Program-made: the position numbers and the translations under genes
Shown: piece after piece, positions 1 through 64,000 of the stretch
How positions within the stretch are numbered: position 1 is the stretch's first letter
How the letters are laid out: every line of letters starts with the position of its first letter
Notes under the pieces: generated by a model
Database searches by the model: none
What the model saw: the letters and a program-made list of their open reading frames with translations, nothing else
Told to the model about the DNA's origin: nothing
Assembly (NCBI GenBank): GCA_030612885.1
Contig: JAUWMZ010000003.1
Coordinates: forward strand, 5,578 to 69,577
Source: Candidatus Nealsonbacteria bacterium
GTDB lineage: Bacteria > Patescibacteriota > Minisyncoccia > Minisyncoccales > JAGMDC01
Direction of reading: 5' to 3'
DNA: 64,000 nucleotides

Positions 1-602
1 CAGATTGGCAGTCCAGCGCCTATTTCTTCATCAAACATAAATAATTCTAGCCTTTGTCCCAGAATACGATGGTCTCTTTTTTCAGCTTCTTTTTGTTGGT
101 GAAGATAATCCTGCAGTTCTCTTTTGGTCTGGAAAGCCACACCGTAAATCCGAGTAAGCATTGGATTTTTTTCGTCTCCTTTCCAGTAAGCGCCGGCAAT
201 TTTAGTTAGTTTAAACGCTTCAGGATTTATCTCTTTGGTTGATTTAATATGAGGTCCCTTACATAAATCTATAAAATCGCCAGATTCATAAATAGTTATA
301 GTTTCTCTGGTCAGTTCTTTAATCAAATCCAATTTATAGGACTGATTTTTAAATAATTTATCGAAGTCGGACTTCGATAATTTAGATTTCTTAAAAGAAA
401 TGTTTTTTTTAATCATCTCTCGCATTTTCTTTTCAATTTTCGGCAAATCAGTAGGGGATATGGACTGCGGAAAATCAAAGTCATAATAAAAACCATTTTC
501 TATAGAAGGTCCAATACCAAATTTAGTCCCAGGATACATTTCCTGGACTGCTGCTGCTAAAATATGAGCCAATGAATGCCTAATTGTTTCAATTTTTACC
601 AC
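1..602 (-). CDS. thrS: threonyl-tRNA synthetase, N-terminal part (gene continues past the left edge of the window)
   Basis: Reverse frame reads [45 protein letters not shown]...[27 protein letters not shown]. This is the HxxxH second-additional-domain motif followed by the start of the class II core. An in-frame TAA lies directly upstream of the GTG at 602. No TGS domain. Confidence 0.85.
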   Translation of the reverse strand, partial: [200 protein letters not shown]

Positions 603-689
603 GAATATTTATTACGAATTAGAATCACTAATTATCACGAATAAATTATTAGTGAGTATTCGTGATTGAAATTCGTGATTGATTAGTGG

Positions 690-3600
690 TTAACCTTCCT
701 CCACTACTTCTTCAATTTCGTTGCAGATTATTTTAGGAACTCCGCCGCGATTGTCAACCCTTCCTCTAACCATTACGATTTTGTTCTCTTGAAAGATAGT
801 TGGATTTTGTTCAATCACTGATGGAAAAACCACTAATTCAATTTTGTCTGTCTGGTCTTCTAATTTAACAAAAAGCATTGGTTTGCCGTTTTTGGCAATG
901 ATTTTTTTGATGCTGCAAATTACTCCTCCAATCCTTACTATTTTTCCGGTTATATCCTGAGAAATTTTTACCAAAGGCAAAACCCTTTTTTCAAAAGCTT
1001 TTTTAAAACCCTCTAAGGGATGGCTGGTAATATATAATCCTAAAAGTTCTTTTTCCCAGTTTAACCTTTCTTTTTTTGAAGCTGAAGGAGCAGAAGAAAG
1101 AGTTATGTCATTATTTGAATTTTTTCCTTGATGATTAGCAGGTAAACTCTCAAAAAGTCCTTTTTGTCCATTGGCTTTATTTTTCTGGGTCTCTCGACTC
1201 CACTCTAACAATCTTTCCAGATTTTGCAAAAGCTTGTTCCTTTCTTCAAACTTATCAAAAGCGCCAGTTTTAATCAAGCTCTCCAATGATTTTTTATTGA
1301 GGTCTTTAGATCTAACCCTGGTGACAAAGTTCTCAATTGAAGCAAAAGAACCATTTTTCTTTCTTTCTTCAACTATTGCTTCTACTACATTATATCCAAC
1401 ATTTTTAATAGCTAAAAGCCCAAAGCGAATTTTCTTTTCATCTGGCACCACACTGAAATTTCTAAAACTTTCATTAATATCCGGAGGCAGAACTTCAATT
1501 TTCATTCTCTTGCATTCTTCAATTAAAAAGGCAATTTTTTCAATATCATTTTTTTCAGAAGTTAAAGCGGCAGCCATAAATTCAATCGGATAATTAGTTT
1601 TAAGATAAGCGGTTCGGTAAGCAATCATTGCGTAAGAAGCGGCATGCGACCTGTTAAATCCGTAACTGGCAAAAGGTAAAATCCATTCCCAGATTTTTTG
1701 GGCAATTTCTTTTTTAACTCCTTGATTTATAGCTCCGTTAATGAACTTTTCTTTTTGTTCTAAAAGAAGTTTTTTAATTTTTTTACCAACTGCTTTTCTC
1801 AAAACATCTGCTTCAGATAAAGAAAATCCAGATAGCTTTTGGGCAACCTGCATTAACTGTTCTTGGTAAACCATTATTCCATAGGTTCTTTCTAAAATTG
1901 GTTGTAATTTGGGATGAATATATTTTATTTTTTTGGGATTATGTTTTCCTTTTATATAACTTGGAATAAACTGTATTGGTCCGGGTCGGTATAAAGCAAC
2001 CATAGCGATAATGTCTTCAAACTCAGAAGGTTTAAGTTGTTTCAAATATCTTTTCATTCCATCTGATTCCAATTGAAACACAGATGTGCTTTCTCCTTTT
2101 TGCAAGAGTTGGTATGTTTTTTCATCATCTAAAGGAATATCTTCTATTTTAATACTTTTATCTTGAACTTTATAGATACGGCTTAGAGTGTCTTCAATAA
2201 TAGTCAGGTTTTTCAATCCTAAAAAGTCAATTTTCAATAACCCTAAATCATCAATAGAATGAAGTTCATATTGAGTAACGATTGTTTCATCTTTTTGAGT
2301 AGGGTGTTGAAGGGGCACTAATTCGGTCAAGGGTTCTTTAGAAATAACTACGCCGCAGGCATGAGTAGAAGCGTGCCTGGCAACTCCTTCTAATTTTTTA
2401 GCTAAATCAATCAGCCGAGTCGCTTTTTCATCTGATTCATAAATTTGCCTGAATTCGTCAATTTTTTCCAATGTCTGTTTCAGAGTAAACCCAAAAGGAA
2501 TAAGTTTAGCCAGATGATCGCAGTAGCTGTAGGGATACTGTAATGCTCTACCCACATCTCTTATTACTGCCCGGGAAGCCATTGTTCCAAAAGTAATTAT
2601 TTGAGCTACTTTATCCCGACCATACTTTTGAGCTACATAATTTATCACTTCATCTCTTCTCCAATCAGTAAAATCAATATCAAAATCTGGCATAGAGACA
2701 CGTTCTGGATTTAAAAAACGTTCAAATATCAATTCATATTTCATTGGATTTATATCGGTAATATTCAAAAGATAACACACTAATGAACCAGCATCGCTTC
2801 CGCGGCCCGGGCCCACTACAATCCGGTTTTCTTTTGCCCAATTAACAAAATCCTGAACAATAAGGAAAAAAGGGGCAAATTTGGTTTGTTTTATTATTGA
2901 AAGTTCATATTCTAATCGTTTTATCGCTTCATCGCGATTGACAATTTGCGATTTGCGCTTTTCCAATCCTTGCTCACATAACTCTTTTAGGTAATCGTCA
3001 GCAGTTTTATCTTCTGGCGCTGGAAAGTAGGGTAGTTTCATCTCGCCTAATTTAAATTCAAAATTACAGAGTTCTTTTATTTTTTGGGTATTTTCAATGG
3101 CTTCTGGAACTTCTTTGAAGTCATTGATCATTTTTTCCGGGCTTCTGACAGAATAATCATCCCACTTCATTGTTTTGCGGTTAGGGTTATCTGCTTTTGT
3201 ATCTGTATTGATCAACATTAAAACATCTTGGGCTTCATTGTCTTCAGGGTGAAGATAATGGCAGTCATTTGTTGCAACTAATGGAATACCCAATTTTTTA
3301 CTAAAAGAGATTAAGGTGTCATTAATAGTTTTTTGTCCGGGTAAATTAGGGTGGTGTTGAATTTCTAAATAGAAATTATCTTTGCCAAAAATTTCTTGAT
3401 ATTTTAACGCTGTTTTTTCTGCTTCTTCAATTTTCTTTGCTAAAATAAGGCAAGGAATTTTTCCCTGCAAGCAGGCAGTCATACCAATTAATCCTTCGCT
3501 GTGTTTAGCCAAGAGTTCTTCATCAATTCTCGGTTTATAATAAAAGCCCTCTAAATGGGCTTTGGTTACTAATTGGACCAGATTTTTATAACCTTTTTCA

Positions 3601-3884
3601 TTTTTAGCTAATAAAACTAAATGGTATTTCTTATCGTCAATATTGGGACGGCGCTGATTCATTTTTTCATAAGCCATATACACTTCACAGCCAATAATAG
3701 GTTTTATTCCTTTTGCTTTTGCTTTTTTATAAAATTCCACTGCGCCATACAAAACACCGTGGTCGGTCAAGGCAACTGAATCCATTCCTAATTCTTTTAC
3801 ATAATCCAAAAGCTCGTCTATTTTAGACAAGCCGTCTAATAGGGAATAGTGGCTATGCACATGGAGATGAGTGAACTCTGACAT
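690..3884 (-). CDS. dnaE: DNA polymerase III alpha subunit
   Basis: 1064-aa ORF. N-terminal PHP domain (MSEFTHLHVHSHYSLLDG), polymerase core (GPGRGSDAGSLVCYLLNITDINP, PDFDIDF), C-terminal OB-fold region. Confidence 0.95.
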   Translation of the reverse strand: MSEFTHLHVHSHYSLLDGLSKIDELLDYVKELGMDSVALTDHGVLYGAVEFYKKAKAKGIKPIIGCEVYMAYEKMNQRRPNIDDKKYHLVLLAKNEKGYKNLVQLVTKAHLEGFYYKPRIDEELLAKHSEGLIGMTACLQGKIPCLILAKKIEEAEKTALKYQEIFGKDNFYLEIQHHPNLPGQKTINDTLISFSKKLGIPLVATNDCHYLHPEDNEAQDVLMLINTDTKADNPNRKTMKWDDYSVRSPEKMINDFKEVPEAIENTQKIKELCNFEFKLGEMKLPYFPAPEDKTADDYLKELCEQGLEKRKSQIVNRDEAIKRLEYELSIIKQTKFAPFFLIVQDFVNWAKENRIVVGPGRGSDAGSLVCYLLNITDINPMKYELIFERFLNPERVSMPDFDIDFTDWRRDEVINYVAQKYGRDKVAQIITFGTMASRAVIRDVGRALQYPYSYCDHLAKLIPFGFTLKQTLEKIDEFRQIYESDEKATRLIDLAKKLEGVARHASTHACGVVISKEPLTELVPLQHPTQKDETIVTQYELHSIDDLGLLKIDFLGLKNLTIIEDTLSRIYKVQDKSIKIEDIPLDDEKTYQLLQKGESTSVFQLESDGMKRYLKQLKPSEFEDIIAMVALYRPGPIQFIPSYIKGKHNPKKIKYIHPKLQPILERTYGIMVYQEQLMQVAQKLSGFSLSEADVLRKAVGKKIKKLLLEQKEKFINGAINQGVKKEIAQKIWEWILPFASYGFNRSHAASYAMIAYRTAYLKTNYPIEFMAAALTSEKNDIEKIAFLIEECKRMKIEVLPPDINESFRNFSVVPDEKKIRFGLLAIKNVGYNVVEAIVEERKKNGSFASIENFVTRVRSKDLNKKSLESLIKTGAFDKFEERNKLLQNLERLLEWSRETQKNKANGQKGLFESLPANHQGKNSNNDITLSSAPSASKKERLNWEKELLGLYITSHPLEGFKKAFEKRVLPLVKISQDITGKIVRIGGVICSIKKIIAKNGKPMLFVKLEDQTDKIELVVFPSVIEQNPTIFQENKIVMVRGRVDNRGGVPKIICNEIEEVVEEG

Positions 3885-3968
3885 TAACTCATTATATCAC
3901 TTTACAATTTTCAGGCAAATTAAATTTACCCTCTTTTTTTATTATTGGTTTGTGTTATCATAAAATAT

Positions 3969-4274
3969 ATGATTTACATAGCTATTTTAATTGCTGGGTT
4001 TGGCGGCGGAGCAGTGAGAGGGCTGGTTGGTTATATCAAGCATCAGTATTCATACAAAAATGTTGGTTTTGATATTCCGTATTTTTTCACTATGATGTTT
4101 CTTTCCGGAATGATTGGGGTATTAGCCGCAGTGAGTATAAAAGAATTCGGGGTTAGTTTTTTAGGAATAGATGGATTTTCTCCTGCTTTAGGATTTATTG
4201 TCGGTTATGCCGGCGGCGACTTTATTGAAAATATTTACAAGATAATTACCAAAAGGCAAACCCTTGCCAAATAA
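3969..4274 (+). CDS. small integral membrane protein, unknown function
   Basis: ATG at 3969 inside the listed ORF. About 101 aa with three hydrophobic helices (IYIAILIAGFGGGAV, FFTMMFLSGMIGVLAAV, ALGFIVGYAGG). No family recognised. Confidence 0.5.
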   Translation: MIYIAILIAGFGGGAVRGLVGYIKHQYSYKNVGFDIPYFFTMMFLSGMIGVLAAVSIKEFGVSFLGIDGFSPALGFIVGYAGGDFIENIYKIITKRQTLAK

Positions 4275-4329
4275 AAGGATATTTGTTAGCATCAAAAGAG
4301 TTATAAATTTTAACTTAAGCGAAGCGAAC

Positions 4330-4611
4330 ATGGCTGTTCCGAAACAAAGACACACTAAATCAAGAAGAAACAGGCGCCGAATGCATATTTTTCTTAAGGC
4401 GCCGATTTTGGTTAAGTGTCCAAAATGCGGGAAGCCGGTTTTACCTCATACTGTTTGTCAATTTTGCGGATACTTTAAAGGCAGGGAAGTAATTGATGTA
4501 ATGAAAAAGCTGACAAAAAAGGAAAAAAAGAAAAAAGAAAAAGAAATAGCAGCCAAAGAAGAAAAGAAAAAGGAAGAACCATTAAGCATGGAAGGACTAT
4601 CTAAAAAGTAA
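4330..4611 (+). CDS. rpmF: 50S ribosomal protein L32 with Lys/Glu-rich C-terminal extension
   Basis: MAVPKQRHTKSRRNRRRMH followed by a CPKCG...CQFCG zinc knuckle. The internal ATG at 4330 gives the canonical L32 N-terminus. Confidence 0.9.
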   Translation: MAVPKQRHTKSRRNRRRMHIFLKAPILVKCPKCGKPVLPHTVCQFCGYFKGREVIDVMKKLTKKEKKKKEKEIAAKEEKKKEEPLSMEGLSKK

Positions 4612-4784
4612 TTTTCAATTTTCAATTTTCAATTGCAACCCTACGGGGAGTCCAGAGCTTCGCTCTGTCCAGCAATGAAATCCCAATTTTCAATTTTCAA
4701 ATTTGATTATAATTGTTTGAAATTTGATACTTGGAGCTTCATTGGTGCTTGAAAATTGGTGCTTGGAATTTTAGCGAAGCGCTT

Positions 4785-5207
4785 ATGGCAAGCAGACATT
4801 TATCACGTTCTATAGCAATGCAAAGCCTATATGAGTGGGATTTTTCTGGTAAAAACCCAGACGGATTAAAGAAAATAACAGAAAGAAATATAAAGGAATT
4901 TGGTCCTGGTTTAGAAAATGTTGATTTGGTTTGGGAGTTGACTAATGGAGTGAAAGATAATTTATCCCACCTTGATAAAATTATTGAGAAAGCCGCTCCG
5001 GAATGGCCTGTAAACCAGATAAATATTATAGATAGAAATGTTTTAAGGATTGGACTTTATGAGCTTCTCTACAGTGATAAGGAGGCCGTACCGCCGAAAG
5101 TAGCCATCAATGAGGCGATTGAATTAGCTAAAACCTTTAGCGGTGAATCGTCAGGGAAGTTTATAAATGGCGTATTGGGAACCGTGTTCAAAGAAATAGA
5201 GAAATAA
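4785..5207 (+). CDS. nusB: transcription antitermination factor NusB
   Basis: [20 protein letters not shown]...[14 protein letters not shown]...[14 protein letters not shown] matches the NusB family pattern. Confidence 0.85.
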
Positions 5208-5328
5208 TTTTCAATTTTCAATTTCTAATTTCTATTAAATTTCTAATTCTTTAATTTTTAATTGAAAATTTTAGAATTGAAAATTCAATGAAAATTGATA
5301 ATTGATAATTGGAAATTTAAGGTTAGTA

Positions 5329-6018
5329 ATGCACGACTTTTCTACACTTGAAAAAAAATTAGGTATAAAATTCAAAAACAAGGATTTGCTCATTCAAGCA
5401 TTCATCCACCGTTCTTATTTGAATGAAAATCCAGATTTTTATCTTTTTCACAATGAACGATTGGAATTTTTAGGTGATGCTGTTTTGGAGTTAGTAGTTA
5501 CTAAATATCTTTTTGAAAACTATCCCAAGAAACAAGAAGGGATGATGACTAATTGGCGAGCGGCCTTAGTGAATTCTAAAATGCTTTCAAAAATTTCTAA
5601 AATAGTTGGCTTTAATAGTTTTCTTTTACTTTCCCAGGGTGAAGAAAAAGAAACTGGTAAAGCCCGTCAATTCATATTAGCAAACACTTTTGAGGCGTTT
5701 ATAGGAGCTTTATATTTAGATCAAGGTTATGATGCCTGCGATAGATTTATCCGTCAACATTTAATAAAAACATTACCAGAGATTATTAAAAAAGGTCTTT
5801 TTAAAGACGCTAAATCTTCTTTCCAGGAACAAGCCCAGGAAAAAGTAGCAGTCACTCCGTCTTATAAAGTTTTGAAAGAATGGGGACCAGACCATAATAA
5901 AAATTTTGTAGTTGGTGCTTTTCTTAAAGAAAAACTAATCGCTGAAGGCGAGGGTTCTTCAAAACAAGAAGCAGAAGAGGCAGCAGCCAAAAATGCTCTG
6001 GAAACAAAGGGATGGTAA
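5329..6018 (+). CDS. rnc: ribonuclease III
   Basis: RNase III signature NERLEFLGDAVLELVV plus a C-terminal dsRNA-binding domain (GPDHNKNFVV...GSSKQEAEEAAAKNAL). Confidence 0.92.
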   Translation: MHDFSTLEKKLGIKFKNKDLLIQAFIHRSYLNENPDFYLFHNERLEFLGDAVLELVVTKYLFENYPKKQEGMMTNWRAALVNSKMLSKISKIVGFNSFLLLSQGEEKETGKARQFILANTFEAFIGALYLDQGYDACDRFIRQHLIKTLPEIIKKGLFKDAKSSFQEQAQEKVAVTPSYKVLKEWGPDHNKNFVVGAFLKEKLIAEGEGSSKQEAEEAAAKNALETKGW

Positions 6019-6098
6019 TTTTCATTTTAACATTTTAACATTTTAACATTTTTGAATTTATCTTTTGTTAATATGTTTATATGTTAGTATGAATTCTT

Positions 6099-6473
6099 AT
6101 GTTAGTTATTCGTTTTTTAAGAAGAGGTAAAAAAAATCAACCGTTTTTCAGAATAGTAGTCACTGATAAAAGAAATCCTCCCCAAGGAGGCCGGTTTTTG
6201 GAAATTTTAGGTTTTTATAATCCTTTAACAAAAGAAAAAAAAGTAAAAACAGAGCGAGTAAAATATTGGTTGTCAGTTGGCGCGCAACCGTCAGACACAG
6301 TTTATAATTTGCTGATTTCAGAAGGTGTTATAAAGGGCAAAAAATTGCCTGTTCATTCTAAAGCTAAGAAAGGGAAAGAAGGGTCTGCCTCTGATTCCGT
6401 TTCAGCTCCAGCAGATAAAAAAGCTACGGCGAGTGAAGAAAAACCAGCAGAAAAGAAAGAAGAAAAACCTTGA
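6099..6473 (+). CDS. rpsP: 30S ribosomal protein S16 with charged C-terminal tail
   Basis: MLVIRFLRRGKKNQPFFRIVVTDKRNPPQGGRFLEILGFYNP is a typical S16 N-terminus. Confidence 0.92.
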   Translation: MLVIRFLRRGKKNQPFFRIVVTDKRNPPQGGRFLEILGFYNPLTKEKKVKTERVKYWLSVGAQPSDTVYNLLISEGVIKGKKLPVHSKAKKGKEGSASDSVSAPADKKATASEEKPAEKKEEKP

Positions 6474-6574
6474 CAAAAATTTATATAAGAGTAAAATCTT
6501 AAATAGTAGCTGAAAGAGATGAAAGGTCGGGCTACTGAATGAAGAAAAATAAAAGATTAAGATAGTAAAGATTT

Positions 6575-6895
6575 ATGCCAAAAGACAATGATAAAGAATT
6601 TCTTGAGTACATTATTAAGGCATTAGTTGATAACCCTGACGATGTTAAAGTAGACAGAAGAGTAGATGAAATGGGGGTGTTGCTTTCTCTTAAAATTAAC
6701 TCTGAAGATATGGGTCAAATTATTGGGAAAGCCGGCGCCACTGCTAGGTCTATTCGAAACTTAGTCAGGATTGTTGGTCTTAAAAACCATGCTCGGGTCA
6801 ATTTGAAGATTGAAGAACCCGAAGGTGGTAAAGCTACTACCCAAGAAAGAAAAGAAACCAGTGCCAAAGAAGGACTGGATGACTTAAAACTGTAA
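6575..6895 (+). CDS. KH-domain RNA-binding protein (YlqC/UPF0109-like)
   Basis: Conserved position between rpsP and trmD. KH GxxG loop in GQIIGKAGATARSIRNLV. Confidence 0.8.
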   Translation: MPKDNDKEFLEYIIKALVDNPDDVKVDRRVDEMGVLLSLKINSEDMGQIIGKAGATARSIRNLVRIVGLKNHARVNLKIEEPEGGKATTQERKETSAKEGLDDLKL

Positions 6896-7076
6896 ACGCG
6901 ATCTCAAGAATCGTTTACAAACAGCAAGAAACCGTGCTATCATATTTGATGGCGCGGTTTTCTGTTAAAATCGCGAATTCTCACGAATTTTATTCGGTTA
7001 TTAAAGTAACCTCATTCACGAATAAATACTAATATTAAAATTAGAGATTATTCGAGAGGAAATTTGTGATTGATTA

Positions 7077-7784
7077 GTGGTAAGATTTGATATTATTACA
7101 ATTTTTCCAGAAATTTTTGACTCTTATTTTAAAGAGAGTTTGATTTCACGCGCCCAAAAAAAGAAATTAATCCAAATTAAAGTCCATAATTTAAGAAATT
7201 ATACGACTAATAGACATCAAGTCGTTGATGATAGGCCTTTTGGCGGCGGTTTTGGAATGGTGATGAAAATAGAACCAATTTTTAAGGCGGTTACCGCCTT
7301 AAAAAAATCCAAAATCCAAAATCCAAATGTCAAATGTCAAAAAATAAAAACGATTTTATTTACGCCGCGCGGCAAGAAATTTAATCAAAAAACAGCTTAT
7401 CAGCTTTCTAAAAATGACCAGCTCATTTTAATCTGCGGCAGATATGAGGGAATTGACGAAAGAGTGGCAAAAATTGCGGATATGGAATTATCTATTGGTG
7501 ATTATGTTTTAATGGGCGGTGAACTGCCGGCAATGGTAGTGGTGGAAACAATAGCTCGTTTAATTCCAGGCATCATCGGCAAGCCAGAGTTATTAAAAGA
7601 AAGAATTCCAAAGAAACGCGGCAGAGCTGGCAGGGGATTTATTGAATATCCCCAATACACCAGGCCAGAAGTTTTTAGTCCCAAAAAAGGTGTTTCTTGG
7701 AAAGCTCCAAAGGTTTTATTATCAGGCGACCATAAAAAAATTACTGAATGGCGAAAAAAACACAGAAAAATCATTGAAAAATAA
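7077..7784 (+). CDS. trmD: tRNA (guanine37-N1)-methyltransferase
   Basis: GTG start. MVRFDIITIFPEIF...DDRPFGGGFGMVM...LICGRYEGIDERV...SIGDYVLMGGELPA. Carries an internal hairpin plus a 7-mer repeat insertion at 7282-7340. Confidence 0.93.
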   Translation: MVRFDIITIFPEIFDSYFKESLISRAQKKKLIQIKVHNLRNYTTNRHQVVDDRPFGGGFGMVMKIEPIFKAVTALKKSKIQNPNVKCQKIKTILFTPRGKKFNQKTAYQLSKNDQLILICGRYEGIDERVAKIADMELSIGDYVLMGGELPAMVVVETIARLIPGIIGKPELLKERIPKKRGRAGRGFIEYPQYTRPEVFSPKKGVSWKAPKVLLSGDHKKITEWRKKHRKIIEK

Positions 7785-7814
7785 ACCTTTTTGTGATAGA
7801 TTATAGATATAAAA

Positions 7815-7897
7815 GGGTAGATACCAAAGTGGTTAAATGGATGTGGCTGTAAACCACATGGCTTCGGCCTTCGGGGGTTCGAATCCCTCTCTGCCCA
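7815..7897 (+). tRNA. tRNA-Tyr (GTA), long variable arm
   Basis: Hand-folded cloverleaf: acceptor GGGTAGA/TCTGCCC (one G-T pair), anticodon stem TGTGG/CCACA with loop CTGTAAA, variable stem-loop GGCTTCGGCC, T arm GGGGG-TTCGAAT-CCCTC. Confidence 0.85.
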
Positions 7898-7980
7898 CAT
7901 AAAAAATCAAAAATCAAGAATTATGGCAAAGAAATATCGAATACCTAAACCTTTGAAATAACAGTGGAGAAATAAATTAG

Positions 7981-8054
7981 GCCTGGATAGCTCAGAAGGT
8001 TAGAGCACGGCATTGGTAATGCCGAGGTCAGCGGTTCGATTCCGCTTCCAGGCT
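7981..8054 (+). tRNA. tRNA-Thr (GGT)
   Basis: Acceptor GCCTGGA/TCCAGGC, D stem GCTC/GAGC, anticodon stem CGGCA/TGCCG with loop TTGGTAA, T arm AGCGG-TTCGATT-CCGCT. Confidence 0.9.
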
Positions 8055-8142
8055 CATTAATTAAATAAATTTTTTACATTTTGCTTTGTCATTTTGCATT
8101 TTACATTTTGAATTTTGTATTTGACCGAGTGAAACAAGGGAA

Positions 8143-8308
8143 CGTGGCAGCAAAAAAGAAACCATTTATAAAAATGCAGTGTAAGATCTGCAAAAGAATA
8201 AATTATTTTACCAAGAAATCAAAGGGTATGATTGAGGAGAAGTTAGAATTGAAAAAATTCTGCAAATGGTGCAAAAAGCATACAGCGCATAAAGAGATGA
8301 AGAGATGA
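8143..8308 (+). CDS. rpmG: 50S ribosomal protein L33
   Basis: GTG start giving MAAKKKPFIKMQCKICKRINYFTKKSK...CKWCKKHTAHKEMKR, with two CxxC pairs. Lies between tRNA-Thr and tRNA-Trp, as in many bacteria. Confidence 0.85.
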
Positions 8309-8331
8309 TTTAGAATTAAAAATTTACATAA

Positions 8332-8405
8332 AGGGGCGTGGTGAAATGGCATCATAGGAATCTCCAAAATTTTTGTTCCGGGTTCGAATCCTGGCGCCCC
8401 TGCCA
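8332..8405 (+). tRNA. tRNA-Trp (CCA), CCA end encoded
   Basis: Acceptor AGGGGCG/CGCCCCT, anticodon stem GGAAT/ATTTT (two G-T pairs) with loop CTCCAAA, T arm CCGGG-TTCGAAT-CCTGG, then G-CCA. Confidence 0.8.
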
Positions 8406-8574
8406 TCATATGCTAAGTCAGGTGACCGAGCCGCCTTAGTTCAAGTCGCAGAGTGGGATCAAAGTAGTAGCATAATAAGGTAAAATCTTTTAATTGGGAT
8501 TAAAAGGTCGAAAATAAAAGAGTTATGCCACCGGTGACTCGTTATAATAATTAAACAGGTGGAGGTAAAATTTT

Positions 8575-8733
8575 ATGTACAGAAAAAGAAAAGAAAGCGA
8601 CACTTGGCATTGGTGCCGCAACTGCAACAACTGGCCAACCTCAGGATACGAGGAGAAAAATAGCAAGCCTACTACTGGCGAGTTTTGTAACGAATGTCAG
8701 GCTAAAACAAAAGAAAGAAATTGTAGGAAGTAA
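8575..8733 (+). CDS. 52-aa cysteine-rich zinc-ribbon-like protein (below the ORF-track size cutoff)
   Basis: GGTGGAGGT Shine-Dalgarno sequence 7 nt upstream of the ATG. MYRKRKESDTWHWCRNCNNWPTSGYEEKNSKPTTGEFCNECQAKTKERNCRK has CxxC...CxxC. Confidence 0.6.
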   Translation: MYRKRKESDTWHWCRNCNNWPTSGYEEKNSKPTTGEFCNECQAKTKERNCRK

Positions 8734-8820
8734 CCACGGTTGAAAGAAGACGAAGAAGAATTGATATTTATTTTCGCCAAAAATCGCTCGAAAATCATTG
8801 AAAAAAAACCGAAAAGAGTA

Positions 8821-8856
8821 TGTCTATTGATGTCTAACATCACACATCAATAGACA
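8821..8856 (+). repeat. perfect 13-bp-stem hairpin, member of the GAT-GTC(A/T)AAC-ATC hairpin family
   Basis: TGTCTATTGATGT-ctaacatcac-ACATCAATAGACA. Confidence 0.7.
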
Positions 8857-9017
8857 CATCAACAGACATCAGTTACTGTGATATTAGAAAAAGAAAGTAC
8901 AGGAGAAGATTATTGGATTACCATAGATTTGGCAAACAATACTGTAAAATCAATAGAAAAAAAGTAAATTTTTGGATTATAAACAAGGAAAACAGTTGAG
9001 ATCAAACCTCAGCCGCT

Positions 9018-10088
9018 TTAATCGTCGTCTATTAAATCTGTTCTGAACTTTGCATAGATTGGATAATGATCCGAAACATCCCAGACTAATTTTTTGTCAC
9101 TGAGTGTATATTCTTTATCAAAATAAAAAACTGCGGCACTATTACTCATATATTCATGACGAAGCGTAGCATTCATCATAACCATTCTATCATAAGTCCA
9201 GTCAGTTTTAGTCATAGTATCCATATCATTAATAATTACCCAATGGTGTTTGGAGGATTTAAAAGGATTAGTATTATCATTTTCATTAAAATAACTTCCA
9301 TCCGCATTAAAATCTCCCATAACTATAATATCTTTTTCCTTGGGATTCTTTGTTAAAATTGAATCAACGACATCCGCAAGATGACCAATCTCGGAGTCAG
9401 CATCGTCCGGCTTAACGTGAATTCCCACAAGAGTAAAGTCAAAATTTCCACTTCTGAAAGAGGCTATATATGGTTCTCTTTGAAAAACATCGTTTGTATC
9501 GTTATACACATAAGCAGAGCCCTCAATAAATTTTATTTTATCAGTATTATAGAAATAAGCATAAGCTTCTTTGCTGCTTCCCCTGCCAAGCCTTTCACTC
9601 CTTTGAAAAGCATATTTTTGATAACCAGCCGCTTCGTTTATTTTTTGAAGGTAATAAGGAGCGGTTTCTTCTTTTGCGTCTCTAATTTCCTGAACAAGCA
9701 TGACGTCAAATTCTTGGGCGATTCTTTCCAGCACATCCATTACGTTATTTTTTTCTCTTTTCGTTTTTCCAAATATCTGAATATTGAAGGCAGCAACTTT
9801 AATCGGTTTTACTTCCGAACACTTATTATTCTCACATTCACAGCCAAATACTTCGTATATCTCCTGACAATTAATTCCACAAACCTTGTTTTCTAAAACT
9901 TCCGGGGTCTGACCCGCGGGATAACACTTACAATCACAAAGAGAAAGCTCGCATTCATTACTTTGTTCACACTCTTTGTTATCCTCTAATTCTTGTTGAA
10001 AGAACAAAGATAAAAAACTGATAGAAGCTATTATTAAAACAATTATTGAACTTTTTTTCAAGTTGGTTATTTTTTTATTTTTTGACAT
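9018..10088 (-). CDS. membrane-anchored/secreted DNase I-family endonuclease (EEP fold) with N-terminal Cys-rich module
   Basis: N-terminal TM helix, then a Cys-rich segment (CEQSNECELSLCDCKCYP...CGINCQ...GCECENNKC). The remainder aligns by eye with bovine DNase I: VAAFNIQIFGKTK, MLVQEIRD, FQREP, MGDFNADGSY, TYDRMVM, VSDHYPIYA. Confidence 0.88.
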   Translation of the reverse strand: MSKNKKITNLKKSSIIVLIIASISFLSLFFQQELEDNKECEQSNECELSLCDCKCYPAGQTPEVLENKVCGINCQEIYEVFGCECENNKCSEVKPIKVAAFNIQIFGKTKREKNNVMDVLERIAQEFDVMLVQEIRDAKEETAPYYLQKINEAAGYQKYAFQRSERLGRGSSKEAYAYFYNTDKIKFIEGSAYVYNDTNDVFQREPYIASFRSGNFDFTLVGIHVKPDDADSEIGHLADVVDSILTKNPKEKDIIVMGDFNADGSYFNENDNTNPFKSSKHHWVIINDMDTMTKTDWTYDRMVMMNATLRHEYMSNSAAVFYFDKEYTLSDKKLVWDVSDHYPIYAKFRTDLIDDD

Positions 10089-10428
10089 ATTATTTATTAA
10101 CCCGGAAAGTCCTATTCTTATAACAGATTTCTTTTCCGGGAAGTAATTCTACTTTTGGTAGATATGAGTAAACTTCATCTTAGTGTATTATACCTGAATT
10201 TCACTCAAAGACAAAATTTGTACTATATTTGAAACAAGCGAAATCCCATCGGTTTCGTTAACACTGTTGATGTAAAAATGGGGTCAACTCTGTTTTTTAA
10301 GCTGAGGTTGCCAGCGAAAAGCTGGACAATTTTTATTTAAGCTTGACTATTTATTTAAAAAACTCTAGTGTGAAAATGAAAAGGAGGAACAAAGGTCGAG
10401 AATTTAGAATTTAATTGGAATACAAAAA

Positions 10429-11295
10429 ATGAAAAAATTAATTATATCTGCAATTATAATTGTTTCTTTATTAGTAACAGTAGGAACAGTATTCGCAGTA
10501 AAACCTGCTGGGAACCTAGCTGGGGCTGTAAAAGTTCTCTGGAATCTCTCTGGAGAGGTGATGCCTAGTCCGCCTTGGGGATTATCGGATATTCTTGGTT
10601 CTGACACAGCATCAAAGTTGATTGTTAACCAGCCAAATGGTAATACCGAAGTTGCAATTACAGGAGCAATGAATGGTCTACATCCGGATACAACCTACAC
10701 CGTATATCTATCAAACACATACGAACCATACGTTTATATGGGATGGGATATTACAGGTGACTGGGCGTTACGTCTTCATTACGGTAATAGTACTTTTGAT
10801 CATGATGTAGTCATTGATGATGTTCATCTTGACGGAAGTTTTGAAGGTACTGGTGGATATCCAGCTGGGGGTGAGCCATACAGCTATCCCTATAATGAGA
10901 TCATCGCAGGAACAATCGACGTCACGACAGAAGCAGTAACAATCCACTCAGTCTACGAAAATGGTTACTGGTATGAAGCAACAGGAACAATAGCTTCGGA
11001 TGGAACCATGAGTGGAACTTGGAGCGGTAGTGGTCAACCAGGTCCATATACTTGGGAGTCAATTCAGGGTCATGCTACAAAGACTCATACTGGTAGCACA
11101 GGTTGGTCCGGATTGTTTACTAACACAGTGCAACCGTTTACATTCATGACTAATACCTACGGAGCCGGAAGCTGGCATTTGAATCTTAAAGATGCAGACT
11201 TTTTTGGACCAGACACTTATAACCTTTCAGTATGGATAAATGAAAGCGGCGGAACAATGTTGATAAGCGACAGTTTCACAGTAACAGTCGATTGA
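10429..11295 (+). CDS. secreted protein, unknown function
   Basis: Signal peptide MKKLIISAIIIVSLLVTVGTVFA. Gly/Thr/Tyr-rich beta-type composition. Looks more GC-rich than its neighbours by eye. Confidence 0.6.
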   Translation: MKKLIISAIIIVSLLVTVGTVFAVKPAGNLAGAVKVLWNLSGEVMPSPPWGLSDILGSDTASKLIVNQPNGNTEVAITGAMNGLHPDTTYTVYLSNTYEPYVYMGWDITGDWALRLHYGNSTFDHDVVIDDVHLDGSFEGTGGYPAGGEPYSYPYNEIIAGTIDVTTEAVTIHSVYENGYWYEATGTIASDGTMSGTWSGSGQPGPYTWESIQGHATKTHTGSTGWSGLFTNTVQPFTFMTNTYGAGSWHLNLKDADFFGPDTYNLSVWINESGGTMLISDSFTVTVD

Positions 11296-11538
11296 AGAAA
11301 TATTAGCTCTTGCTTTTTCTTGAGCTTACCAAAAAATCGCCAAGCAGGCGGTTTTTTGATAGAATAGAAGAAAAAAAGAAAAAGTTAAGAAACAGAAAAG
11401 AGGAAAAGGTGTCAGGAACCTTTTTTGCAATAATAAAAATGAAGGGGAAAAGGTGTCAGGAGCCTTTTTCTAAATTAATGAATGCTAAAGAGTTAAAAGC
11501 AAAACAAAAGGTCAAAGAAATAATTAAATTAAAATAAA

Positions 11539-12045
11539 ATGAGCAAAATAATGTTAAATATAAAACCATTTCAAGAAACATCAGATAATAGTTGTTGTGG
11601 TCCCGCAACTCTAAAGATTGTGTTTGGTTATTATGGAATAAATAAATCAGAGAAGGAATTGGCTAAAGCGTCCGGATGGGATAAGGATTTAGGCATAGAT
11701 GATAAGGCAATTAAAAAAGTCGCTGAGAAATTAGGATTCAAAGTCAAGATAAAAAATAATAGCACTCTTAAAGATATAGAAAGTTGGTTAAAAAAAGGAG
11801 TTCCTGTAATCGTCAATTGGTTTACAAGAGGCAGAAGCGATTATTCAGACTCCGCTGTTCCAGATGGCCATTATTCTGTTGTTGCAGGTTTAGATGATAA
11901 GTTTATTTACCTCCAAGATCCGGAAATAGGAAAAATAAGAAAACTGGATAGGGAAGATTTTCTGGCAGTTTGGTTTGATTTTACGGGCAAACATATAAAA
12001 CCGAACGCATTGATTATCAGACAAATCATTGCAATATACAAATAA
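11539..12045 (+). CDS. stand-alone peptidase C39-like (papain-fold) domain protein
   Basis: Catalytic Cys context QETSDNSCCGPATLKIV and His context PDGHYSVVAGLDD, typical of C39 bacteriocin-processing peptidase-like domains. No ABC domain is fused. Confidence 0.75.
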   Translation: MSKIMLNIKPFQETSDNSCCGPATLKIVFGYYGINKSEKELAKASGWDKDLGIDDKAIKKVAEKLGFKVKIKNNSTLKDIESWLKKGVPVIVNWFTRGRSDYSDSAVPDGHYSVVAGLDDKFIYLQDPEIGKIRKLDREDFLAVWFDFTGKHIKPNALIIRQIIAIYK

Positions 12046-12184
12046 CATATGTGCGAAAATTACTAGACACAAACACCGGGTGTTTGTAAATTAAAATTTA
12101 TGGCAATAATCAAAATGTAGAGCGAGGTCTGTCCTTGCTCTGTTTTGTCTTGTAAAAATTGAATTTTTTGTTAGAATAAAATAT

Positions 12185-13795
12185 ATGTCTAAAAGAAATA
12201 TCATTATCATAGCCGTTATATTGATAGTCGTTGCTTTATTCGGCTATCAGAAATTCTTTAAGGAGGCAGAAATGCCTTTTACTTTGGCTGAAGTTGTAAG
12301 AGGAGATATTTCCCAGGAAATTTCTGAAACCGGTGAAATAAAAAAAGGAGAAGAAATCAATCTTAGTTTCAAAAGCACAGGCATTATTGAGAAAATATAT
12401 GTTGATAAAGGCGATATAGTTGAGAAAGGCGCTTCTTTAATAAAAATAGATGACAGCCAGTTTCAAATTCAGCTTAAAGAAGCTCAAGCTGGATTAGATT
12501 CATATCAGGCAAAGCTGGATAAATTATTAGCCGGTTCCAGTCCTGAAGAAATTCAAGTTGCTGAAACAACAGTTATTAATGCTCAAATTTCTTTAGAAAA
12601 TGCCAGAAGAAATTTAGAAGATGTAAAAACAGAAGCAGAAGAAGATATTAATCAGGACTATGAAGATTCTTTAAATGTTTTAGATGATTCTGAATTAAAA
12701 ATTTATAATGCTTTTAATACTGCAGATTCAATTCAAAGAACTTATTTTACTTCTAATGACCAGGAAAGCATTAAAGTGAAAGAAAACAGAGATAGAATAG
12801 AAACAGCTTTGAATAGAATAAATCCTTATCTTGATAAAGCAAAGGCGGATTCTAAAAATGAAGACATTGATACTGCTCTTTCAGAAATGAAACAAGCGCT
12901 TGAGGATACCTATGATGCTCTAAAGATTATTCGAGAAATCTGTGAAGAACCGCTTTATCGCGGCACTGTTTCTTCTACTGATAAATCTTCTCTGGATACC
13001 CACCGTGGATATATTAATACTGCCTTAACCAGTACCGTGAATTCCCAGCAAACCATTTCTTCTACCAAACTAACTAATGAGTCAAATATTAATACTGCCC
13101 AGGCCAGTGTTTCTTCAGCTGAAGGAACATTAAGAGCAGCTGAAGATAATTTAGCTTTATTAAAAGCTGATCCTCGGCAGGAAGATATTGATTTATATCA
13201 AGCCCAAGTCAACCAGGCAAAAGCCAAAACCCAGCTTTTAAACGAGCAAATTCAGGAAACAATTTTAAGGAGTCCTACTGATGCGCAGATTACCAAGATA
13301 CATAAAAAAGTAAAAGAAATGGCGCAGCCATCATTGCAAGATCCTGTAATTTCTTTGCTGTCGCTTGCCTTATTTGAAATAGAGGTAGATATTTATGAAG
13401 AAGATGTAGTAAAAATGGATATTGGCAACCCTGTAGACATTTCTTTAATTGCTTTTCCCGGTCAGATTTTTCAAGGAGAGGTAATATCAATTGATCCAGC
13501 ACAAGAGATTATTGACGGAGTGGTTTATTATAAGGCATTTATCGATCCCGGAGAAATTCCAGACCAGGTTAAGCCTGGAATGACTGCCGACTTAATTATT
13601 AAAACTGCATTCAAGAAAAATGTATTAATTATTCCTGAAGATGGAATCCAATACAAAGAAGGTAAAAAGATAGTTAAAGTTTTTAAAGACGGTTCAATAG
13701 AAGAAAGGGAAATTATTATTGGACTTCAAGGCAGTGATTATATAGTTGAGGTTGTATCTGGTTTAGAAGAAGGTGAGAATATTGTTTTACCATAA
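12185..13795 (+). CDS. HlyD/MacA-type membrane fusion (periplasmic adaptor) protein with very long coiled coil
   Basis: N-terminal TM helix, a lipoyl-like segment (GEIKKGEEINLSFKSTGIIEKIYVDKGDIVEKGASLIKID), about 250 aa of heptad-rich helix, and a C-terminal beta-barrel (GMTADLIIK). Confidence 0.8.
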   Translation: MSKRNIIIIAVILIVVALFGYQKFFKEAEMPFTLAEVVRGDISQEISETGEIKKGEEINLSFKSTGIIEKIYVDKGDIVEKGASLIKIDDSQFQIQLKEAQAGLDSYQAKLDKLLAGSSPEEIQVAETTVINAQISLENARRNLEDVKTEAEEDINQDYEDSLNVLDDSELKIYNAFNTADSIQRTYFTSNDQESIKVKENRDRIETALNRINPYLDKAKADSKNEDIDTALSEMKQALEDTYDALKIIREICEEPLYRGTVSSTDKSSLDTHRGYINTALTSTVNSQQTISSTKLTNESNINTAQASVSSAEGTLRAAEDNLALLKADPRQEDIDLYQAQVNQAKAKTQLLNEQIQETILRSPTDAQITKIHKKVKEMAQPSLQDPVISLLSLALFEIEVDIYEEDVVKMDIGNPVDISLIAFPGQIFQGEVISIDPAQEIIDGVVYYKAFIDPGEIPDQVKPGMTADLIIKTAFKKNVLIIPEDGIQYKEGKKIVKVFKDGSIEEREIIIGLQGSDYIVEVVSGLEEGENIVLP

Positions 13796-14511
13796 TGGAA
13801 AAACCCATTATTAAATTAGAAAATGTCTGGAAGACTTATAAATTAGGCAAAGTTGACCTTAATGCTATTAAGGGGATAGACCTGGAAGTTTTTCCAGGTT
13901 CTTTTGTAACTATAATGGGCGCTTCAGGGTCTGGAAAATCTACTCTCTTAAACATCATGGGTTGTTTAGACACTCCAACTAAAGGCAGGGTTTTTTTAAA
14001 AAACAAAGATACTTCTACGCTTTCTGAAGATCAGCTGTCCCAACTTAGGGGCAAAACAATTGGTTTTATCTTTCAGGAATTTAATTTGTTGCCTAATCTT
14101 AATGCTTTAGAGAATGTGATGCTGCCAATGGTTTTTCAGGGAGTGCCGTTAGAAGAGAGAAAAAAACGGGCAAAGCAGCTTTTAATCTCAATGCATTTAG
14201 GAGAAAGAATTTTTCACCAGCCAGCCGAACTTTCCGGAGGCGAACGACAAAGGGTGGCTACAGCCCGGGCTTTTGCCAATAATCCAGAGTTAGTAATAGC
14301 TGATGAGCCTACCGGGAATTTGGATTCAACAACCGGAAAAAGAATAATGGAAGTTTTGACAAATTTGCACAAAGAACAAGGAAGAACCATAATAGTTGTT
14401 ACCCATGATCCAAATATTGCCAGCTATACTGAAGAAATAATTAATATTAAAGACGGTGAAATAGTCGCTAATCATAAGCAAACAGATAAGGTTTTATGGA
14501 ACAAACAATAG
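13795..14511 (+). CDS. ABC transporter ATP-binding protein (MacB/LolD type)
   Basis: Walker A GASGSGKST, Q-loop, signature LSGGERQRVATARA, Walker B LVIADEPTGNLD. Confidence 0.92.
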   Translation: MEKPIIKLENVWKTYKLGKVDLNAIKGIDLEVFPGSFVTIMGASGSGKSTLLNIMGCLDTPTKGRVFLKNKDTSTLSEDQLSQLRGKTIGFIFQEFNLLPNLNALENVMLPMVFQGVPLEERKKRAKQLLISMHLGERIFHQPAELSGGERQRVATARAFANNPELVIADEPTGNLDSTTGKRIMEVLTNLHKEQGRTIIVVTHDPNIASYTEEIINIKDGEIVANHKQTDKVLWNKQ

Positions 14512-15737
14512 AACAAATAAAAGAATATTTTTATATCGCCGTAAGAAACATAAGAACCAGACGCTTAAGAAGTTTCTTGACCGTTTTAGGTATTGTTATT
14601 GGCGTGTTTTTAATAATTTCCTTGCTTTCTTTAAGCGAAGGATTGAAAACAACAATTAATCAGCAATTGCAGGCAATGGGCGGGGAAATGGTTATAGTAA
14701 TGCCCGGAGGCGAGGGAGATATTCTTACCAGCATGATGTTTGGCGGCGCAAAGCTAGAAAAACAAGATATTGAAGCTATTAAAAAAGCAGAAGGCGTAGA
14801 TATGGTTTTGGGATATTCTTTTACCGGGACCGTGGCCAGATATAAAGATGAATCAAAACAAATTGCTATGTGCGGCTACGAACCTTGGAAAGAAGGTTTG
14901 GATATTTTGAGTGTTTTTCAGGGTTGGAGTTTAGCGGAAGGAAGATGGCCCAGCAAGAGAAATCAGATTTTAATCGGTCAATATATAGCTAATGAAATTT
15001 TTTCAAAAAAGATAAGGGCAGGTTCGGAGATAGTAATAAAAGGAAAAAAGTTTGAGGTGGCCGGAATATTAAATTCCTTGGGAAGCCAGCAGGATGACAG
15101 CATGGTTTATATGGATATGAAGGTATATCAAGATTTAACCGGAGAAAAACGCGGCACTGCCGCGTATGCGATAGTTAAGCTTGAGGAAGGAGCAGACGAA
15201 AATGCGGTGAAAACAAATATTGAAGCCAGTCTTGAGAAGACAAGAAAAAGAAGGGCTGGAACAGATGTTGCTGATTTTAGTGTAATTACTTCAGAAAAAA
15301 TGGGTGAGCTAGTAGGTACTATTTTAGGCATAATTCAGATTGTTATTATTGGATTTGCCAGTATTGCCATTCTTGTGGGCGGTATTGGAATTACAAACAG
15401 TATGTTCACTTCAGTTAGAGAGAGAACTAAAGAGATTGGCATTATGAAAGCGATTGGAGCTAAAAATTCAGCAATTCTGACGATCTTTTTAATTGAAGCG
15501 GGAATAGTAGGGATTTTGGGAGGCGTAGGCGGGGTATTGCTTGGCAGTATTCTTGCCAAAGCAATTAATTATTATGGCCAGATTAATCCCACCTTTTATT
15601 TCACCACAACCATTTCTCCTTGGATGGTTATTTTTGCTTTAATTTTTTCTTTTTCTATAGGATGTTTAGCGGGATTTCTCCCGGCCAGGGCAGCTGCTAA
15701 ACTTAAACCTGTTGAGGCGTTAAGGAGCTATGAGTAA
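14496..15737 (+). CDS. ABC transporter permease, FtsX/MacB family
   Basis: TM1, a large extracytoplasmic domain, then three C-terminal TM helices with the FtsX-like motif (SVRERTKEIGIMKAIGA). Confidence 0.88.
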   Translation: MEQTIEQIKEYFYIAVRNIRTRRLRSFLTVLGIVIGVFLIISLLSLSEGLKTTINQQLQAMGGEMVIVMPGGEGDILTSMMFGGAKLEKQDIEAIKKAEGVDMVLGYSFTGTVARYKDESKQIAMCGYEPWKEGLDILSVFQGWSLAEGRWPSKRNQILIGQYIANEIFSKKIRAGSEIVIKGKKFEVAGILNSLGSQQDDSMVYMDMKVYQDLTGEKRGTAAYAIVKLEEGADENAVKTNIEASLEKTRKRRAGTDVADFSVITSEKMGELVGTILGIIQIVIIGFASIAILVGGIGITNSMFTSVRERTKEIGIMKAIGAKNSAILTIFLIEAGIVGILGGVGGVLLGSILAKAINYYGQINPTFYFTTTISPWMVIFALIFSFSIGCLAGFLPARAAAKLKPVEALRSYE

Positions 15738-16377
15738 TTTAATAGATAATTTAATTGAACAAGGGTGGCTGAAGACGCCGAGAATTATTGAAGCATTTAG
15801 GAAAATCAAAAGAAAGGATTTTTTGCCAGAGAACGCCAAGCATTTATCTGAATTAAATGAGGCCCTGCCTATTGGTTTTGGCCAGACAATTTCCCAACCT
15901 CTGGTTGTGGCTTTTATGATGGAGAAGCTAGAGCCAGATGTAGGTGATAGAGTTTTGGATATTGGCTCTGGCTCTGGCTGGACAACCGCGCTTTTAGCAG
16001 AAATTGTAGGGAAAGGAAAAACCCTGCCCGCCGGCAGGCAGGGAAAGGTTTTTTCTTTTGAAATTATTCCTGAACTTATGGAGTTTGGCAAAAAAAATGT
16101 AGAGAAATATAATTTCTTAGAGAAAGGGATTGTAAAATTCTTTTGTGATGACGGCTCCAAAGGATATAGAGAAAAAGCGCCGTATGATAAGATTTTGGTT
16201 TCAGCAGCATTGCATAAAGAACTTCCTCAAGCCTGGAAAAGGCAGCTTGAAGTTCAAGGCAGAATTGTTGTGCCGATTGGTTCTTCAATCTGGCTTTTTG
16301 TTAAAAAATCAGAAGATGAATTTCAACAATACGAATATCCCGGCTTCGCTTTCGTCCCGTTAGTCAGTAAAGAGTAG
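15730..16377 (+). CDS. pcm: protein-L-isoaspartate O-methyltransferase
   Basis: GFGQTISQPLVVAFMME...VLDIGSGSGWTTALLAEIVG. Carries a GC-rich palindromic insert at 16022-16043 encoding part of KGKTLPAGRQGK. Confidence 0.85.
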   Translation: MSNLIDNLIEQGWLKTPRIIEAFRKIKRKDFLPENAKHLSELNEALPIGFGQTISQPLVVAFMMEKLEPDVGDRVLDIGSGSGWTTALLAEIVGKGKTLPAGRQGKVFSFEIIPELMEFGKKNVEKYNFLEKGIVKFFCDDGSKGYREKAPYDKILVSAALHKELPQAWKRQLEVQGRIVVPIGSSIWLFVKKSEDEFQQYEYPGFAFVPLVSKE

Positions 16378-16386
16378 AGTGCCTAT

Positions 16387-16409
16387 CTGTTGATATCAAA
16401 CATCAACAG
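16387..16409 (+). repeat. hairpin of the GAT-(A/G)TCAAAC-ATC family
   Basis: CTGTTGAT-atcaaac-ATCAACAG, 10 nt after the pcm stop codon. Confidence 0.65.
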
Positions 16410-16490
16410 CCACATCATTTCCGGCTTAAACAAAGGCGACAAGGTTATTGCTTTCATCAAAGAAAAGTAATTTGACATTTAAATTAACCT

Positions 16491-16518
16491 ATGTTAACTT
16501 AAAATAAACAGTTAACAT
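16491..16518 (+). promoter_or_regulatory. inverted repeat ATGTTAAC-N12-GTTAACAT, likely operator of the HTH-Doc operon
   Basis: Two GTTAAC palindromes in a perfect 8-bp inverted repeat, ending 5 nt before the antitoxin ATG. Confidence 0.5.
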
Positions 16519-16522
16519 AATA

Positions 16523-16780
16523 ATGAAAAGCAAAAGATTTTTATCTACAATTGAATTAGCTAAAATTCTTGGTATTAGCCGAATAGCCGTTTTTAAAAAA
16601 ATTAAGAAAGGCGAAATTAAAGCAGTAAAAGTCGGTCGCAATTTTGTTATTGATAAAAAAGATTTAGGAGGAATTTTAGAGAAATCCTTAAATAAAAAAG
16701 CAAGGATAGATATTGATAAAGCAGTTAAAAGAGTAATTAAAGAATATGCAGAGGCGTTAAAATTACTTGGGACAACATGA
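16523..16780 (+). CDS. excisionase/MerR-type helix-turn-helix protein, probable antitoxin
   Basis: LSTIELAKILGISRIAVFKKIKKGEIKAVKVGRNFVI is an excisionase-family HTH. Its stop overlaps the Doc start (ATGA). Confidence 0.75.
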   Translation: MKSKRFLSTIELAKILGISRIAVFKKIKKGEIKAVKVGRNFVIDKKDLGGILEKSLNKKARIDIDKAVKRVIKEYAEALKLLGTT

Positions 16781-17199
16781 TTAAATCATTATCCATTGCT
16801 GAGGTTGAATATACTGCGTTTAGATTAGCGAGAGAATTAATGACATATGATGAGCCAATTCCTGATTTTACTACCCGCTTTCCTAATATTTTAGAAAGTT
16901 GCCTTGTAGTTCCTTTCCAAAGATTTGATAAAAAACCGCTCTATAGAGGAATTGTAGGAAAAGGAGCAATTCTTTTTTATTTAATGGTTAAAAATCACCC
17001 TTTTCAGAATGGAAATAAAAGGATCGCAATTACTACTTTATTTGTTTTTCTTCATAAAAATGAAAAGTGGCTAAAAGTTGATAATAAAGAACTTTACAAT
17101 TTTGCAGTTTGGGTTGCTGAAAGCCCGGCAAAATTAAAAAAAGAGGTGGTCTTAGCGACTGAACACTTCCTAAAAACTTATTTAATAATTTTGAAATAA
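16777..17199 (+). CDS. doc: Doc (death-on-curing) Fic-fold toxin
   Basis: Doc-type Fic motif HPFQNGNKRIAITT. About 140 aa, translationally coupled to the upstream HTH gene. Confidence 0.85.
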   Translation: MIKSLSIAEVEYTAFRLARELMTYDEPIPDFTTRFPNILESCLVVPFQRFDKKPLYRGIVGKGAILFYLMVKNHPFQNGNKRIAITTLFVFLHKNEKWLKVDNKELYNFAVWVAESPAKLKKEVVLATEHFLKTYLIILK

Positions 17200-17281
17200 T
17201 TTGAATCCTATGAAAAAATTTGAAAGAGAACCAAAAGTTGAAATAAGGAAAGAGGAAGAGAGATAAGAAAGAAAACAAGAG

Positions 17282-17309
17282 TTGACAGGGTTTTTTGGTA
17301 ATCTATAAT
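17282..17309 (+). promoter_or_regulatory. consensus sigma70-type promoter TTGACA-N16-TATAAT
   Basis: TTGACA at 17282-17287 and TATAAT at 17304-17309. The ATG of a small ORF is 9 nt downstream of the -10 element. Confidence 0.6.
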
Positions 17310-17317
17310 AGAAATGT

Positions 17318-17494
17318 ATGAGAATAATAAAGTGTGATTTATGCAAAAAGATAATAAAAGATGAACCCATAACTGCTGGTGTTGGCTTTTTTCCCAATGT
17401 AGAATTATGTGAAAAATGCGGTTCCTCTATTTTGAAATTCTTAAAGAAACATAAATTCATAGAATCGAAAAACACAAAAAATAAACAAAATTAG
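17318..17494 (+). CDS. 58-aa CxxC...CxxC zinc-ribbon-like protein (below the ORF-track cutoff)
   Basis: MRIIKCDLCKKIIKDEPITAGVGFFPNVELCEKCGSSILKFLKKHKF... Lies between a consensus promoter and the terminator at 17545. The mRNA would be nearly leaderless. Confidence 0.55.
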   Translation: MRIIKCDLCKKIIKDEPITAGVGFFPNVELCEKCGSSILKFLKKHKFIESKNTKNKQN

Positions 17495-17544
17495 GAGTTA
17501 ACTTAGAATACTAATCTGCTTTGTAATGTTTAAATTTGCTTTTT

Positions 17545-17567
17545 ACCCGAGATTTTTCTCGGGTTTT
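17545..17567 (+). terminator. intrinsic terminator
   Basis: ACCCGAGA-tttt-TCTCGGGT followed by TTTA. Confidence 0.6.
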
Positions 17568-17581
17568 ATGATAAAATAACT

Positions 17582-18577
17582 GTGATGAAAAAGTTTTTTG
17601 TTTTTTTAATTTTAATTCTTTTTTTAGGATTTTTTATTTGGCAGGGGATTTATATTTCAAAAGATTTTACTTCTCTTGAGGAAAAATTCTTTCCAGTTGA
17701 GAAAGGCCAGGGTTTATTTCAAATTGGGGAAAATTTAGAAAAACAAGGTTTAATTAAGAGTAGGTTTTTATTTGATTTTTATGTAATTTCCAAGAAAAAG
17801 CAAAGCAATCTTCAAGCCGGCCAGTATTTGTTCAATCCCTCAATGACCATTGCTGAAATTGGAGAAAAAATAATTTCCGGTGATGTTTATAAAATAAAAA
17901 TTACTATTCCAGAAGGATTTACTCTAAAACAAACAGAAGAGAGATTAACCTTAAATTTAACGAGAAATGTTCTCGTTAATATTAAAATTAATGAGTTTAT
18001 AGATGAATATGATTTTTTGAAAGATGCGCCGAACAGCGCTTCGTTAGAGGGTTTTTTGTTCCCTGATACTTATTATTTTTATCCCCAAAGAGATACTGAA
18101 GAAATAGTTAAAGTTTTTTTAGATAATTTTGATAAAAAACTAACTTCTGAATTAAAGAACGAAATTCAGAATCAAGGCAAGACCATTTTTGAAATTATTA
18201 CTATGGCTTCAATGATTGAGAAAGAAGTGCTCACTATTGAAGATAAAAAAACGGTTTCCGGAATTTTATGGAAACGTTTGGAAAATAAAATGCCTTTGCA
18301 GGTTGACGCTACTATTACATATCTTACTGGTGGAAAGACAACAAAGATTGGCATTGAAGAGCTTAAAATTGATTCTCCATATAATACCTATAAATATAAA
18401 GGACTGCCTATTGGTCCAATTTGCAATCCCGGGCTTGACAGTATTTTAGCCGCGATTTATCCTAAAGATAGTGATTACTGGTATTATTTATCTACTCCTG
18501 AAGGCGAAACGATTTTTAGCAAGACCCTGAAAGAGCATCGTATAAACAGAGAAAAGTATCTTCACCCTGTTAAATAA
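17582..18577 (+). CDS. mltG: endolytic murein transglycosylase MltG (YceG-like)
   Basis: N-terminal TM helix, IPEGFTLKQ, LEGFLFPDTYYF, MASMIEKE and SPYNTYKYKGLPIGPICNPG motifs. Confidence 0.88.
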   Translation: MMKKFFVFLILILFLGFFIWQGIYISKDFTSLEEKFFPVEKGQGLFQIGENLEKQGLIKSRFLFDFYVISKKKQSNLQAGQYLFNPSMTIAEIGEKIISGDVYKIKITIPEGFTLKQTEERLTLNLTRNVLVNIKINEFIDEYDFLKDAPNSASLEGFLFPDTYYFYPQRDTEEIVKVFLDNFDKKLTSELKNEIQNQGKTIFEIITMASMIEKEVLTIEDKKTVSGILWKRLENKMPLQVDATITYLTGGKTTKIGIEELKIDSPYNTYKYKGLPIGPICNPGLDSILAAIYPKDSDYWYYLSTPEGETIFSKTLKEHRINREKYLHPVK

Positions 18578-18628
18578 AATCTTTGATTTTCTTTTGCTAA
18601 AAGCAAAAGATTTAACAGGGTAAGTAAT

Positions 18629-19183
18629 ATGACTAATAAAATAGCAATGGTTATTGCGCATAGGGATTTCAGGGATGAGGAATATTTTATTCCTAAACGT
18701 ATCCTAACGACTAGGAATTTTGAAGTTGTTACAGTAAGCACTTTTAATGAAAAAGCTATTGGAATGCATGGAGGTGAGACCAAGATAGATGCAATAATAG
18801 ATAATTTAATGCCAGAGGATTTTGACGCTGTTTTATTTATTGGCGGTGCCGGAGTTATGGATGATATAGATAATCCTGAATTTCATAGAGTGGCTAAAAG
18901 AACTATTGAAAAGGGCAAGGTTTTGGGAGCAATCTGTGTTGCTCCAATGATTTTAGCCAAAGCAGGTGTATTGAGTGGAAAAAAGGCAACTATCTGGTCA
19001 AGTCCGATGAATAAAAATCCAATAAAAGTTTTGGAAGAAAATGGAGCAATTTATACAGATGAGATAGTGGTTATAGATGGAAAAATTATTACTGCTAATG
19101 GTCCTTTGGCTGCTGACCAATTCGCCCAAACAGTAGCAGAGGCCTTGACACAAAGTGGTGGGGGGTTGACAGGGGATCACTAA
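18629..19183 (+). CDS. DJ-1/PfpI family protein
   Basis: FDAVLFIGGAG...GKVLGAICVAPMILAKAGVLSGKKAT, with the nucleophile-elbow Cys. Confidence 0.85.
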   Translation: MTNKIAMVIAHRDFRDEEYFIPKRILTTRNFEVVTVSTFNEKAIGMHGGETKIDAIIDNLMPEDFDAVLFIGGAGVMDDIDNPEFHRVAKRTIEKGKVLGAICVAPMILAKAGVLSGKKATIWSSPMNKNPIKVLEENGAIYTDEIVVIDGKIITANGPLAADQFAQTVAEALTQSGGGLTGDH

Positions 19184-19193
19184 TTTGTATAAT
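19166..19193 (+). promoter_or_regulatory. consensus promoter TTGACA-N16-TATAAT for rplJL
   Basis: TTGACA at 19166-19171 and TATAAT at 19188-19193, overlapping the end of the DJ-1 gene. Confidence 0.65.
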
Positions 19194-19199
19194 TAAAAA

Positions 19200-19292
19200 T
19201 ACCGCAGACAATAGGCAAGTAAGACCTATTTAGGTAAATAAGTAATCATTGATTATTTATTATTGTGTCTGCGGTAATACGCAGTTTTTTTT
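19200..19292 (+). promoter_or_regulatory. rplJ (L10) leader with alternative antiterminator/terminator hairpins
   Basis: Long-range pairing ACCGCAGACA (19201-10) with TGTCTGCGGT (19266-75) competes with CTGCG-gtaata-CGCAG (19269-84) plus T8 (19285-92), which abuts the rplJ ATG. Confidence 0.6.
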
Positions 19293-19811
19293 ATGGCAAA
19301 AACAAAAGAGCAAAAACAAAAAATTTTAGATGAACTGAAAGAAAAAATAAAAAAGCAGAAATCAATGATTTTTGTGGATTTTTCTGGTTTAGAAGTAAAT
19401 GCAATTACTGAATTAAGAAAGGAAATGATAGAAAAAAATTGCGAATTTAAAGTAGCTAAAAAAACTTTCATAGAAATAGCGCTTAAAGATTTTAAAGAAG
19501 ATATAGCTAAAAAAGCAAGGGAGTTACAAGGAGAGATTGGTATTGGCTTTGGTTATAAAGATGAGATTATGCCTTTTAAAATTTTAGGTGATTTTTCCAA
19601 AAAGCAGGAGAATTTAAAATTATTAGCCGGATTAATAGGCAAGGAGTTTTTAGAGCAAGAGCAAACGATTGCTATATCTGAATTACCAACAAGAGAAGAG
19701 ATTTTAGCAAGAATAGTAGGAAGCATAAGCGCTCCAATTTCCAATTTTGTAAATGTTTTACAGGGAAACATTAAAGGTCTGATCTATGTTTTGGCAAAAG
19801 CCAAAACATAA
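19293..19811 (+). CDS. rplJ: 50S ribosomal protein L10
   Basis: 172 aa with family-typical [19 protein letters not shown]...FKVAKKT. Directly upstream of rplL. Confidence 0.92.
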
Positions 19812-19828
19812 AAAATTTAATCAAAACT

Positions 19829-20278
19829 ATGGCTGAAGAACAAAAAAAAGAAACTTCTGAAAAAGAGGAGCCAAAAGAAGAGAAGGAGGTAAAAATTCCG
19901 GAAAAATTCAAAGATTTAGTTGAAAAAGTTGAAAAGATGTCTGTTTTGGATTTGGCAGAATTAGTCAAGATTTTAGAGAAAAAGTTTGGTGTCTCTGCTG
20001 CAGCTCCAATTGCTGCTGCTCCAGCCGGCGCTGCTCCTGCTGCTCAAGCAGAAGAAAAAACTGTCTTTAATATTGAGCTCACTGGCATTGGTGATAAGAA
20101 AATTGAAGTAATTAAGGTAGTAAAGGAAATTACTGAAAAAGGATTAAAAGAAGCAAAGGATTTAGTTGACGCTGCGGCAAGTTCTCCACAGATGATTAAA
20201 GAAAATGTTAAAAAAGAAGAAGCAGAGGAGATGAAAAAAAAGATAGAAACAGCTGGCGGAAAAGTAGAGTTGAAGTAA
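19829..20278 (+). CDS. rplL: 50S ribosomal protein L7/L12 (with N-terminal acidic extension)
   Basis: Ala/Pro hinge [21 protein letters not shown] and C-terminal domain [24 protein letters not shown]...[18 protein letters not shown]. Confidence 0.93.
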
Positions 20279-20329
20279 CATTTCCCGCTTTGCCCTTGAC
20301 AAATTCTAAAGGTTTGTTATAGTTGGAAT

Positions 20330-20476
20330 ATAGCAAAAAGCATAGTAGGTTTACTATGCTTTTTACATTAAGGGTGCGGGGTTCGAACTCCTCACCCTCA
20401 CAAAAGAGTCATTTCTGGGCGTCGGCTAAATGAATTTTTTTCCTCCTTAGTTCGACGCCCAAAAATGGCTCTTTTT
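20330..20476 (+). ncRNA. candidate structured RNA unit (three hairpins, CCUCC-containing loop)
   Basis: Promoter-like TTGACA (20296) -N16- TGtTATAGT (20318). Hairpins at 20335-64, 20371-98 (AGGGTGCGGGGTTCGAACTCCTCACCCT) and 20405-72 (20-bp stem, 28-nt loop containing TTCCTCCTTA), then TTTT. No ORF. Confidence 0.35.
20335..20364 (+). terminator. hairpin terminator after rplL
   Basis: AAAAAGCATAGTA-ggtt-TACTATGCTTTTT. Confidence 0.65.
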
Positions 20477-20805
20477 AGTAAGCTTGCCCTGTGGTAGAAA
20501 TTTGACCAAGAGTAAAAAATCCGCCGAGAATAGAAATTCTGACGGACAAAATAGGCAAATTATTACGACATAATCCAGCATTTATCCCGCAATGACTTTA
20601 AATATTCAGAGTATAGTATGTGGCTGGTCCTTTGCTAATTCTTTTTAAGAGTTTTGTTGACGCAAGTTCTTTTTAACTTTTGCTTCTATTTATATTATAT
20701 CGTGGGGATTAACCCTTGACAAGGTTTCTGGCTTGTGTAAGATAAATAATACAGAAAAGCGTTAGGGGATATTGACTTTTGTTTTGATTAAGTATAGTAT
20801 AAAAA

Positions 20806-20951
20806 AAGAAAAAGATAAAATTATTTAGCGGAGGAACTAAATAAATTTTCAGTGAATTTAGAATCATTGATATTAAATAATAATGATTTAAGAATATCAG
20901 GACTTCTTCGCAGAATTCAAATATGTTTTTGAAATGCGAAGGGGTTTTTTT
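20806..20951 (+). ncRNA. candidate sRNA or leader ending in a strong terminator
   Basis: Promoter-like elements at 20716 (TTGACA-N16-TAAGAT) and 20772 (TTGACT...TATAGT). Terminator CTTCGCA...TGCGAAG at 20906-41 followed by GGG and T7. Only trivial ORFs of 11 aa or fewer start with ATG. Confidence 0.4.
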
Positions 20952-21030
20952 ATTTTAAAAATAACAAAGGTCGGGTTGTAAGTGAGCCAAAAACTTACAA
21001 AAGATTAAAAAATTAATTTAGAACAAAAAT

Positions 21031-22119
21031 ATGAACAAAAAAATATTAGTTAGTTTAAGTGTAATTGCAGTTGTTGCCGCTATTGGCATTGGTGGGACAG
21101 TAGCTTACTTTAGCGACACTGAAACCAGCGAAGCTAATCTTTTCACTGCAGGCACTATAGATATTCATGTTAAGGGTGATAATTTTACTTGGACAGAGGG
21201 AGCACTATTAGATGATATGAAGCCTTGTTATACTGATTACATTAATTTCACGATTTATAATGACGGAAGCGACCCAAATCCAGTTAATGTTTGGAAGCAT
21301 TTAATACTTGGCGTGGAAGAAACTGGCGCAGTTTCTGAACCAGAATGTGATGAGCAAGGTGGAACTTGGACTGGTCCTGTAAGCGGGTGCTTTTGGAATG
21401 GTGCTGTTGATGACAATAATATTTCCAGCATCATAGATTATGATCTTATAGTATGGGTGTATGATTATTGCGATAGATTGATTTGGTGGCAGACCATTTA
21501 TGACAAAGACATAACTGTAGCAGAAATTGCTTGCAAAGAAATCTATTTAGGCATGATTCCGGTTAATGGATATATGGAAGTAGAACAGAGTTACCATATG
21601 CAGGATTATGAATCTACAAACTGGGCGCAAGGCGATATTATGCCTTTCGATATTGAGATTAAAGGTATTCAACTTCGCGGCGAAGCATGGTTGGATTTCA
21701 AACAAGCAGAAAAGAGTCCAGAAGAGTATTGGAAAGTTAAGAATCCAGGAAATCCTGCTGGTACCTTGACTTATATAGTTAAGCACCCAGAGTTTGATTA
21801 TGGATTTACTGCAAGCGGACTTCAAAACAACACAGAATATAGCTTGATTTACTATGCTGATCCATGGCCAGGAAATAACCCTGGTGCTTTAATTGGAACA
21901 GCAACAACTGATGGAACAGGTAATATTGCTATGTCAGATTCTGTTGAATTAAATATGAGTTTTCCAGCCCCTGGCGATCTTAATCATCCAGACGGCGCTA
22001 AGATTTGGTTAGTTCCATCCAGTGATTACGATGATAGCACTAACGAATTAACGGCTTGGAATCCTGATACTTATTTGTTTGAAATCGGTTTGATTTGGTA
22101 TGAAGATACTGATTTATAA
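21031..22119 (+). CDS. TasA/camelysin-like secreted fibre subunit with SipW-type signal peptide, paralogue 1
   Basis: MNKKILVSLSVIAVVAAIGIGGTVAYFSDTETSEANLFTAGTIDI, then DMKPCYTDY, NPVNVWKH and QSYHMQDYESTNWAQGD, plus an extra C-terminal domain of about 150 aa. Confidence 0.8.
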   Translation: MNKKILVSLSVIAVVAAIGIGGTVAYFSDTETSEANLFTAGTIDIHVKGDNFTWTEGALLDDMKPCYTDYINFTIYNDGSDPNPVNVWKHLILGVEETGAVSEPECDEQGGTWTGPVSGCFWNGAVDDNNISSIIDYDLIVWVYDYCDRLIWWQTIYDKDITVAEIACKEIYLGMIPVNGYMEVEQSYHMQDYESTNWAQGDIMPFDIEIKGIQLRGEAWLDFKQAEKSPEEYWKVKNPGNPAGTLTYIVKHPEFDYGFTASGLQNNTEYSLIYYADPWPGNNPGALIGTATTDGTGNIAMSDSVELNMSFPAPGDLNHPDGAKIWLVPSSDYDDSTNELTAWNPDTYLFEIGLIWYEDTDL

Positions 22120-22292
22120 AGATTGAAATCTTTTTGGTTGCCTCAAAATAAAATTGGGGCAATCTATAAAGGTTTTAAAAATAAAAAATAAAACCAAAAG
22201 GTCGGAATAAAAAGTTAATATTTCACCCCGTTAAATAATTTTGCATTGCGCAGAATTTCCCTGCGAGGGAATTTAACAGGGTAAACAAAATT

Positions 22293-23402
22293 ATGAACAA
22301 AAATATAGCTATTAGTTTACTTGTAATTTCTGCCATAGCAGTTGTTGGTGTTGGCGGAACTATTTCCTATTTTAGTGACACTGAAGCAAATGTAGGCAAT
22401 GTAATTGCTGCTGGTATTGTTGATATTAGCATTGCTCCGGGAGGAGACACAGTATCTTTGCCAGCTAAAATTACTGATATGAAGCCCTGCAAAACAGAAT
22501 ATGTAACAATCAATGTTACTAATGAGGAAAACTCTAATCCTGTTGATGTATGGAAGCATATTGATAATGTAGAAACCGAAGAAAATGGAATTACAGAGCC
22601 AGAGCAAAAATGGTATGATGCTAATCCCGGTCAAGCACCCAAGAATGACATTGATACTGTTATAGAATATGATATGACTGTTAATGGAGAGGTTGTCATT
22701 GATGTTAATGACGGTATAACCCTTGATAATATTGAAAGTTATTATATTTATTTGGGTCGTTTAGAGCCATGTGAGACGATGGAAGTTATCCAAAGTTATC
22801 ATATGAAAGGTGATACTGAAAACTGGGCTCAAAGCGATAAAGTAACCTTTGATATGGAATTCTTGGCTCAGCAGATTGGCGCACCAGCACCTACAAACAA
22901 TCTTGATTTTGTGAACATCGGAGATCCAATCAATGAGGCAGGAAAAGACAGAATGATGGCTGGTTGGAGTAATACTGTATGGCCTGGTGGAGCAGGAACT
23001 TGGGGAGGCGGAGATGACGGCACTATCAGAACAGTTTCCGCTGGTGATGATGACACCTATAAGACAACCTATCAGTCAGAGCCACCCGCTACTAATGATG
23101 TAGATTTTGCTACCATTGATGTTGATTTTGGCGCAGGCAGTAATTGGCTTTATATCAGGCATTTAGACGGTCAAGCTGACGGAGCTGGCAATGACGATGC
23201 ATTTAAGGTTTATGTAAATGATGTTGCGATTGCTACATATTTAGACCAATATTCTACTGAAACATGGGTAACCAGCAAATTTGATACTACTGGTTATACT
23301 GGAATTCAAACAGTTAAGATTGAATTACTCGGAGGCCATTGGTCAGGTTATGCCACTTGGGGCCAATTAGGAATTTCTTGGATGAAGACATTACCTTTAT
23401 AA
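22293..23402 (+). CDS. TasA/camelysin-like secreted fibre subunit with SipW-type signal peptide, paralogue 2
   Basis: MNKNIAISLLVISAIAVVGVGGTISYFSDTEANVGNVIAAGIVDI, then DMKPCKTEY, NPVDVWKH and QSYHMKGDTENWAQSD, plus a different C-terminal Gly/Asp/Trp-rich jelly-roll-like domain. Confidence 0.8.
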   Translation: MNKNIAISLLVISAIAVVGVGGTISYFSDTEANVGNVIAAGIVDISIAPGGDTVSLPAKITDMKPCKTEYVTINVTNEENSNPVDVWKHIDNVETEENGITEPEQKWYDANPGQAPKNDIDTVIEYDMTVNGEVVIDVNDGITLDNIESYYIYLGRLEPCETMEVIQSYHMKGDTENWAQSDKVTFDMEFLAQQIGAPAPTNNLDFVNIGDPINEAGKDRMMAGWSNTVWPGGAGTWGGGDDGTIRTVSAGDDDTYKTTYQSEPPATNDVDFATIDVDFGAGSNWLYIRHLDGQADGAGNDDAFKVYVNDVAIATYLDQYSTETWVTSKFDTTGYTGIQTVKIELLGGHWSGYATWGQLGISWMKTLPL

Positions 23403-23495
23403 TTGGACTATAACTTGAAATCTTTTCATCCCCTCCTTTTCGCGTTTGTGCAAAAGAAGGGGATAATAAAGGTTTTAAGGAATTTAACAGAGTAA

Positions 23496-24011
23496 ATGAA
23501 ACCTTTAAAAATAATTTATTACATTTTTATTGCCTTTATTGCTGTGATTGCCATTTTGCTGATTATTTCTGTTTTTCCGATTACAGGGAATTATAAATTT
23601 ATGATTGTCCAGTCAGGTTCAATGGAACCAGCGATTGAGATGGGGAGCGTGGTAATGGTTAAACCGGTTGATAGTTATAAGATTGAAGATGTCATTACTT
23701 TTACAAATCCGAAAAAGCCAGGCGAATCAATTACTCACAGAATTTACGATATGAAAGTCAATGAGGGAGTTCCTGTTTATATCACTAAAGGTGATGCCAA
23801 TAATGCTCCTGATACAAGGGAAATACAAGAGAAAGATATTATTGGAAAAGTTTTGCTGGATATTCCTTATCTCGGTTATGCTGTTGATTTTGCCCAGAAG
23901 CCATTAGGATTTGCTTTGATTATTATTGTTCCAGCCGTGATTATTATTGGCGACGAGATTAGAAAAATCTATAATGAGTTTAAAAAGAAAAAAACAAATG
24001 AAATGGAATAA
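23496..24011 (+). CDS. sipW: type I signal peptidase, SipW-like (S26B, Ser/His type)
   Basis: N-terminal TM helix, SGSMEP (catalytic Ser), ITHRI (His), KGDANNAPD, C-terminal TM helix. Embedded among proteins carrying the AYFSDTE leader. Confidence 0.85.
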   Translation: MKPLKIIYYIFIAFIAVIAILLIISVFPITGNYKFMIVQSGSMEPAIEMGSVVMVKPVDSYKIEDVITFTNPKKPGESITHRIYDMKVNEGVPVYITKGDANNAPDTREIQEKDIIGKVLLDIPYLGYAVDFAQKPLGFALIIIVPAVIIIGDEIRKIYNEFKKKKTNEME

Positions 24012-25971
24012 AAGAATTGTAAAAACCTCTATTTTGAGAATTGTTGTGCTTATGATGATTGTTGGGCTTAACTGGTCCGGGATTTCGGCTATTGGTCAAA
24101 CTTTAGCTTATTTTAATGATACTGAAATTTCTGACAATACAAGCATTACTGTCGGCAGTTTAAATTTTAGTTTAAGTTCAGATAGTGATTTTTCTCCTTT
24201 AGTCACCCCGAGTCAATCTGCCAGTCGCAGTATTGATGTTATAAATGAAGGCAGTTTAGATTTTCAATATCAAGTATCTGCCAGTGATTTTTCCGGTGAT
24301 ACTGAATTTTGCAATGCTTTAGAGCTTATAGCTAATTTAGATGGCGGAGACACAGAATATACAGGAAACTTGACAGATTTTAGTTATAATACTGGAGAAT
24401 TTTTTGATCCAGAAAACTGGCAATTTACAGCCAGTTTGCCTGATGATGTTTCTGACACGCTTGAAAATAAAACCTGCAGTTTTAAATTTATCTTTGAAGG
24501 CGTTCAGCTTGGTGAATGCGCTGGTTTTAGCGATATAGAAGAAATTGAAAACACAATAACTTCTGGAGAGTGGGTAATTAGAGAAGAGATGAAAATTAAC
24601 AAGGTTTATTATGATGTAGATTCAGAGCATGGGATTGAAGGCGATAACGAATGGGTTGAGCTTTATAATCCAACTGACGCACCAATAGATATTTCTAACT
24701 GGAAAATTTGCGATAATACTTCTTGTGATACTATCCCTGTTTTAAATTCTATTTCAGGCAATGGTTTTGCTATAATTACTGCTCAAGATACTACCTGGGA
24801 TTATTGGAATATTCCATCAGGAGTAGAGAAGATTGTTTTGGGAGATGATATTGGTAATGGCTTATCTGATGATGGTGACAGATTGATTTTGAAAAATGTT
24901 AGTGGATACGAAATTGACGCGATGAGTTATGGAACTGATACTTACGTTTTTGACCCTGCTTGCCCTGATGTTGACGAAGGGCATATGCTCGGCAGGGTGC
25001 CGACAGGTTTGGATACTGATTTAGCATCTGACTTTCAAGATTTAGCACCGCCTACCGTATCTGTTTCTTATTACAGCGGCACCTGGTATTGCGGACAAAC
25101 TTATACAATTAATTGGACAGCTGTAAATAATAATGGTGATGATAATGAATTATTGATTGATATTGTTTATATCACTGATAATGATAGAAATGGAATAATT
25201 AGTGATAGTGATAATGTTTATCTTGTGGCTGATGATATAGCAAATTCAGGAAGCTATAATCTTCATATATGCGGTGATTATTGTTATTACGGTTATGTCT
25301 GGGTCAAAGTAATTGCTTATGGTCCGGAGAACTTTATGGTTCAAGCCAGTGATACAGGTCCTCGAGTTTGGGAACCGCCAGCTCCTGAAAATGAATTGTT
25401 TGATATGTCAACTATGTGTCCATTTGAACTTCCTGTAGAAGAGGGGACAGAAGAAGTAGAGGAACCAACTGATGTTGATGAAGAGATATTTGATGATACA
25501 ATTGAAGAGGAAGATACGATAATTGATTTGCCAGCTCTTGACCCTGTTGATACAGTTACCTCTGTTCAAGACGGAGTTAATATTGTCGATGAGGAAGATA
25601 TAGTTGAACCTGATACTGGAGAAGTTTTAAATGAGGAGCCAGTTGAAGAAATTCCAGATGAAGTTATAGAAGATGAAGCTGTTGTTGAGGAAGAAACTAC
25701 TGGAGAGGAAATCACAGAAGAAATTCCAGAAGATGAGCCAGTTGATGAACCGGCCGATGCTGACGCTGATGCTGATGAAGAAGTCCCAGCAGTGACAGAT
25801 GAAGAAATCACAGAAGTTGTTGAGGAGCCAGAACCAATTATTGAATCTGTTGAGGAAGAAATAGTTGAGGAAATAATAGCTGTTATAGAAGAACCAGCCA
25901 CTGTACCGGAGGATATTCCTATTGATGATACTGAAGAAAGCCCTGAAGCAGACAATGATATTCAAGAATAA
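23998..25971 (+). CDS. TasA-like N-domain + lamin-tail domain (LTD) + Ig-like domain + ~200-aa polyacidic tail protein
   Basis: Start is ambiguous (TTG 23947, ATG 23974 or ATG 23998). Leader ...GISAIGQTLAYFNDTEISDNTSITVGSLNF. LTD signature NKVYYDV...GDNEWVELYNPTDAPIDISNWKICDN...GDRLILKN. The C-terminus is almost entirely E/D/V/I/P/T. Confidence 0.75.
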   Translation: MKWNKRIVKTSILRIVVLMMIVGLNWSGISAIGQTLAYFNDTEISDNTSITVGSLNFSLSSDSDFSPLVTPSQSASRSIDVINEGSLDFQYQVSASDFSGDTEFCNALELIANLDGGDTEYTGNLTDFSYNTGEFFDPENWQFTASLPDDVSDTLENKTCSFKFIFEGVQLGECAGFSDIEEIENTITSGEWVIREEMKINKVYYDVDSEHGIEGDNEWVELYNPTDAPIDISNWKICDNTSCDTIPVLNSISGNGFAIITAQDTTWDYWNIPSGVEKIVLGDDIGNGLSDDGDRLILKNVSGYEIDAMSYGTDTYVFDPACPDVDEGHMLGRVPTGLDTDLASDFQDLAPPTVSVSYYSGTWYCGQTYTINWTAVNNNGDDNELLIDIVYITDNDRNGIISDSDNVYLVADDIANSGSYNLHICGDYCYYGYVWVKVIAYGPENFMVQASDTGPRVWEPPAPENELFDMSTMCPFELPVEEGTEEVEEPTDVDEEIFDDTIEEEDTIIDLPALDPVDTVTSVQDGVNIVDEEDIVEPDTGEVLNEEPVEEIPDEVIEDEAVVEEETTGEEITEEIPEDEPVDEPADADADADEEVPAVTDEEITEVVEEPEPIIESVEEEIVEEIIAVIEEPATVPEDIPIDDTEESPEADNDIQE

Positions 25972-25983
25972 AAATCATAAATT

Positions 25984-33592: not shown

Positions 33593-34111
33593 ATGTCAAT
33601 TTTTAATAAAAACAAATTTCTAACAGGTTTTACCCTTATTGAATTATTGGTTGTGATTTCTGTTATTGGAGTTTTATCCAGTATTGTTTTGGTCAGTTTA
33701 AGCGGAGCAAGAGAGAGCGCGCGTATCGCCGAAGCTGAAAGCATGATTGAGCAGTTGCATAAAATTATTTTAATAAATCATTTAAACTCAGGCGGTACTT
33801 CTCCTTCACCCAGTAATACAGGCATAGGCACAGGATGTACATATTGGGGACCTGGAACTATTGTTGGGTTTGTTAATAATACTGGTAATTATTATGCTGA
33901 TTGGATGGGTCCATATCTTTCGGAAGTCCCTAAGGATCCATGGGGTAATTGTTATGTTATGGATGGTCCAGTTGGAGAGGGTTGTCCTGCAAGTTATGGT
34001 TCAATGATATGCTCTTCAGGGCCAAACGGAAGTTTTGCTGGGGCTGACTATCCCTGGAATCTTCCACCAGGACAGGGGGACAATATATGTAAAGAATTTT
34101 TATGCCCTTAA
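33593..34111 (+). CDS. type IV pilin / GspG-like pseudopilin, variant 4
   Basis: [38 protein letters not shown], and C-terminal [13 protein letters not shown]...SSGPNG resembling the GspG/pilin DPWG...GPDG motif. An extended -10 element TGGTATAAT lies at 33578-86. Confidence 0.85.
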
Positions 34112-34140
34112 AAAAGAATCAAGTTTATTTATAAGAACTT

Positions 34141-34416
34141 ATGGATAACCAAAAAGATGAAAATGAAAAAATTGATTTAAGTGAGTTTCCTCTTGAAAGA
34201 AAAGAGCCGGTTTCTGGTTCAAAAAAATCTTTTAATATAAAATATATTAGGAGTTCTTTTGCTAAGATGGATAAGAAAAATCAAATATATATAGCAATTA
34301 TTATAATTTCTTTCATTTTAATGGTTATTTTCTTAGGTTTATTCTTGTCTAAAAAGAGTAGTAGTGAAGGAAATATTGCTCCTGAATATGCTCCTCCGGC
34401 TGAAGAGAACATATAA
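34141..34416 (+). CDS. 91-aa single-pass membrane protein (pilin-cassette companion), copy 3
   Basis: Same N- and C-terminal sequence as 32743-33009. Confidence 0.65.
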   Translation: MDNQKDENEKIDLSEFPLERKEPVSGSKKSFNIKYIRSSFAKMDKKNQIYIAIIIISFILMVIFLGLFLSKKSSSEGNIAPEYAPPAEENI

Positions 34417-34436
34417 TCATCAATCATCAATTTTAT

Positions 34437-34817
34437 ATGTCCAGTATCTTATTTCAATATCTACAATGGCATTTTATTGGCCAGGTAAGAGCTATTTTAA
34501 GGGCTTGGAAAAATTTTTTGAGCTTTGGTTTGAATTATTTTTCTATTTCATTGCTTTTAAGAACTTTTTGTTCTCCTTGGCGAAGATACAAGTATTTTTA
34601 TCCAAAAAGTTTTGATTTTAAGCAATACATTGATGCTTTTACTTTCAATGCCATTTCCAGAGGAATGGGAATGCTCATGAGAATTATCTTAATAATAATC
34701 GGAATTATAGCCGAGTTTTTTATTTTTTTTGCCGGCTTATTATTTGTTTTGATTTGGCTGTTTTTGCCGGTTATTTTAATTATTTTATTTTTTTATGGCA
34801 TCAAACTTTTATTTTGA
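34437..34817 (+). CDS. 126-aa polytopic membrane protein
   Basis: MSSILFQYLQWHFIGQVRAILRAWKNFLSFGLNYFS..., with C-terminal TM helices. Its 5' end is duplicated at 31891 and 33030. Confidence 0.6.
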   Translation: MSSILFQYLQWHFIGQVRAILRAWKNFLSFGLNYFSISLLLRTFCSPWRRYKYFYPKSFDFKQYIDAFTFNAISRGMGMLMRIILIIIGIIAEFFIFFAGLLFVLIWLFLPVILIILFFYGIKLLF

Positions 34818-34834
34818 TTTAAATATTCTCCGGG

Positions 34835-37420
34835 ATGGCTTCCCGGAGACACGGAAATTCCATGTTTTATTTTAATTTAAAACAAGCAAAGGTTTTTCAA
34901 GCAGTAAAATGGGAAAAACATCTGATTTTTAGATGGGCTGGATTTTTAAAGAAACTGTTTTTATTTTTCTTTATTCTATGTTATTTTCTTTTTTTATTAA
35001 CCTTTTTTAATAGTTTTTTTCTTGGCCTTTCTTTTATCTTTTTATCTTTGTGTTTATGGTTTTTAATAATTGAGGCATTTTTCCAATTAAGATTAAGCCA
35101 GCCAGAACTTAAAACAAAGTTAAAAAAGGCTGCCTTGAGACCCGGCAAAAATAATTTAGCTGAATTTTTAGATCTTCATTCAGCTAAAGCTGTTTGGAAG
35201 TCCATAAAATGGGCCAGAAGAAAAAAATTATCAGAGATTAATTCAACATCTCTTTTTTATGAGCTTCTTTTAGACAATAAAAAATTGAATTTTATTTTTT
35301 CACGGGCAATCATAGATATTAAAGAAGTCAAAAAGGCATTGAAGGAATATTTAAAAAAAGGTTTTACTAAAGCCTCTCTCATAGAAAAATTTAAACCAAG
35401 AGAACTGCTTTATTCAGATAATTTTCAAGAGACTATACTTGAATCCCTGAAAATAGCCCAAAAAAGAGAACACCAAAGAATAGAAACAGGGGATTTAATA
35501 ACCGCTTTAAGTAAAACCGATCCTATTTTTAGAGAGATTTTAGTCAAATCAGAGATCAAATCAGAAGATATTGAGAACTTGAGTTATTGGCTGGAAAGGA
35601 TAGAAAAAAGGCTCGCTTCTAAAAAAAGATTTTGGGATTTGGAAAACTTAAACAAGAAAGGGTCTTTTGCCAAGAACTGGTCTGCCGGCTTTACTATTAC
35701 TTTGGATAAGTATTCTTTTGATTGGAGCAGGACAGCGGGATTAGAGGGCTTCGGAGTAATGGTCGGGCATAAAAAAGAAATTTCTGAGATGGAAAGAATT
35801 CTTTCCCGTTTGGAGATTAATAATGCTTTATTGGTTGGCAAACCAGGCAGCGGCAGAAAAAATATTGTTCAGGCATTAGCCAGAAGAAGTTTTTTAGGCC
35901 AGAGTTTGACTAAGCTAAATTATAAGCGAATAGTTGAATTAGACCTTCCTTCCTTACTAAGCCGGATTGAAAATTTTGAAGAAGTGGAGTTTACTTTAAA
36001 CAAGATTTTTGAAGAAGTAATTTCAGCCGGCAATATTATTTTAATTATTGATGAATTCCATAGTTTTGTCGGAGGAGAGACAAGGCTCGGAGTAATAGAC
36101 ATTTCTGGTATTTTAACTCCTTTTTTGCGCTTGTCTCAATTACAAATTATAGCCATAACTACTTTTGCCGGTTTGCATAAAAATATCGAAAAAAATTCTT
36201 CCCTCATCGGCCTTTTTGAAAAAATTGAGGTTACAGAAATTTCTGAAGAAGAAACGGTTACCGTCTTAGAGAATTTAGTTCCTCTTTTAGAAAAAAGATA
36301 CAAGATGTTTATTACTTATCCGGCTCTGAAAAATATAGTTTCTTATTCCGGGCGTTATCTTCCAGCTGCTCCTTTTCCCAAAAAGGCGATTGATTTATTA
36401 GATGAAGTTATGGTCTATGTTCACAGTCAGCCCAAAAAGTATCTGGTTTTACAGGAAGATGTGGCTAAGATTGTTTCTGACAAAACGGAAATTCCAGTAG
36501 GCGAGATTGAAGCAAAAGAGAGAAATATTTTACTGAATTTGGAAAACTTGCTCCATCAACGGATTATTAATCAAGAAACAGCGGTGGAAGAGGTTTCTTC
36601 AGCTTTGCGCCGCGCCAGAGTGGAAATCAGCCAAAGAAAAAAGCCAATGGGCACATTTTTGTTTTTAGGGCCCACAGGGGTGGGCAAAACAGAAACCTCA
36701 AAGGCATTAGCAGAAACCTACTTTGGTTCTGAAAAGCGAATGATTCGCTTAGATATGTCTGAATTTCAGGATATTAAAGATATTCCCCGTTTAATCGGCT
36801 CAATGGAACAGGAAGGACTTTTAACCACCAAAGTGAGAGAAGACCCTTTTTCTTTAATCCTTTTAGATGAAATAGAGAAAGCCCATCCTAATATCTTGAA
36901 TTTGTTTTTACAGGTTTTAGACGAAGGCCATATCACTGACGGCTTAGGGAGAAAAGTTATCTTTTCTAATTCTATAATTATCGCTACCAGCAATGCTGGA
37001 GCAGAAGTTATTTGGAAAGACATTAAGAAAGATAAACGGTTAGACATTATTAAAGAGGATTTATTGGCTCTTTTATTTGAAAGGAAGAAATTCAGACCAG
37101 AGTTTATAAACAGATTTGATGCTGTTGTTATTTTCAAGCCATTGACCAAAGAAAATCTTTTAGATATTGCTGAATTGATGCTTGACAAAATAAAGAAGAA
37201 TTTAAAAAAACAAAGAGAGGTTAATTTTGTCATTACAGAGAAATTGAAAGAGAAAATTGTTGATTTAGGTTACAGCCCGACTTTTGGCGCCCGGGAGATG
37301 CGCCGGGTTATTGCTGACAGAGTAGAAAATCTTTTAGCCATTTCTTTTTTAAAGAAGGAAATTAAGAGGGGAGATAAAATAGCGATTGATTCAGAGAAAT
37401 TTGAAATAATACATGAATAA
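34835..37420 (+). CDS. membrane-anchored Clp/Hsp100-family double AAA+ ATPase
   Basis: N-terminal TM helices, Clp_N-like repeats, D1 (LLVGKPGSGRKNIV...IILIIDEFHSF), and D2 (FLFLGPTGVGKTE...LILLDEIEKAHPNILNLFLQVLDEGHITD...IIIATSNAG). The start may be ATG 34862. Confidence 0.85.
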   Translation: MASRRHGNSMFYFNLKQAKVFQAVKWEKHLIFRWAGFLKKLFLFFFILCYFLFLLTFFNSFFLGLSFIFLSLCLWFLIIEAFFQLRLSQPELKTKLKKAALRPGKNNLAEFLDLHSAKAVWKSIKWARRKKLSEINSTSLFYELLLDNKKLNFIFSRAIIDIKEVKKALKEYLKKGFTKASLIEKFKPRELLYSDNFQETILESLKIAQKREHQRIETGDLITALSKTDPIFREILVKSEIKSEDIENLSYWLERIEKRLASKKRFWDLENLNKKGSFAKNWSAGFTITLDKYSFDWSRTAGLEGFGVMVGHKKEISEMERILSRLEINNALLVGKPGSGRKNIVQALARRSFLGQSLTKLNYKRIVELDLPSLLSRIENFEEVEFTLNKIFEEVISAGNIILIIDEFHSFVGGETRLGVIDISGILTPFLRLSQLQIIAITTFAGLHKNIEKNSSLIGLFEKIEVTEISEEETVTVLENLVPLLEKRYKMFITYPALKNIVSYSGRYLPAAPFPKKAIDLLDEVMVYVHSQPKKYLVLQEDVAKIVSDKTEIPVGEIEAKERNILLNLENLLHQRIINQETAVEEVSSALRRARVEISQRKKPMGTFLFLGPTGVGKTETSKALAETYFGSEKRMIRLDMSEFQDIKDIPRLIGSMEQEGLLTTKVREDPFSLILLDEIEKAHPNILNLFLQVLDEGHITDGLGRKVIFSNSIIIATSNAGAEVIWKDIKKDKRLDIIKEDLLALLFERKKFRPEFINRFDAVVIFKPLTKENLLDIAELMLDKIKKNLKKQREVNFVITEKLKEKIVDLGYSPTFGAREMRRVIADRVENLLAISFLKKEIKRGDKIAIDSEKFEIIHE

Positions 37421-38711
37421 AAAGGATTTTGTAAAAAACTTTTTAGCCCCTTTATTGATTTTATTAATTTTTCTTTTTCCCCAAGAAGCATTTGCTAAAA
37501 ATTTTTGGGATGAAACCAAAGATTTTTTTAATTTAATCAATGAAATTAATAATAAGGATTTCCAAAAAAGGCAGAAGGCATTAGAAAAATCAAGCGATAT
37601 TAAGGGAATTTATTTGACCCAATATACAGGCGGCTCAAGTTCTTCCTGGGCTAAAAATAAAAGAAAAGAAATAAAAGAACTTTTAAGAGAAACAGAACTT
37701 AATGGAGTAGTTATTGATGTTAAAGAAGTAAGAGGTCAGACCTTTACTGATTCACTTAAGGAATTTATTGATGAGCTTCATAAAGATGGCTTTTGGGTTA
37801 TTGCTCGGATTGTTGTTTGCCGGGATTCTTCAATGATTAATATTAGACCAGAGTGGTATCTTAAAAATTATTCTGGTTCTCTTTGGCAGGATAAAGCTGG
37901 TTATTTTTGGTTGGATCCGGCTTGCCCCGAGGTCCAAAACTATATTTTAGAAGTTTCTCAAAAAGCCATTGATTTTGGCTTTGATGAGATTCAATTTGAT
38001 TATCTCCGTTTTCCAGATAGGGGAGAACTCAAAGATATTATTTTTCCCTGTTATAACAGGGAAAGAGAAAAAAGAGAGGCAATTAATAATTTTTATTTGG
38101 TGCTTTCCAATAATTTGAGAGATTATAAAAAAGACATTATTCTTTCAATTGACCTTTTTGGTTTAGTGGCTCAATACCTGAATATTTCTGGAACTGGTCA
38201 GAATTTATCAGATACATTAGGCAAGTTTGATTATATTTCTTTTATGCTTTATCCCAGTCATTTCTTTGATGGTTTCGCTGTTCAGAAAGATTTAAAACGA
38301 AGTTTACCAGCTCTTTATTTTCCCTATAAAGATGAAAACATAAAACGAGTTGTCTCTGAGCATCCCTACGAAGTTGTTTCAAGAACACTTTTTAATGTTT
38401 CAGATTACATTTCTTCTCAGAATGCCGAAGAAAAAGATTTTAAATATTCAGAAGGTTTTCCTCTTTTTTCTCTGTTAAATCATTTTTTTTCACAGTATAA
38501 TTTTTTTCTTGAAGATTTGAATAAAATTAAAACTAAAATTCGGCCCTGGCTGCAGGATTTTGATTTAAAGGTGGATAGCAAGCGAGGAATATATTATGAT
38601 GCTAAAAAAGTTCGAGATCAAATTAAAGCTGCTGAAGATACCAATAGTTCAGGTTGGCTATTATGGAATCCTTGGAATGTTTATACCGAAGAAGCATTAA
38701 AACCAGATTAA
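37413..38711 (+). CDS. putative glycoside hydrolase (DUF4015/GHL-type TIM barrel), secreted
   Basis: Signal peptide, then KGIYLT...LNGVVIDVKE...FWLDPACPEVQNYILEVSQKAIDFGFDEIQFDYLRFP. Confidence 0.65.
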   Translation: MNKKDFVKNFLAPLLILLIFLFPQEAFAKNFWDETKDFFNLINEINNKDFQKRQKALEKSSDIKGIYLTQYTGGSSSSWAKNKRKEIKELLRETELNGVVIDVKEVRGQTFTDSLKEFIDELHKDGFWVIARIVVCRDSSMINIRPEWYLKNYSGSLWQDKAGYFWLDPACPEVQNYILEVSQKAIDFGFDEIQFDYLRFPDRGELKDIIFPCYNREREKREAINNFYLVLSNNLRDYKKDIILSIDLFGLVAQYLNISGTGQNLSDTLGKFDYISFMLYPSHFFDGFAVQKDLKRSLPALYFPYKDENIKRVVSEHPYEVVSRTLFNVSDYISSQNAEEKDFKYSEGFPLFSLLNHFFSQYNFFLEDLNKIKTKIRPWLQDFDLKVDSKRGIYYDAKKVRDQIKAAEDTNSSGWLLWNPWNVYTEEALKPD

Positions 38712-38718
38712 TTAATTT

Positions 38719-39798
38719 ATGTCCAAAAAAATTATTATTATTTATTTTTCAGTTATTGTATTATTGTCTTTATTGTTTTCTATCCTTTATACTCAAATCT
38801 GGGATCCAATGTGGAATCCTTTTAGGTCAAAACCAAGCGCAGTTATGGCTGAGATGGGAGTTGAAATAGCGCAAGTAAAAACTGTTCACAGTGTTCTTGA
38901 TTTTGAAATTGGAATAACCAATAAAGAAGAATTTAATATTAGAGGAAACATTGTCGGAGATGGAGATAATAATGAGCCGGAAAATCCAAAATACAGCACT
39001 GATTTTGATTTATCTTTTGCTGCTGAAGGAATAGAATTTTCATTGGCTGGCCAAAGCAAGAACATAGGAAAAACAGGTTACTTCAAACTAACCACTATTC
39101 CAGCCCTTCCTTTTTTAGAACCAATGTTTATAATGCTTGGTATTGATTTAAGCCAGTTCAAGGAGCAATGGATAAAAGTTGATGAAGAATCTTTTAAAGA
39201 AATAATTGGCGAGGAGCATGAATCCATAGAAAAACAGAAACAGAAAGAGATGACAAAGGAATTAATAGATTTATTAAAAGGAAAGACCTTTTTCAAAGTA
39301 GAGGAGGAATTTCCAGATGAAGAAATTAATGGAAAAATGTTTTATCATTATCTGATATCCTTAGATAAAGAGACAATTAAGAAAATAATGCCGGAAATGT
39401 TTGAATTAATTCTAAAATATACTCCTGAAAAAGATGAGACAGAGATTTCTGAAGAAATGACGCAAGAATTTTTAGGAGAGTTTTCTAAAGGAATTGACGA
39501 GTTTATTGAAAAAAGTGGAGAATTCATTGCTGAAATTTGGATTAATAAAAAAGATAAATTGCCTTACAAAATAAAGTTTGAGAAAGAAATAGACCCCGTT
39601 AGAGATTATAAAAGCAGAGATGAAGCACAGAGAAAACAAATCTCTAACGGGGTAGATATCAGTAAGTTTGACGAAACCCAAGATGGATTAATAGATATTA
39701 AATTAAATATAGAAATGTCTGATTTTGACCAGCCAGTGAATATTGAAGCACCACAGCATTTTAAGACCATAGATGAACTATTGACAAATTATCAGTAG
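38719..39798 (+). CDS. membrane-anchored extracytoplasmic protein, unknown function
   Basis: 359-aa ORF with an N-terminal TM helix and an acidic, Lys-rich body. Confidence 0.55.
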   Translation: MSKKIIIIYFSVIVLLSLLFSILYTQIWDPMWNPFRSKPSAVMAEMGVEIAQVKTVHSVLDFEIGITNKEEFNIRGNIVGDGDNNEPENPKYSTDFDLSFAAEGIEFSLAGQSKNIGKTGYFKLTTIPALPFLEPMFIMLGIDLSQFKEQWIKVDEESFKEIIGEEHESIEKQKQKEMTKELIDLLKGKTFFKVEEEFPDEEINGKMFYHYLISLDKETIKKIMPEMFELILKYTPEKDETEISEEMTQEFLGEFSKGIDEFIEKSGEFIAEIWINKKDKLPYKIKFEKEIDPVRDYKSRDEAQRKQISNGVDISKFDETQDGLIDIKLNIEMSDFDQPVNIEAPQHFKTIDELLTNYQ

Positions 39799-39816
39799 TA
39801 TGTTATATTACTGGTA

Positions 39817-40164
39817 ATGAAAACAAAGCTTAATATTCATTATTTAAATATAGGAAGACAGATTGACATTATAGAAGAACGGATTCAAGAGGGAATAAAG
39901 AGGTTCCGCGATCTTATCTGGTCTGATTTTGAAGAACATTTCAGTCACGATGAACAAATGAAAATCATTGGTTTTTTTGGTTTAATTACAGCAATAGGGA
40001 TATTCATGTTTTTTATTGCCGCCTTTAAGTTTGCTATTTTGTTTTTTCTCTTGATATTAGTAATTGAATATTTTTTGTATAATAATATTAAGAATTTTAT
40101 AAAAAGAAATAAAAGAATTGAAAAAATAAGAGAGGAAATGCAGGAAATGAGAAACGATTTTTAA
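39817..40164 (+). CDS. small membrane protein, unknown function
   Basis: 115 aa with a central double TM segment (IIGFFGLITAIGIFMFFIAAFKFAILFFLLILVIEYFLY). Confidence 0.5.
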   Translation: MKTKLNIHYLNIGRQIDIIEERIQEGIKRFRDLIWSDFEEHFSHDEQMKIIGFFGLITAIGIFMFFIAAFKFAILFFLLILVIEYFLYNNIKNFIKRNKRIEKIREEMQEMRNDF

Positions 40165-40193
40165 ATAATTCTAAACAAGAAAATATAGTTTGA

Positions 40194-40225
40194 TAAAAAA
40201 ACAGCCAATCTCGGCTGTTTTTTTG
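40194..40225 (+). terminator. intrinsic terminator
   Basis: A-run, ACAGCC-aatctc-GGCTGT, then T7. Confidence 0.8.
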
Positions 40226-40300
40226 TTTCTGTGGATTATCTGTGGAAAAGTTAAGTGTTTTAATAGGGTTTTAAGGGGGATTTAAGATATTTTAAGGTAT

Positions 40301-40329
40301 TTGACATCAAACCTGAAGTGGAGTATAAA
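40301..40329 (+). promoter_or_regulatory. promoter TTGACA-N17-TATAAA of the mraZ (dcw) operon
   Basis: TTGACA at 40301-06 and TATAAA at 40324-29. Confidence 0.6.
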
Positions 40330-40337
40330 GTAAGTGT

Positions 40338-40387
40338 AGTGGATAATTGTGGATAACTATGGGATAACTACCCAAAACTGTGGATAA
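40338..40387 (+). promoter_or_regulatory. array of (T/A)GTGGATAA direct repeats with ~10-bp spacing (MraZ operator candidate; also matches the DnaA-box consensus)
   Basis: aGTGGATAA at 40338, TGTGGATAA at 40348, atGGGATAA at 40359, TGTGGATAA at 40379. Two degenerate copies at 40230 and 40241. The array ends 3 nt before the mraZ ATG. Confidence 0.6.
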
Positions 40388-40389
40388 CT

Positions 40390-40821
40390 ATGTTTATAGG
40401 CGAATACACATATTCAATAGACGAAAAAAAGAGATTAGCTATTCCGACAAAGTTTCGGCAGGTTTTAGACAAAAAAGCAGTTATCACCAGAGGATTGGAT
40501 AACTGTCTTTTTCTTTATCCTTTAAAAGAATGGGAGAAGCTGGCAGAGAAGCTAAGCAAGCTGCCTTTGTCGCAGGCCGATGCCAGGGGATTTGCCCGTT
40601 TAATGCTTATAGGAGCGATGGAAGTCAATTTAGACAATTTAGGAAGAGTTCTTATTCCTGACTATTTAAAAAAATACGCTTCTTTTAAAAAGAAAGTAGT
40701 TATTGCCGGCGTTTATAACAGAATTGAGATTTGGGACGAAAAGAGATGGGAAGAATATAAGACAAAGACAGAAACAGGGATAGGTGATATTGCTGAACGT
40801 TTAGGAGAATTAGGCGTCTAG
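40390..40821 (+). CDS. mraZ: transcriptional regulator MraZ
   Basis: MFIGEYTYSIDEKKRLAIPTKFR...GLDNCLFLYP...DNLGRVLIP contains the two SpoVT/AbrB-like DxxxR repeats. Confidence 0.92.
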   Translation: MFIGEYTYSIDEKKRLAIPTKFRQVLDKKAVITRGLDNCLFLYPLKEWEKLAEKLSKLPLSQADARGFARLMLIGAMEVNLDNLGRVLIPDYLKKYASFKKKVVIAGVYNRIEIWDEKRWEEYKTKTETGIGDIAERLGELGV

Positions 40822-40849
40822 TCGCTTGGAAAGTAATTTTTAAGATTAT

Positions 40850-41716
40850 ATGCACATTCCAGTATTAAAAAAAGAAGTTTTAGAATATTTAGAGCCAAAG
40901 ACAAATGAGAATTTTGTAGATGCAACCCTTGGAAGCGCTGGCCATAGTTTAGCCATTTTGGAAAGGAATAAACCCAATGGAAAAGTATTAGGAATTGAAA
41001 TAGATCCAGAATTGTTTAAAGCAGTTAAGCAGAGAGACAGATTAATCTTAGTCAATGATTCTTATGTAAATTTAAAGAAGATCGTTGAAAAATATAAGTT
41101 TGGGCCTGTCAATGGAATTTTGTTTGACTTGGGCTTTTCTTCCTGGCATATAGAAGAATCAGGGAAAGGATTTTCTTTTCAAAAAGATGAACCGTTGATT
41201 ATGCGTTATGATTCAGGACAAGGATTAACCGCCCAAGAGATTGTAAACAAATGGCCTGAAAAAGAAATTGAGAAAATTTTAAGAGAATATAGTGAAGAAA
41301 AATTTTCAAAGAGAATAGCAAAAGAAATTATAGAAGCAAGAAAGATAAAACCAATTAAAACAACATTTCAATTAATAGAAATAATCAAAAAAGCAGTTCC
41401 TAAAGGCTACGAAAGAGGAAGGATTTCTCCGGCAACAAGAACTTTTCAAGCATTAAGAATTAAAGTTAACGATGAGTTGGAAAATCTTAAAAAAGTTCTT
41501 CCCCAGACATTAAAGGTTTTAGAGCCAAAAGGAAGATTAGTAATAATTTCTTTCCATTCCTTAGAAGACAGGATAGTGAAAAATTTTCTTAGAGAAGAAA
41601 GCAAAAAAGCGCAAATTAAAATTTTAACCAAGAAACCAGTTAGACCAACAGAAGAGGAAATTAAAAACAATCCTCGCTCAAGGTCAGCTCGTTTGCGAGC
41701 AGCAACAAAAACATGA
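40850..41716 (+). CDS. rsmH: 16S rRNA (cytosine1402-N4)-methyltransferase
   Basis: HIPVLKKEVLEYL...FVDATLGSAGHS...LFDLGFSSWHIE...SFHSLEDRIVKNF...NPRSRSARLRA. Confidence 0.93.
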   Translation: MHIPVLKKEVLEYLEPKTNENFVDATLGSAGHSLAILERNKPNGKVLGIEIDPELFKAVKQRDRLILVNDSYVNLKKIVEKYKFGPVNGILFDLGFSSWHIEESGKGFSFQKDEPLIMRYDSGQGLTAQEIVNKWPEKEIEKILREYSEEKFSKRIAKEIIEARKIKPIKTTFQLIEIIKKAVPKGYERGRISPATRTFQALRIKVNDELENLKKVLPQTLKVLEPKGRLVIISFHSLEDRIVKNFLREESKKAQIKILTKKPVRPTEEEIKNNPRSRSARLRAATKT

Positions 41717-42072
41717 CTACTTACGCTTTATCTAATTTGATAATTCATAAAAAGATTCTTTGTTTAAGTTTTCCCAAAATCGGTTTGAGATTGTTTTCAA
41801 GATTGTTTCTGCTTTTTTCTCTTATTTCCATTATTTCTCTGCTGATTTTTACTATCATTCAGGTCAATCAAATAACCCAAGAATCCAATCTTATTTTAAC
41901 CTATCAAAAAAACATTGAAGAACTTTCCCAGAAAAACCAGGACTTAGAGATAAAACTTTTTCAAAGCAACTCATTTGAGAGCATTGAATTATTGGCTAAA
42001 AATTTGAACTACGAAAAAGTAGGAAAGATTCACTATATTAAGATTTTAGAAAGCACAGCTATAGCAAAATGA
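41713..42072 (+). CDS. ftsL: FtsL-like cell division protein (single TM helix + coiled coil)
   Basis: Position between rsmH and ftsI, TM helix LFLLFSLISIISLLIFTII, and coiled coil NIEELSQKNQDLEIKL. Assigned by synteny only. Confidence 0.55.
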   Translation: MTTYALSNLIIHKKILCLSFPKIGLRLFSRLFLLFSLISIISLLIFTIIQVNQITQESNLILTYQKNIEELSQKNQDLEIKLFQSNSFESIELLAKNLNYEKVGKIHYIKILESTAIAK

Positions 42073-43745
42073 AATATTGGCGTATCAACTTAATCCTGTT
42101 GTTTGTTATATTATTTGGAGCGACTCTAATGGGTCGCTTGGTTTATATCCAGTTCTTAAATCACGATTTTTATAAAGCTCTGGCTCAAGGCCAGCAAAAG
42201 GATTTTGGGGAAGTTGAAGGAGAAAGAGGAGAAATATTTCTTCAAGACAAAAAAGGTAATTTATACCCTCTGGCTCTTAATAAGGACTGGCAGATGGTTT
42301 ATGCTTCTCCTCAAGAAATAAAAGAAAAAGAAGAGACAGCTGAAAGGCTGGCTCAGATTTTAGATTTAGACGAAGATTTGGTCTTAGAAAAATTAAATAA
42401 AGAGGATAGTTTTTTTCAAATCCTCAAAAATAAATTGTCTGAAAGCGAAATTTCTCAATTAGAGGAATTAGATCTAAAAGGAATTCATTCTAAAAAAGTT
42501 ATAGGCAGATATTATCCTCAAGAATCTTTAGCTTCGCCAATTGTTGGTTTTGTAGGCGGAGAGGGTATTGGCCAATATGGTTTAGAGGGCTATTACGACA
42601 GCATTTTAAAAGGAGAAGAGAAATTTCAGGAAGGAGGAAGGAACGCCTGGATTGATTTGCTTTTATCGTCAAAAGATGAGCCGAAAAAAGGTTCTGATAT
42701 TATTCTGACTATTGACTATAATATTCAGTCAATGGCTGAAAGATTATTAAAGGAAACAAAAGAAAATTTAGATATTGAATCAGGCCAGATTATAGTGATA
42801 CAACCGTATTCAGGAAAAATTTTAGCTATGGCTAATCTGCCTAACTTTGATCCCAATTACTATTTTCGGGAGGAAGAACAAAAGTTTCAGAACAGGGCTA
42901 TCTATTGGCTTTTTGAACCTGGTTCAATCTTTAAAGCCATTACTATGGCTGCAGCTCTGGATAAAGGGGCAGTAAGCCCACAGACCTTTTATATCGATGA
43001 AGGCCGGGTTGAAATTGGTGAGTATACTATTTATAACTATAACAAAAGTGTTTGGGGTGAGAAGACAATGACCGAGGTTTTAGAGAAATCTATCAATACT
43101 GGGGCCGTTTTCGCCGAGAGGCAGCTGGGAGACGAAGATTTCCTAACTTATGTTGATAAATTCGGCATTTTTCAACCAACTGGCATTGACTTGCAGGAAG
43201 AAACTTTTTCCCAAAACAAAGAATTGAAAAAGGGCTACGAAATAAATTATGCTACTGCTTCTTTTGGCCAGGGAATAGAAATGACTCCTATCCAGATAGT
43301 TCGGGCTTACTGCGCTGTTATTAACGGAGGAAAAATGATTAAACCATATGTAGTAGAGAAAATGAGCGATGAAAATAATAAATCTTTTGAGGAAGAAGTA
43401 GAAATAGTGGAAAGGCAAGTTATTTCTTCCAGCACTTCTTCTAAATTAACAGCAATGCTGGTGAGCGTAGTGGAAAATGGATATGCTAAAGGCGCCAGAA
43501 TTCCCGGCTATTATGTTGGCGGCAAAACAGGCACAGCTCAAGTGCCGGAGGCAGGAGTATATTCCCCTGATAAAACCTGGCAGACATTTATCGGCTTTGC
43601 TCCGGCTTTTGAGCCAGAATTTTTGATTTTAGTAAAACTTGATAATCCTAAAACCAGAACAGCGGAATATTCAGCTTTGCCGGTTTTTCATAAATTAGCC
43701 AAGTATATTATTGATTATTATCAGATTCCTTCGGATTATGAATAA
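42069..43745 (+). CDS. ftsI: penicillin-binding protein 2x/FtsI-type transpeptidase
   Basis: N-terminal TM helix, PBP dimerisation domain, and transpeptidase motifs SIFK (SxxK), SIN (SxN) and KTGT (GGKTGTAQ). Confidence 0.88.
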   Translation: MKYWRINLILLFVILFGATLMGRLVYIQFLNHDFYKALAQGQQKDFGEVEGERGEIFLQDKKGNLYPLALNKDWQMVYASPQEIKEKEETAERLAQILDLDEDLVLEKLNKEDSFFQILKNKLSESEISQLEELDLKGIHSKKVIGRYYPQESLASPIVGFVGGEGIGQYGLEGYYDSILKGEEKFQEGGRNAWIDLLLSSKDEPKKGSDIILTIDYNIQSMAERLLKETKENLDIESGQIIVIQPYSGKILAMANLPNFDPNYYFREEEQKFQNRAIYWLFEPGSIFKAITMAAALDKGAVSPQTFYIDEGRVEIGEYTIYNYNKSVWGEKTMTEVLEKSINTGAVFAERQLGDEDFLTYVDKFGIFQPTGIDLQEETFSQNKELKKGYEINYATASFGQGIEMTPIQIVRAYCAVINGGKMIKPYVVEKMSDENNKSFEEEVEIVERQVISSSTSSKLTAMLVSVVENGYAKGARIPGYYVGGKTGTAQVPEAGVYSPDKTWQTFIGFAPAFEPEFLILVKLDNPKTRTAEYSALPVFHKLAKYIIDYYQIPSDYE

Positions 43746-43825
43746 AATTTATTGAGGTTGAACCTTGATAGATGACCTCGATAGTTGAATCTGGATAGAT
43801 TTTGTGATAAAAAGAAAATATAAAA

Positions 43826-43900
43826 GGCCCTGTCGTCTAGCTTGGTCTAGGACGTCAGATTCTCAATCTGGTGACACGGGTTCAAATCCCGTCAGGGCCA
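43826..43900 (+). tRNA. tRNA-Glu (CTC)
   Basis: Acceptor GGCCCTG/CAGGGCC, anticodon stem TCAGA/TCTGG with loop TTCTCAA, T arm ACGGG-TTCAAAT-CCCGT. Confidence 0.85.
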
Positions 43901-43902
43901 CA

Positions 43903-44721
43903 ATAAAATTACAGTAGAACTACAGCAACCCGACCCATGTAAATTTTACCCATGTAAATTTTATTTATGCCTTATAGAAAACAACAATTTGTTAATGGCG
44001 AGATTTATCATGTTATGACGAGAAGAATTGGCGAGAATTTGCTTTTTAAGAATATAGATGATTATTACAGAGGAATTTTTTCTATTTATGAGTTTAATAC
44101 TTCAGATCTAGTTACCATTAGAGAACGTCGAAGAATCCGTGCCCAAATAAAAAAATTTAATAAAGTTAATAGTGACCCGATTCCTGTCATTGACACTCGC
44201 GATTTATTTGTGGAAATTTTAGCTTTTTGTTTTATGCCAAATCACGTTCATTTATTAGTTAGACAAGTTAGAGATGGAGGAATTAGTAAATTTATGCAAA
44301 AATTTGGTGCTGGTTATTCTGCTTATTTTAAAGAAAAGTATGACCTTCAAAGAAAAGGACACTTTTTTCAAGGAAGATTTGTATCAGTTCATATTAAGAC
44401 CGATGAACAATTAAAAATCGTGTTTGTATATATTCATACCAACCCTATATCTCTTATAGAACCGAAATGGAAAGAAATTGGAATTAAGAATCCAGATAAA
44501 GTCATTAAGTTTTTAAAAGATGACTATAAATGGTTTAGTTACCCTGATTATATCGGTAAAAAGAATTTTTCTTCAGTAACTGAAAGAGACTTTATTTTTA
44601 AAGTAATGGGAGGTACTCAAGATTGTGAATATTTTGTAGAAAATTGGATAAGACATAAGGGAAAAATAAAAAAATTCGTTGGCTTCGCATTGGAATAAAA
44701 ATTACAGGGGTCGGGTTGCTG
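43903..44721 (+). mobile_element. RayT/IS200-like Y1 transposase gene bracketed by a 14-bp inverted repeat and a 12-bp direct repeat
   Basis: Left: ATAAAATTACAG (43903) ... CAGCAACCCGACCC (43923-36). Right: ATAAAAATTACAG (44696) G GGTCGGGTTGCTG (44708-21). Lies 3 nt downstream of tRNA-Glu. Confidence 0.55.
43967..44698 (+). CDS. REP-associated tyrosine transposase-like (Y1_Tnp / COG1943) protein
   Basis: HUH motif in FMPNHVHLLV and catalytic-Tyr context VFVYIHTNPI. 243 aa. Confidence 0.8.
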   Translation: MPYRKQQFVNGEIYHVMTRRIGENLLFKNIDDYYRGIFSIYEFNTSDLVTIRERRRIRAQIKKFNKVNSDPIPVIDTRDLFVEILAFCFMPNHVHLLVRQVRDGGISKFMQKFGAGYSAYFKEKYDLQRKGHFFQGRFVSVHIKTDEQLKIVFVYIHTNPISLIEPKWKEIGIKNPDKVIKFLKDDYKWFSYPDYIGKKNFSSVTERDFIFKVMGGTQDCEYFVENWIRHKGKIKKFVGFALE

Positions 44722-45071
44722 TTTTTCTTTTTTATGACAGTGAAGATTTTCTTAAATTCGGTAAATTTGGTCTAGTCTCGTTTGATGTTCCAGGTAATGC
44801 GAGTGGTATGTATATAGAATGGGATGAAAGTAGAGATATTTTCAAAAGAGGGGCAGAGTTTGTTTCGCACAATATTAGTTATCCTTTACAGCAATCAGCC
44901 TTACTAAAGATTTGGCTTATGTGGGCTAAGTTTATAGAGATAAAGAGTAGAGACAAAATTAAATAACGGGGAGATAATTTCAACCCGCTTTTTTTTATTT
45001 TCGCTTCAAATTTATTTTACAAAGCAGAATAAATATGGTATACTTTCTTTAGGACATAAAAAGTGATAAAA

Positions 45072-45272
45072 ATGATTAAAACAGGTAAAATTACTCTGGA
45101 AGAGATAGGCGCGAGAGGAGCAGTTCTTAAGGTAAAAAATGGAGACCATAAATTTACATTGAGAGAAAAATTAGCAATGGGTTTTCCGATAGATGTAGTG
45201 ATAATAGAAGAAATGGAAGTAGATGATAATAATACAGCGATCAAGAGGATTATACCTTTGCAATTAATATAG
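45072..45272 (+). CDS. 66-aa hypothetical protein
   Basis: Promoter TTTACA (45016) -N17- TGgTATACT (45039). Terminator-like AGGGCTTTA...TAAAACCCT followed by T8 at 45272-45305. No family recognised. Confidence 0.5.
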   Translation: MIKTGKITLEEIGARGAVLKVKNGDHKFTLREKLAMGFPIDVVIIEEMEVDDNNTAIKRIIPLQLI

Positions 45273-45433
45273 GGCTTTATCTATCAAATAAAACCCTTTT
45301 TTTTATTAAGGACTTGTCCTGTGGATAACTGCTATTGACAGCATTTTTGGTTGATTTATTATTCTATTGTGAGAGATTTTGCAAGAGTAGTCGACTTGTT
45401 TTCTCTCTGATAAAATAAAAAACTATTTAAAAT

Positions 45434-45529
45434 ATGACAACCGAATTTTTAATGGAAGATGTAGAAGGCGAAGAAGGAGAAGTTAAAGAAGAAGAAAAAA
45501 AAGAAGAAGAAGAAGAATCTGAAGAGTAA
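45434..45529 (+). CDS. 31-aa hyper-acidic micro-ORF (tentative)
   Basis: MTTEFLMEDVEGEEGEVKEEEKKEEEEESEE, followed by the strong terminator AAAAAGCCGTTCC-tttg-GAACGGCTTTTT (45548-45575). Confidence 0.3.
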   Translation: MTTEFLMEDVEGEEGEVKEEEKKEEEEESEE

Positions 45530-45627
45530 AACAGAAAAAAGCTTTAAAAAGCCGTTCCTTTGGAACGGCTTTTTGTTTGAAATGAAATTGGCTTGAGTTT
45601 GCGGTTAAAAAGAGTTAGAATATAAAA

Positions 45628-46323
45628 ATGAACAATAAAAAAATACAACTTTCGCCAAGTTCTTTAAACTTGTTTTTGGAATGTCCGCATTGTTTTTGGC
45701 TGGATAAAAGCCATGGGATTAAAAGACCAGCTCCTTTTCCTTATGCTCTTAATATGGCTGTGGATACTCTTTTGAAACAAGAGTTTGACGAATACAGGGT
45801 CAAAAATGAACCTCATCCCTTGCTTAAAATTCACAATATTCCTGCCAAACTTTTTTCCAATCAGAGCTTGCTGAATCAATGGCGCAGTAATTTTCAAGGG
45901 ATACGTTATTATGATTCTGAATTAGACGCAACTCTTTTTGGAGCAGTTGATGATATTTTGGAATTTCCAGACAATAAATTAGCCCCGCTTGACTACAAAT
46001 CTACTGGCAGCCGCGTTCCTACCGTATATGACCGCTTTCAACTGCAAATGGATGTTTATACTTTTCTGTTGGAGAAAAACGGCTATCCAACCACGCGAAA
46101 AGGTTATTTAGCTTTTTATATTGTTGACAGGGAAAACGGTTTTAACGACAGATTGCCTTTTAAAAAAGAAATTCATGAGATAGATGTTGATACATCATAT
46201 GTTCAAAATCTTTTTAAAGAAGCAGTGGAAACTCTAAAAGGAGAAATACCGCCTCCTCATAGTCCGGACTGCCAATATAATAAATGGCTTAAGGGTGTGG
46301 GATCGAACCAGAATCAAGTTTAG
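45628..46323 (+). CDS. PD-(D/E)XK nuclease, Cas4/RecB-like
   Basis: N-terminal Cys cluster LECPHCFW, catalytic pattern GAVDDILEF...LAPLDYKS, QxxxY-like QLQMDVYTF, C-terminal Cys (SPDCQYN). The last ~10 codons lie inside inverted repeat IR-L of the downstream element. Confidence 0.75.
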   Translation: MNNKKIQLSPSSLNLFLECPHCFWLDKSHGIKRPAPFPYALNMAVDTLLKQEFDEYRVKNEPHPLLKIHNIPAKLFSNQSLLNQWRSNFQGIRYYDSELDATLFGAVDDILEFPDNKLAPLDYKSTGSRVPTVYDRFQLQMDVYTFLLEKNGYPTTRKGYLAFYIVDRENGFNDRLPFKKEIHEIDVDTSYVQNLFKEAVETLKGEIPPPHSPDCQYNKWLKGVGSNQNQV

Positions 46324-46560
46324 AAGCGAAATAAAGAGCTGATTTCGAGAAGCGACGACGAAGGAGTATTATTAATACTTCAAGGAGGAGCGACAAAGAA
46401 ATCAGCCATTATTTCGCTTCCCTTTGGGCGGGTGAATTTTATCCAGATTCTTTGTTGCTCGTCGCTTATGTATCCTCTGGATACTTTACGCTCCTCGCGC
46501 GCCTCGAATTTGAATAAAATTCGCTCCGCTAAATTGATTTTGGTTCGAACCCCGCACCCT
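46292..46560. repeat. ~270-bp element bounded by 26/27-bp imperfect inverted repeats, internally highly self-complementary
   Basis: IR-L AGGGTGTGGGATCGAACCAGAATCAA (46292-46317). IR-R TTGATTTTGGTTCGAACCCCGCACCCT (46534-46560). Internal ~98-nt hairpin 46323-46420 (GAAGCGAAATAA...TTATTTCGCTTC). The 18-mer AGGGTGCGGGGTTCGAAC recurs at 20371. Confidence 0.6.
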
Positions 46561-46681
46561 GAGCCAGGCGTCAAATTTTGAGTAAATTCAATTAAACAGT
46601 ATTTCTTTGTTTTGTTTATTAGGGAAGATTTATCTTCCTCTTTTTGTTTACTTAAATTCTTTAACAAGGTAAAATAAAACA

Positions 46682-49309
46682 ATGTCTAATAAAATCTGGC
46701 ATAATCTTTTTCTCCAGGAGGTAATTGAAATTTTGAAAACTGATACAGAAAAAGGGTTGTCTAATGAAGAAGTAATAGAAAGGCGAAAAAAATTTGGCTT
46801 AAACAGGCTTCCTGAAGAAAAACATCTATCTAAAACAGAGATATTTTTTGAGCAGTTTAAAAGCCCTTTAATTTATATTTTAGTCATTGCTGGGATTGGC
46901 ACTGCTGTTTTTAAACTTTATACTGACAGTATTGTTATTATGGCTGCTATTCTTTTTAATACTGTTGTCGGCTATTTTCAGGAAAACAAAGCGTCTAAAG
47001 CATTAAGAGAATTAAAAAAAATAGTTAAGATAGAGACCAAAGTAATCAGAGAAGGCAGAGAAAGAAGGCTTGATGCTGAAAATCTTGTGCCCGGAGATAT
47101 TATTGTTCTGTCTTCTGGAGATAAGGTGCCGGCTGACGGCCGTTTAATTGAGAATTACGGACTTAAAATCAATGAATCGCCCTTAACCGGCGAGTGGCTG
47201 TCAGCTAAAAAAACAACAGATATTCTGCCTCAGAAAACTTCAATAGCTGATAGGGACAATATGGTCTATATGGGTTGTGTAATAGAAGGAGGGAAAGGCA
47301 AAGCAGTAATTACTGAAACTGGCAAAGATACAGAAATAGGCAGGGTAGCTGATTTAATAAAAGAAACTAAAGAAGAAAAAACACCTCTCCAGAAAAGAAT
47401 AGCTGTTTTGAGCAAGAAAATCGGACTCATTGTTACTATTTTCGCTTTCTATATTTTCTTGGCAGGCCTGCTTAAGGGCCAAGGCGCTTTAGAGATGTTT
47501 GAAGTAGCTGTAGCTGTAGCTGTAGCCGCTATTCCAGAAGGGCTTCCGATTGCTGTGACTGTAATTTTAGCTCTTGGAATGATGAGAATTTTGAAAAGAA
47601 AAGGCCTGGTAAGAAAACTAGTGGCAGCAGAAACATTAGGGAGCACTTCTATTATTGCCACTGACAAAACATTAACTCTAACTGAAGGGAGGATGGAAGT
47701 GGCAGAAATTATTAGTTCTGATAAAAAAACAGAGGCACTGACTTTAAAGGCAGCTGTCTTATGCAGCGAAGCATTTATAGAAAATCCTGAAGCTCTTTAT
47801 CCTGTTTGGAAAATTCAGGGCGAACCTACCGACAAAGCATTTATTGCGGCTGGCGCTAAGCTTGGTTTTGAAAAACCAAGGATAGAAAAAGAATGTTTGG
47901 AAATTGACGAAATTCCTTTTAATACTGAAAATAAATTTATTGCCAGCTTGCGCCAGGAAAACAAAAAGGAAAATATCTTGTATGTTTCCGGCGCGCCAGA
48001 AAAAATTATTTCTCTTTCTTCTTATTCATTAGTCAAAAGCAGAAATAGAATATTAAATGATAGATTAAAACAGAGATTAAATAAACAATTGGAAAAATTA
48101 ACTGAAAAAGGACTAAGAGTGGTGGCAACAGCACAGAGAAAATTAAAAAGTAAAGATGAAAAAGGAAAAAGTTTGGAAGAGGAAGTCAAAGATTTATGTT
48201 TTTTAGGGTTTATTGCGCTTAAAGATCCTGTTAGAAAAGAGGCGAAAGAGGCAATAAGGATTTGTAAAAAAGCGGGCATGATGCCAATGATTGTTACTGG
48301 GGACCATAAATTAACTGCCAAAGCAGTAGCCATTGAAATAGGATTTAGAATAAAAGAAAAAAATATTATAGAAGGCCAAGAATTAGATGAGCTTTCAGAT
48401 GAAGAATTCGAAAGAAGAATTAAAGATATACAAGTTTATGCCCGGGTTGAACCAAAACATAAATTAAGGATAATTCAGGCCTGGCAGAGAAAGGGAGAAG
48501 TAGTAGCAATGACTGGTGATGGAATTAATGATGCGCCAGCTCTCAAAAAAGCTGATATTGGCATAGCTTTAGGTTCGGGCACTGATGTGGCAAAAGAAGT
48601 TTCAGATCTAATTTTACTAAGTGATAATTTTAATGTTATTGTATCTACAATAGAAGAGGGAAGAGCAATAATGGATAATATTAGAAAAGTCATTACTTAT
48701 CTACTTTCCGGTTCTTTTACAGAGACCATTTTAATTGGAGTAAGTATTGTTTTAGGCCTTCCTTTGCCTGTTATCGCTGTTCAAATATTATGGGTAAATT
48801 TAATTGAAGATAGTTTGCCCAGCATGGCTTTAACTTTTGAGCCGAAAGAAAAGGACTTAATGAAGCAAAAACCGCAGGAAAAAGGCAGTCCTCTTTTGAC
48901 AAAGGAAATGAAGGCCTTGATTTTTATTATTGGAATTATTACAGATATCCTGCTTTTAGTATTATTTTTTTTGCTTTTAAGATATTCTAATTATAGCCAT
49001 ACACATATTCAGTCAATAATTTTTGCAGCTTTAGCTATTGATTCTCTTTTTTATATTTTTTCCTGCAAGAGTTTAAGAAGAAATATTTGGCATATAAATC
49101 TTTTTTCTAACAAACTTTTAATTTTGAGCTGGATTGTTGGGTTAACAGCTTTAATAGCTGCTTTATATGTTCCAGCATTGCAAACGCTTTTAAAAACTGT
49201 GCCGTTAAATTGGTCTGACTGGAAATTGATTTTAGGAATAGGAATTTCTAATTTAATCTTAATTGAGGCAACGAAATGGTATTTCATTACTAAGAAACAA
49301 AAAATATGA
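46682..49309 (+). CDS. P-type cation-transporting ATPase (P2, Ca2+-ATPase-like) with atypical DKTLT phosphorylation motif
   Basis: PLTGEW (TGE), IIATDKTLTLTEG (canonical DKTGTLT), MIVTGDH, MTGDGINDAPALKKADIGIA, 10-TM topology. Confidence 0.9.
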   Translation: MSNKIWHNLFLQEVIEILKTDTEKGLSNEEVIERRKKFGLNRLPEEKHLSKTEIFFEQFKSPLIYILVIAGIGTAVFKLYTDSIVIMAAILFNTVVGYFQENKASKALRELKKIVKIETKVIREGRERRLDAENLVPGDIIVLSSGDKVPADGRLIENYGLKINESPLTGEWLSAKKTTDILPQKTSIADRDNMVYMGCVIEGGKGKAVITETGKDTEIGRVADLIKETKEEKTPLQKRIAVLSKKIGLIVTIFAFYIFLAGLLKGQGALEMFEVAVAVAVAAIPEGLPIAVTVILALGMMRILKRKGLVRKLVAAETLGSTSIIATDKTLTLTEGRMEVAEIISSDKKTEALTLKAAVLCSEAFIENPEALYPVWKIQGEPTDKAFIAAGAKLGFEKPRIEKECLEIDEIPFNTENKFIASLRQENKKENILYVSGAPEKIISLSSYSLVKSRNRILNDRLKQRLNKQLEKLTEKGLRVVATAQRKLKSKDEKGKSLEEEVKDLCFLGFIALKDPVRKEAKEAIRICKKAGMMPMIVTGDHKLTAKAVAIEIGFRIKEKNIIEGQELDELSDEEFERRIKDIQVYARVEPKHKLRIIQAWQRKGEVVAMTGDGINDAPALKKADIGIALGSGTDVAKEVSDLILLSDNFNVIVSTIEEGRAIMDNIRKVITYLLSGSFTETILIGVSIVLGLPLPVIAVQILWVNLIEDSLPSMALTFEPKEKDLMKQKPQEKGSPLLTKEMKALIFIIGIITDILLLVLFFLLLRYSNYSHTHIQSIIFAALAIDSLFYIFSCKSLRRNIWHINLFSNKLLILSWIVGLTALIAALYVPALQTLLKTVPLNWSDWKLILGIGISNLILIEATKWYFITKKQKI

Positions 49310-50286
49310 TTGGGATTTATACTTTTATTTTTATATTTTCTTGTATAATTCTTCTTTGGTCAGGAAAGATATTAATTGAAGGATTAATTAGAATGGCAAG
49401 GTTTTTAAAATGGAAAGAATTTGTGGTTGCTTTTTTTGTTATGGCTTTTGCCGGTTCTATTCCTAATCTTTTTATTGGTCTGAATTCAGCTTTTCATAAA
49501 ATTCCTGAGCTTTCTTTTGGAGATGTGGTTGGAGGCAATGTCATTGACCTAACCTTGGCAGTGGCTTTGGTAGTTTTGATTACCAAAGCGTCTCTTCCAG
49601 CCAAAAGCCAGCTGATTCAAAGTTCCTCAATTTTTACTATTGTGGTAGCTCTTTTACCCATAGTTTTAATCTTAGACGGAACATTGGGCAGGGGAGATGG
49701 AATTTTGCTGATTTCTACTTTCATCTTTTATGTTCTCTGGCTTTTTTCTAAAAAAGAAAGATTCAGCAAAATTTATGAAGAAGAAGAAAAAAAAGAAAAA
49801 GATACTATTACAGGATTTAAAATTTTTATAAAAGATTTAGCCACCGTAGCTTTCGCCTTAGTTCTACTTTTAGGGGCAGCAGAGGGAATAGTGAGGTCAG
49901 CTTCTTTCTTTGCCCAGAACTGGAATTTGTCTTTGCCTTTAATTGGTATTTTAATTGTCGGTGCTGGGAACGCCTTGCCGGAAATATACTTTGCTTTTAT
50001 TTCCGCTAAGAAAGGACAAACAGGAATGATTTTGGGTAATTTAATGGGTTCAATAATGGTGCCGGCTACTTTGGTTTTGGGAACGGTAGCTTTGATTTGC
50101 CCAATTGAGATAACAAATTTTTCTCCTTTCGCTATTGCCCGATTTTTCTTAATAATTTCAGCCTTGTTCTTTTTCTTTGCTGTCCGCACTGACAGAAAAA
50201 TCACCAGAAAAGAAGCTATGTTTTTATTAGGGATTTACATTACTTTTGTCTTTTTTGAATTATTATTTGAGTTATTAACAAAGTAA
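49306..50286 (+). CDS. CaCA-family sodium/calcium exchanger (YrbG-like), copy 1
   Basis: Alpha-repeat motifs GDVVGGNVIDLTL and GNLMGSIMVPATLVLG, about 10 TM helices. Confidence 0.8.
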   Translation: MIGIYTFIFIFSCIILLWSGKILIEGLIRMARFLKWKEFVVAFFVMAFAGSIPNLFIGLNSAFHKIPELSFGDVVGGNVIDLTLAVALVVLITKASLPAKSQLIQSSSIFTIVVALLPIVLILDGTLGRGDGILLISTFIFYVLWLFSKKERFSKIYEEEEKKEKDTITGFKIFIKDLATVAFALVLLLGAAEGIVRSASFFAQNWNLSLPLIGILIVGAGNALPEIYFAFISAKKGQTGMILGNLMGSIMVPATLVLGTVALICPIEITNFSPFAIARFFLIISALFFFFAVRTDRKITRKEAMFLLGIYITFVFFELLFELLTK

Positions 50287-50329
50287 GCTTGTAAGCTAAT
50301 AAGCTGACCAAGCTGGTAAATATCAAGTT

Positions 50330-51283
50330 ATGTTTTATTTTTACATTTTACTTTTCTTCTTTTCCTGTCTTCTTCTTTTCTGGTCCGGCAAATGGCTGGT
50401 TGACGGTTTAGTTAAAATGGCTTGTTTCTTAAAGTTGCGAGAATTTGTTATTGCTTTTTTTATCGTTGCCGTGGCTGGCTCTGCTCCTAATTTTTTCTTT
50501 GGTATTTTAGCTGCCCTTAAAGGAATTCCTCAGCTTTCTTTCGGAGATACTCTTGGCGGGAATCTTATTGACTTAACAGTTATTGTTGCCTTATCTGTTC
50601 TCGTTAGCAAGGGAATACCAGCAAGGAGCAAGATGGTCCAGTCATCAGCAGTTTTTACCTTTCTCATTGCTCTTTTACCTCTTTTTTTGATTTTTGACGG
50701 TGTCTTATCAAGAGGTGATGGAGCTGTTTTAATTTCTGCTTTTATATTTTATGCTCTTTGGCTTTTTTCAAAAAAAGAAAGATTCAGCAAATCATATAAC
50801 GGAAATAAAAACTCTGCCCAAGATATTAAAGGTTTCTTTAAGGGCTTGGGAAAAGTAGCATTTGGAATAATTATTTTACTCGTAGCTTCTAAGGGAATGG
50901 TGGAATCAGCTTATTACTTTACAGAAACATTTCATTTTTCTTTGGTTTTTGTTGGAATGTTTATTATTGCTATTGGCAACGCTTTTCCAGAAGCATATTT
51001 TACTATTCTTTCAGCGCGGAAAAATCAGAATTGGATGCTTTTAGGCGATTTAATGGGCGTGGTAATAGTGGCTTCCACCCTGGTTTTAGGCACTGTGGCT
51101 ATTATTTGCCCGATTGAAATTGTCAGTTTTTCTCCTTATGCTGTGGCTCGATTTTTCTTAATAATGGCTGCTTTATTCTTTTTAATATTTGTCCGCACTG
51201 ACAGAAAAATCACTAAAAAAGAAGGACTATTTCTCTTAGGTGTCTATATCCTTTTCATCATCACAGAAATCCTCGTAAAATAA
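50330..51283 (+). CDS. CaCA-family sodium/calcium exchanger (YrbG-like), copy 2 (tandem paralogue)
   Basis: GDTLGGNLIDLTV and GDLMGVVIVASTLVLG. Shares the FSKKERFSK and VRTDRKIT.KE blocks with copy 1. Confidence 0.8.
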   Translation: MFYFYILLFFFSCLLLFWSGKWLVDGLVKMACFLKLREFVIAFFIVAVAGSAPNFFFGILAALKGIPQLSFGDTLGGNLIDLTVIVALSVLVSKGIPARSKMVQSSAVFTFLIALLPLFLIFDGVLSRGDGAVLISAFIFYALWLFSKKERFSKSYNGNKNSAQDIKGFFKGLGKVAFGIIILLVASKGMVESAYYFTETFHFSLVFVGMFIIAIGNAFPEAYFTILSARKNQNWMLLGDLMGVVIVASTLVLGTVAIICPIEIVSFSPYAVARFFLIMAALFFLIFVRTDRKITKKEGLFLLGVYILFIITEILVK

Positions 51284-51290
51284 AAAAAGA

Positions 51291-51313
51291 GTGGCGATGT
51301 CAAACCTCGCCAC
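51291..51313 (+). repeat. GTGGCGATGTCAAACCTCGCCAC hairpin repeat, copy 3 (one substitution)
   Basis: 8 nt after the stop at 51283. Confidence 0.75.
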
Positions 51314-51355
51314 GATAAGCCTTTATTTTTAGTTCAATTATGGTAAAATCAAAAT

Positions 51356-52195
51356 ATGGAAGGGAATAATAATTCAAAACAATATATTACTGATTTTAGG
51401 GAAGTGATGGATAAAGTTTTGAAGAGTTTTGATGAAGTTAATTTGAAAGAAATTGATGAAAGAAATAAAAAACTCAATTCTTTGAGGCCTTTACCGTCAG
51501 GGTCGTTAAAATCTTTAGAGGAAAAACTTGCTATTGATGAAATTCATAATTCCACGGCAATAGAAGGGAACACTTTAACTTTGGGCGAAACAGCTTTGGT
51601 AATAGAAAAAGGAATTACTATATCTGGCAAGCCATTGAAAGACCATTTAGAGGTTTTAGGATATAATAAGGCCCTGAAATTTATTAAAGAAATCGTCAAA
51701 GAAAAAGAAAAATATCCATTAAACGAAGATTTAATGAAAGAAGTTCATAAAATTTTGTTTAAGCCGATGGAAAATTTAGAAAAAGAATATGATTATGGTA
51801 TTGGATTTTATAGAAAAAACCAGCGATTTATTAAAGGTTCTCATCATATTCTGCCTCGACCAGAAAAAGTACAGGATTTAATGGAAGAATTTGTAGAGAT
51901 TATGAACCGTACAAATACTCATCCTATAAAAAGAGCTGTTTTATTTCATTTCGGCTTTACTCATATTCATCCTTTTACTGATGGCAATGGCAGAACAGCC
52001 CGGCTTTTAATGAATTTAATGCTTTTGCGAGATAGTTATCCGATTACTATTATTCCTTTAGAAAAAAGAGGTATATATATCAATGCTTTAGAAAAAGCAT
52101 CGGTTCAACATAATGGCAAAGATTTTTTGAGTTTTATTCTTGAATGCATAAATGATGTTTTAAACCTTTATTTTAGTATTGTAAATCAAAAATAA
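51356..52195 (+). CDS. Fic family protein (AMPylase-type) with intramolecular inhibitory motif
   Basis: Fic motif HIHPFTDGNGRTARLLM, with an upstream (S/T)xxxE(G/N) motif in NSTAIEGNTL. Confidence 0.88.
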   Translation: MEGNNNSKQYITDFREVMDKVLKSFDEVNLKEIDERNKKLNSLRPLPSGSLKSLEEKLAIDEIHNSTAIEGNTLTLGETALVIEKGITISGKPLKDHLEVLGYNKALKFIKEIVKEKEKYPLNEDLMKEVHKILFKPMENLEKEYDYGIGFYRKNQRFIKGSHHILPRPEKVQDLMEEFVEIMNRTNTHPIKRAVLFHFGFTHIHPFTDGNGRTARLLMNLMLLRDSYPITIIPLEKRGIYINALEKASVQHNGKDFLSFILECINDVLNLYFSIVNQK

Positions 52196-52196
52196 T

Positions 52197-52586
52197 ATGG
52201 AGGAATTTGATAAAAAAATTGAAAAGGAACCGGGGAAAGAATATAGAAAAGAGATTTTTCCTAAAGAGACCATAGAGGAAAGGGAGGAGGTTTTAGAAAA
52301 GAAAGAATTAACCGAAAAGGAAAAAGAAGCAAGAAAAGAGATGGAAAAAGAGATTGAAAAGATTAAATTGTCTCCCCAGGCAAAAGTTCAAGCCCAGAAG
52401 CAAGCCGAAGATATAAAAAAAGGAACGGTTCAGGGTAAAATCCAGCATCTTTTGGATTTGGCTCAATCGCAAGGTTTGGCTTATGCAGTAGAAGTGGTTC
52501 GAAAAATGGATGATCCATATCTTTTAGATTTATTCCACGACACTTTAGCCAAAGAAGGCCGTTTCAAGAAATTCTTGCCCCGTTAG
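52197..52586 (+). CDS. Glu/Lys-rich hypothetical protein A
   Basis: 129 aa. Starts 2 nt after the Fic stop codon. Charged N-terminal half, small helical C-terminal domain. Confidence 0.55.
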   Translation: MEEFDKKIEKEPGKEYRKEIFPKETIEEREEVLEKKELTEKEKEARKEMEKEIEKIKLSPQAKVQAQKQAEDIKKGTVQGKIQHLLDLAQSQGLAYAVEVVRKMDDPYLLDLFHDTLAKEGRFKKFLPR

Positions 52587-52730
52587 AGGATAGCAGGATT
52601 ATTGAAAATAATAAACCTTTATTTGTTTAAAGACGTTGTAGTGAGAAATTAACATAATAATCCTTTAACGGGGGTTTAAAGAAATAAAAATAAAGGTCTG
52701 GTTTAATAAAAAAATTAGAAATTTAAATTT

Positions 52731-53468
52731 ATGCCAAAACAAGAAGAACCTAAAATTGAATATCCAGAAGGAAGAACAAGAACAGAAAAAAGAAAAGAGG
52801 AGGAGGTGCTTAAAGAAAAAGGAGGGAATGGAATTCTAAAAGGAGAAATTAAAAAAGAGGAAACTGAGACAACAGTCAAAGATGAAGAGAAACTTGCGGA
52901 AGAAAGAGAAAAAATTAAGGGGATGTCGGAAGTTGTGGGAAATGAATTAACTTCAGAACAAAAGAAAATTATAGAAGAACAAGAAAGGGAAATAGAAGAA
53001 GCCAAGGAAAAAGTACGAGAAATGGATAATTGGAAAGAATTACAAAGAAAAGGATTATTAACAGAAAAAGCCGAGGAGATTTTGAATAAATTAGAAGGAG
53101 TAATTTCACAAATAGATTGGAAAAGAAAAATGTTAATAGATGTAAGAGAGCAAGCAGAAAAATTTAAAACAAGAATAGAACGAGGGGAATTTGACAAAGG
53201 TGCAATTCGTAGAATACCAGAAGAAACATGGCGAAATCCTGTGATAAATTTAGAAGAAAGAGAAAAAGAATTTGATGAATTAAAAAGATATTATAATCAG
53301 CGCAAGGAAGAACTACGGGAATTAGAAGAAAATGGAGAGCTTGAAGAAAAAACAGAGCCAGAGGAAGTAGAAATACCAAAAGGGAAGGAGGAGGAAGGGG
53401 AGGAGAAAGAAGAAGAGAAAAAGAAAGGTAGGCCGGGAATAATAGAAAGATTGTTTGGAAGAAAGTGA
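52731..53468 (+). CDS. hyper-charged Glu/Lys-rich protein B with C-terminal amphipathic tail
   Basis: 245 aa. Contains DEEKLAEEREKIKGM, shared with protein C. Ends KKKGRPGIIERLFGRK. Confidence 0.6.
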   Translation: MPKQEEPKIEYPEGRTRTEKRKEEEVLKEKGGNGILKGEIKKEETETTVKDEEKLAEEREKIKGMSEVVGNELTSEQKKIIEEQEREIEEAKEKVREMDNWKELQRKGLLTEKAEEILNKLEGVISQIDWKRKMLIDVREQAEKFKTRIERGEFDKGAIRRIPEETWRNPVINLEEREKEFDELKRYYNQRKEELRELEENGELEEKTEPEEVEIPKGKEEEGEEKEEEKKKGRPGIIERLFGRK

Positions 53469-53537
53469 AATTTAGATTTTTTAATATTCGGAAGAAATAC
53501 AAAAATTTATTTTTGTATCTTTTCCTTACTCATAATT

Positions 53538-53972
53538 ATGAACGATAATCCTGAAAAAATAAAAATTAATACAGAAAAAGTGGAAGAGAAAAAAATAGTA
53601 GAAGGAGTGCCGGAAAAAGAAATAGAGGGAGAGAAAATATCAGAAGAAGAGATTAAGGAACAGGAAGCTGAGATTGAAGCCAAAGACGAAGAAGAACTTG
53701 CCAAAGAAAGAGAGAAAATCAAGGAGATGCCGGAACAAAAAGAAGAAAAGACAATAGAGGATAGAATAATAGAAAAACTATCTGAGGAGTATCCTAAAGT
53801 GCCGAAAGATTTACTAAAAAATTATATTGAAGCCACTAAAAAACTTGGAGAATTGAATATTCCTACAAAACTCAGAGAAGAAGAGGATTTAACCCTAAAA
53901 GAGAAATTAGCATTGAAAGATTGGAAGAATATAAAAGCAACCATGAATTTTCTTGAAAAAACAGGTTCTTGA
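53538..53972 (+). CDS. hyper-charged Glu/Lys-rich protein C
   Basis: 144 aa. Contains DEEELAKEREKIKEM. Its stop overlaps the next ORF. Confidence 0.6.
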   Translation: MNDNPEKIKINTEKVEEKKIVEGVPEKEIEGEKISEEEIKEQEAEIEAKDEEELAKEREKIKEMPEQKEEKTIEDRIIEKLSEEYPKVPKDLLKNYIEATKKLGELNIPTKLREEEDLTLKEKLALKDWKNIKATMNFLEKTGS

Positions 53973-54010
53973 AAGGGAAATTAAAAAAATATCAAAAAAC
54001 AATAAAATTT

Positions 54011-56443
54011 ATGGATTTTTCGTTGATAATTTTAATAATAGTTATTTTAATTATCGCTGGAGCGGGTTGGTTTTTGGTTAGCAAGAAAAGAAAAATTAAG
54101 CAATTGACAAAGTCATTGGATATGGCTTTGTTTTTGGTCAGATTGCCGAAATACGAGAAGAAAGAAGAAAAAGAGAAACAGGACATAAAATCAGTGATTG
54201 GAATAATGGAGCAGATATATTCTAATTTTTTGTATTTAGAAAAGCCGAATTTTATTAAAAGATTTTTGCAGGGCTCTCCAAGAATTGCTTTAGAAATTGC
54301 TTCTCAAACAGGCGGCAGTGATATTTCTTTTTATGTTGCGGTGCCAATTAATTTGGAAACGAGATTAGAGAAAAATATTCAGGGATTATATCCAGGCGCT
54401 CAAGTAGAAAAAGTCCCTGAAGATTATACTGTTTTTGAACCGGAAGGAAAAGTTGCCGGTTGTTATCTAAAATTAAAAAAAGCGATTTATTATCCCATTA
54501 ATACTTATAAAAATTTAGATAGAGACCCTTTAGCGAGCATTACTAATACTTTAAGCAAGATTAATCCTGATGAAGGAGCAGCAGTTCAAATAATTCTTAG
54601 GCCTTGCTCATTAGATTTGAAATATAAAGGAGAAAAAGTTCTCTCTAAAATCAGAGAGGGAAAATCTGCCTCATCAGCTATTGCTGAAGCAGAGAAAAGC
54701 GGAATAATGAAGTTTTTTGACTCATTTTTTGAAGCAATGTCTTCTAAAAAAGAAGAAGAAAAGAAAGGCCTATTAGACAAGGAAAAAGAGAAACCGTTTG
54801 AAGAACCAAGTTTTGAAGCAATTAAAACAAAAATCCAAAAACCGGTTTTTGATGTAAATATTCGTTTAGTGAGCGTAGCGCCGGAACAATCAAGGGCAGA
54901 GGAAATTTTAGACCACTTAGAAAGCGGTTTTTCCCAATTTTATAATAATTTCAATGAATTCAAAGCAGTAAAATTAAAGAAAAACAAACTGAAAAAACTT
55001 ATCTATGATTTTAGCTTTCGTGTTTTTAATAAAAACCAGAGAAGTATTTTAAACTTAGAAGAACTTACCAGTATTTATCATTTTCCTTTATCTAATATTG
55101 AGAGCCCTCAAATCAAATGGGTCAAAACAAAAGAAACAGCGCCGCCTACTGAATTACCTTCTGCTGGCCTTAATTTAATAGGCAAGGCGGTTTTTCGCAA
55201 TGAAGAAAAAGATGTTTATTTTGCTTCAGAAAACGACAGGCGCCGCCATTATTATATTATTGGTCAAACCGGAACTGGTAAATCATCTTTATTAAGAGAA
55301 ATGATTCGTCAGGACATAGAGCAGGGCAAAGGGGTGGCTGTAATTGATCCTCACGGTGATTTAATTGAAGATACTTTAGCCAATATACCAAAAGAAAGAG
55401 CAGAAGATGTGGTTTTATTTGAGCCGTTTGATTTAGAACGGCCTTGCGGATTAAATATGCTGGAATGGGATACGCCAGAGCAAAAAGATTTTGCTGTTTC
55501 CGAGATGATTGCTATTTTTTCCAAGCTTTTTCCTCCAGAAATCATTGGTCCTATGTTTGAGCATTATATGAGAAACGCAATGCTCGCTTTAATGGCAGAT
55601 AAAGAAAATCCTGGTACTTTGGTGGAAATTCCAAGAATTTTTACAGATGATGATTTTATGAAGGAACGGTTAGAAAAAGTCAAAGATCCTTTGGTTAAGC
55701 AATTCTGGTTAAAAGAATGGGCGCAGACAACCGGCGAGACAAAGTCAGATATGCTTGGCTATGTTGTTTCCAAGGTTGGCAGGTTTGTTGAAAATGAAAT
55801 GATGAGGAATATTATTGGCCAGTCCAATTCTGGGTTTGATTTGGCAAAGATTATGAATGAAGGAAAAATATTTTTAGCCAATTTATCAAAAGGACAAACA
55901 GGCGAAATGAATAGTTCTTTATTGGGTTTGATTTTGGTCTCAAAAATGCAGTTAGCAGCAATGAAAAGAGGGAAATTACCGGAAGAGCAAAGAAAAGATT
56001 TTTACTTATATATTGATGAATTTCAAAACTTTACCACTGATACCATTGCCACTATTTTATCAGAAGCAAGAAAATACCGCTTGGATTTAATTTTAGCGCA
56101 CCAGTTTATTCCTCAATTAACCGATGAAATTAGAAACGCTGTAATCGGCAATGTGGGAACGATTACTTCTTTCAGAATTGGCGCCACTGACGCTGAATTT
56201 TTGGAAAAGCAATTTGAGCCGGAATTTTCCCGTTATGACTTAGTTAATCTTGATAATTTCCAGTTTATTGTTAAGATGATGATAGACAACAAGGTTTCTT
56301 CTCCGTTTAAAGTAAAAACCATTAAACCGGTTGAAGGTAATCCAAAAATTACAGCTCCTATTAAAAAGATTTCCAAACTAAAATATGGCAGACCGAGAGT
56401 TATGGTGGAGCGAGAAATTATGGAAAGAGCAAAATTAGGATAA
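54011..56443 (+). CDS. membrane-anchored TraD/VirD4-like (type IV coupling protein-like) P-loop ATPase
   Basis: ATG at 54011 gives an N-terminal TM helix (MDFSLIILIIVILIIAGAGWFLV). Walker A IIGQTGTGKSSL, Walker B FYLYIDEFQNF, LILAHQFIPQL. Confidence 0.8.
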   Translation: MDFSLIILIIVILIIAGAGWFLVSKKRKIKQLTKSLDMALFLVRLPKYEKKEEKEKQDIKSVIGIMEQIYSNFLYLEKPNFIKRFLQGSPRIALEIASQTGGSDISFYVAVPINLETRLEKNIQGLYPGAQVEKVPEDYTVFEPEGKVAGCYLKLKKAIYYPINTYKNLDRDPLASITNTLSKINPDEGAAVQIILRPCSLDLKYKGEKVLSKIREGKSASSAIAEAEKSGIMKFFDSFFEAMSSKKEEEKKGLLDKEKEKPFEEPSFEAIKTKIQKPVFDVNIRLVSVAPEQSRAEEILDHLESGFSQFYNNFNEFKAVKLKKNKLKKLIYDFSFRVFNKNQRSILNLEELTSIYHFPLSNIESPQIKWVKTKETAPPTELPSAGLNLIGKAVFRNEEKDVYFASENDRRRHYYIIGQTGTGKSSLLREMIRQDIEQGKGVAVIDPHGDLIEDTLANIPKERAEDVVLFEPFDLERPCGLNMLEWDTPEQKDFAVSEMIAIFSKLFPPEIIGPMFEHYMRNAMLALMADKENPGTLVEIPRIFTDDDFMKERLEKVKDPLVKQFWLKEWAQTTGETKSDMLGYVVSKVGRFVENEMMRNIIGQSNSGFDLAKIMNEGKIFLANLSKGQTGEMNSSLLGLILVSKMQLAAMKRGKLPEEQRKDFYLYIDEFQNFTTDTIATILSEARKYRLDLILAHQFIPQLTDEIRNAVIGNVGTITSFRIGATDAEFLEKQFEPEFSRYDLVNLDNFQFIVKMMIDNKVSSPFKVKTIKPVEGNPKITAPIKKISKLKYGRPRVMVEREIMERAKLG

Positions 56444-56455
56444 AGTTATTAAAAT

Positions 56456-58171
56456 ATGAATAAAGGAGAAAGAAGATTAGGAAAAAAAATTCTTAAAGAG
56501 ATGCAAGAAATGGGCGAAAAGACGGGCTGGAATGTTTCGGTTGAAGAAGCGGAAAAAGTAAAAAAGGATGATGTTATAAACGAAACAAAAGAAAAAATAA
56601 AAAGGTCGGAACAAAAAGATGAAAATAATAATAACAACAAAAATATGAAAAAACAAGAAAAAGGAGAAAAAATAGCAGATAAAAAAATAGATAAAGATAA
56701 TATGTCAAAGGAAGAGCAAGATGAAATACTGGAAGCGAGAAAAAGAGAAAAGAATGAGCGAGAAGCAAAAAAAGGCGAAGGCGGGAAAAAAGAAGGCATG
56801 GAGGGAAAAGGAGAAAAGAAAAAATCTCCTGAATTAGGAGAAAAGTTAAAAGAGGAGAAAAGAAAGAAAACAGAGCTTCGGAAAAGTGAAATTTATAGAA
56901 GATTTTACGACAAAGAGAGATTTAGCATAGATAAAGATACTATTAAAAGTATCCAGGGCATTCTTGAGGAGCAAATGAAAGATATTTTAGTTATTCAAGG
57001 TAAAGAATGGTTAAAAGAGCAAATAGAAAATTACCCAGATAATTATCCGGAATTGGCAGGGCAAGATACAGATAAGTTTGATGAAAGTAGAGTCATGGAT
57101 TGTGTGAGAGATAAGAATGAGTTTTGGGATTTACTTGATAAAGAAAATAAAGAATGGAAAGACGCTGAAAATTTAAGAGAATCAATAGAATATTTTGGAG
57201 AAGATCTTCCTCCGGATATAAAGACGGCAATTTTTAACCGTCTTCCTGAAGGTTCGATTAAAGAAAAGGTTTGGGAAAAGCTTACTGGAGAAAATTTAGA
57301 CGAGAAAACAAAGATAGAGGCAGGCATAGGAGAAAAAAATGAATATGTAGAGAGAAAGATAGAAGATTTTAAAATTGAAGAAAGAAATAAATTTTTTGAG
57401 AATGAATGGAATGAATTATCGCCTGAACAACAAAGAGCAGCTGGGAATATTGATGATTATTCTCAATCAAGAATAATTTATTTACAAGAAATCCTAAATA
57501 AGAATTTGAAAGGATTAAAAAAAATAGAAGAAACCGATATTCTTGGTCTTTTAGAGCAGGGAGCCAGTCCTGAAAAGATTAAAAACATGAAAGCGGCAAG
57601 AAAGATTCTTCCTGAATTTATTGCAGCGAGAAAAATCAAAATAGAAGGAATAAAAGGCAAGAAAACAATAAACGTTCTGGAAGAGATGATTAAAAATGGT
57701 AACGAAGAAAGGGTCAGAAAGATTGATGAAGAGAAATTAATAAAGGAAGAAAATTGGGAAACTACATTTAAAGATAAAAAATCAGAAATTCTTGAAGACG
57801 AAGCAGACAAAACCACAGATGAAATAATAGAAAAATGTTACGAAAAAATAGGAAGAGATGTAGCGGCACGAGAATTATCAAAAGAAATTGACAAAAATCC
57901 TAAAAGAAAAGCGAAAATAGAAAAAGAATTTGGAAAAGGCAAAGAAGGGAAAGAGAATATAAAAAAAGAATTTACTAAATTAATAAAAAAAGATGAAGAG
58001 TTAGAAGGGGAATGGGGAGAAGATGAGGAAGATTTAAGAGAAACTCTTGAAAGCTGGGGGATTGAGCCGGAAAAACTTACAGACGAACAGAAAGAAACTT
58101 ATAAAGAATTTTCAGAAAAAAAATGGGGATTAGTTGATTGGATTTTAGCAATTATTTTTGGAGAAATATGA
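56456..58171 (+). CDS. 571-aa hyper-charged Glu/Lys-rich protein E with hydrophobic C-terminal tail
   Basis: Continuous purine-rich ORF. Ends KKWGLVDWILAIIFGEI. Confidence 0.6.
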   Translation: MNKGERRLGKKILKEMQEMGEKTGWNVSVEEAEKVKKDDVINETKEKIKRSEQKDENNNNNKNMKKQEKGEKIADKKIDKDNMSKEEQDEILEARKREKNEREAKKGEGGKKEGMEGKGEKKKSPELGEKLKEEKRKKTELRKSEIYRRFYDKERFSIDKDTIKSIQGILEEQMKDILVIQGKEWLKEQIENYPDNYPELAGQDTDKFDESRVMDCVRDKNEFWDLLDKENKEWKDAENLRESIEYFGEDLPPDIKTAIFNRLPEGSIKEKVWEKLTGENLDEKTKIEAGIGEKNEYVERKIEDFKIEERNKFFENEWNELSPEQQRAAGNIDDYSQSRIIYLQEILNKNLKGLKKIEETDILGLLEQGASPEKIKNMKAARKILPEFIAARKIKIEGIKGKKTINVLEEMIKNGNEERVRKIDEEKLIKEENWETTFKDKKSEILEDEADKTTDEIIEKCYEKIGRDVAARELSKEIDKNPKRKAKIEKEFGKGKEGKENIKKEFTKLIKKDEELEGEWGEDEEDLRETLESWGIEPEKLTDEQKETYKEFSEKKWGLVDWILAIIFGEI

Positions 58172-58175
58172 ACCT

Positions 58176-58379
58176 ATGACTAATATTCTTCTTACAAATA
58201 AATCCTTGGAAGGCCTTATTAAAGAAACTCCATTAATAGCAGAAGAACAAAGAAAGAAATTTTTAGATAGATTGCCTTATTTAGACGAGAAAGAAAGAAT
58301 TGATCTTTTCAAAACTTTAAAAGATATCATTTTACTTGAGGCAGAAAAAGAAGAGGCAATTCAAGGAATGAAAGAATAG
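58176..58379 (+). CDS. 67-aa helical protein F
   Basis: ATG at 58176 inside the listed ORF. MTNILLTNKSLEGLIKETPLIAEEQRKKFLDRLPYLDEKERIDLF... Confidence 0.45.
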   Translation: MTNILLTNKSLEGLIKETPLIAEEQRKKFLDRLPYLDEKERIDLFKTLKDIILLEAEKEEAIQGMKE

Positions 58380-58424
58380 AAAAAATTCTTTAATTTTTAA
58401 ATTCGTAATTAGGACATTTTTACA

Positions 58425-64000: not shown

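Follow-up and report, generated by a model that had tools for sequence, protein, structure and literature searches.

A candidate small RNA gene and a probable leader-peptide attenuator downstream of rplL in a Patescibacterial genome

What occupies the gap between rplL and the TasA-like fibre operon in this Candidatus Nealsonbacteria genome? The genomes of Patescibacteria are tiny and encode few classical regulators, and to our knowledge almost nothing is known of RNA-based regulation in the Candidate Phyla Radiation (CPR). The window (the whole 64,000-nucleotide stretch analysed) contains at this place an island, 20279-21030, that a preliminary description called noncoding and interpreted as one or two regulatory RNAs or a long leader. 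ORFs of at least 60 aa are indeed absent from both strands. The ORFs present are just 44 aa and 52 aa long, both on the minus strand, and are not conserved in relatives, so we reject a hidden protein gene. The word noncoding nevertheless goes too far, because the island includes a 26-codon leader ORF (20852-20932) and the relic of a Fic-family gene, 22 codons of which are the only coding signal in mid-island. The same description placed the island where rpoB would normally stand; rpoB is absent from the entire window.

Every feature described earlier in the island was recovered at its coordinates. Counts of promoter-like sites (19 versus 17.6 expected) and terminator-like sites (4 versus 3.5) show no excess over chance. 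Folding energies compared with shuffled sequences give z = -9.4 for the upstream element (unit 1) and z = -4.4 for the downstream element (unit 2), and island elements recur with compensatory changes in relatives located by rplL synteny. Comparative folding of the regions that follow rplL, suggested earlier as a check, found conservation of both sequence and structure within a comparison set of eight lineages, all from one clade. Because they are mostly conserved in relatives, most island features are, on comparative sequence grounds, not products of chance. An Rfam scan had also been suggested; it returned zero matches in 20279-21030 at the gathering thresholds of Rfam 15, whose families include L10 leader, Lacto-rpoB, 6S, SRP, tmRNA, tRNA, RsaE and YrlA. 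At E-values up to 10 it yielded only noise of the eukaryotic snoRNA and miRNA type (7-27 bits versus thresholds of 40-117), and our literature searches gave no earlier account of such an RNA. Judged by their conservation, the RNA elements of the island are undescribed but real, and narrowly distributed. We interpret the island as a mosaic of a small RNA gene, the decayed end of a Fic gene and a leader-peptide attenuator, an explanation that, taken whole and with the mechanism proposed below, we consider to have about an even chance of being right.

Unit 1 opens with a promoter, P1 (20296-20323, plus strand), in which TTGACA at 20296 is followed by N16 and TGtTATAGT, an 11/12 match plus TG; its sequence is that expected of a sigma-70-type promoter with an extended -10. 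This promoter, the three hairpins and the T-run described earlier all proved to be in place. Sites of the form TTGACA-N16/17-TGnTATAAT lie directly 3' of rplL in L004, L007, L008/L011, L012, L013, L042 and L043, in flanks that diverge. Altogether P1 is conserved in eight lineages, at distances from rplL of 5 to ~190 nt, and the earlier concern that it might be fortuitous is contradicted by this conservation. The hairpin that follows P1 (hairpin 1, 20335-20364, plus strand) has the form A5-GCAUAGU-loop-ACUAUGC-U5, with 13-nt arms that are 100% complementary. It is unique within the window; in six lineages its stem is invariant and its loop variable (6-7 nt), and it is missing from L042. As an rplL terminator it would have a stem of 8-13 bp followed by U5, with just 2 G-C pairs, which is why a terminator scan does not call it, and it would lie downstream of the conserved P1. 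We consider it likely that hairpin 1 serves both as the rplL terminator and as the 5' stem-loop of the P1 transcript. Since hairpin 1 with its U5 sits between P1 and the core hairpin, it could halt P1 transcripts.

It could then be argued that unit 1 is just the 3' untranslated and terminator region of rplL and that P1 is nonfunctional: in the window, L004 and L008 the first structure resembling a terminator that follows rplL is hairpin 1 with its U5, and promoter-like sites are no more frequent than chance predicts. We regard this as highly improbable, given that P1 is kept in eight lineages despite varying surroundings and varying distance from rplL, that several lineages have, between rplL and P1, a further hairpin rich in G+C, and that a terminator does not explain the 28-bp covarying stem and invariant 17-nt loop found further downstream.

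The second hairpin, GGUUCGAACUCC (20371-20398, plus strand), resembles the T-arm of tRNA and is present where it had been reported, as part of a three-hairpin unit; it is, however, an optional insert, found in only two of the seven unit 1 lineages, the window and L013. Between these two a single compensatory pair separates GGGUG/CACCC from GAGUG/CACUC. The hairpin is missing from L004, L008, L012 and L042, and L007 has other hairpins in its place. By inspection, the best pairing gives a hexaloop with a G·U at the loop-closing position, whereas a T-arm needs G53-C61 and a 7-nt T-loop. ARAGORN and RF00005 detect no tRNA here, against five elsewhere, and we reject GGTTCGAACTCC as a tRNA, tRNA fragment or tmRNA.

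The core of unit 1 (20402-20480, plus strand) is a single long hairpin. Arms of 23 nt (20402-24 / 20453-75) are 91% complementary, and a CTAA/TTAG extension brings the stem to 28 bp (20402-29 / 20447-75) around a 17-nt loop, AUGAAUUUUUUUCCUCC (20430-46), followed by U5. Compensatory changes affect 10 of the 28 pairs, 94.9% of alignment cells are paired (0/500 shuffles), and slid controls collapse. Read as a minus-strand RNA the element folds equally well, but the distribution of G·U pairs (14 on the plus strand versus 4 on the minus) and the orientation of the promoter favour the plus strand. The core is not called as a terminator by a consensus scan because its loop exceeds 8 nt; the U-tract after it is U5-U7 in the window, L004 and L012 and weak in L007, L008, L013 and L042, and can be called good in three to four of seven lineages.

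Six lineages, four of them located by rplL synteny rather than by pattern, have the same 17-nt loop and indeed the same 28-nt apex. In a seventh, L042, the change is confined to the 5' part of the loop and the 3' part, U6CCUCCUUAG, is retained; in the distant L043 the basal stem survives together with UUCCUCC, set in a different apex. U6-7CCUCC thus appears in the loop of seven lineages, a conserved unpaired seed within a sequence-constrained loop that ends in UUUCCUCCUUAG. The exact loop occurs in two species representatives among 185,579 (genome contigs); in metagenome contigs 1 of 23 matches was true, and in viral contigs none was, the two matches there being ordinary ribosome-binding sites on the opposite strand. 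Unit 1 is single-copy and always lies directly 3' of rplL, and apart from a half-copy in L004, covariance model R1 finds no second copy in the window or related loci. With its own conserved promoter and covarying structure, unit 1 has the character of a free-standing small RNA gene on the plus strand, a new candidate with predicted transcript ends at ~20330 and 20480.

The loop can also be read as a mini-ORF, AUG AAU UUU UUU CCU CCU UAG (MNFFPP), whose peptide would act in arrest or as a leader; six lineages have this frame, which closes with Pro-Pro-stop. We give this hardly any credence. No Shine-Dalgarno (SD) sequence lies upstream, a 28-bp stem closes the 17-nt loop that holds the AUG, the synonymous positions do not vary, which fits constraint at the RNA rather than the peptide level, and L042, with ACG for AUG, retains the hairpin and CCUCCUUAG, which contradicts the peptide reading.

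Gene content 3' of the unit 1 hairpin varies among lineages, and in the window the hairpin is followed by the relic of a convergent Fic-family gene (20513-20669, minus strand), comprising its last 22 codons (20604-20669) and a terminator hairpin (20521-45). Across 148 nt the relic shares 71% DNA identity with L004 positions 2398-2537, and tblastn aligns its 22 codons with the C-terminal end of the Fic-motif protein of L004 at 11 identities (E 8e-5). Homology therefore identifies the 230 bp separating the two units as the decayed end of a Fic gene. The L004 locus has an inserted 1157-bp promoter-plus-Fic cassette between perfect 48-bp direct repeats of the 3' half of unit 1, each running from the loop to the T-run (ATGAATTTTTTTCCTCCTTAG..T-run), and one copy of unit 1 is left intact. 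Integration sites in tRNA and tmRNA genes likewise have a repeat that spans the 3' part of an RNA gene and leave an intact copy behind; they differ in that unit 1 is neither a tRNA nor a tmRNA and that the L004 insert, a single example, is 1.2 kb long and carries Fic without an integrase.

The repeat around the L004 cassette, the Fic relic just downstream in the window and the differing gene content after the hairpin would all be expected if the inverted repeat of unit 1 were mainly a DNA-level hotspot for recombination or integration of Fic and other cassettes, its invariant apex being the crossover core. We think this improbable. The arms covary rather than keep their sequence and their G·U pairs are biased to one strand, which indicates a folded single strand and, together with the promoter, an RNA; that promoter is conserved in front of the hairpin, no integrase is nearby and a search of viral contigs gave no matching attP. 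RNA genes, moreover, typically serve as integration targets, and such a role is compatible with a small RNA. Integron attC sites are recognised by R''/L'' and L'/R' boxes with a GTTRRRY core at the base of an imperfect hairpin, a cassette array and an intI nearby. By inspection the base of the unit 1 stem has GTTCGAC or GTTGGCG in place of GTTRRRY; conservation is at the apex and not at the base, there is one site per locus, and no integrase is found among neighbouring genes. An attC identity is rejected.

Beyond the relic, unit 2 has the promoters, the GGAGG at 20830 and the strong terminator that had been described. Its tandem promoters on the plus strand, P2 (20716-43; TTGACA-N16-TAAGAT) and P3 (20772-20800; TTGACT-N17-TAGTAT overlapping TATAGT), are both found in relatives: L007 and L008 retain the P2 block, in duplicate, and P3 is conserved in L007, L012 and L042. 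They are followed by a hairpin, UUAUUUAG-[ CGGAGGAA ]-CUAAAUAA (20821-20844, plus strand), whose loop displays an SD-like GGAGGA. Ten copies share this one design, and their stems vary in a compensatory way (AUCUCG/CGAGAU in L043, GCUUAG/CUAAGU in L012a). A leader ORF of 26 codons, VNLESLILNNNDLRISGLLRRIQICF* (20852-20932, plus strand), begins with GUG, and in 10/10 copies the GUG lies 16-17 nt 3' of GGAGG. The optimum for initiation usually lies at a very different spacing. Across the ten copies the leader ORF is 22-33 codons long. In the eight copies tested its frame stays open over 22-28 codons where the other frames contain 1-7 stops, with a probability of being open of 0.05-0.11 per copy. 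The peptide is poorly conserved between groups, and the codon-position bias of the leader ORF lacks a third-position excess, which suggests that the peptide itself is weakly constrained.

The end of the leader ORF is overlapped, in every copy examined, by an intrinsic terminator stem with U6-7. In the window this terminator (20903-20951, plus strand) has a 10-bp stem (20903-12 / 20935-44), a structured 22-nt loop and U7; the leader stop falls within the terminator loop in the window and past the U-tract in L042 and L043. The proximal 5'UTR (20964-21030, plus strand) then consists of ACAAAGGUCG, a hairpin (20976-83 / 20993-21000), AAUUUAGAAC and an A-rich tract, and leads to the AUG of the TasA-like gene at 21031, which starts without an SD. 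AAAGGTCG with a hairpin recurs in L007, L012, L015, L042, L043 and at window position 10389. The expectation of two promoter-led structured units thus stands, unit 1 being sRNA-like and unit 2 a long leader of the fibre operon with a conserved terminator; what does not stand is unit 2 as a regulatory RNA, since the GUG ORF kept in ten copies predicts that the leader is translated. Unit 2 is probably a ribosome-mediated attenuator that gates the TasA-like/SipW fibre operon.

The E. coli pyrBI leader, bmrB-bmrCD and other uORF-terminator leaders known from Term-seq have the same succession of promoter, short ORF, overlapping terminator and operon, and there too the open frame is kept while the peptide is poorly conserved. 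Unit 2 differs from them in presenting its SD on a hairpin loop, with a constant 16-17 nt to the GUG, in showing no conserved antiterminator fold among the unit 2 folds and no identified stalling signal, and in preceding genes for TasA-like fibres and a SipW-like peptidase. In the proposed mechanism, P2 and P3 would feed the SD-in-loop hairpin and then the GUG leader ORF that ends in the terminator. A ribosome that follows RNA polymerase closely while translating the leader would cover the terminator arms and allow transcription to continue, and an untranslated leader would let the terminator form. If read-through needs leader translation in this way, blocking the GGAGGA of the leader, for example by the unit 1 loop, would shut the operon off.

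Could unit 1 supply such a block? Its RNA may act through the exposed pyrimidine loop, pairing with purine tracts of the GGAGGA type; the likeliest partner would be the GGAGGA in the hairpin loop of the leader, 380 nt further downstream, along with leader copies elsewhere in related genomes, either in trans or, when the P1 transcript reads through, in cis. Duplexes between the unit 1 loop and the leader loop are predicted to have 7-9 bp and -12.7 to -18.5 kcal/mol, at z = -2 to -4 against shuffled leaders. The pairing of the CCUCC loop with GGAGGA, proposed earlier, is physically possible but does not exceed generic SD/anti-SD complementarity, and of the other SD-like partner sites then named, 10383 belongs to an ordinary 5'UTR and 27817 is an ordinary ribosome-binding site. 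A target search of the window with the loop gave no standout site: the top matches were purine-rich coding stretches and the leader was outside the 30 best. In ~170 kb of related loci we found neither a near-complement nor an extended target of the loop. In 6/8 lineages the same intergenic region contains both unit 1 and the leader. Against the link, L015 has the leader module and no unit 1 next to rplL, and in L004 and L008 an unaltered unit 1 is followed by other genes.

Several of these observations would also suit a functional unit 1 with no role in leader control. It might imitate the 16S 3' tail, or bind ribosomes or a protein (as a global decoy for SD-like sequences, or by binding a factor specific for the 16S 3' end), and its link to rplJL would then reflect ribosome-related control. 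The loop ends in CCUCCUUA, which we take to match the 3' tail of 16S rRNA; the 28-nt apex is identical in six lineages, beyond what a short seed needs; unit 1 is always attached to rplJL whatever gene comes next; no specific target emerges from the window or the related sequence; and the L015 leader does without unit 1. Against this, not every lineage needs the full apex, as the changed 5' half of the L042 loop shows, and in L043 another apex surrounds the motif. We judge this reading unlikely.

The small RNAs with C/U-rich, anti-SD-like loops, namely RoxS/RsaE of Firmicutes, CcsR/'cuckoo' and the alpha-r14-type RNAs with CCUCCUCCC loops, resemble unit 1 in having their own promoter, a hairpin-presented pyrimidine motif complementary to SD and a 3' stem-loop with a U-tract (the last in some unit 1 lineages). 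Unit 1 differs from them in its lack of an Rfam match, in having one 28-bp stem with a 17-nt loop rather than several short hairpins, in its fixed position after rplL and in having putative targets. Kissing between loops at the ribosome-binding site of a leader peptide, as proposed for unit 1 and the leader, is shared with CopA/CopT-tap-repA of plasmid R1 and Inc RNA-repY-repZ of ColIb-P9, systems in which leader translation is required for expression of the downstream gene. Unlike those antisense RNAs, unit 1 is not antisense to its candidate target, and complementarity amounts to just 7-9 bp and some patches; the response would be read-through of a terminator instead of translational coupling, and the setting is chromosomal, in a CPR bacterium. 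We tentatively suggest, as a conjecture more doubtful than probable, that unit 1 and the SD-loop leaders may form a dedicated CPR riboregulatory pair, in which a 16S-tail mimic would kiss GGAGGA, block leader translation and switch on the terminators before TasA-like fibre operons and other cassettes, while the RNA gene would double as a tRNA-like landing site for Fic.

TasA-family proteins are described as forming extracellular fibres in Bacillus and archaea (PMC9674648, PMC9245690). The impact of the present locus is limited by the narrowness of the family (eight lineages) and by the uncultured state of the organisms. Within that compass, it offers what comparative analysis indicates to be a new, well-supported structured RNA family, a clear leader-peptide and terminator module before a TasA-like/SipW fibre operon, and a concrete, testable idea for crosstalk between unit 1 and the leader. 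The loop-displayed GGAGGA at a fixed distance from GUG would represent a control cassette that is reusable within the clade.

The window is low in G+C (34%) and its genome is of the Parcubacteria/Minisyncoccales type; the nearest relatives with a name are MAGs of 'Candidatus Parcubacteria bacterium' and of 'Minisyncoccales bacterium'. Genes for YceG (17582-18577), DJ-1/PfpI (18629-19183), rplJ (19293-19811) and rplL (19829-20278) precede the 752-bp gap at 20279-21030, here called the island; TasA/camelysin-like genes 1 (21031-22119) and 2 (22293-23402), a SipW-like signal peptidase (23496-24011) and an LTD protein (23947-25971, its ORF starting at TTG and overlapping that of the peptidase) follow, and rpoB is found nowhere in the 64-kb window. 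A 12/12 consensus promoter (TTGACA-N16-TATAAT) in the end of the DJ-1 gene and a terminator-like hairpin (19269-84, with T8) 8 nt upstream of the rplJ start possibly form an attenuator of the L10-leader type; no Rfam model matches this candidate at 19166-19292. On one relative's contig, L045, the YceG-DJ-1-rplJ-rplL block occurs twice, inverted (578-3192 and 3758-6409), which is either a genuine palindromic duplication or an assembly artefact.

The elements that the preliminary description reported in the island lie where it placed them: the promoter-like sites (promoter-site scan), the three hairpins of unit 1 including one with CCTCC in its loop (inverted-repeat pairs), GGAGG at 20830 and a terminator at 20903-20951, all in a gap without any ORF of 60 or more amino acids. 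By number alone, the promoter-like sites (19, with 17.6 expected) and terminator-like sites (4, with 3.5 expected) do not exceed chance; folding energy is well beyond chance at 20329-20482 (z = -9.4), with z = -4.4 at 20806-21045. It is comparative evidence that settles whether these elements are real. We fetched relatives' DNA around the closest L7/L12 homologues (contigs are given L numbers; L001-L003, from the same strain, are identical). In the comparison of regions downstream of rplL, a check that the preliminary description had proposed, unit 1 (20296-20480, + strand) recurs with compensatory pairs, in relatives whose L12 is 87% (L004/L005), 84% (L013/L014), 82% (L007), 79% (L008-L011) and 73% (L042) identical to that of the window, and in L012, located by pattern only. 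A remote version occurs in L043/L044 (71%), and the rplL-region contigs L015, L017 and L045 have none. Exact-loop scans returned two matches among GTDB species representatives, one true match in the JGI metagenome collection and no true match among viral contigs; the family is narrow in distribution, with eight lineages of a single clade.

The unit 1 promoter, P1 (20296-20323; TTGACA-N16/17-TGnTATAAT), is present in all eight lineages, 5 to about 190 nt from the rplL stop. Because P1 is conserved while this spacing and the intervening sequence vary, the latter being unrelated from lineage to lineage, the alignments indicate that P1 is under selection and is not the fortuitous sequence that the preliminary description had allowed for. 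In the window hairpin 1 is probably the rplL terminator. Hairpin 1 (A5-GCAUAGU-N6/7-ACUAUGC-U5), about 10 nt downstream of P1, has an invariant stem and a free loop in six lineages and is missing in L042. It would also form the 5'-terminal stem-loop of P1 transcripts.

Several features surround P1. Its spacer (20299-20317) holds an inverted repeat, compensatory between lineages (ACAAA..TTTGT vs ACAGAT..ATCTGT), that reaches into the -35 box and into the TG belonging to the extended -10; an operator is one possible role, a hairpin in RNA reading through from rplL another. Some relatives carry, between rplL and P1, a palindrome TGTCATATGACA with 2-3 direct repeats of TGTCATACCCTA (repeat regions L007:5172-5350, L008:5454-5515, L013:541-700 and L042:1101-1215, the last with five GGGGTGTGACA repeats and inverted partners); these repeats, absent from the window, could serve as operator arrays or form nested hairpins. 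Before P1 in L007, L012 and L013, and before P2 in L007, a long hairpin (CCCC...GGGG-TTGACA) ends in a G-run 3' arm that directly adjoins the -35 box, an arrangement resembling a terminator without U-tract, or an insulator, joined to each of these promoters; the window's P1 and P2 both read CCCTTGACAA instead. At L043:4490-4630, in a more distant relative, P1 drives a different RNA of ~110 nt, which is dense in GGAGG-like motifs (five) and has ACCACC/GGUGGU plus U7 to close it; a long CCUCC-bearing hairpin lies 100 nt beyond it.

The core of unit 1 is a 28-bp hairpin (20402-29 / 20447-75). In an alignment of seven sequences, 94.9% of cells are paired and compensatory change affects 10 of the 28 pairs, a result reached by 0 of 500 shuffles; sliding the partner by one column lowers pairing to about 50%. 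The + strand has 14 G·U pairs and the - strand 4, as expected from the orientation of P1. Six lineages have an identical 28-nt apex, GGCUAAAUGAAUUUUUUUCCUCCUUAGU, which is not an ascertainment effect, since four of the six were found via synteny. In L042 the apex has ACG for AUG and a G for one U, with UUUUUUCCUCCUUAG kept; in L043 the basal stem (UUUCUUUGGGCGCC) persists and UUCCUCC stands within a larger apex; the deepest constraint therefore falls on the U-rich CCUCC segment. Hairpin 2 (20371-20398) is an optional module: the window and L013 alone have it, differing by one compensatory pair, four lineages lack it, and L007 carries other hairpins in its place. It resembles an acceptor/T-arm minihelix (11-bp stem, loop UUCGAA, then CACA) and is conceivably a processing signal; a tRNA was rejected, as no tRNA tool detects it. 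Taken together, unit 1 is probably a functional structured RNA gene, best read as a small RNA acting via its exposed U-rich CCUCC loop. The 3' end of 16S rRNA reads CCUCCUUA, and sRNAs with anti-SD-like loops are a known kind to which unit 1 can be likened.

The middle of the island has a different origin. Window 20513-20660 and L004 2398-2537 share 71% identity, and 20604-20669 (-) translates to ELASTKLLKRISKGPATYYTLN, in line with the C-terminal end of an L004 protein that bears the Fic motif HPFADGNGR. The island middle is accordingly what is left of a convergent Fic gene, intact in L004, whose last 22 codons and stop codon survive at 20513-20669 (-) and whose terminator is the hairpin at 20521-45; it is not a regulatory element. 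Other Fic-like sequences lie at 16777-17199 and 51491-52000. In L004 a perfect 48-bp direct repeat (1144-1191 and 2349-2396), equal in sequence to unit 1's 3' half (starting at ATGAA in the loop and finishing with the T-run), brackets a 1157-bp segment with a promoter and a Fic/DOC protein of 354 aa but no integrase, and an intact unit 1 copy stands on its left. RNA genes are known integration sites, and elements integrating into tRNA-gene 3' halves leave the same pattern; the single case looks like a site-specific insertion into the RNA gene.

Unit 2 (20716-21030, +) is a leader module; with its open GUG frame the island is not wholly noncoding, contrary to what had been supposed. Ten copies occur in the material examined (window 20826; L007 5871; L008 9311; L011 5686; L012 902 and 1986; L013 1150; L015 3493; L042 1465; L043 4887). 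Each has a promoter (P2, 20716-43, and P3, 20772-20800, in the window), a hairpin with a 7-9-nt loop N-GGAGGA-(A) on compensatory stems (UUAUUUAG/CUAAAUAA, AUCUCG/CGAGAU, GCUUAG/CUAAGU), a GUG exactly 16-17 nt 3' of GGAGG, a frame open for 22-33 codons (20852-20932 in the window) and a terminator (stem and U6-7) overlapping the frame's end. In the eight copies tested the GUG frame is free of stops and the other two contain 1-7; shuffled sequence keeps it open with a probability of 0.05-0.11 per copy, and the copies fall into at least four groups that are dissimilar to one another. In-frame stops just upstream fix GUG as the start in L007 and L013. Peptides are alike within groups (VTIKSLxTLNNxWxIxKxIxLKTSL), not between them, and leader-ORF substitutions are not biased towards third positions; what matters is probably that the leader is translated, rather than the peptide. 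The module lies upstream of TasA-like genes in six lineages and of small-ORF clusters in L008, L011 and L012; it is a control cassette that can be reused. No SD accompanies the TasA-like start codon. Two signal-peptide-protein genes (10340-10432 and 20964-21030) share the 5'UTR motifs ACAAAGGTCG ... AATTTAGAA ... and an A-rich tract before an SD-less ATG; in L007, L012, L015, L042 and L043 the TasA-like genes likewise have AAAGGTCG and a hairpin in front of them.

By its geometry unit 2 is best read as a ribosome-mediated attenuator, and a leader-ORF attenuator, likened to pyrBI and bmrB among uORF-terminator systems, is the likely identity. The window's leader stop codon (20930-32) sits in the terminator loop, 2 nt 5' of the 3' arm, and in L042 and L043 the frame continues through the U-tract. 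A ribosome on the leader, close behind polymerase, would cover the terminator arms and permit read-through; without leader translation, transcription would end at 20951. No antiterminator appears among unit-2 folds, and the SD-to-start distance of 16-17 nt is unusual.

The unit 1 loop might contact the leader GGAGGA loop-to-loop and block leader translation, much as in CopA/tap/repA, where antisense control acts on leader-peptide translation. The proposed complementarity does yield predicted duplexes of -12.7 to -18.5 kcal/mol, both motifs are displayed in loops, and the two units share one intergenic region in six of eight lineages. Against this, the complementarity is generic, the leader falls outside the top 30 loop-target sites in the window, related loci hold no extended loop target, and L015 has the leader with no unit 1 beside rplL. 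We therefore regard a specific pairing as somewhat doubtful.

Infernal/Rfam, a check suggested at the outset, and tRNA searches assign unit 1 to no described family. To our knowledge riboregulation in this phylum is essentially uncharted, and the RNA of this locus adds a new family to a known kind.

Follow-up and report, generated by a model that had tools for sequence, protein, structure and literature searches.

The general plan, in which shaft subunits go together with a tip carrying a foreign domain, an anchor in the membrane and a signal peptidase I of their own, has already been published for loci of the TasA superfamily (PMC11821415; bioRxiv 10.64898/2026.01.04.697558). In the haloarchaeal Tat-fimbriae (Tafi) of Haloarcula hispanica these roles are taken by TafC (tip), TafA (shaft), TafF (anchor) and TafD (peptidase) (PMC11821415), and AbpX loci likewise encode predicted tip proteins and anchors. 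[quoted passage not shown]

Here we describe a cassette of the Patescibacteria which has the same four roles as the Tafi locus, with sipW as the counterpart of TafD, and which encodes a 657-aa protein containing a lamin-tail domain (LTD), hereafter the LTD protein. Going by their descriptions, in both TafC and the LTD protein a foreign distal domain comes after an N-terminal, pilin-like beta-sandwich that includes a donor strand, and TafF and the 542-aa partner encoded downstream of the LTD gene both combine a pilin-like N-region with a C-terminal membrane span. However, TafC has a Tat signal and a laminin-G-like head, whereas the LTD protein has a Sec/SipW-type leader, an LTD and an Ig-like domain, together with a polyacidic tail of which none is reported for TafC. 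The cassette would thus resemble Tafi in its working, with a TafC-like architecture and locus, and falls outside the Tafi family, the Tat signal being absent.

The other described systems are more distant in one or another respect. TapA, like the LTD protein, is a minor protein encoded beside sipW, has an N-terminus resembling the TasA donor strand and is a proposed fibre starter. Its beta-sandwich body folds as a complete V-set Ig domain, in contrast to the TasA-like jelly roll of the LTD protein, and its C-terminal part is largely dispensable (PMC9674648, PMC10151520); it lacks both an LTD and a polyacidic tail, and the gene order differs. No TapA family was among the Pfam/NCBIfam matches of the LTD protein, and we treat the likeness as a functional analogy, confined to the N-terminal donor strand and the sipW-adjacent position. 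The members so far described of the TasA/camelysin family (PF12389) and of the wider TasA superfamily, AbpX included, are single-domain shaft subunits, whereas the LTD protein carries about 460 extra residues in the form of the LTD, the Ig-like domain and the tail. ExeM, the extracellular nuclease of Shewanella, shares with the LTD protein a PF00932 domain and a secreted or envelope-associated location (PMC6085458), but LTDs of the ExeM type are fused to hydrolases and that of the LTD protein to a fibre-subunit domain, with no enzyme domain.

We propose, with a probability of about 0.5, that the LTD protein is the tip, that is the first and initiating subunit, of a SipW-processed TasA-superfamily fibre assembled by donor-strand exchange and encoded by a conserved Patescibacteria cassette. 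The reading as tip or initiator follows from the match in layout to the haloarchaeal Tat-fimbriae and AbpX loci.

Organisation and conservation of the cassette

The window, by which we mean the whole 64-kb stretch of DNA analysed, contains the cassette as follows:

21031..22119, forward strand: TasA-like subunit 1, 362 aa, with a SipW-type leader and donor strand YFSDTETSEANLF; candidate shaft subunit
22293..23402, forward strand: TasA-like subunit 2, 369 aa, with a SipW-type leader; candidate second shaft or adapter subunit
23496..24011, forward strand: sipW-type (archaeal/ER-type) signal peptidase I, 171 aa (TIGR02228)
23998..25971, forward strand: LTD protein gene, whole ORF including the stop codon, 657 aa
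25984..27612, forward strand: 542-aa partner, candidate membrane anchor or terminal acceptor (hhalign, Foldseek, synteny)
27634..27656, forward strand: terminator-like hairpin with a 10-bp stem, 3' of the 542-aa gene (consensus scan only)

The start ATG of the LTD gene overlaps the sipW stop by 14 nt, and the hairpin probably marks the end of the operon. TasA-like subunit 1 matches PF12389 at 34.1 bits (gathering score 22.5) and TIGR04088, the model for SipW-dependent secreted proteins, at 38.5 bits; its mature part has 16.9% D+E. TasA-like subunit 2, which can be aligned with the TasA-like family, reaches 19.5 bits with PF12389, under the gathering score, and 18.6 bits with TIGR04088, just under the cut-off of 19. 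The sipW product scores 120.2 bits with TIGR02228 (cut-off 51.85) and 114.9 bits with the Bacillus SipW equivalog model, below the cut-off of 190.

The 542-aa partner consists, in order, of an ordinary signal peptide, on which TIGR04088 gave no match, a TasA-like core (residues ~42-162), a Gly-rich linker, an FN3 domain, an acidic P/E linker and C-terminal TM helices, these being followed in the family alignment by basic residues. The TasA-like core starts after the position of the donor strand, and is thus without one. By hhalign its family matches the TasA-like family at 92.8% and the N-domain of the LTD protein at 96.3%, and the AF2 model, built from database homologues, has a pLDDT of 84 and matches the TasA fibre 8aur_A in Foldseek with E=5.5e-5. 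The four TasA-fold proteins of the cassette are homologous to one another.

The LTD-protein family forms 423 clusters of 50% identity at E<=1e-30. Hundreds of Patescibacteria proteins share this architecture, and the cassette is conserved across many CPR lineages. Database names assigned automatically to its members are 'lamin tail domain-containing protein' or 'TasA family protein', and we found no paper linking TasA or SipW with an LTD or with CPR. The first-pass annotation knew of no description of the combination of domains, and no paper describing the family was indeed found, but with hundreds of clusters the combination is not rare.

Synteny was assessed in 35 GTDB loci. The conserved order is tasA-like (one to four copies), sipW, LTD gene, 542-aa partner gene, with typically a single LTD gene per cassette. 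SipW is encoded directly upstream of the LTD gene (within 700 bp) in 27/31 loci whose upstream sequence was long enough to assess, and a homologue of the partner lies directly downstream in 28 of 32, making the LTD and 542-aa genes the most conserved pair. The linkage of orthologues to sipW and TasA-like genes, on which the earlier proposal of a fibre-operon protein depended, therefore holds, and the SipW-type leader is kept. As a separate observation, one locus (L002) has an additional LTD gene whose product lacks the TasA-like N-domain.

The leader and the TasA-like N-domain

The LTD protein is composed of four parts, a SipW-type leader, a TasA-like N-domain, an LTD followed by an Ig-like domain, and an acidic tail, in agreement with the domains named in the first-pass annotation. 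In the AF2 model residues 38-480 form three beta domains with a pLDDT of 92.9. The parts are located as follows:

23998..24108, forward strand: leader, residues 1-37, with a basic N-terminus and a hydrophobic segment (TIGR04088)
24109..24588, forward strand: residues 38-197, donor strand YFNDTEISDNTSI and TasA-like beta-sandwich domain (hhalign, Foldseek)
24589..24933, forward strand: lamin-tail domain, residues 198-312 (PF00932, Foldseek)
25045..25392, forward strand: Ig-like beta-sandwich, residues ~350-465, ending in the conserved GPENFM motif (AF2 model)
25177..25212, forward strand: EF-hand/dockerin-like loop DNDRNGIISDSD, residues 394-405, inside the Ig-like domain (pattern match only)
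25408..25968, forward strand: polyacidic low-complexity tail, residues 471-657, predicted to be disordered, with no C-terminal anchor (composition)

The leader (MKWNKRIVKTS...) lacks a twin-arginine (RR) motif and conforms to the SipW/Sec-type model. TIGR04088, under which a hydrophobic segment is followed by an A-[FY]-F-x-D-x-E motif with a score above the cut-off, gives 30 bits (cut-off 19) on residues 31-55. By analogy with TasA, which is cleaved at A27|A28-F-N-D (PMC9674648), SipW would be predicted to cut after ...GQTLA, and the mature protein would then begin at YFNDTEISDNTSITVGSLNFSLSSDSDFSPLVTPSQSASR. [quoted passage not shown] The N-terminal consensus of the two families is nearly equal, AYFNDxExSxxNxxxAGxLDFSL in the LTD family and AFFSDTETSTGNTFTAGxIDLKVD in the TasA-like family, and D41, E43, F57, C105 and C160 are invariant in the alignment of LTD proteins.

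The N-domain is homologous to the TasA-like subunits and shares their beta-sandwich core. By hhalign the LTD-protein family matches the co-encoded TasA-like family at 95.8% (E=7.5e-9) over 144 columns that include the N-terminal donor strand, and in Foldseek the model matches the TasA fibre 8aur_A with a probability of 1.00 and E=1.6e-4, the TM-score normalised to the target being only 0.36 because the model is multi-domain. PF12389 covers residues 30-90 only, at 15.1 bits, below the gathering score of 22.5, and is found at E<=0.01 in 8/40 homologues. Sequence searches of the PDB with the LTD-family profiles gave nothing significant, and with the TasA-like family profile a sole match, to TasA 5of1 (E=1.1).

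Proposed assembly of the fibre

We envisage that SipW would cut off the leader and thereby expose the N-terminal strand YFNDTEISDNTSI. A TasA-like shaft subunit, encoded at 21031 or 22293, would receive this strand by insertion into its beta-sandwich. The shaft subunits would link to one another by the same strand insertion, and the final donor strand would be taken up by the 542-aa protein, which has a TasA-like core and no donor strand of its own and would be held by its C-terminal membrane helices. The LTD, the Ig-like domain and the acidic tail would then come to lie distally on the fibre. Both the polarity of such a fibre and the tip position of the LTD protein are modelled on the described systems; the tip is favoured because a cassette typically has one LTD gene to its one to four TasA-like genes, because the donor-strand sequence appears interchangeable with that of the TasA-like proteins and because the downstream partner resembles a membrane-anchored terminal acceptor.

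The N-domain is, on the other hand, a full TasA-like sandwich, and might also accept a donor strand and so be incorporated within the chain. An LTD protein that both donates and accepts a strand could repeat along the fibre, as an in-chain or decorating subunit, or could polymerise with itself, giving a bottle-brush of LTD heads and acidic tails. One locus (L030) has the LTD and partner genes alone, with no TasA-like gene within 10 kb, so that polymerisation there may be left to the LTD protein alone; moreover, every shaft protein is itself very acidic, which suggests that an anionic fibre is a general theme. We nevertheless consider repetition along the fibre unlikely, since a single LTD gene is typically set against one to four TasA-like genes, since the closest described systems keep the subunit with a foreign domain terminal and sub-stoichiometric, with about one TafC per 100 TafA (PMC11821415), and since the ~460 extra residues per subunit would probably impede close packing. 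The earlier suggestion of a 'tip or decorating subunit' is hence consistent with the evidence, the tip being the favoured half of it.

The close conservation of the LTD and 542-aa genes, and their occurrence by themselves in L030, would also fit a two-part surface adhesin that forms no fibre, in which the LTD protein is locked by its donor strand in the membrane-anchored 542-aa protein, or is held by an uncleaved N-terminal signal anchor, with the TasA-like genes serving a separate structure. Many homologues have long cytoplasmic N-terminal extensions: more than 60 residues precede the leader motif in 55 of the 177 homologues, and a conserved cytoplasmic YDIIPP motif is found in 13. Such extensions are unusual for a leader that is merely cleaved off, and suggest a role of the N-terminus before or instead of cleavage. 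We regard the adhesin as distinctly unlikely, however, given that the leader passes the SipW-substrate model, that sipW is so regularly placed directly upstream, and that the donor-strand consensus is the same as in the co-encoded TasA-like proteins, which argues for a common assembly line.

The lamin-tail and Ig-like domains and the polyacidic tail

In the tip-subunit model the LTD and the Ig-like domain would form a binding head. Both domains are strongly conserved family-wide over ~270 residues, many of them invariant. The LTD had been called from a sequence signature, and a profile match now upholds it: PF00932 scores 46.8 bits on residues 198-312 (gathering score 34.3; E=4.5e-12) and is matched in all 40 of the 40 aligned homologues. 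The modelled domain has the Ig-like beta-sandwich fold of the lamin A/C tail, Foldseek giving against lamin A/C 3gef a probability of 1.00 and a TM-score, normalised to the target, of 0.68. The LTD of ExeM is partly dispensable for the nuclease activity of that protein (PMC6085458).

Residues ~350-465 are all-beta in the AF2 model, with the strands at pLDDT >90, and in some homologues this Ig-like domain is Kre9/KNH-like (PF10342 in 4/40). The DNDRNGIISDSD loop is a candidate Ca2+ site, judged by its pattern; such a loop is present in 36/177 homologues and deleted in others.

The tail of 187 residues (471-657) contains 80 D/E (43%) and 0 K/R, giving a net charge of -80, and the probability of at least 80 D/E in 187 residues, relative to the rest of the LTD protein, is 8e-15. 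No other segment encoded in the window comes near it in acidity, the tail scoring 20.4 and the next most acidic segment 7.6, and on a charge-hydropathy plot the tail lies far over on the disordered side. The initial description of a polyacidic tail of about 200 residues was right as to composition and slightly overstated the length, which is 174-187 residues. An origin by tandem repetition was rejected, TRF giving only short weak arrays of 2-4 copies in what is a composition-biased and non-repetitive segment. Genome-wide acidity was likewise rejected, as the mean contents of the large ORFs in the window are 14% D+E and 13% K+R and no other ORF has a comparable acidic segment. The other secreted proteins of the cassette, shaft proteins included, are also acidic.

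Acidity of the tail is a family-wide property. Of 91 homologue tails 88 have a net charge of -20 or lower, the medians being a length of 158 aa, 28% D+E, 1% K+R and a net charge of -43; the tails cannot be aligned, composition being conserved and sequence not. No C-terminal membrane or sorting anchor was found in a set of 120 homologues obtained by searching with the LTD protein. From this composition it is plausible that the tail acts as an anionic brush or binds cations. As part of a tip subunit it would be a disordered and strongly hydrated polyanion, which would bind divalent cations, keep the head extended and non-aggregating, and possibly bridge to anionic or mineral surfaces via Ca2+/Mg2+.

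That the LTD protein is only a TapA-like nucleator or chaperone, whose strand starts TasA-like polymerisation with no part in adhesion and whose tail serves as a tag for solubility or against aggregation, or as a mucin-like spacer bearing glycans, is very improbable: TapA does act by donation of its N-terminus and is mostly dispensable otherwise (PMC9674648, PMC10151520), and the tails are rich in T, S and P and conserved in the manner typical of entropic or solubilising tails, but the conservation of the LTD and Ig-like domains exceeds the needs of a nucleator, and the near absence of K/R from the tails throughout the family points to selection on charge itself.

Implications for Patescibacteria

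The Patescibacteria (CPR) account for much of bacterial diversity, are mostly uncultivated and depend on contact with other cells. To our knowledge, type IV pili are almost the sole surface structure that has been studied in them. Returning to the LTD protein as a tip subunit, the large, conserved and unstudied cassette most likely encodes a surface fibre that is anchored in the membrane and tipped by this protein, and constitutes a concrete second candidate for a CPR contact or biofilm organelle, made of parts with assignable roles. Bacterial LTDs would thereby be placed in a definite structural setting, at the distal end of a fibre, and the family-wide polyacidic tail, nearly devoid of K/R, would provide a clean case in which to study the role of charge-only disordered tails on extracellular fibres.

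A more far-reaching and rather improbable extension is that the cassette represents an undescribed surface organelle of the whole lineage, whose members live attached to other cells. It would be a membrane-anchored, SipW-processed donor-strand-exchange fibre with a tip that unites the LTD and a disordered polyanionic tail, and the tail would make contact with the host envelope or with mineral surfaces either by bridging through cations (Ca2+/Mg2+) or by stripping them. If true, such a tip would embody an adhesion principle undescribed for any pilus tip.

Integrity of the reading frame

A frameshift or annotation artefact was ruled out as the source of the composite protein: the ORF is continuous, the 657-aa protein is identical in a second, independent assembly, and the homologues are tailed too. 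The identical gene also occurs in the run SRR12623520. All peptides quoted in the first-pass annotation are found in the 657-aa translation, SRSIDVINEGSLDFQYQV at residues 75-92, NKVYYDV...KICDN at 201-240, GDRLILKN at 293-300, PPTVSVSYYSGTWYCGQTYTINWTA at 351-375 and the acidic string at 549-594. An alternative in-frame ATG at 23974 would add MSLKRKKQ to the N-terminus and would leave the mature LTD protein unaffected.

Domain architecture of the LTD protein

The ORF at 23998..25971 (+) encodes 657 residues and begins inside the signal-peptidase gene before it, the overlap from its ATG being 14 nt; in a second, independent public assembly both the protein, identical throughout, and the gene that follows it recur. 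The first-pass annotation had read this stretch as a fibre-operon protein combining a SipW-type leader, a TasA-like N-domain, a lamin-tail domain (LTD) and a polyacidic tail. As a whole this reading is confirmed, and the peptides quoted in its support are all found in the ORF, in the order and at the positions described. The LTD (residues 198-312) matches Pfam PF00932 at 46.8 bits against a threshold of 34.3 (E=4.5e-12), while the leader matches the NCBIfam SipW-dependent signal TIGR04088 at 30 bits against 19; by these curated thresholds the sequence qualifies fully both as an LTD protein and as a SipW-type substrate. The TasA-like segment stands on remote homology and fold, which place the protein in the TasA superfamily, yet it stays below the Pfam TasA threshold (PF12389, residues 30-90, 15.1 bits versus 22.5). 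An in-frame ATG also occurs at 23974, 24 nt 5' of the annotated start, from which the leader would gain MSLKRKKQ; the true start is uncertain, and the mature protein is unaffected either way.

For residues 38-480, AF2 modelling from 80 homologues gave a high-confidence structure (pLDDT 92.9, pTM 0.78) with three beta-rich domains. The pLDDT is lower (57-73) over the first 20 modelled residues, as would be expected of a mobile N-terminal strand. Foldseek against the PDB matched chains of beta-sandwich beads (pilins, macroglobulins) and, as single-domain matches, lamin A/C 3gef, at a target-normalised TM-score of 0.68, together with the TasA fibre 8aur_A (E=1.6e-4, probability 1.00). The third domain is an Ig-like sandwich, from which the Kre9/KNH Ig-like family was reached in 4 of 40 homologues, and it contains the following loop:

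25177..25212, residues 394-405: candidate Ca2+ loop DNDRNGIISDSD, a match to the EF-hand/dockerin calcium-loop pattern only

This EF-hand/dockerin-like loop, a possible Ca2+ site, occurs in 36 of 177 homologues and is precisely deleted in others.

The family and its acidic tail

A word-indexed search returned more than 200 relatives, of which the named ones are all Patescibacteria (CPR), from the groups Parcubacteria, Nealsonbacteria, Zambryskibacteria and Pacebacteria, with the pipeline names 'lamin tail domain-containing protein' or 'TasA family protein'. When representatives at 50% identity were searched exhaustively, 423 clusters matched with E<=1e-30; at the looser limit of E<=1e-10 there were 1874, some of them LTD-only matches. 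The family alignment is solid from residue 1 to about 465, with D41, E43, F57, C105, C160, the NEW.E.YN core and GPENFM invariant, and collapses beyond into the tails.

The tail (residues 471-657) is indeed polyacidic, with 80 D/E, no K/R and a net charge of -80; judged by the composition found elsewhere in the protein, so high a D/E count has a P of about 8e-15. The charge-hydropathy plot puts the tail well inside the disordered region, and no second segment of its kind is encoded in the 64-kb window. The tails of 91 homologues have medians of 158 residues, 28% D+E, 1% K+R and a net charge of -43, with 88 at -20 or below; that of the query is the third most acidic. A hydrophobic C-terminal anchor was found in none of the 120 homologues retrieved with the protein. 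The tail sequences are unalignable across the family, their acidity nevertheless being a family trait, which argues that selection acts on an acidic, T/P/S/V/I-rich composition excluding K/R, and not on the sequence itself. A tandem-repeat build was ruled out, repeats not making up the tail.

At the other end of the protein, 55 of 177 LTD-family members carry more than 60, mostly K/R-rich, residues ahead of the FxDxE motif, which is odd in a signal peptide that is cleaved off. A conserved cytoplasmic motif, [YF]D[IV][IM]PP, precedes the hydrophobic segment of the leader in 13 of the 177 (homologues P0010, P0024, P0032, P0057, P0069, P0082, P0083 and others) and is missing from the query.

The cassette and its conservation

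The genes concerned share one transcriptional direction:

21031..22119 (+): TasA-like gene 1, SipW-type leader, above the Pfam TasA threshold
22293..23402 (+): TasA-like gene 2, SipW-type leader
23496..24011 (+): sipW, directly 5' of the LTD gene; archaeal/ER-type signal peptidase I (NCBIfam TIGR02228, 120 bits)
23998..25971 (+): LTD gene
25984..27612 (+): gene for a 542-aa partner, starting 12 nt after the LTD gene
27634: terminator-like hairpin after the partner gene

Within the window, SipW-type leaders occur only on both TasA-like proteins and the LTD protein. The extracellular or secreted parts of the cassette proteins are strongly acidic (16-18% D+E, 3-5% K+R, computed pI about 4 or lower), a trait shared with AbpX, a Ca2+-dependent clade within the TasA superfamily; SipW is neutral.

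Scanning GTDB with each species represented by a single genome yielded 35 related loci, and a search of their ORFs with the window proteins found this cassette repeatedly. Upstream of the LTD gene, sipW lies within 700 bp in 27 of 31 assessable cases; directly downstream, a partner homologue follows in 28 of 32, so that this pairing is the tighter. Each cassette has 1-4 TasA-like genes upstream and typically one LTD gene. Orthologues without a leader, or unlinked to sipW and tasA, had been named as evidence against the finding, and the recurring synteny decides that question in its favour. At one locus (L030 9998-13456, Candidatus Yonathbacteria) the LTD and partner homologues stand as a pair, neither sipW nor any TasA-like gene being present within 10 kb, which suggests that the pair is the minimal functional unit.

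In a variant arrangement, a short SipW-like peptidase (143-157 aa) is directly followed by an LTD protein without a TasA-like N-domain, its matches beginning at query residue ~195 (loci L002 5703-7420, L026 9389-11638, L028 3669-6858 and L034 3162-6204). In L002, which thus has an additional second LTD gene, the variant pair lies just upstream of the full cassette.

The partner, a candidate membrane anchor

The key to the mechanism is the partner, itself undescribed and named in databases only as 'fibronectin type III domain-containing protein'. Members of its family start with a signal peptide of the ordinary kind and a conserved N-domain, continue with a Gly-rich linker, FN3 and a low-complexity acidic linker, and have at the C-terminus one or more TM helices with basic residues after them. 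In profile-profile comparison the N-domain matches the TasA-like family at 92.8% and the LTD N-domain at 96.3%, which identifies it as a TasA-like core, although the alignment starts only beyond the donor-strand region of the others; the AF2 model (pLDDT 84) again matched the TasA fibre (E=5.5e-5). The cassette therefore encodes four TasA-fold proteins, three with a leader and a nearly identical N-terminal strand, the fourth a candidate membrane anchor without the strand.

A tip model and its alternatives

In TasA fibres each subunit lends its N-terminal strand (residues 28-38, AFNDIKSKDAT) to the next one, whose sandwich is completed by it, and TapA, donating a similar strand, is the proposed chain starter (PMC9674648, PMC10151520). 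In haloarchaeal Tat-fimbriae, whose loci also include a dedicated signal peptidase I, biochemistry and AlphaFold modelling give a linear order: TafC at the tip (a laminin-G-like head on a pilin-like N-domain that has a donor strand; about one copy for every 100 TafA), then the adapter TafE, the shaft TafA and finally TafF, which accepts the last donor strand in its pilin-like N-region and holds the fibre in the membrane by a C-terminal span (PMC11821415). AbpX loci likewise comprise predicted tip proteins, minor subunits, anchors and signal peptidase I.

Since the CPR cassette maps one-to-one onto the roles of this plan, we adopt a model in which the LTD protein is the fibre tip subunit, with a probability of about 0.5. 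The LTD protein would be the tip and initiator, the TasA-like proteins shaft and adapter, the partner terminal acceptor and anchor, and SipW the processing enzyme. TasA-like cleavage after ...TLA would leave a mature LTD protein starting Y-F-N-D, its second residue being F and its fourth D. The distal head would consist of the LTD and Ig-like domains; the tail, as a disordered polyanion, would bind divalent cations, keep this head hydrated, extended and non-aggregating and possibly mediate cation-bridged contact. Cleavage, polymerisation, polarity and ligand, like all else that goes further than domain identity, homology and synteny, are what we infer here.

An in-chain, decorating or self-polymerising subunit is unlikely; in its favour are the completeness of the TasA-like N-domain and the absence of shaft genes from the L030 locus. 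We give a smaller chance to a surface adhesin in two parts, attached through the partner or through a signal anchor that stays uncleaved; the very tight LTD-partner pairing speaks for it, and so do the long cytoplasmic N-extensions of many homologues, some with the conserved YDIIPP motif. A TapA-like nucleator, its tail merely a solubility tag, is the least probable.

Under the tip model, the LTD protein works like TafC and TapA but appears to belong to neither family, having no Tat signal and another head in the one comparison and no TapA family among its Pfam and NCBIfam hits in the other. The cassette fits best among the donor-strand fibre loci of the TasA superfamily, as one whose tip is lineage-specific, and its architecture keeps to an existing paradigm. 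In the literature we found no publication describing a TasA-LTD fusion or polyacidic tails on such subunits, and on TasA-type fibres in CPR nothing more than one line about their phyletic distribution (PMC9245690). Bacterial LTDs have no settled role in published work (PMC6085458); the model, which is directly testable, places this enigmatic domain at a defined spot, in a cassette widespread in a poorly understood, contact-dependent phylum.

Neighbouring genes

Two further features follow the cassette:

27822..28334 (+): 170-aa ORF, signal peptide and C-terminal IPTL/VPxxxP-CTERM-like sorting tail
30229-30440 and 30923-31134: 212-nt direct repeat, 84% identity

The 170-aa ORF scores 22.5 bits with TIGR04174 (cut-off 20.5), and a separate promoter-like site precedes it at 27758-27787; in L002, too, a homologue is found downstream of the cassette (14691-15734). 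To our knowledge, an exosortase/archaeosortase-type sorting signal would be unusual in a CPR genome. The repeat corresponds to the 5' portions of two type IV pilin-like genes arranged in tandem, each with an N_methyl motif at 36 bits, so that the organism also encodes T4P-type pilins beside the TasA-like cassette.

Follow-up and report, generated by a model that had tools for sequence, protein, structure and literature searches.

A 271-nt palindromic insertion, probably a foldback-type mobile element, at the 3' end of a Patescibacteria gene for a PD-(D/E)XK nuclease

The window, i.e. the complete stretch of 64,000 nucleotides from a Candidatus Nealsonbacteria contig that was analysed, carries a gene for a nuclease of the PD-(D/E)XK family (PF12705, 47.6 bits). 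The protein has 1226 homologues, which are usually 227-228 amino acids long. It had been described as a Cas4-like nuclease from the sequence alone, but the similarity to Cas4 stays below the threshold (TIGR00372, 28 bits with a cutoff of 65). The end of the gene is occupied by a highly structured element, and a short sequence related to the ends of this element is present elsewhere in the window. The features are as follows:

45628-46323, + strand: PD-(D/E)XK (Cas4-like) nuclease ORF in its current form (ORF list, PF12705)
46291-46561, + strand: inserted element, net 271 nt; its removal gives a seamless alignment to the empty site in the relative L001
46292-46317, + strand: left terminal inverted repeat with outer arm AGGGTGTGGG(A), TCGAAC centre and inner arm CAGAATCAA (repeat search, fold)
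46323-46420, + strand: hairpin H1, 98 nt, with perfect outer stems and the purine-rich internal loops GCGACGA and GGAGGAGCG
46421-46426, + strand: central linker (CCCTTTGGG region), kept in both known copies (alignment, folds)
46427-46529, + strand: hairpin H2 of about 103 nt, a copy of H1 in reverse complement that has diverged
46534-46560, + strand: right terminal inverted repeat with inner arm TTGATTTTGG, TTCGAA centre and outer arm CCCCGCACCCT
46562-46585, + strand: native 3' end of the nuclease gene, displaced by the element, AGC CAG GCG TCA AAT TTT GAG TAA, i.e. SQASNFE*
46622-46650, + strand: intrinsic terminator of the nuclease gene, host sequence (terminator scan), kept in the element-free L001
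Host junction at the insertion site after removal of the element: ...AAATGGCTT followed by AGCCAGG...
20371-20398, + strand: solitary 28-nt palindrome, AGGGTGCGGGG-TTCGAA-CTCCTCACCCT, in which two outer arms are joined at TTCGAA

The last ten codons of the nuclease (KGVGSNQNQV) and its TAG stop codon (46291-46323) are derived from the element, and their proposed position within the left repeat was borne out by the ORF. The insertion point separates the W-L codons from the S-Q codons close to the 3' end of the gene, and the element truncates the reading frame, with 10 new residues in place of seven native ones. An alignment of orthologues, which had been suggested as a check, revealed that the KGVGSNQNQV tail is not common to them and thus supports an insertion; about 35 orthologues end with W-[LF]-x-x-[AV]-x-x-F. 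The closest syntenic relative, the Parcubacteria MAG L001, has a nuclease that is 91% identical, the same P-type ATPase gene downstream and an intact empty site, and with the element removed the window gene regains the usual C-terminus W-L-S-Q-A-S-x-F. The simplest explanation of this empty site is the insertion of 271 nt without duplication, and the boundaries can be shifted by 1 nt in each direction (46290-46560 or 46292-46562). Together, the empty site in L001, the C-termini of the orthologues and a homologous copy in an unrelated context elsewhere show that the 271-nt piece is an insertion that is precise relative to the L001 site. The original prediction of a MITE-like insertion at the 3' end of the gene is therefore essentially right, but the native end has not been replaced. 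It has been displaced and is intact downstream, where it aligns with SQASKF* of L001 and with the orthologue C-termini. Likewise, the terminator at about 46625-46650, which had been counted as part of the element, belongs to the host gene and is conserved in L001.

The element has a GC content of 45% (genome, 34%), a foreign composition that also speaks for an insertion, and its length is not a multiple of three. Both terminal repeats and both hairpins were recovered where they had been predicted, far above chance in the repeat search and the fold. The inverted-repeat arms even reach 46285-46320 and 46531-46566 (36 nt, 75% complementary), thereby spanning the arms noted earlier. The outer arms of H1 are perfect over 12 nt, and the small GTATCC/GGATAC hairpin turned out to be the tip of the long hairpin H2. 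H1 resembles the reverse complement of H2 with a score of 44.5 (shuffles, 22.7 +/- 5.4), and the similarity within this inverted doublet corresponds to a z value of about 4 for the window; for the second copy, z is about 3. The central linker is the centre of the pseudo-twofold symmetry of the element. As RNA, the + strand is predicted to fold into a three-way junction with -130.2 kcal/mol (z = -10.9, equalled by 0 of 200 shuffles), and the - strand reaches -111.4 kcal/mol (z = -7.9); the covariance model also hits the minus strand at 95 bits. The pyrimidine-rich internal loops of H2, GTTGCTCGTCGC and TCCTCGCGC, show no difference between the two copies, and their sequences are complementary to those of the H1 loops. 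However, the duplex energies for a kissing interaction between H1 and H2 loops are just 1.5-2.3 standard deviations better than those of shuffles. Since this pairing is no stronger than ancestry by inverted duplication predicts, a kissing interaction was rejected.

The element has no recognisable coding capacity because none of the six frames is conserved between both copies, and the longest spurious ORF (100 amino acids) is without homologue. A convincing promoter or terminator of its own was not found either, as promoter-like matches did not exceed the expectation from shuffled sequences. The recommended check for RNA families was carried out with ARAGORN and Rfam and revealed no tRNA, tmRNA, intron, ribozyme or other Rfam match. 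For the regions 46100-46800 and 20250-20900, the Rfam search gave chance-level matches only, both at gathering thresholds and at E <= 10.

A second copy with 67% identity is located at a contig end in another Patescibacteria MAG (L028:1-272; nhmmer E = 2.4e-83; cmsearch, 251 bits), so that the element is not without homologues, the situation that had been named beforehand as speaking against such an element. The copy lies upstream of pyrB and, judged by synteny, in the intergenic region between rplU and pyrB. A relative of this MAG (L110/L111) has the rplU-pyrB arrangement without the element. The ends of the L028 copy are paired and contain a conserved terminal GCRCCCT, its fold is the same three-way junction, and both copies have the sense orientation relative to the flanking genes. 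Moreover, the structure is conserved by compensatory changes. Between the window and L028, 13 pairs are changed on both sides, as compared to 0-3 with slid partners and 6.4 +/- 1.7 in shuffled controls, and 91.5% of the cells are paired (34-48% with slid partners). Four compensatory pairs are in the outer stem of H1, three in the tip of H1 and five in H2; RNAalifold identified 12 compensatory pairs. The element probably represents a rare, hitherto undescribed family of palindromic elements that are mobile.

The terminal 18-mer AGGGTGCGGGGTTCGAAC had been reported to recur about 26 kb away, and it is indeed present again at 20371-20388, where 0.02 matches are expected by chance. This match is not a full second copy and is part of the self-contained 28-nt hairpin AGGGTGCGGGGTTCGAACTCCTCACCCT, beyond which no similarity to the element was found. 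The 20371 palindrome may be what is left of a copy whose interior was lost. The long hairpin adjoining the palindrome (20402-20478) is unrelated to the element. A perfect 28-nt palindrome that is equivalent occurs in another metagenome (L062/L083). In the closest strain, L109 (94.3% nucleotide identity), a 19-nt palindromic remnant is present at the identical site of the nuclease gene (TGGCTT followed by GAGAGTGCGGGATACTCTC; 11 of 13 positions match the left repeat), and the downstream gene differs. A further sequence, L118, appears to break inside the element, with the junction at 46335.

One full copy and one remnant were detected in the roughly 80 kb of the genome that were searched, and 35 related loci contained none. 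No additional copy was found in the window by blastn-short, an nhmmer profile and the covariance model, apart from the 28-nt hairpin, nor in a further 25 kb of flanking DNA from this genome. Apart from the homologue in L028, the nhmmer profile and the covariance model uncovered no further full copies when applied to about 415 kb from this genome and its relatives. When contigs from viruses and metagenomes were scanned with the 18-mer, the matches were only tRNA 3' ends and the L062/L083 palindrome, four conserved-core patterns had no real match in viral contigs, and a phage collection contained no match to the element. The spurious 100-amino-acid ORF was also used as a query to catch genes mis-called over homologous elements, again with no match. 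The search for a clean target-site duplication was equally negative. The flanks are TA..GA at the element, TA..CA at 20371, CA..TA in L083 and TG..CA in L109, and an identical duplication is found at none of these four sites, which are few for such a test. Duplication of TA (IS630/mariner type) or TNA and a CT core (IS110 type) were rejected as inconsistent across the four sites. Neither a transposase nor an autonomous element sharing these ends was found in the sequence searched. Insertion polymorphism, however, is evident from the empty sites in L001 and L110.

Taken together, the locus is probably best explained by a mobile DNA element of about 271 bp that is non-coding and non-autonomous and resembles a foldback MITE or a REPIN. 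With 271 nt, the element is non-coding and smaller than the limit of about 500 bp for MITEs, and its arms of 26-36 nt are terminal inverted repeats as in MITEs. It falls short of a MITE in the strict sense because neither an identical duplication nor an autonomous parent was found and only two full copies are known from the sequence searched, whereas a multi-copy nature is a hallmark of MITEs and REPINs. The element would be moved in trans by an enzyme that is not encoded in the window. Because no identical duplication could be demonstrated and the structure rather than the sequence of the hairpins is conserved, this enzyme most likely recognises a folded single strand and may be of the HUH/Y1 or the tyrosine-recombinase-like type; a classic DDE cut-and-paste route seems less likely. 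HUH/Y1 transposases recognise REPINs and the ends of IS200/IS605 elements as folded single strands, and tyrosine recombinases do so with attC or CTX hairpins. The long palindrome is presumably unstable and may collapse when strands slip between the direct repeats with TTCGAAC that lie within the two terminal repeats. Such a collapse would leave 28-nt mini-palindromes, resembling the "nearly precise excision" of Tn10. A resident element would be co-transcribed with the host gene, and the duplex formed by its ends, at least 30 bp long, should serve as a substrate for RNase III, the gene of which is encoded in the same genome.

A different explanation, which we regard as rather unlikely, is that the + strand is a gene for a structured RNA of about 270 nt, a three-way junction with a long closing stem that is mobile or horizontally acquired and whose activity, for instance as a guide, decoy, scaffold or ribozyme, is under selection. 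The 12-13 compensatory pairs between both copies, the shared sense orientation and the invariant internal-loop sequences GUUGCUCGUCGC and UCCUCGCGC would fit such an RNA. Invariant unpaired H2 loops next to varying stems are seen more typically in functional RNAs or in sites bound by proteins than in junk spacers. Furthermore, the predicted RNA fold of the + strand is better than that of the - strand by 19 kcal/mol in the window and by 4 kcal/mol in L028. This advantage is due to extra G-U pairs (14 vs 6), which favour the + strand in both copies, and it appears with RNA energy parameters only, as the DNA fold energies of the strands are nearly equal (-62.5 vs -59.2). In these fold models, the asymmetry leans towards selection at the RNA level. 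However, the G-U bias is weak, the window copy is located on the G-rich leading strand, and the element is globally palindromic, so that both strands fold well. The lack of an Rfam family even at E <= 10 and of a convincing promoter or terminator also argues against an RNA gene. Moreover, absence from the closest relatives, interruption of a gene and the remnants left behind are the behaviour of selfish DNA and not of a needed RNA. It is still more doubtful that a new class of mobile structured RNAs exists in Patescibacteria and that the element is its DNA form, with the RNA built as a pseudo-twofold three-way junction of about 270 nt. The loops GCGACGA and GGAGGAGCG on one side and GUUGCUCGUCGC and UCCUCGCGC on the other could then act in the mobility or processing of the element itself. 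By analogy, they could guide a recombinase as bridge or omega RNAs do, or the element could be a small new self-splicing or self-cleaving RNA. This would account for the precise insertion without duplication, the G-U bias of the + strand and the invariant loops.

The gene that is located 1.6 kb upstream (43967-44698) encodes a RAYT-like Y1 (HUH) transposase (Y1_Tnp, PF01797, 47.8 bits) that might mobilise the element as a REPIN-like doublet. Its best score is against the REP-associated tyrosine transposase model NF047646, although the 46 bits are below the curated cutoff of 80, and L001 lacks both the element and the gene block at about 43893-45309. The paired, inverted hairpin modules, conservation at the level of structure and the lack of a clear duplication also fit REPIN biology. 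However, the Y1 gene is flanked by its own inverted repeats GGTCGGGTTGCTG (43935-, 44709+), which recur at 20969 and 27699/27721 and are unlike the ends of the element, and the 5.8-kb locus of L028 lacks a Y1 gene. Thus, the inverted doublet is present, while a cognate RAYT with the same repeats is not, and the neighbouring gene was rejected as the cognate enzyme. As REPINs are also mostly extragenic and abundant, this origin is improbable. A self-splicing or host-removed intron, whose excision would return the SQASNFE* end to the mRNA, has very little probability. With the boundaries 46291-46561, the upstream exon would end with U and the element with G as in group I introns, and excision would exactly restore the frame with seven native codons and the stop intact, but frame restoration is true of any precise insertion. 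Matches to group I or II introns and ribozymes are absent at E <= 10, two near-perfect 100-nt hairpins do not constitute a P3-P9 core, and the L028 copy is intergenic and not in coding sequence. An archaeal bulge-helix-bulge intron was rejected because inspection of the fold revealed no such geometry at the junction. Equally remote, and largely refuted, is a derivation from a tRNA or tmRNA (pseudo)gene or from an integrase/Xer (dif-like) module with hybrid att sites. The outer 18 nt of the right repeat equal the tRNA 3' end (T-loop, T-stem and acceptor strand) of other, unrelated organisms, to which the outer arm is identical in antisense, and each end, read outward on either strand, contains a T-loop, 5 nt, 7 nt, G and CCA. 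The resemblance to T-loops and to tmRNA noted earlier holds for the outer repeat arm alone and is not conserved in L028. The GGTTCGAACC motif and CCA are missing from the L028 copy and the other palindromes, and CCA is host coding sequence that is also present in the empty site; the tRNA-like spacing of G-CCA was thus dismissed as a coincidence. ARAGORN and the tRNA and tmRNA models (RF00005, RF00023) found nothing at 46292-46560 or 20371 even at E <= 10, which agrees with the earlier failure to fold a cloverleaf or a tmRNA domain. The solitary palindromes have an 11-6-11 nt organisation like that of the 28-bp dif sites at replication termini, and the order of outer arm, centre and inner arm at the element ends is reminiscent of hybrid sites. 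However, there is no GC-skew switch at 20371 and the skew is positive across 4-60 kb, so that a dif site was rejected, and the empty site lacks a pre-existing palindrome for site-specific recombination. Finally, IS200/IS605-derived elements have subterminal hairpins, no terminal inverted repeats and a fixed target motif of 4-5 nt 5' of the left end. A palindrome-associated element of this type was rejected since long terminal repeats are present and the left flanks differ (GCTT, CATT, AGAC).

The probable mobile DNA element shares properties with several known systems. Like the Correia elements (CREE) of Neisseria and the MITEs RUP and Nezha, it is small and non-coding, bears inverted repeats of about 26 bp at its termini, can land in or beside genes and shows presence/absence polymorphism among strains. 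Co-transcribed elements of the Correia type form long hairpins that can be cleaved by RNase III. However, Correia elements are 100-155 bp long, occur in hundreds of copies and duplicate TA, whereas the element described here has 271 bp, a single full copy in about 80 kb and flanks that are identical at none of the four sites. Also unlike Correia elements, its interior consists of two 100-nt hairpins kept by compensatory changes. With REPINs and their RAYTs it has in common two inverted palindromic modules, structure-based conservation, the lack of an obvious duplication and a RAYT-like gene nearby. In contrast, REP units (20-40 nt) and REPINs (about 100 nt) are abundant and lie outside genes; the element adds a 26-nt terminal stem, and the nearby RAYT-like gene has different flanking repeats. 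The "nearly precise excision" of Tn10 and Tn5, a deletion between short direct repeats in inverted ends, would correspond to the 28-nt palindromes, in which the outer arms are fused at TTCGAAC, and to L109, which keeps only the 19-nt hairpin at the nuclease site. Here, the mechanism is deduced from sequence alone, and the 28-nt palindromes come without a before-and-after pair. The Rickettsia palindromic elements (RPE) are likewise palindromic non-coding repeats inside protein genes of a bacterium with a reduced genome. However, they insert in frame and are translated, whereas the element with its 271 nt introduces a stop after ten codons.

The genomes of Patescibacteria (candidate phyla radiation) are tiny and are usually called poor in mobile DNA, and a literature search retrieved no described family of non-coding mobile repeats from this group. 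Here, one site has been observed in three states, namely empty, with the full insertion and with a palindromic remnant. This series shows that such elements move and decay in Patescibacteria genomes and remodel gene ends. If the conserved fold acts as RNA, the element would represent a new class of mobile RNA. The elements also mark rearrangement points, as illustrated by the other downstream gene in L109 and the apparent break within the element in L118. For annotation, the element explains odd C-termini and stray perfect palindromes in Patescibacteria MAGs. For assembly, it is relevant that contigs can break at such repeats, as suggested by the position of the L028 copy at a contig end.

The window has a GC content of 34% and is derived from a Nealsonbacteria/Parcubacteria-type genome. 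Positions 46285-46566 comprise a highly self-complementary stretch, and the repeats and hairpins described for it in the original prediction could be confirmed:

45628-46323, nuclease ORF, ending within the left arm of the element
46285-46320 and 46531-46566, terminal arms, 36 nt each, 75% complementary
46323-46420, hairpin H1
about 46427-46529, hairpin H2

Comparison of the nuclease gene with its orthologues (37 loci fetched) revealed that the stretch 46291-46561 is, judged from the alignments, an insertion. The closest syntenic locus among the 37, L001 from a Candidatus Parcubacteria MAG, encodes a nuclease with 91% identity at the protein and 91.4% at the DNA level and has an empty site, in which AAATGGCTC is directly followed by AGCCAGGCATCAAAATTTTGA; at the same site in the window, 271 nt separate AAATGGCTT from AGCCAGGCGTCAAATTTTGAGTAA. 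When 46291-46561 is removed, the window aligns to L001 without a gap over the end of the nuclease gene, its terminator hairpin and the gene that follows, which codes for a P-type ATPase in both. The boundaries can be shifted by one base either way, and each of the three placements leaves one substitution relative to L001. Given the gap-free alignment and the native tail SQASNFE*, which is retained at 46562-46585, the 3' end of the gene has been displaced and not, as had been proposed, replaced. The boundaries further imply that the tail KGVGSNQNQV* is encoded by the element, in agreement with the predicted gene end inside the left repeat; the orthologues end in W-[LF]-x-x-[AV]-x-x-F, unlike the window protein. 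The terminator at 46622-46650 had been assigned to the element, but it belongs to the host because the gap-free alignment to L001 runs through it. The proposed Cas4-like nuclease matches PF12705, whereas its similarity to Cas4 is below threshold.

The + strand of the element is predicted to fold as RNA with -130.2 kcal/mol (z = -10.9) and the - strand with -111.4 kcal/mol (z = -7.9). In reverse complement, H2 is a diverged copy of H1 (alignment score 44.5 vs 22.7 +/- 5.4 for shuffles; 35 vs 20.3 +/- 4.8 in the second copy described below), and thus the whole element is a pseudo-twofold 'palindrome of two hairpins'. Moreover, repeat pair I3 joins the 3' half of H1 to the 5' half of H2, and the - strand is matched with 95 bits by a covariance model that was derived from the + strand. 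The loops of H1 are rich in purines, those of H2 in pyrimidines, and the two sets are complementary, the predicted loop duplexes having energies only modestly better than shuffles.

Comparison with all fetched loci uncovered one match of 67% identity, L028:1-272 (MAG RA.bin113), located at the extreme contig end upstream of pyrB. In a relative (L110/L111, pyrB 73% identical), rplU is directly followed by pyrB, without the element. Both copies are predicted to fold alike, the terminal stem enclosing H1 and H2 with a CCCUUYGGGG linker between them. The window-derived structure pairs 91.5% of the cells across both sequences (slid partners 34-48%), and 13 pairs are changed on both sides (slid 0-3, shuffled 6.4 +/- 1.7); RNAalifold independently counted 12 compensatory pairs. 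In the visible part of the L028 terminal stem, ATTAG pairs with CTAAT where the window has GAACC/GGTTC. The copies share a terminal GCRCCCT and the invariant blocks GAGCTGATTTC, GAAATCAGCCATT, GTTGCTCGTCGC, TCCTCGCGC and GCTCCGCTAAATTGATT, and the T-loop-like GGTTCGAACC of the window copy is not present in L028. Profile and covariance model searches of about 415 kb (the window, an additional 25 kb of flanking sequence from this genome, the 37 orthologous loci and others) yielded no further copies, nor were any found in viral contigs and a phage collection.

In the closest strain, L109, whose nuclease gene is 94.3% identical to that of the window at the nucleotide level, TGGCTT is followed by GAGAGTGCGGGATACTCTC and AAAG at the identical position and codon (L109:1072-1112; ENA ERZ23498673 scaffold_101677). 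This insert is a 19-nt hairpin, in which 11 of the first 13 nt agree with the left repeat and the last 6 nt with the right terminus; a change of GGG/CCC to GAG/CTC preserves the hairpin. Judging from these matches, it is a remnant of the element. The L109 nuclease gene is followed by a DUF5701 gene instead of the P-type ATPase gene, so that the insertion site is precisely the point where synteny ends. The predicted recurrence of the 18-mer AGGGTGCGGGGTTCGAAC at 20371 was also confirmed (0.02 matches expected by chance); there, a 28-nt hairpin, AGGGTGCGGGG-TTCGAA-CTCCTCACCCT, lies directly past the rplL terminator. A perfect 28-nt palindrome, AGGGTGTGGGGTTCGAACCCCACACCCT, occurs on another metagenome contig with 32% GC (L083:2743-2770 and L062:3007-3034), where it separates two divergent genes. 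The 28-nt palindromes correspond to the outer arms of both ends, joined at a TTCGAAC repeat that occurs in each terminal repeat, a product that would be expected of slippage across a long palindrome. A Logan contig (L118:836-1750; SRR12623520_307813) matches the window without a difference as far as 46335, 45 nt into the element, and beyond this point carries unrelated sequence with a membrane protein gene on the opposite strand; either the breakpoint of a genuine rearrangement lies within the palindrome, or the contig is an assembly chimera.

Thus, the best-supported reading is that of a low-copy, non-autonomous, foldback-type mobile element, which inserts precisely and decays to mini-palindromes. 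The MITE-like insertion put forward originally holds in substance, given the empty site in L001, but the element falls short of the strict definitions of a MITE and of a REPIN. No TA, TNA or CT target duplication pattern was consistent across four sites. As no identical duplication was found and conservation lies in the helices instead of the sequence, mobilisation of the folded single strand by an HUH-type or tyrosine-recombinase-type enzyme seems more likely than the action of a DDE transposase. While present, the element would be part of the 3' region of the nuclease mRNA, and with its predicted duplex of 30 bp or more it should serve as a substrate for RNase III, for which this genome has the gene rnc.

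A functional mobile RNA is a live alternative, although on the whole a rather improbable one. RNA parameters favour the + strand, and its G-U pairs (8 vs 4 in the window, 6 vs 2 in L028) weakly hint at selection at the RNA level. The window copy is, however, located on the leading strand, which is rich in G, and DNA parameters give almost the same energy for both strands (-62.5 vs -59.2). The 18-mer is the antisense of the tRNA T-arm plus acceptor ends of unrelated organisms. However, ARAGORN and Rfam (gathering thresholds and E <= 10) detected no tRNA, tmRNA, intron, ribozyme or other family at the element, in line with the failure to fold a cloverleaf or tmRNA domain in the original prediction. 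An intron is therefore unlikely, and tRNA or tmRNA identity is rejected by the models, the tRNA-like motif being lineage-specific. G-CCA at tRNA-like spacing past each end is host coding sequence and coincidental because it also occurs in the empty site and is missing at other copies. A dif site was rejected as well, since 20371 does not coincide with a switch in GC skew and no palindrome existed at the target before the insertion. Likewise, a tie to the RAYT-like Y1 gene nearby (43967-44698) was discarded because this gene has its own GGTCGGGTTGCTG inverted repeats.

The Y1/HUH transposase gene lies, together with two small ORFs that match nothing in Pfam, in a block of about 1.4 kb (43893-45309), directly after tRNA-Glu (43826-43901), that is missing from L001. 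The GGTCGGGTTGCTG repeats bracket the gene at 43935 (-) and 44709 (+) and recur at 20969 (+) and 27699 (-)/27721 (+), with a hairpin of 14-bp stem at about 27690-27735; from this layout, the gene and its repeats seem to constitute a REP/RAYT-type system of their own. About 50 nt downstream of the L083/L062 palindrome, a AAAGGTCGGGTT motif resembles the REP-like motif of the window. The noncoding gap after rplL (20279-21030) is unusually long (750 nt) and holds a bidirectional-looking terminator (20335-20365), the 28-nt palindrome, a near-perfect 77-nt hairpin (20402-20478) and several predicted TTGACA-17-TATAAT-like promoters; Rfam gave no family match in it at E <= 10. Just upstream of the nuclease gene, a terminator with a perfect 13-bp stem (45546-45574) follows a 31-codon ORF (45435-45530) for the extremely acidic peptide MTTEFLMEDVEGEEGEVKEEEKKEEEEESEE. 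The GC skew is negative at the window ends (about 1-4000 and 58000-64000) and strongly positive between them, tracking the minus-strand genes dnaE (690-3884) and the cysS-like and dnaB-like genes (60584-63955).
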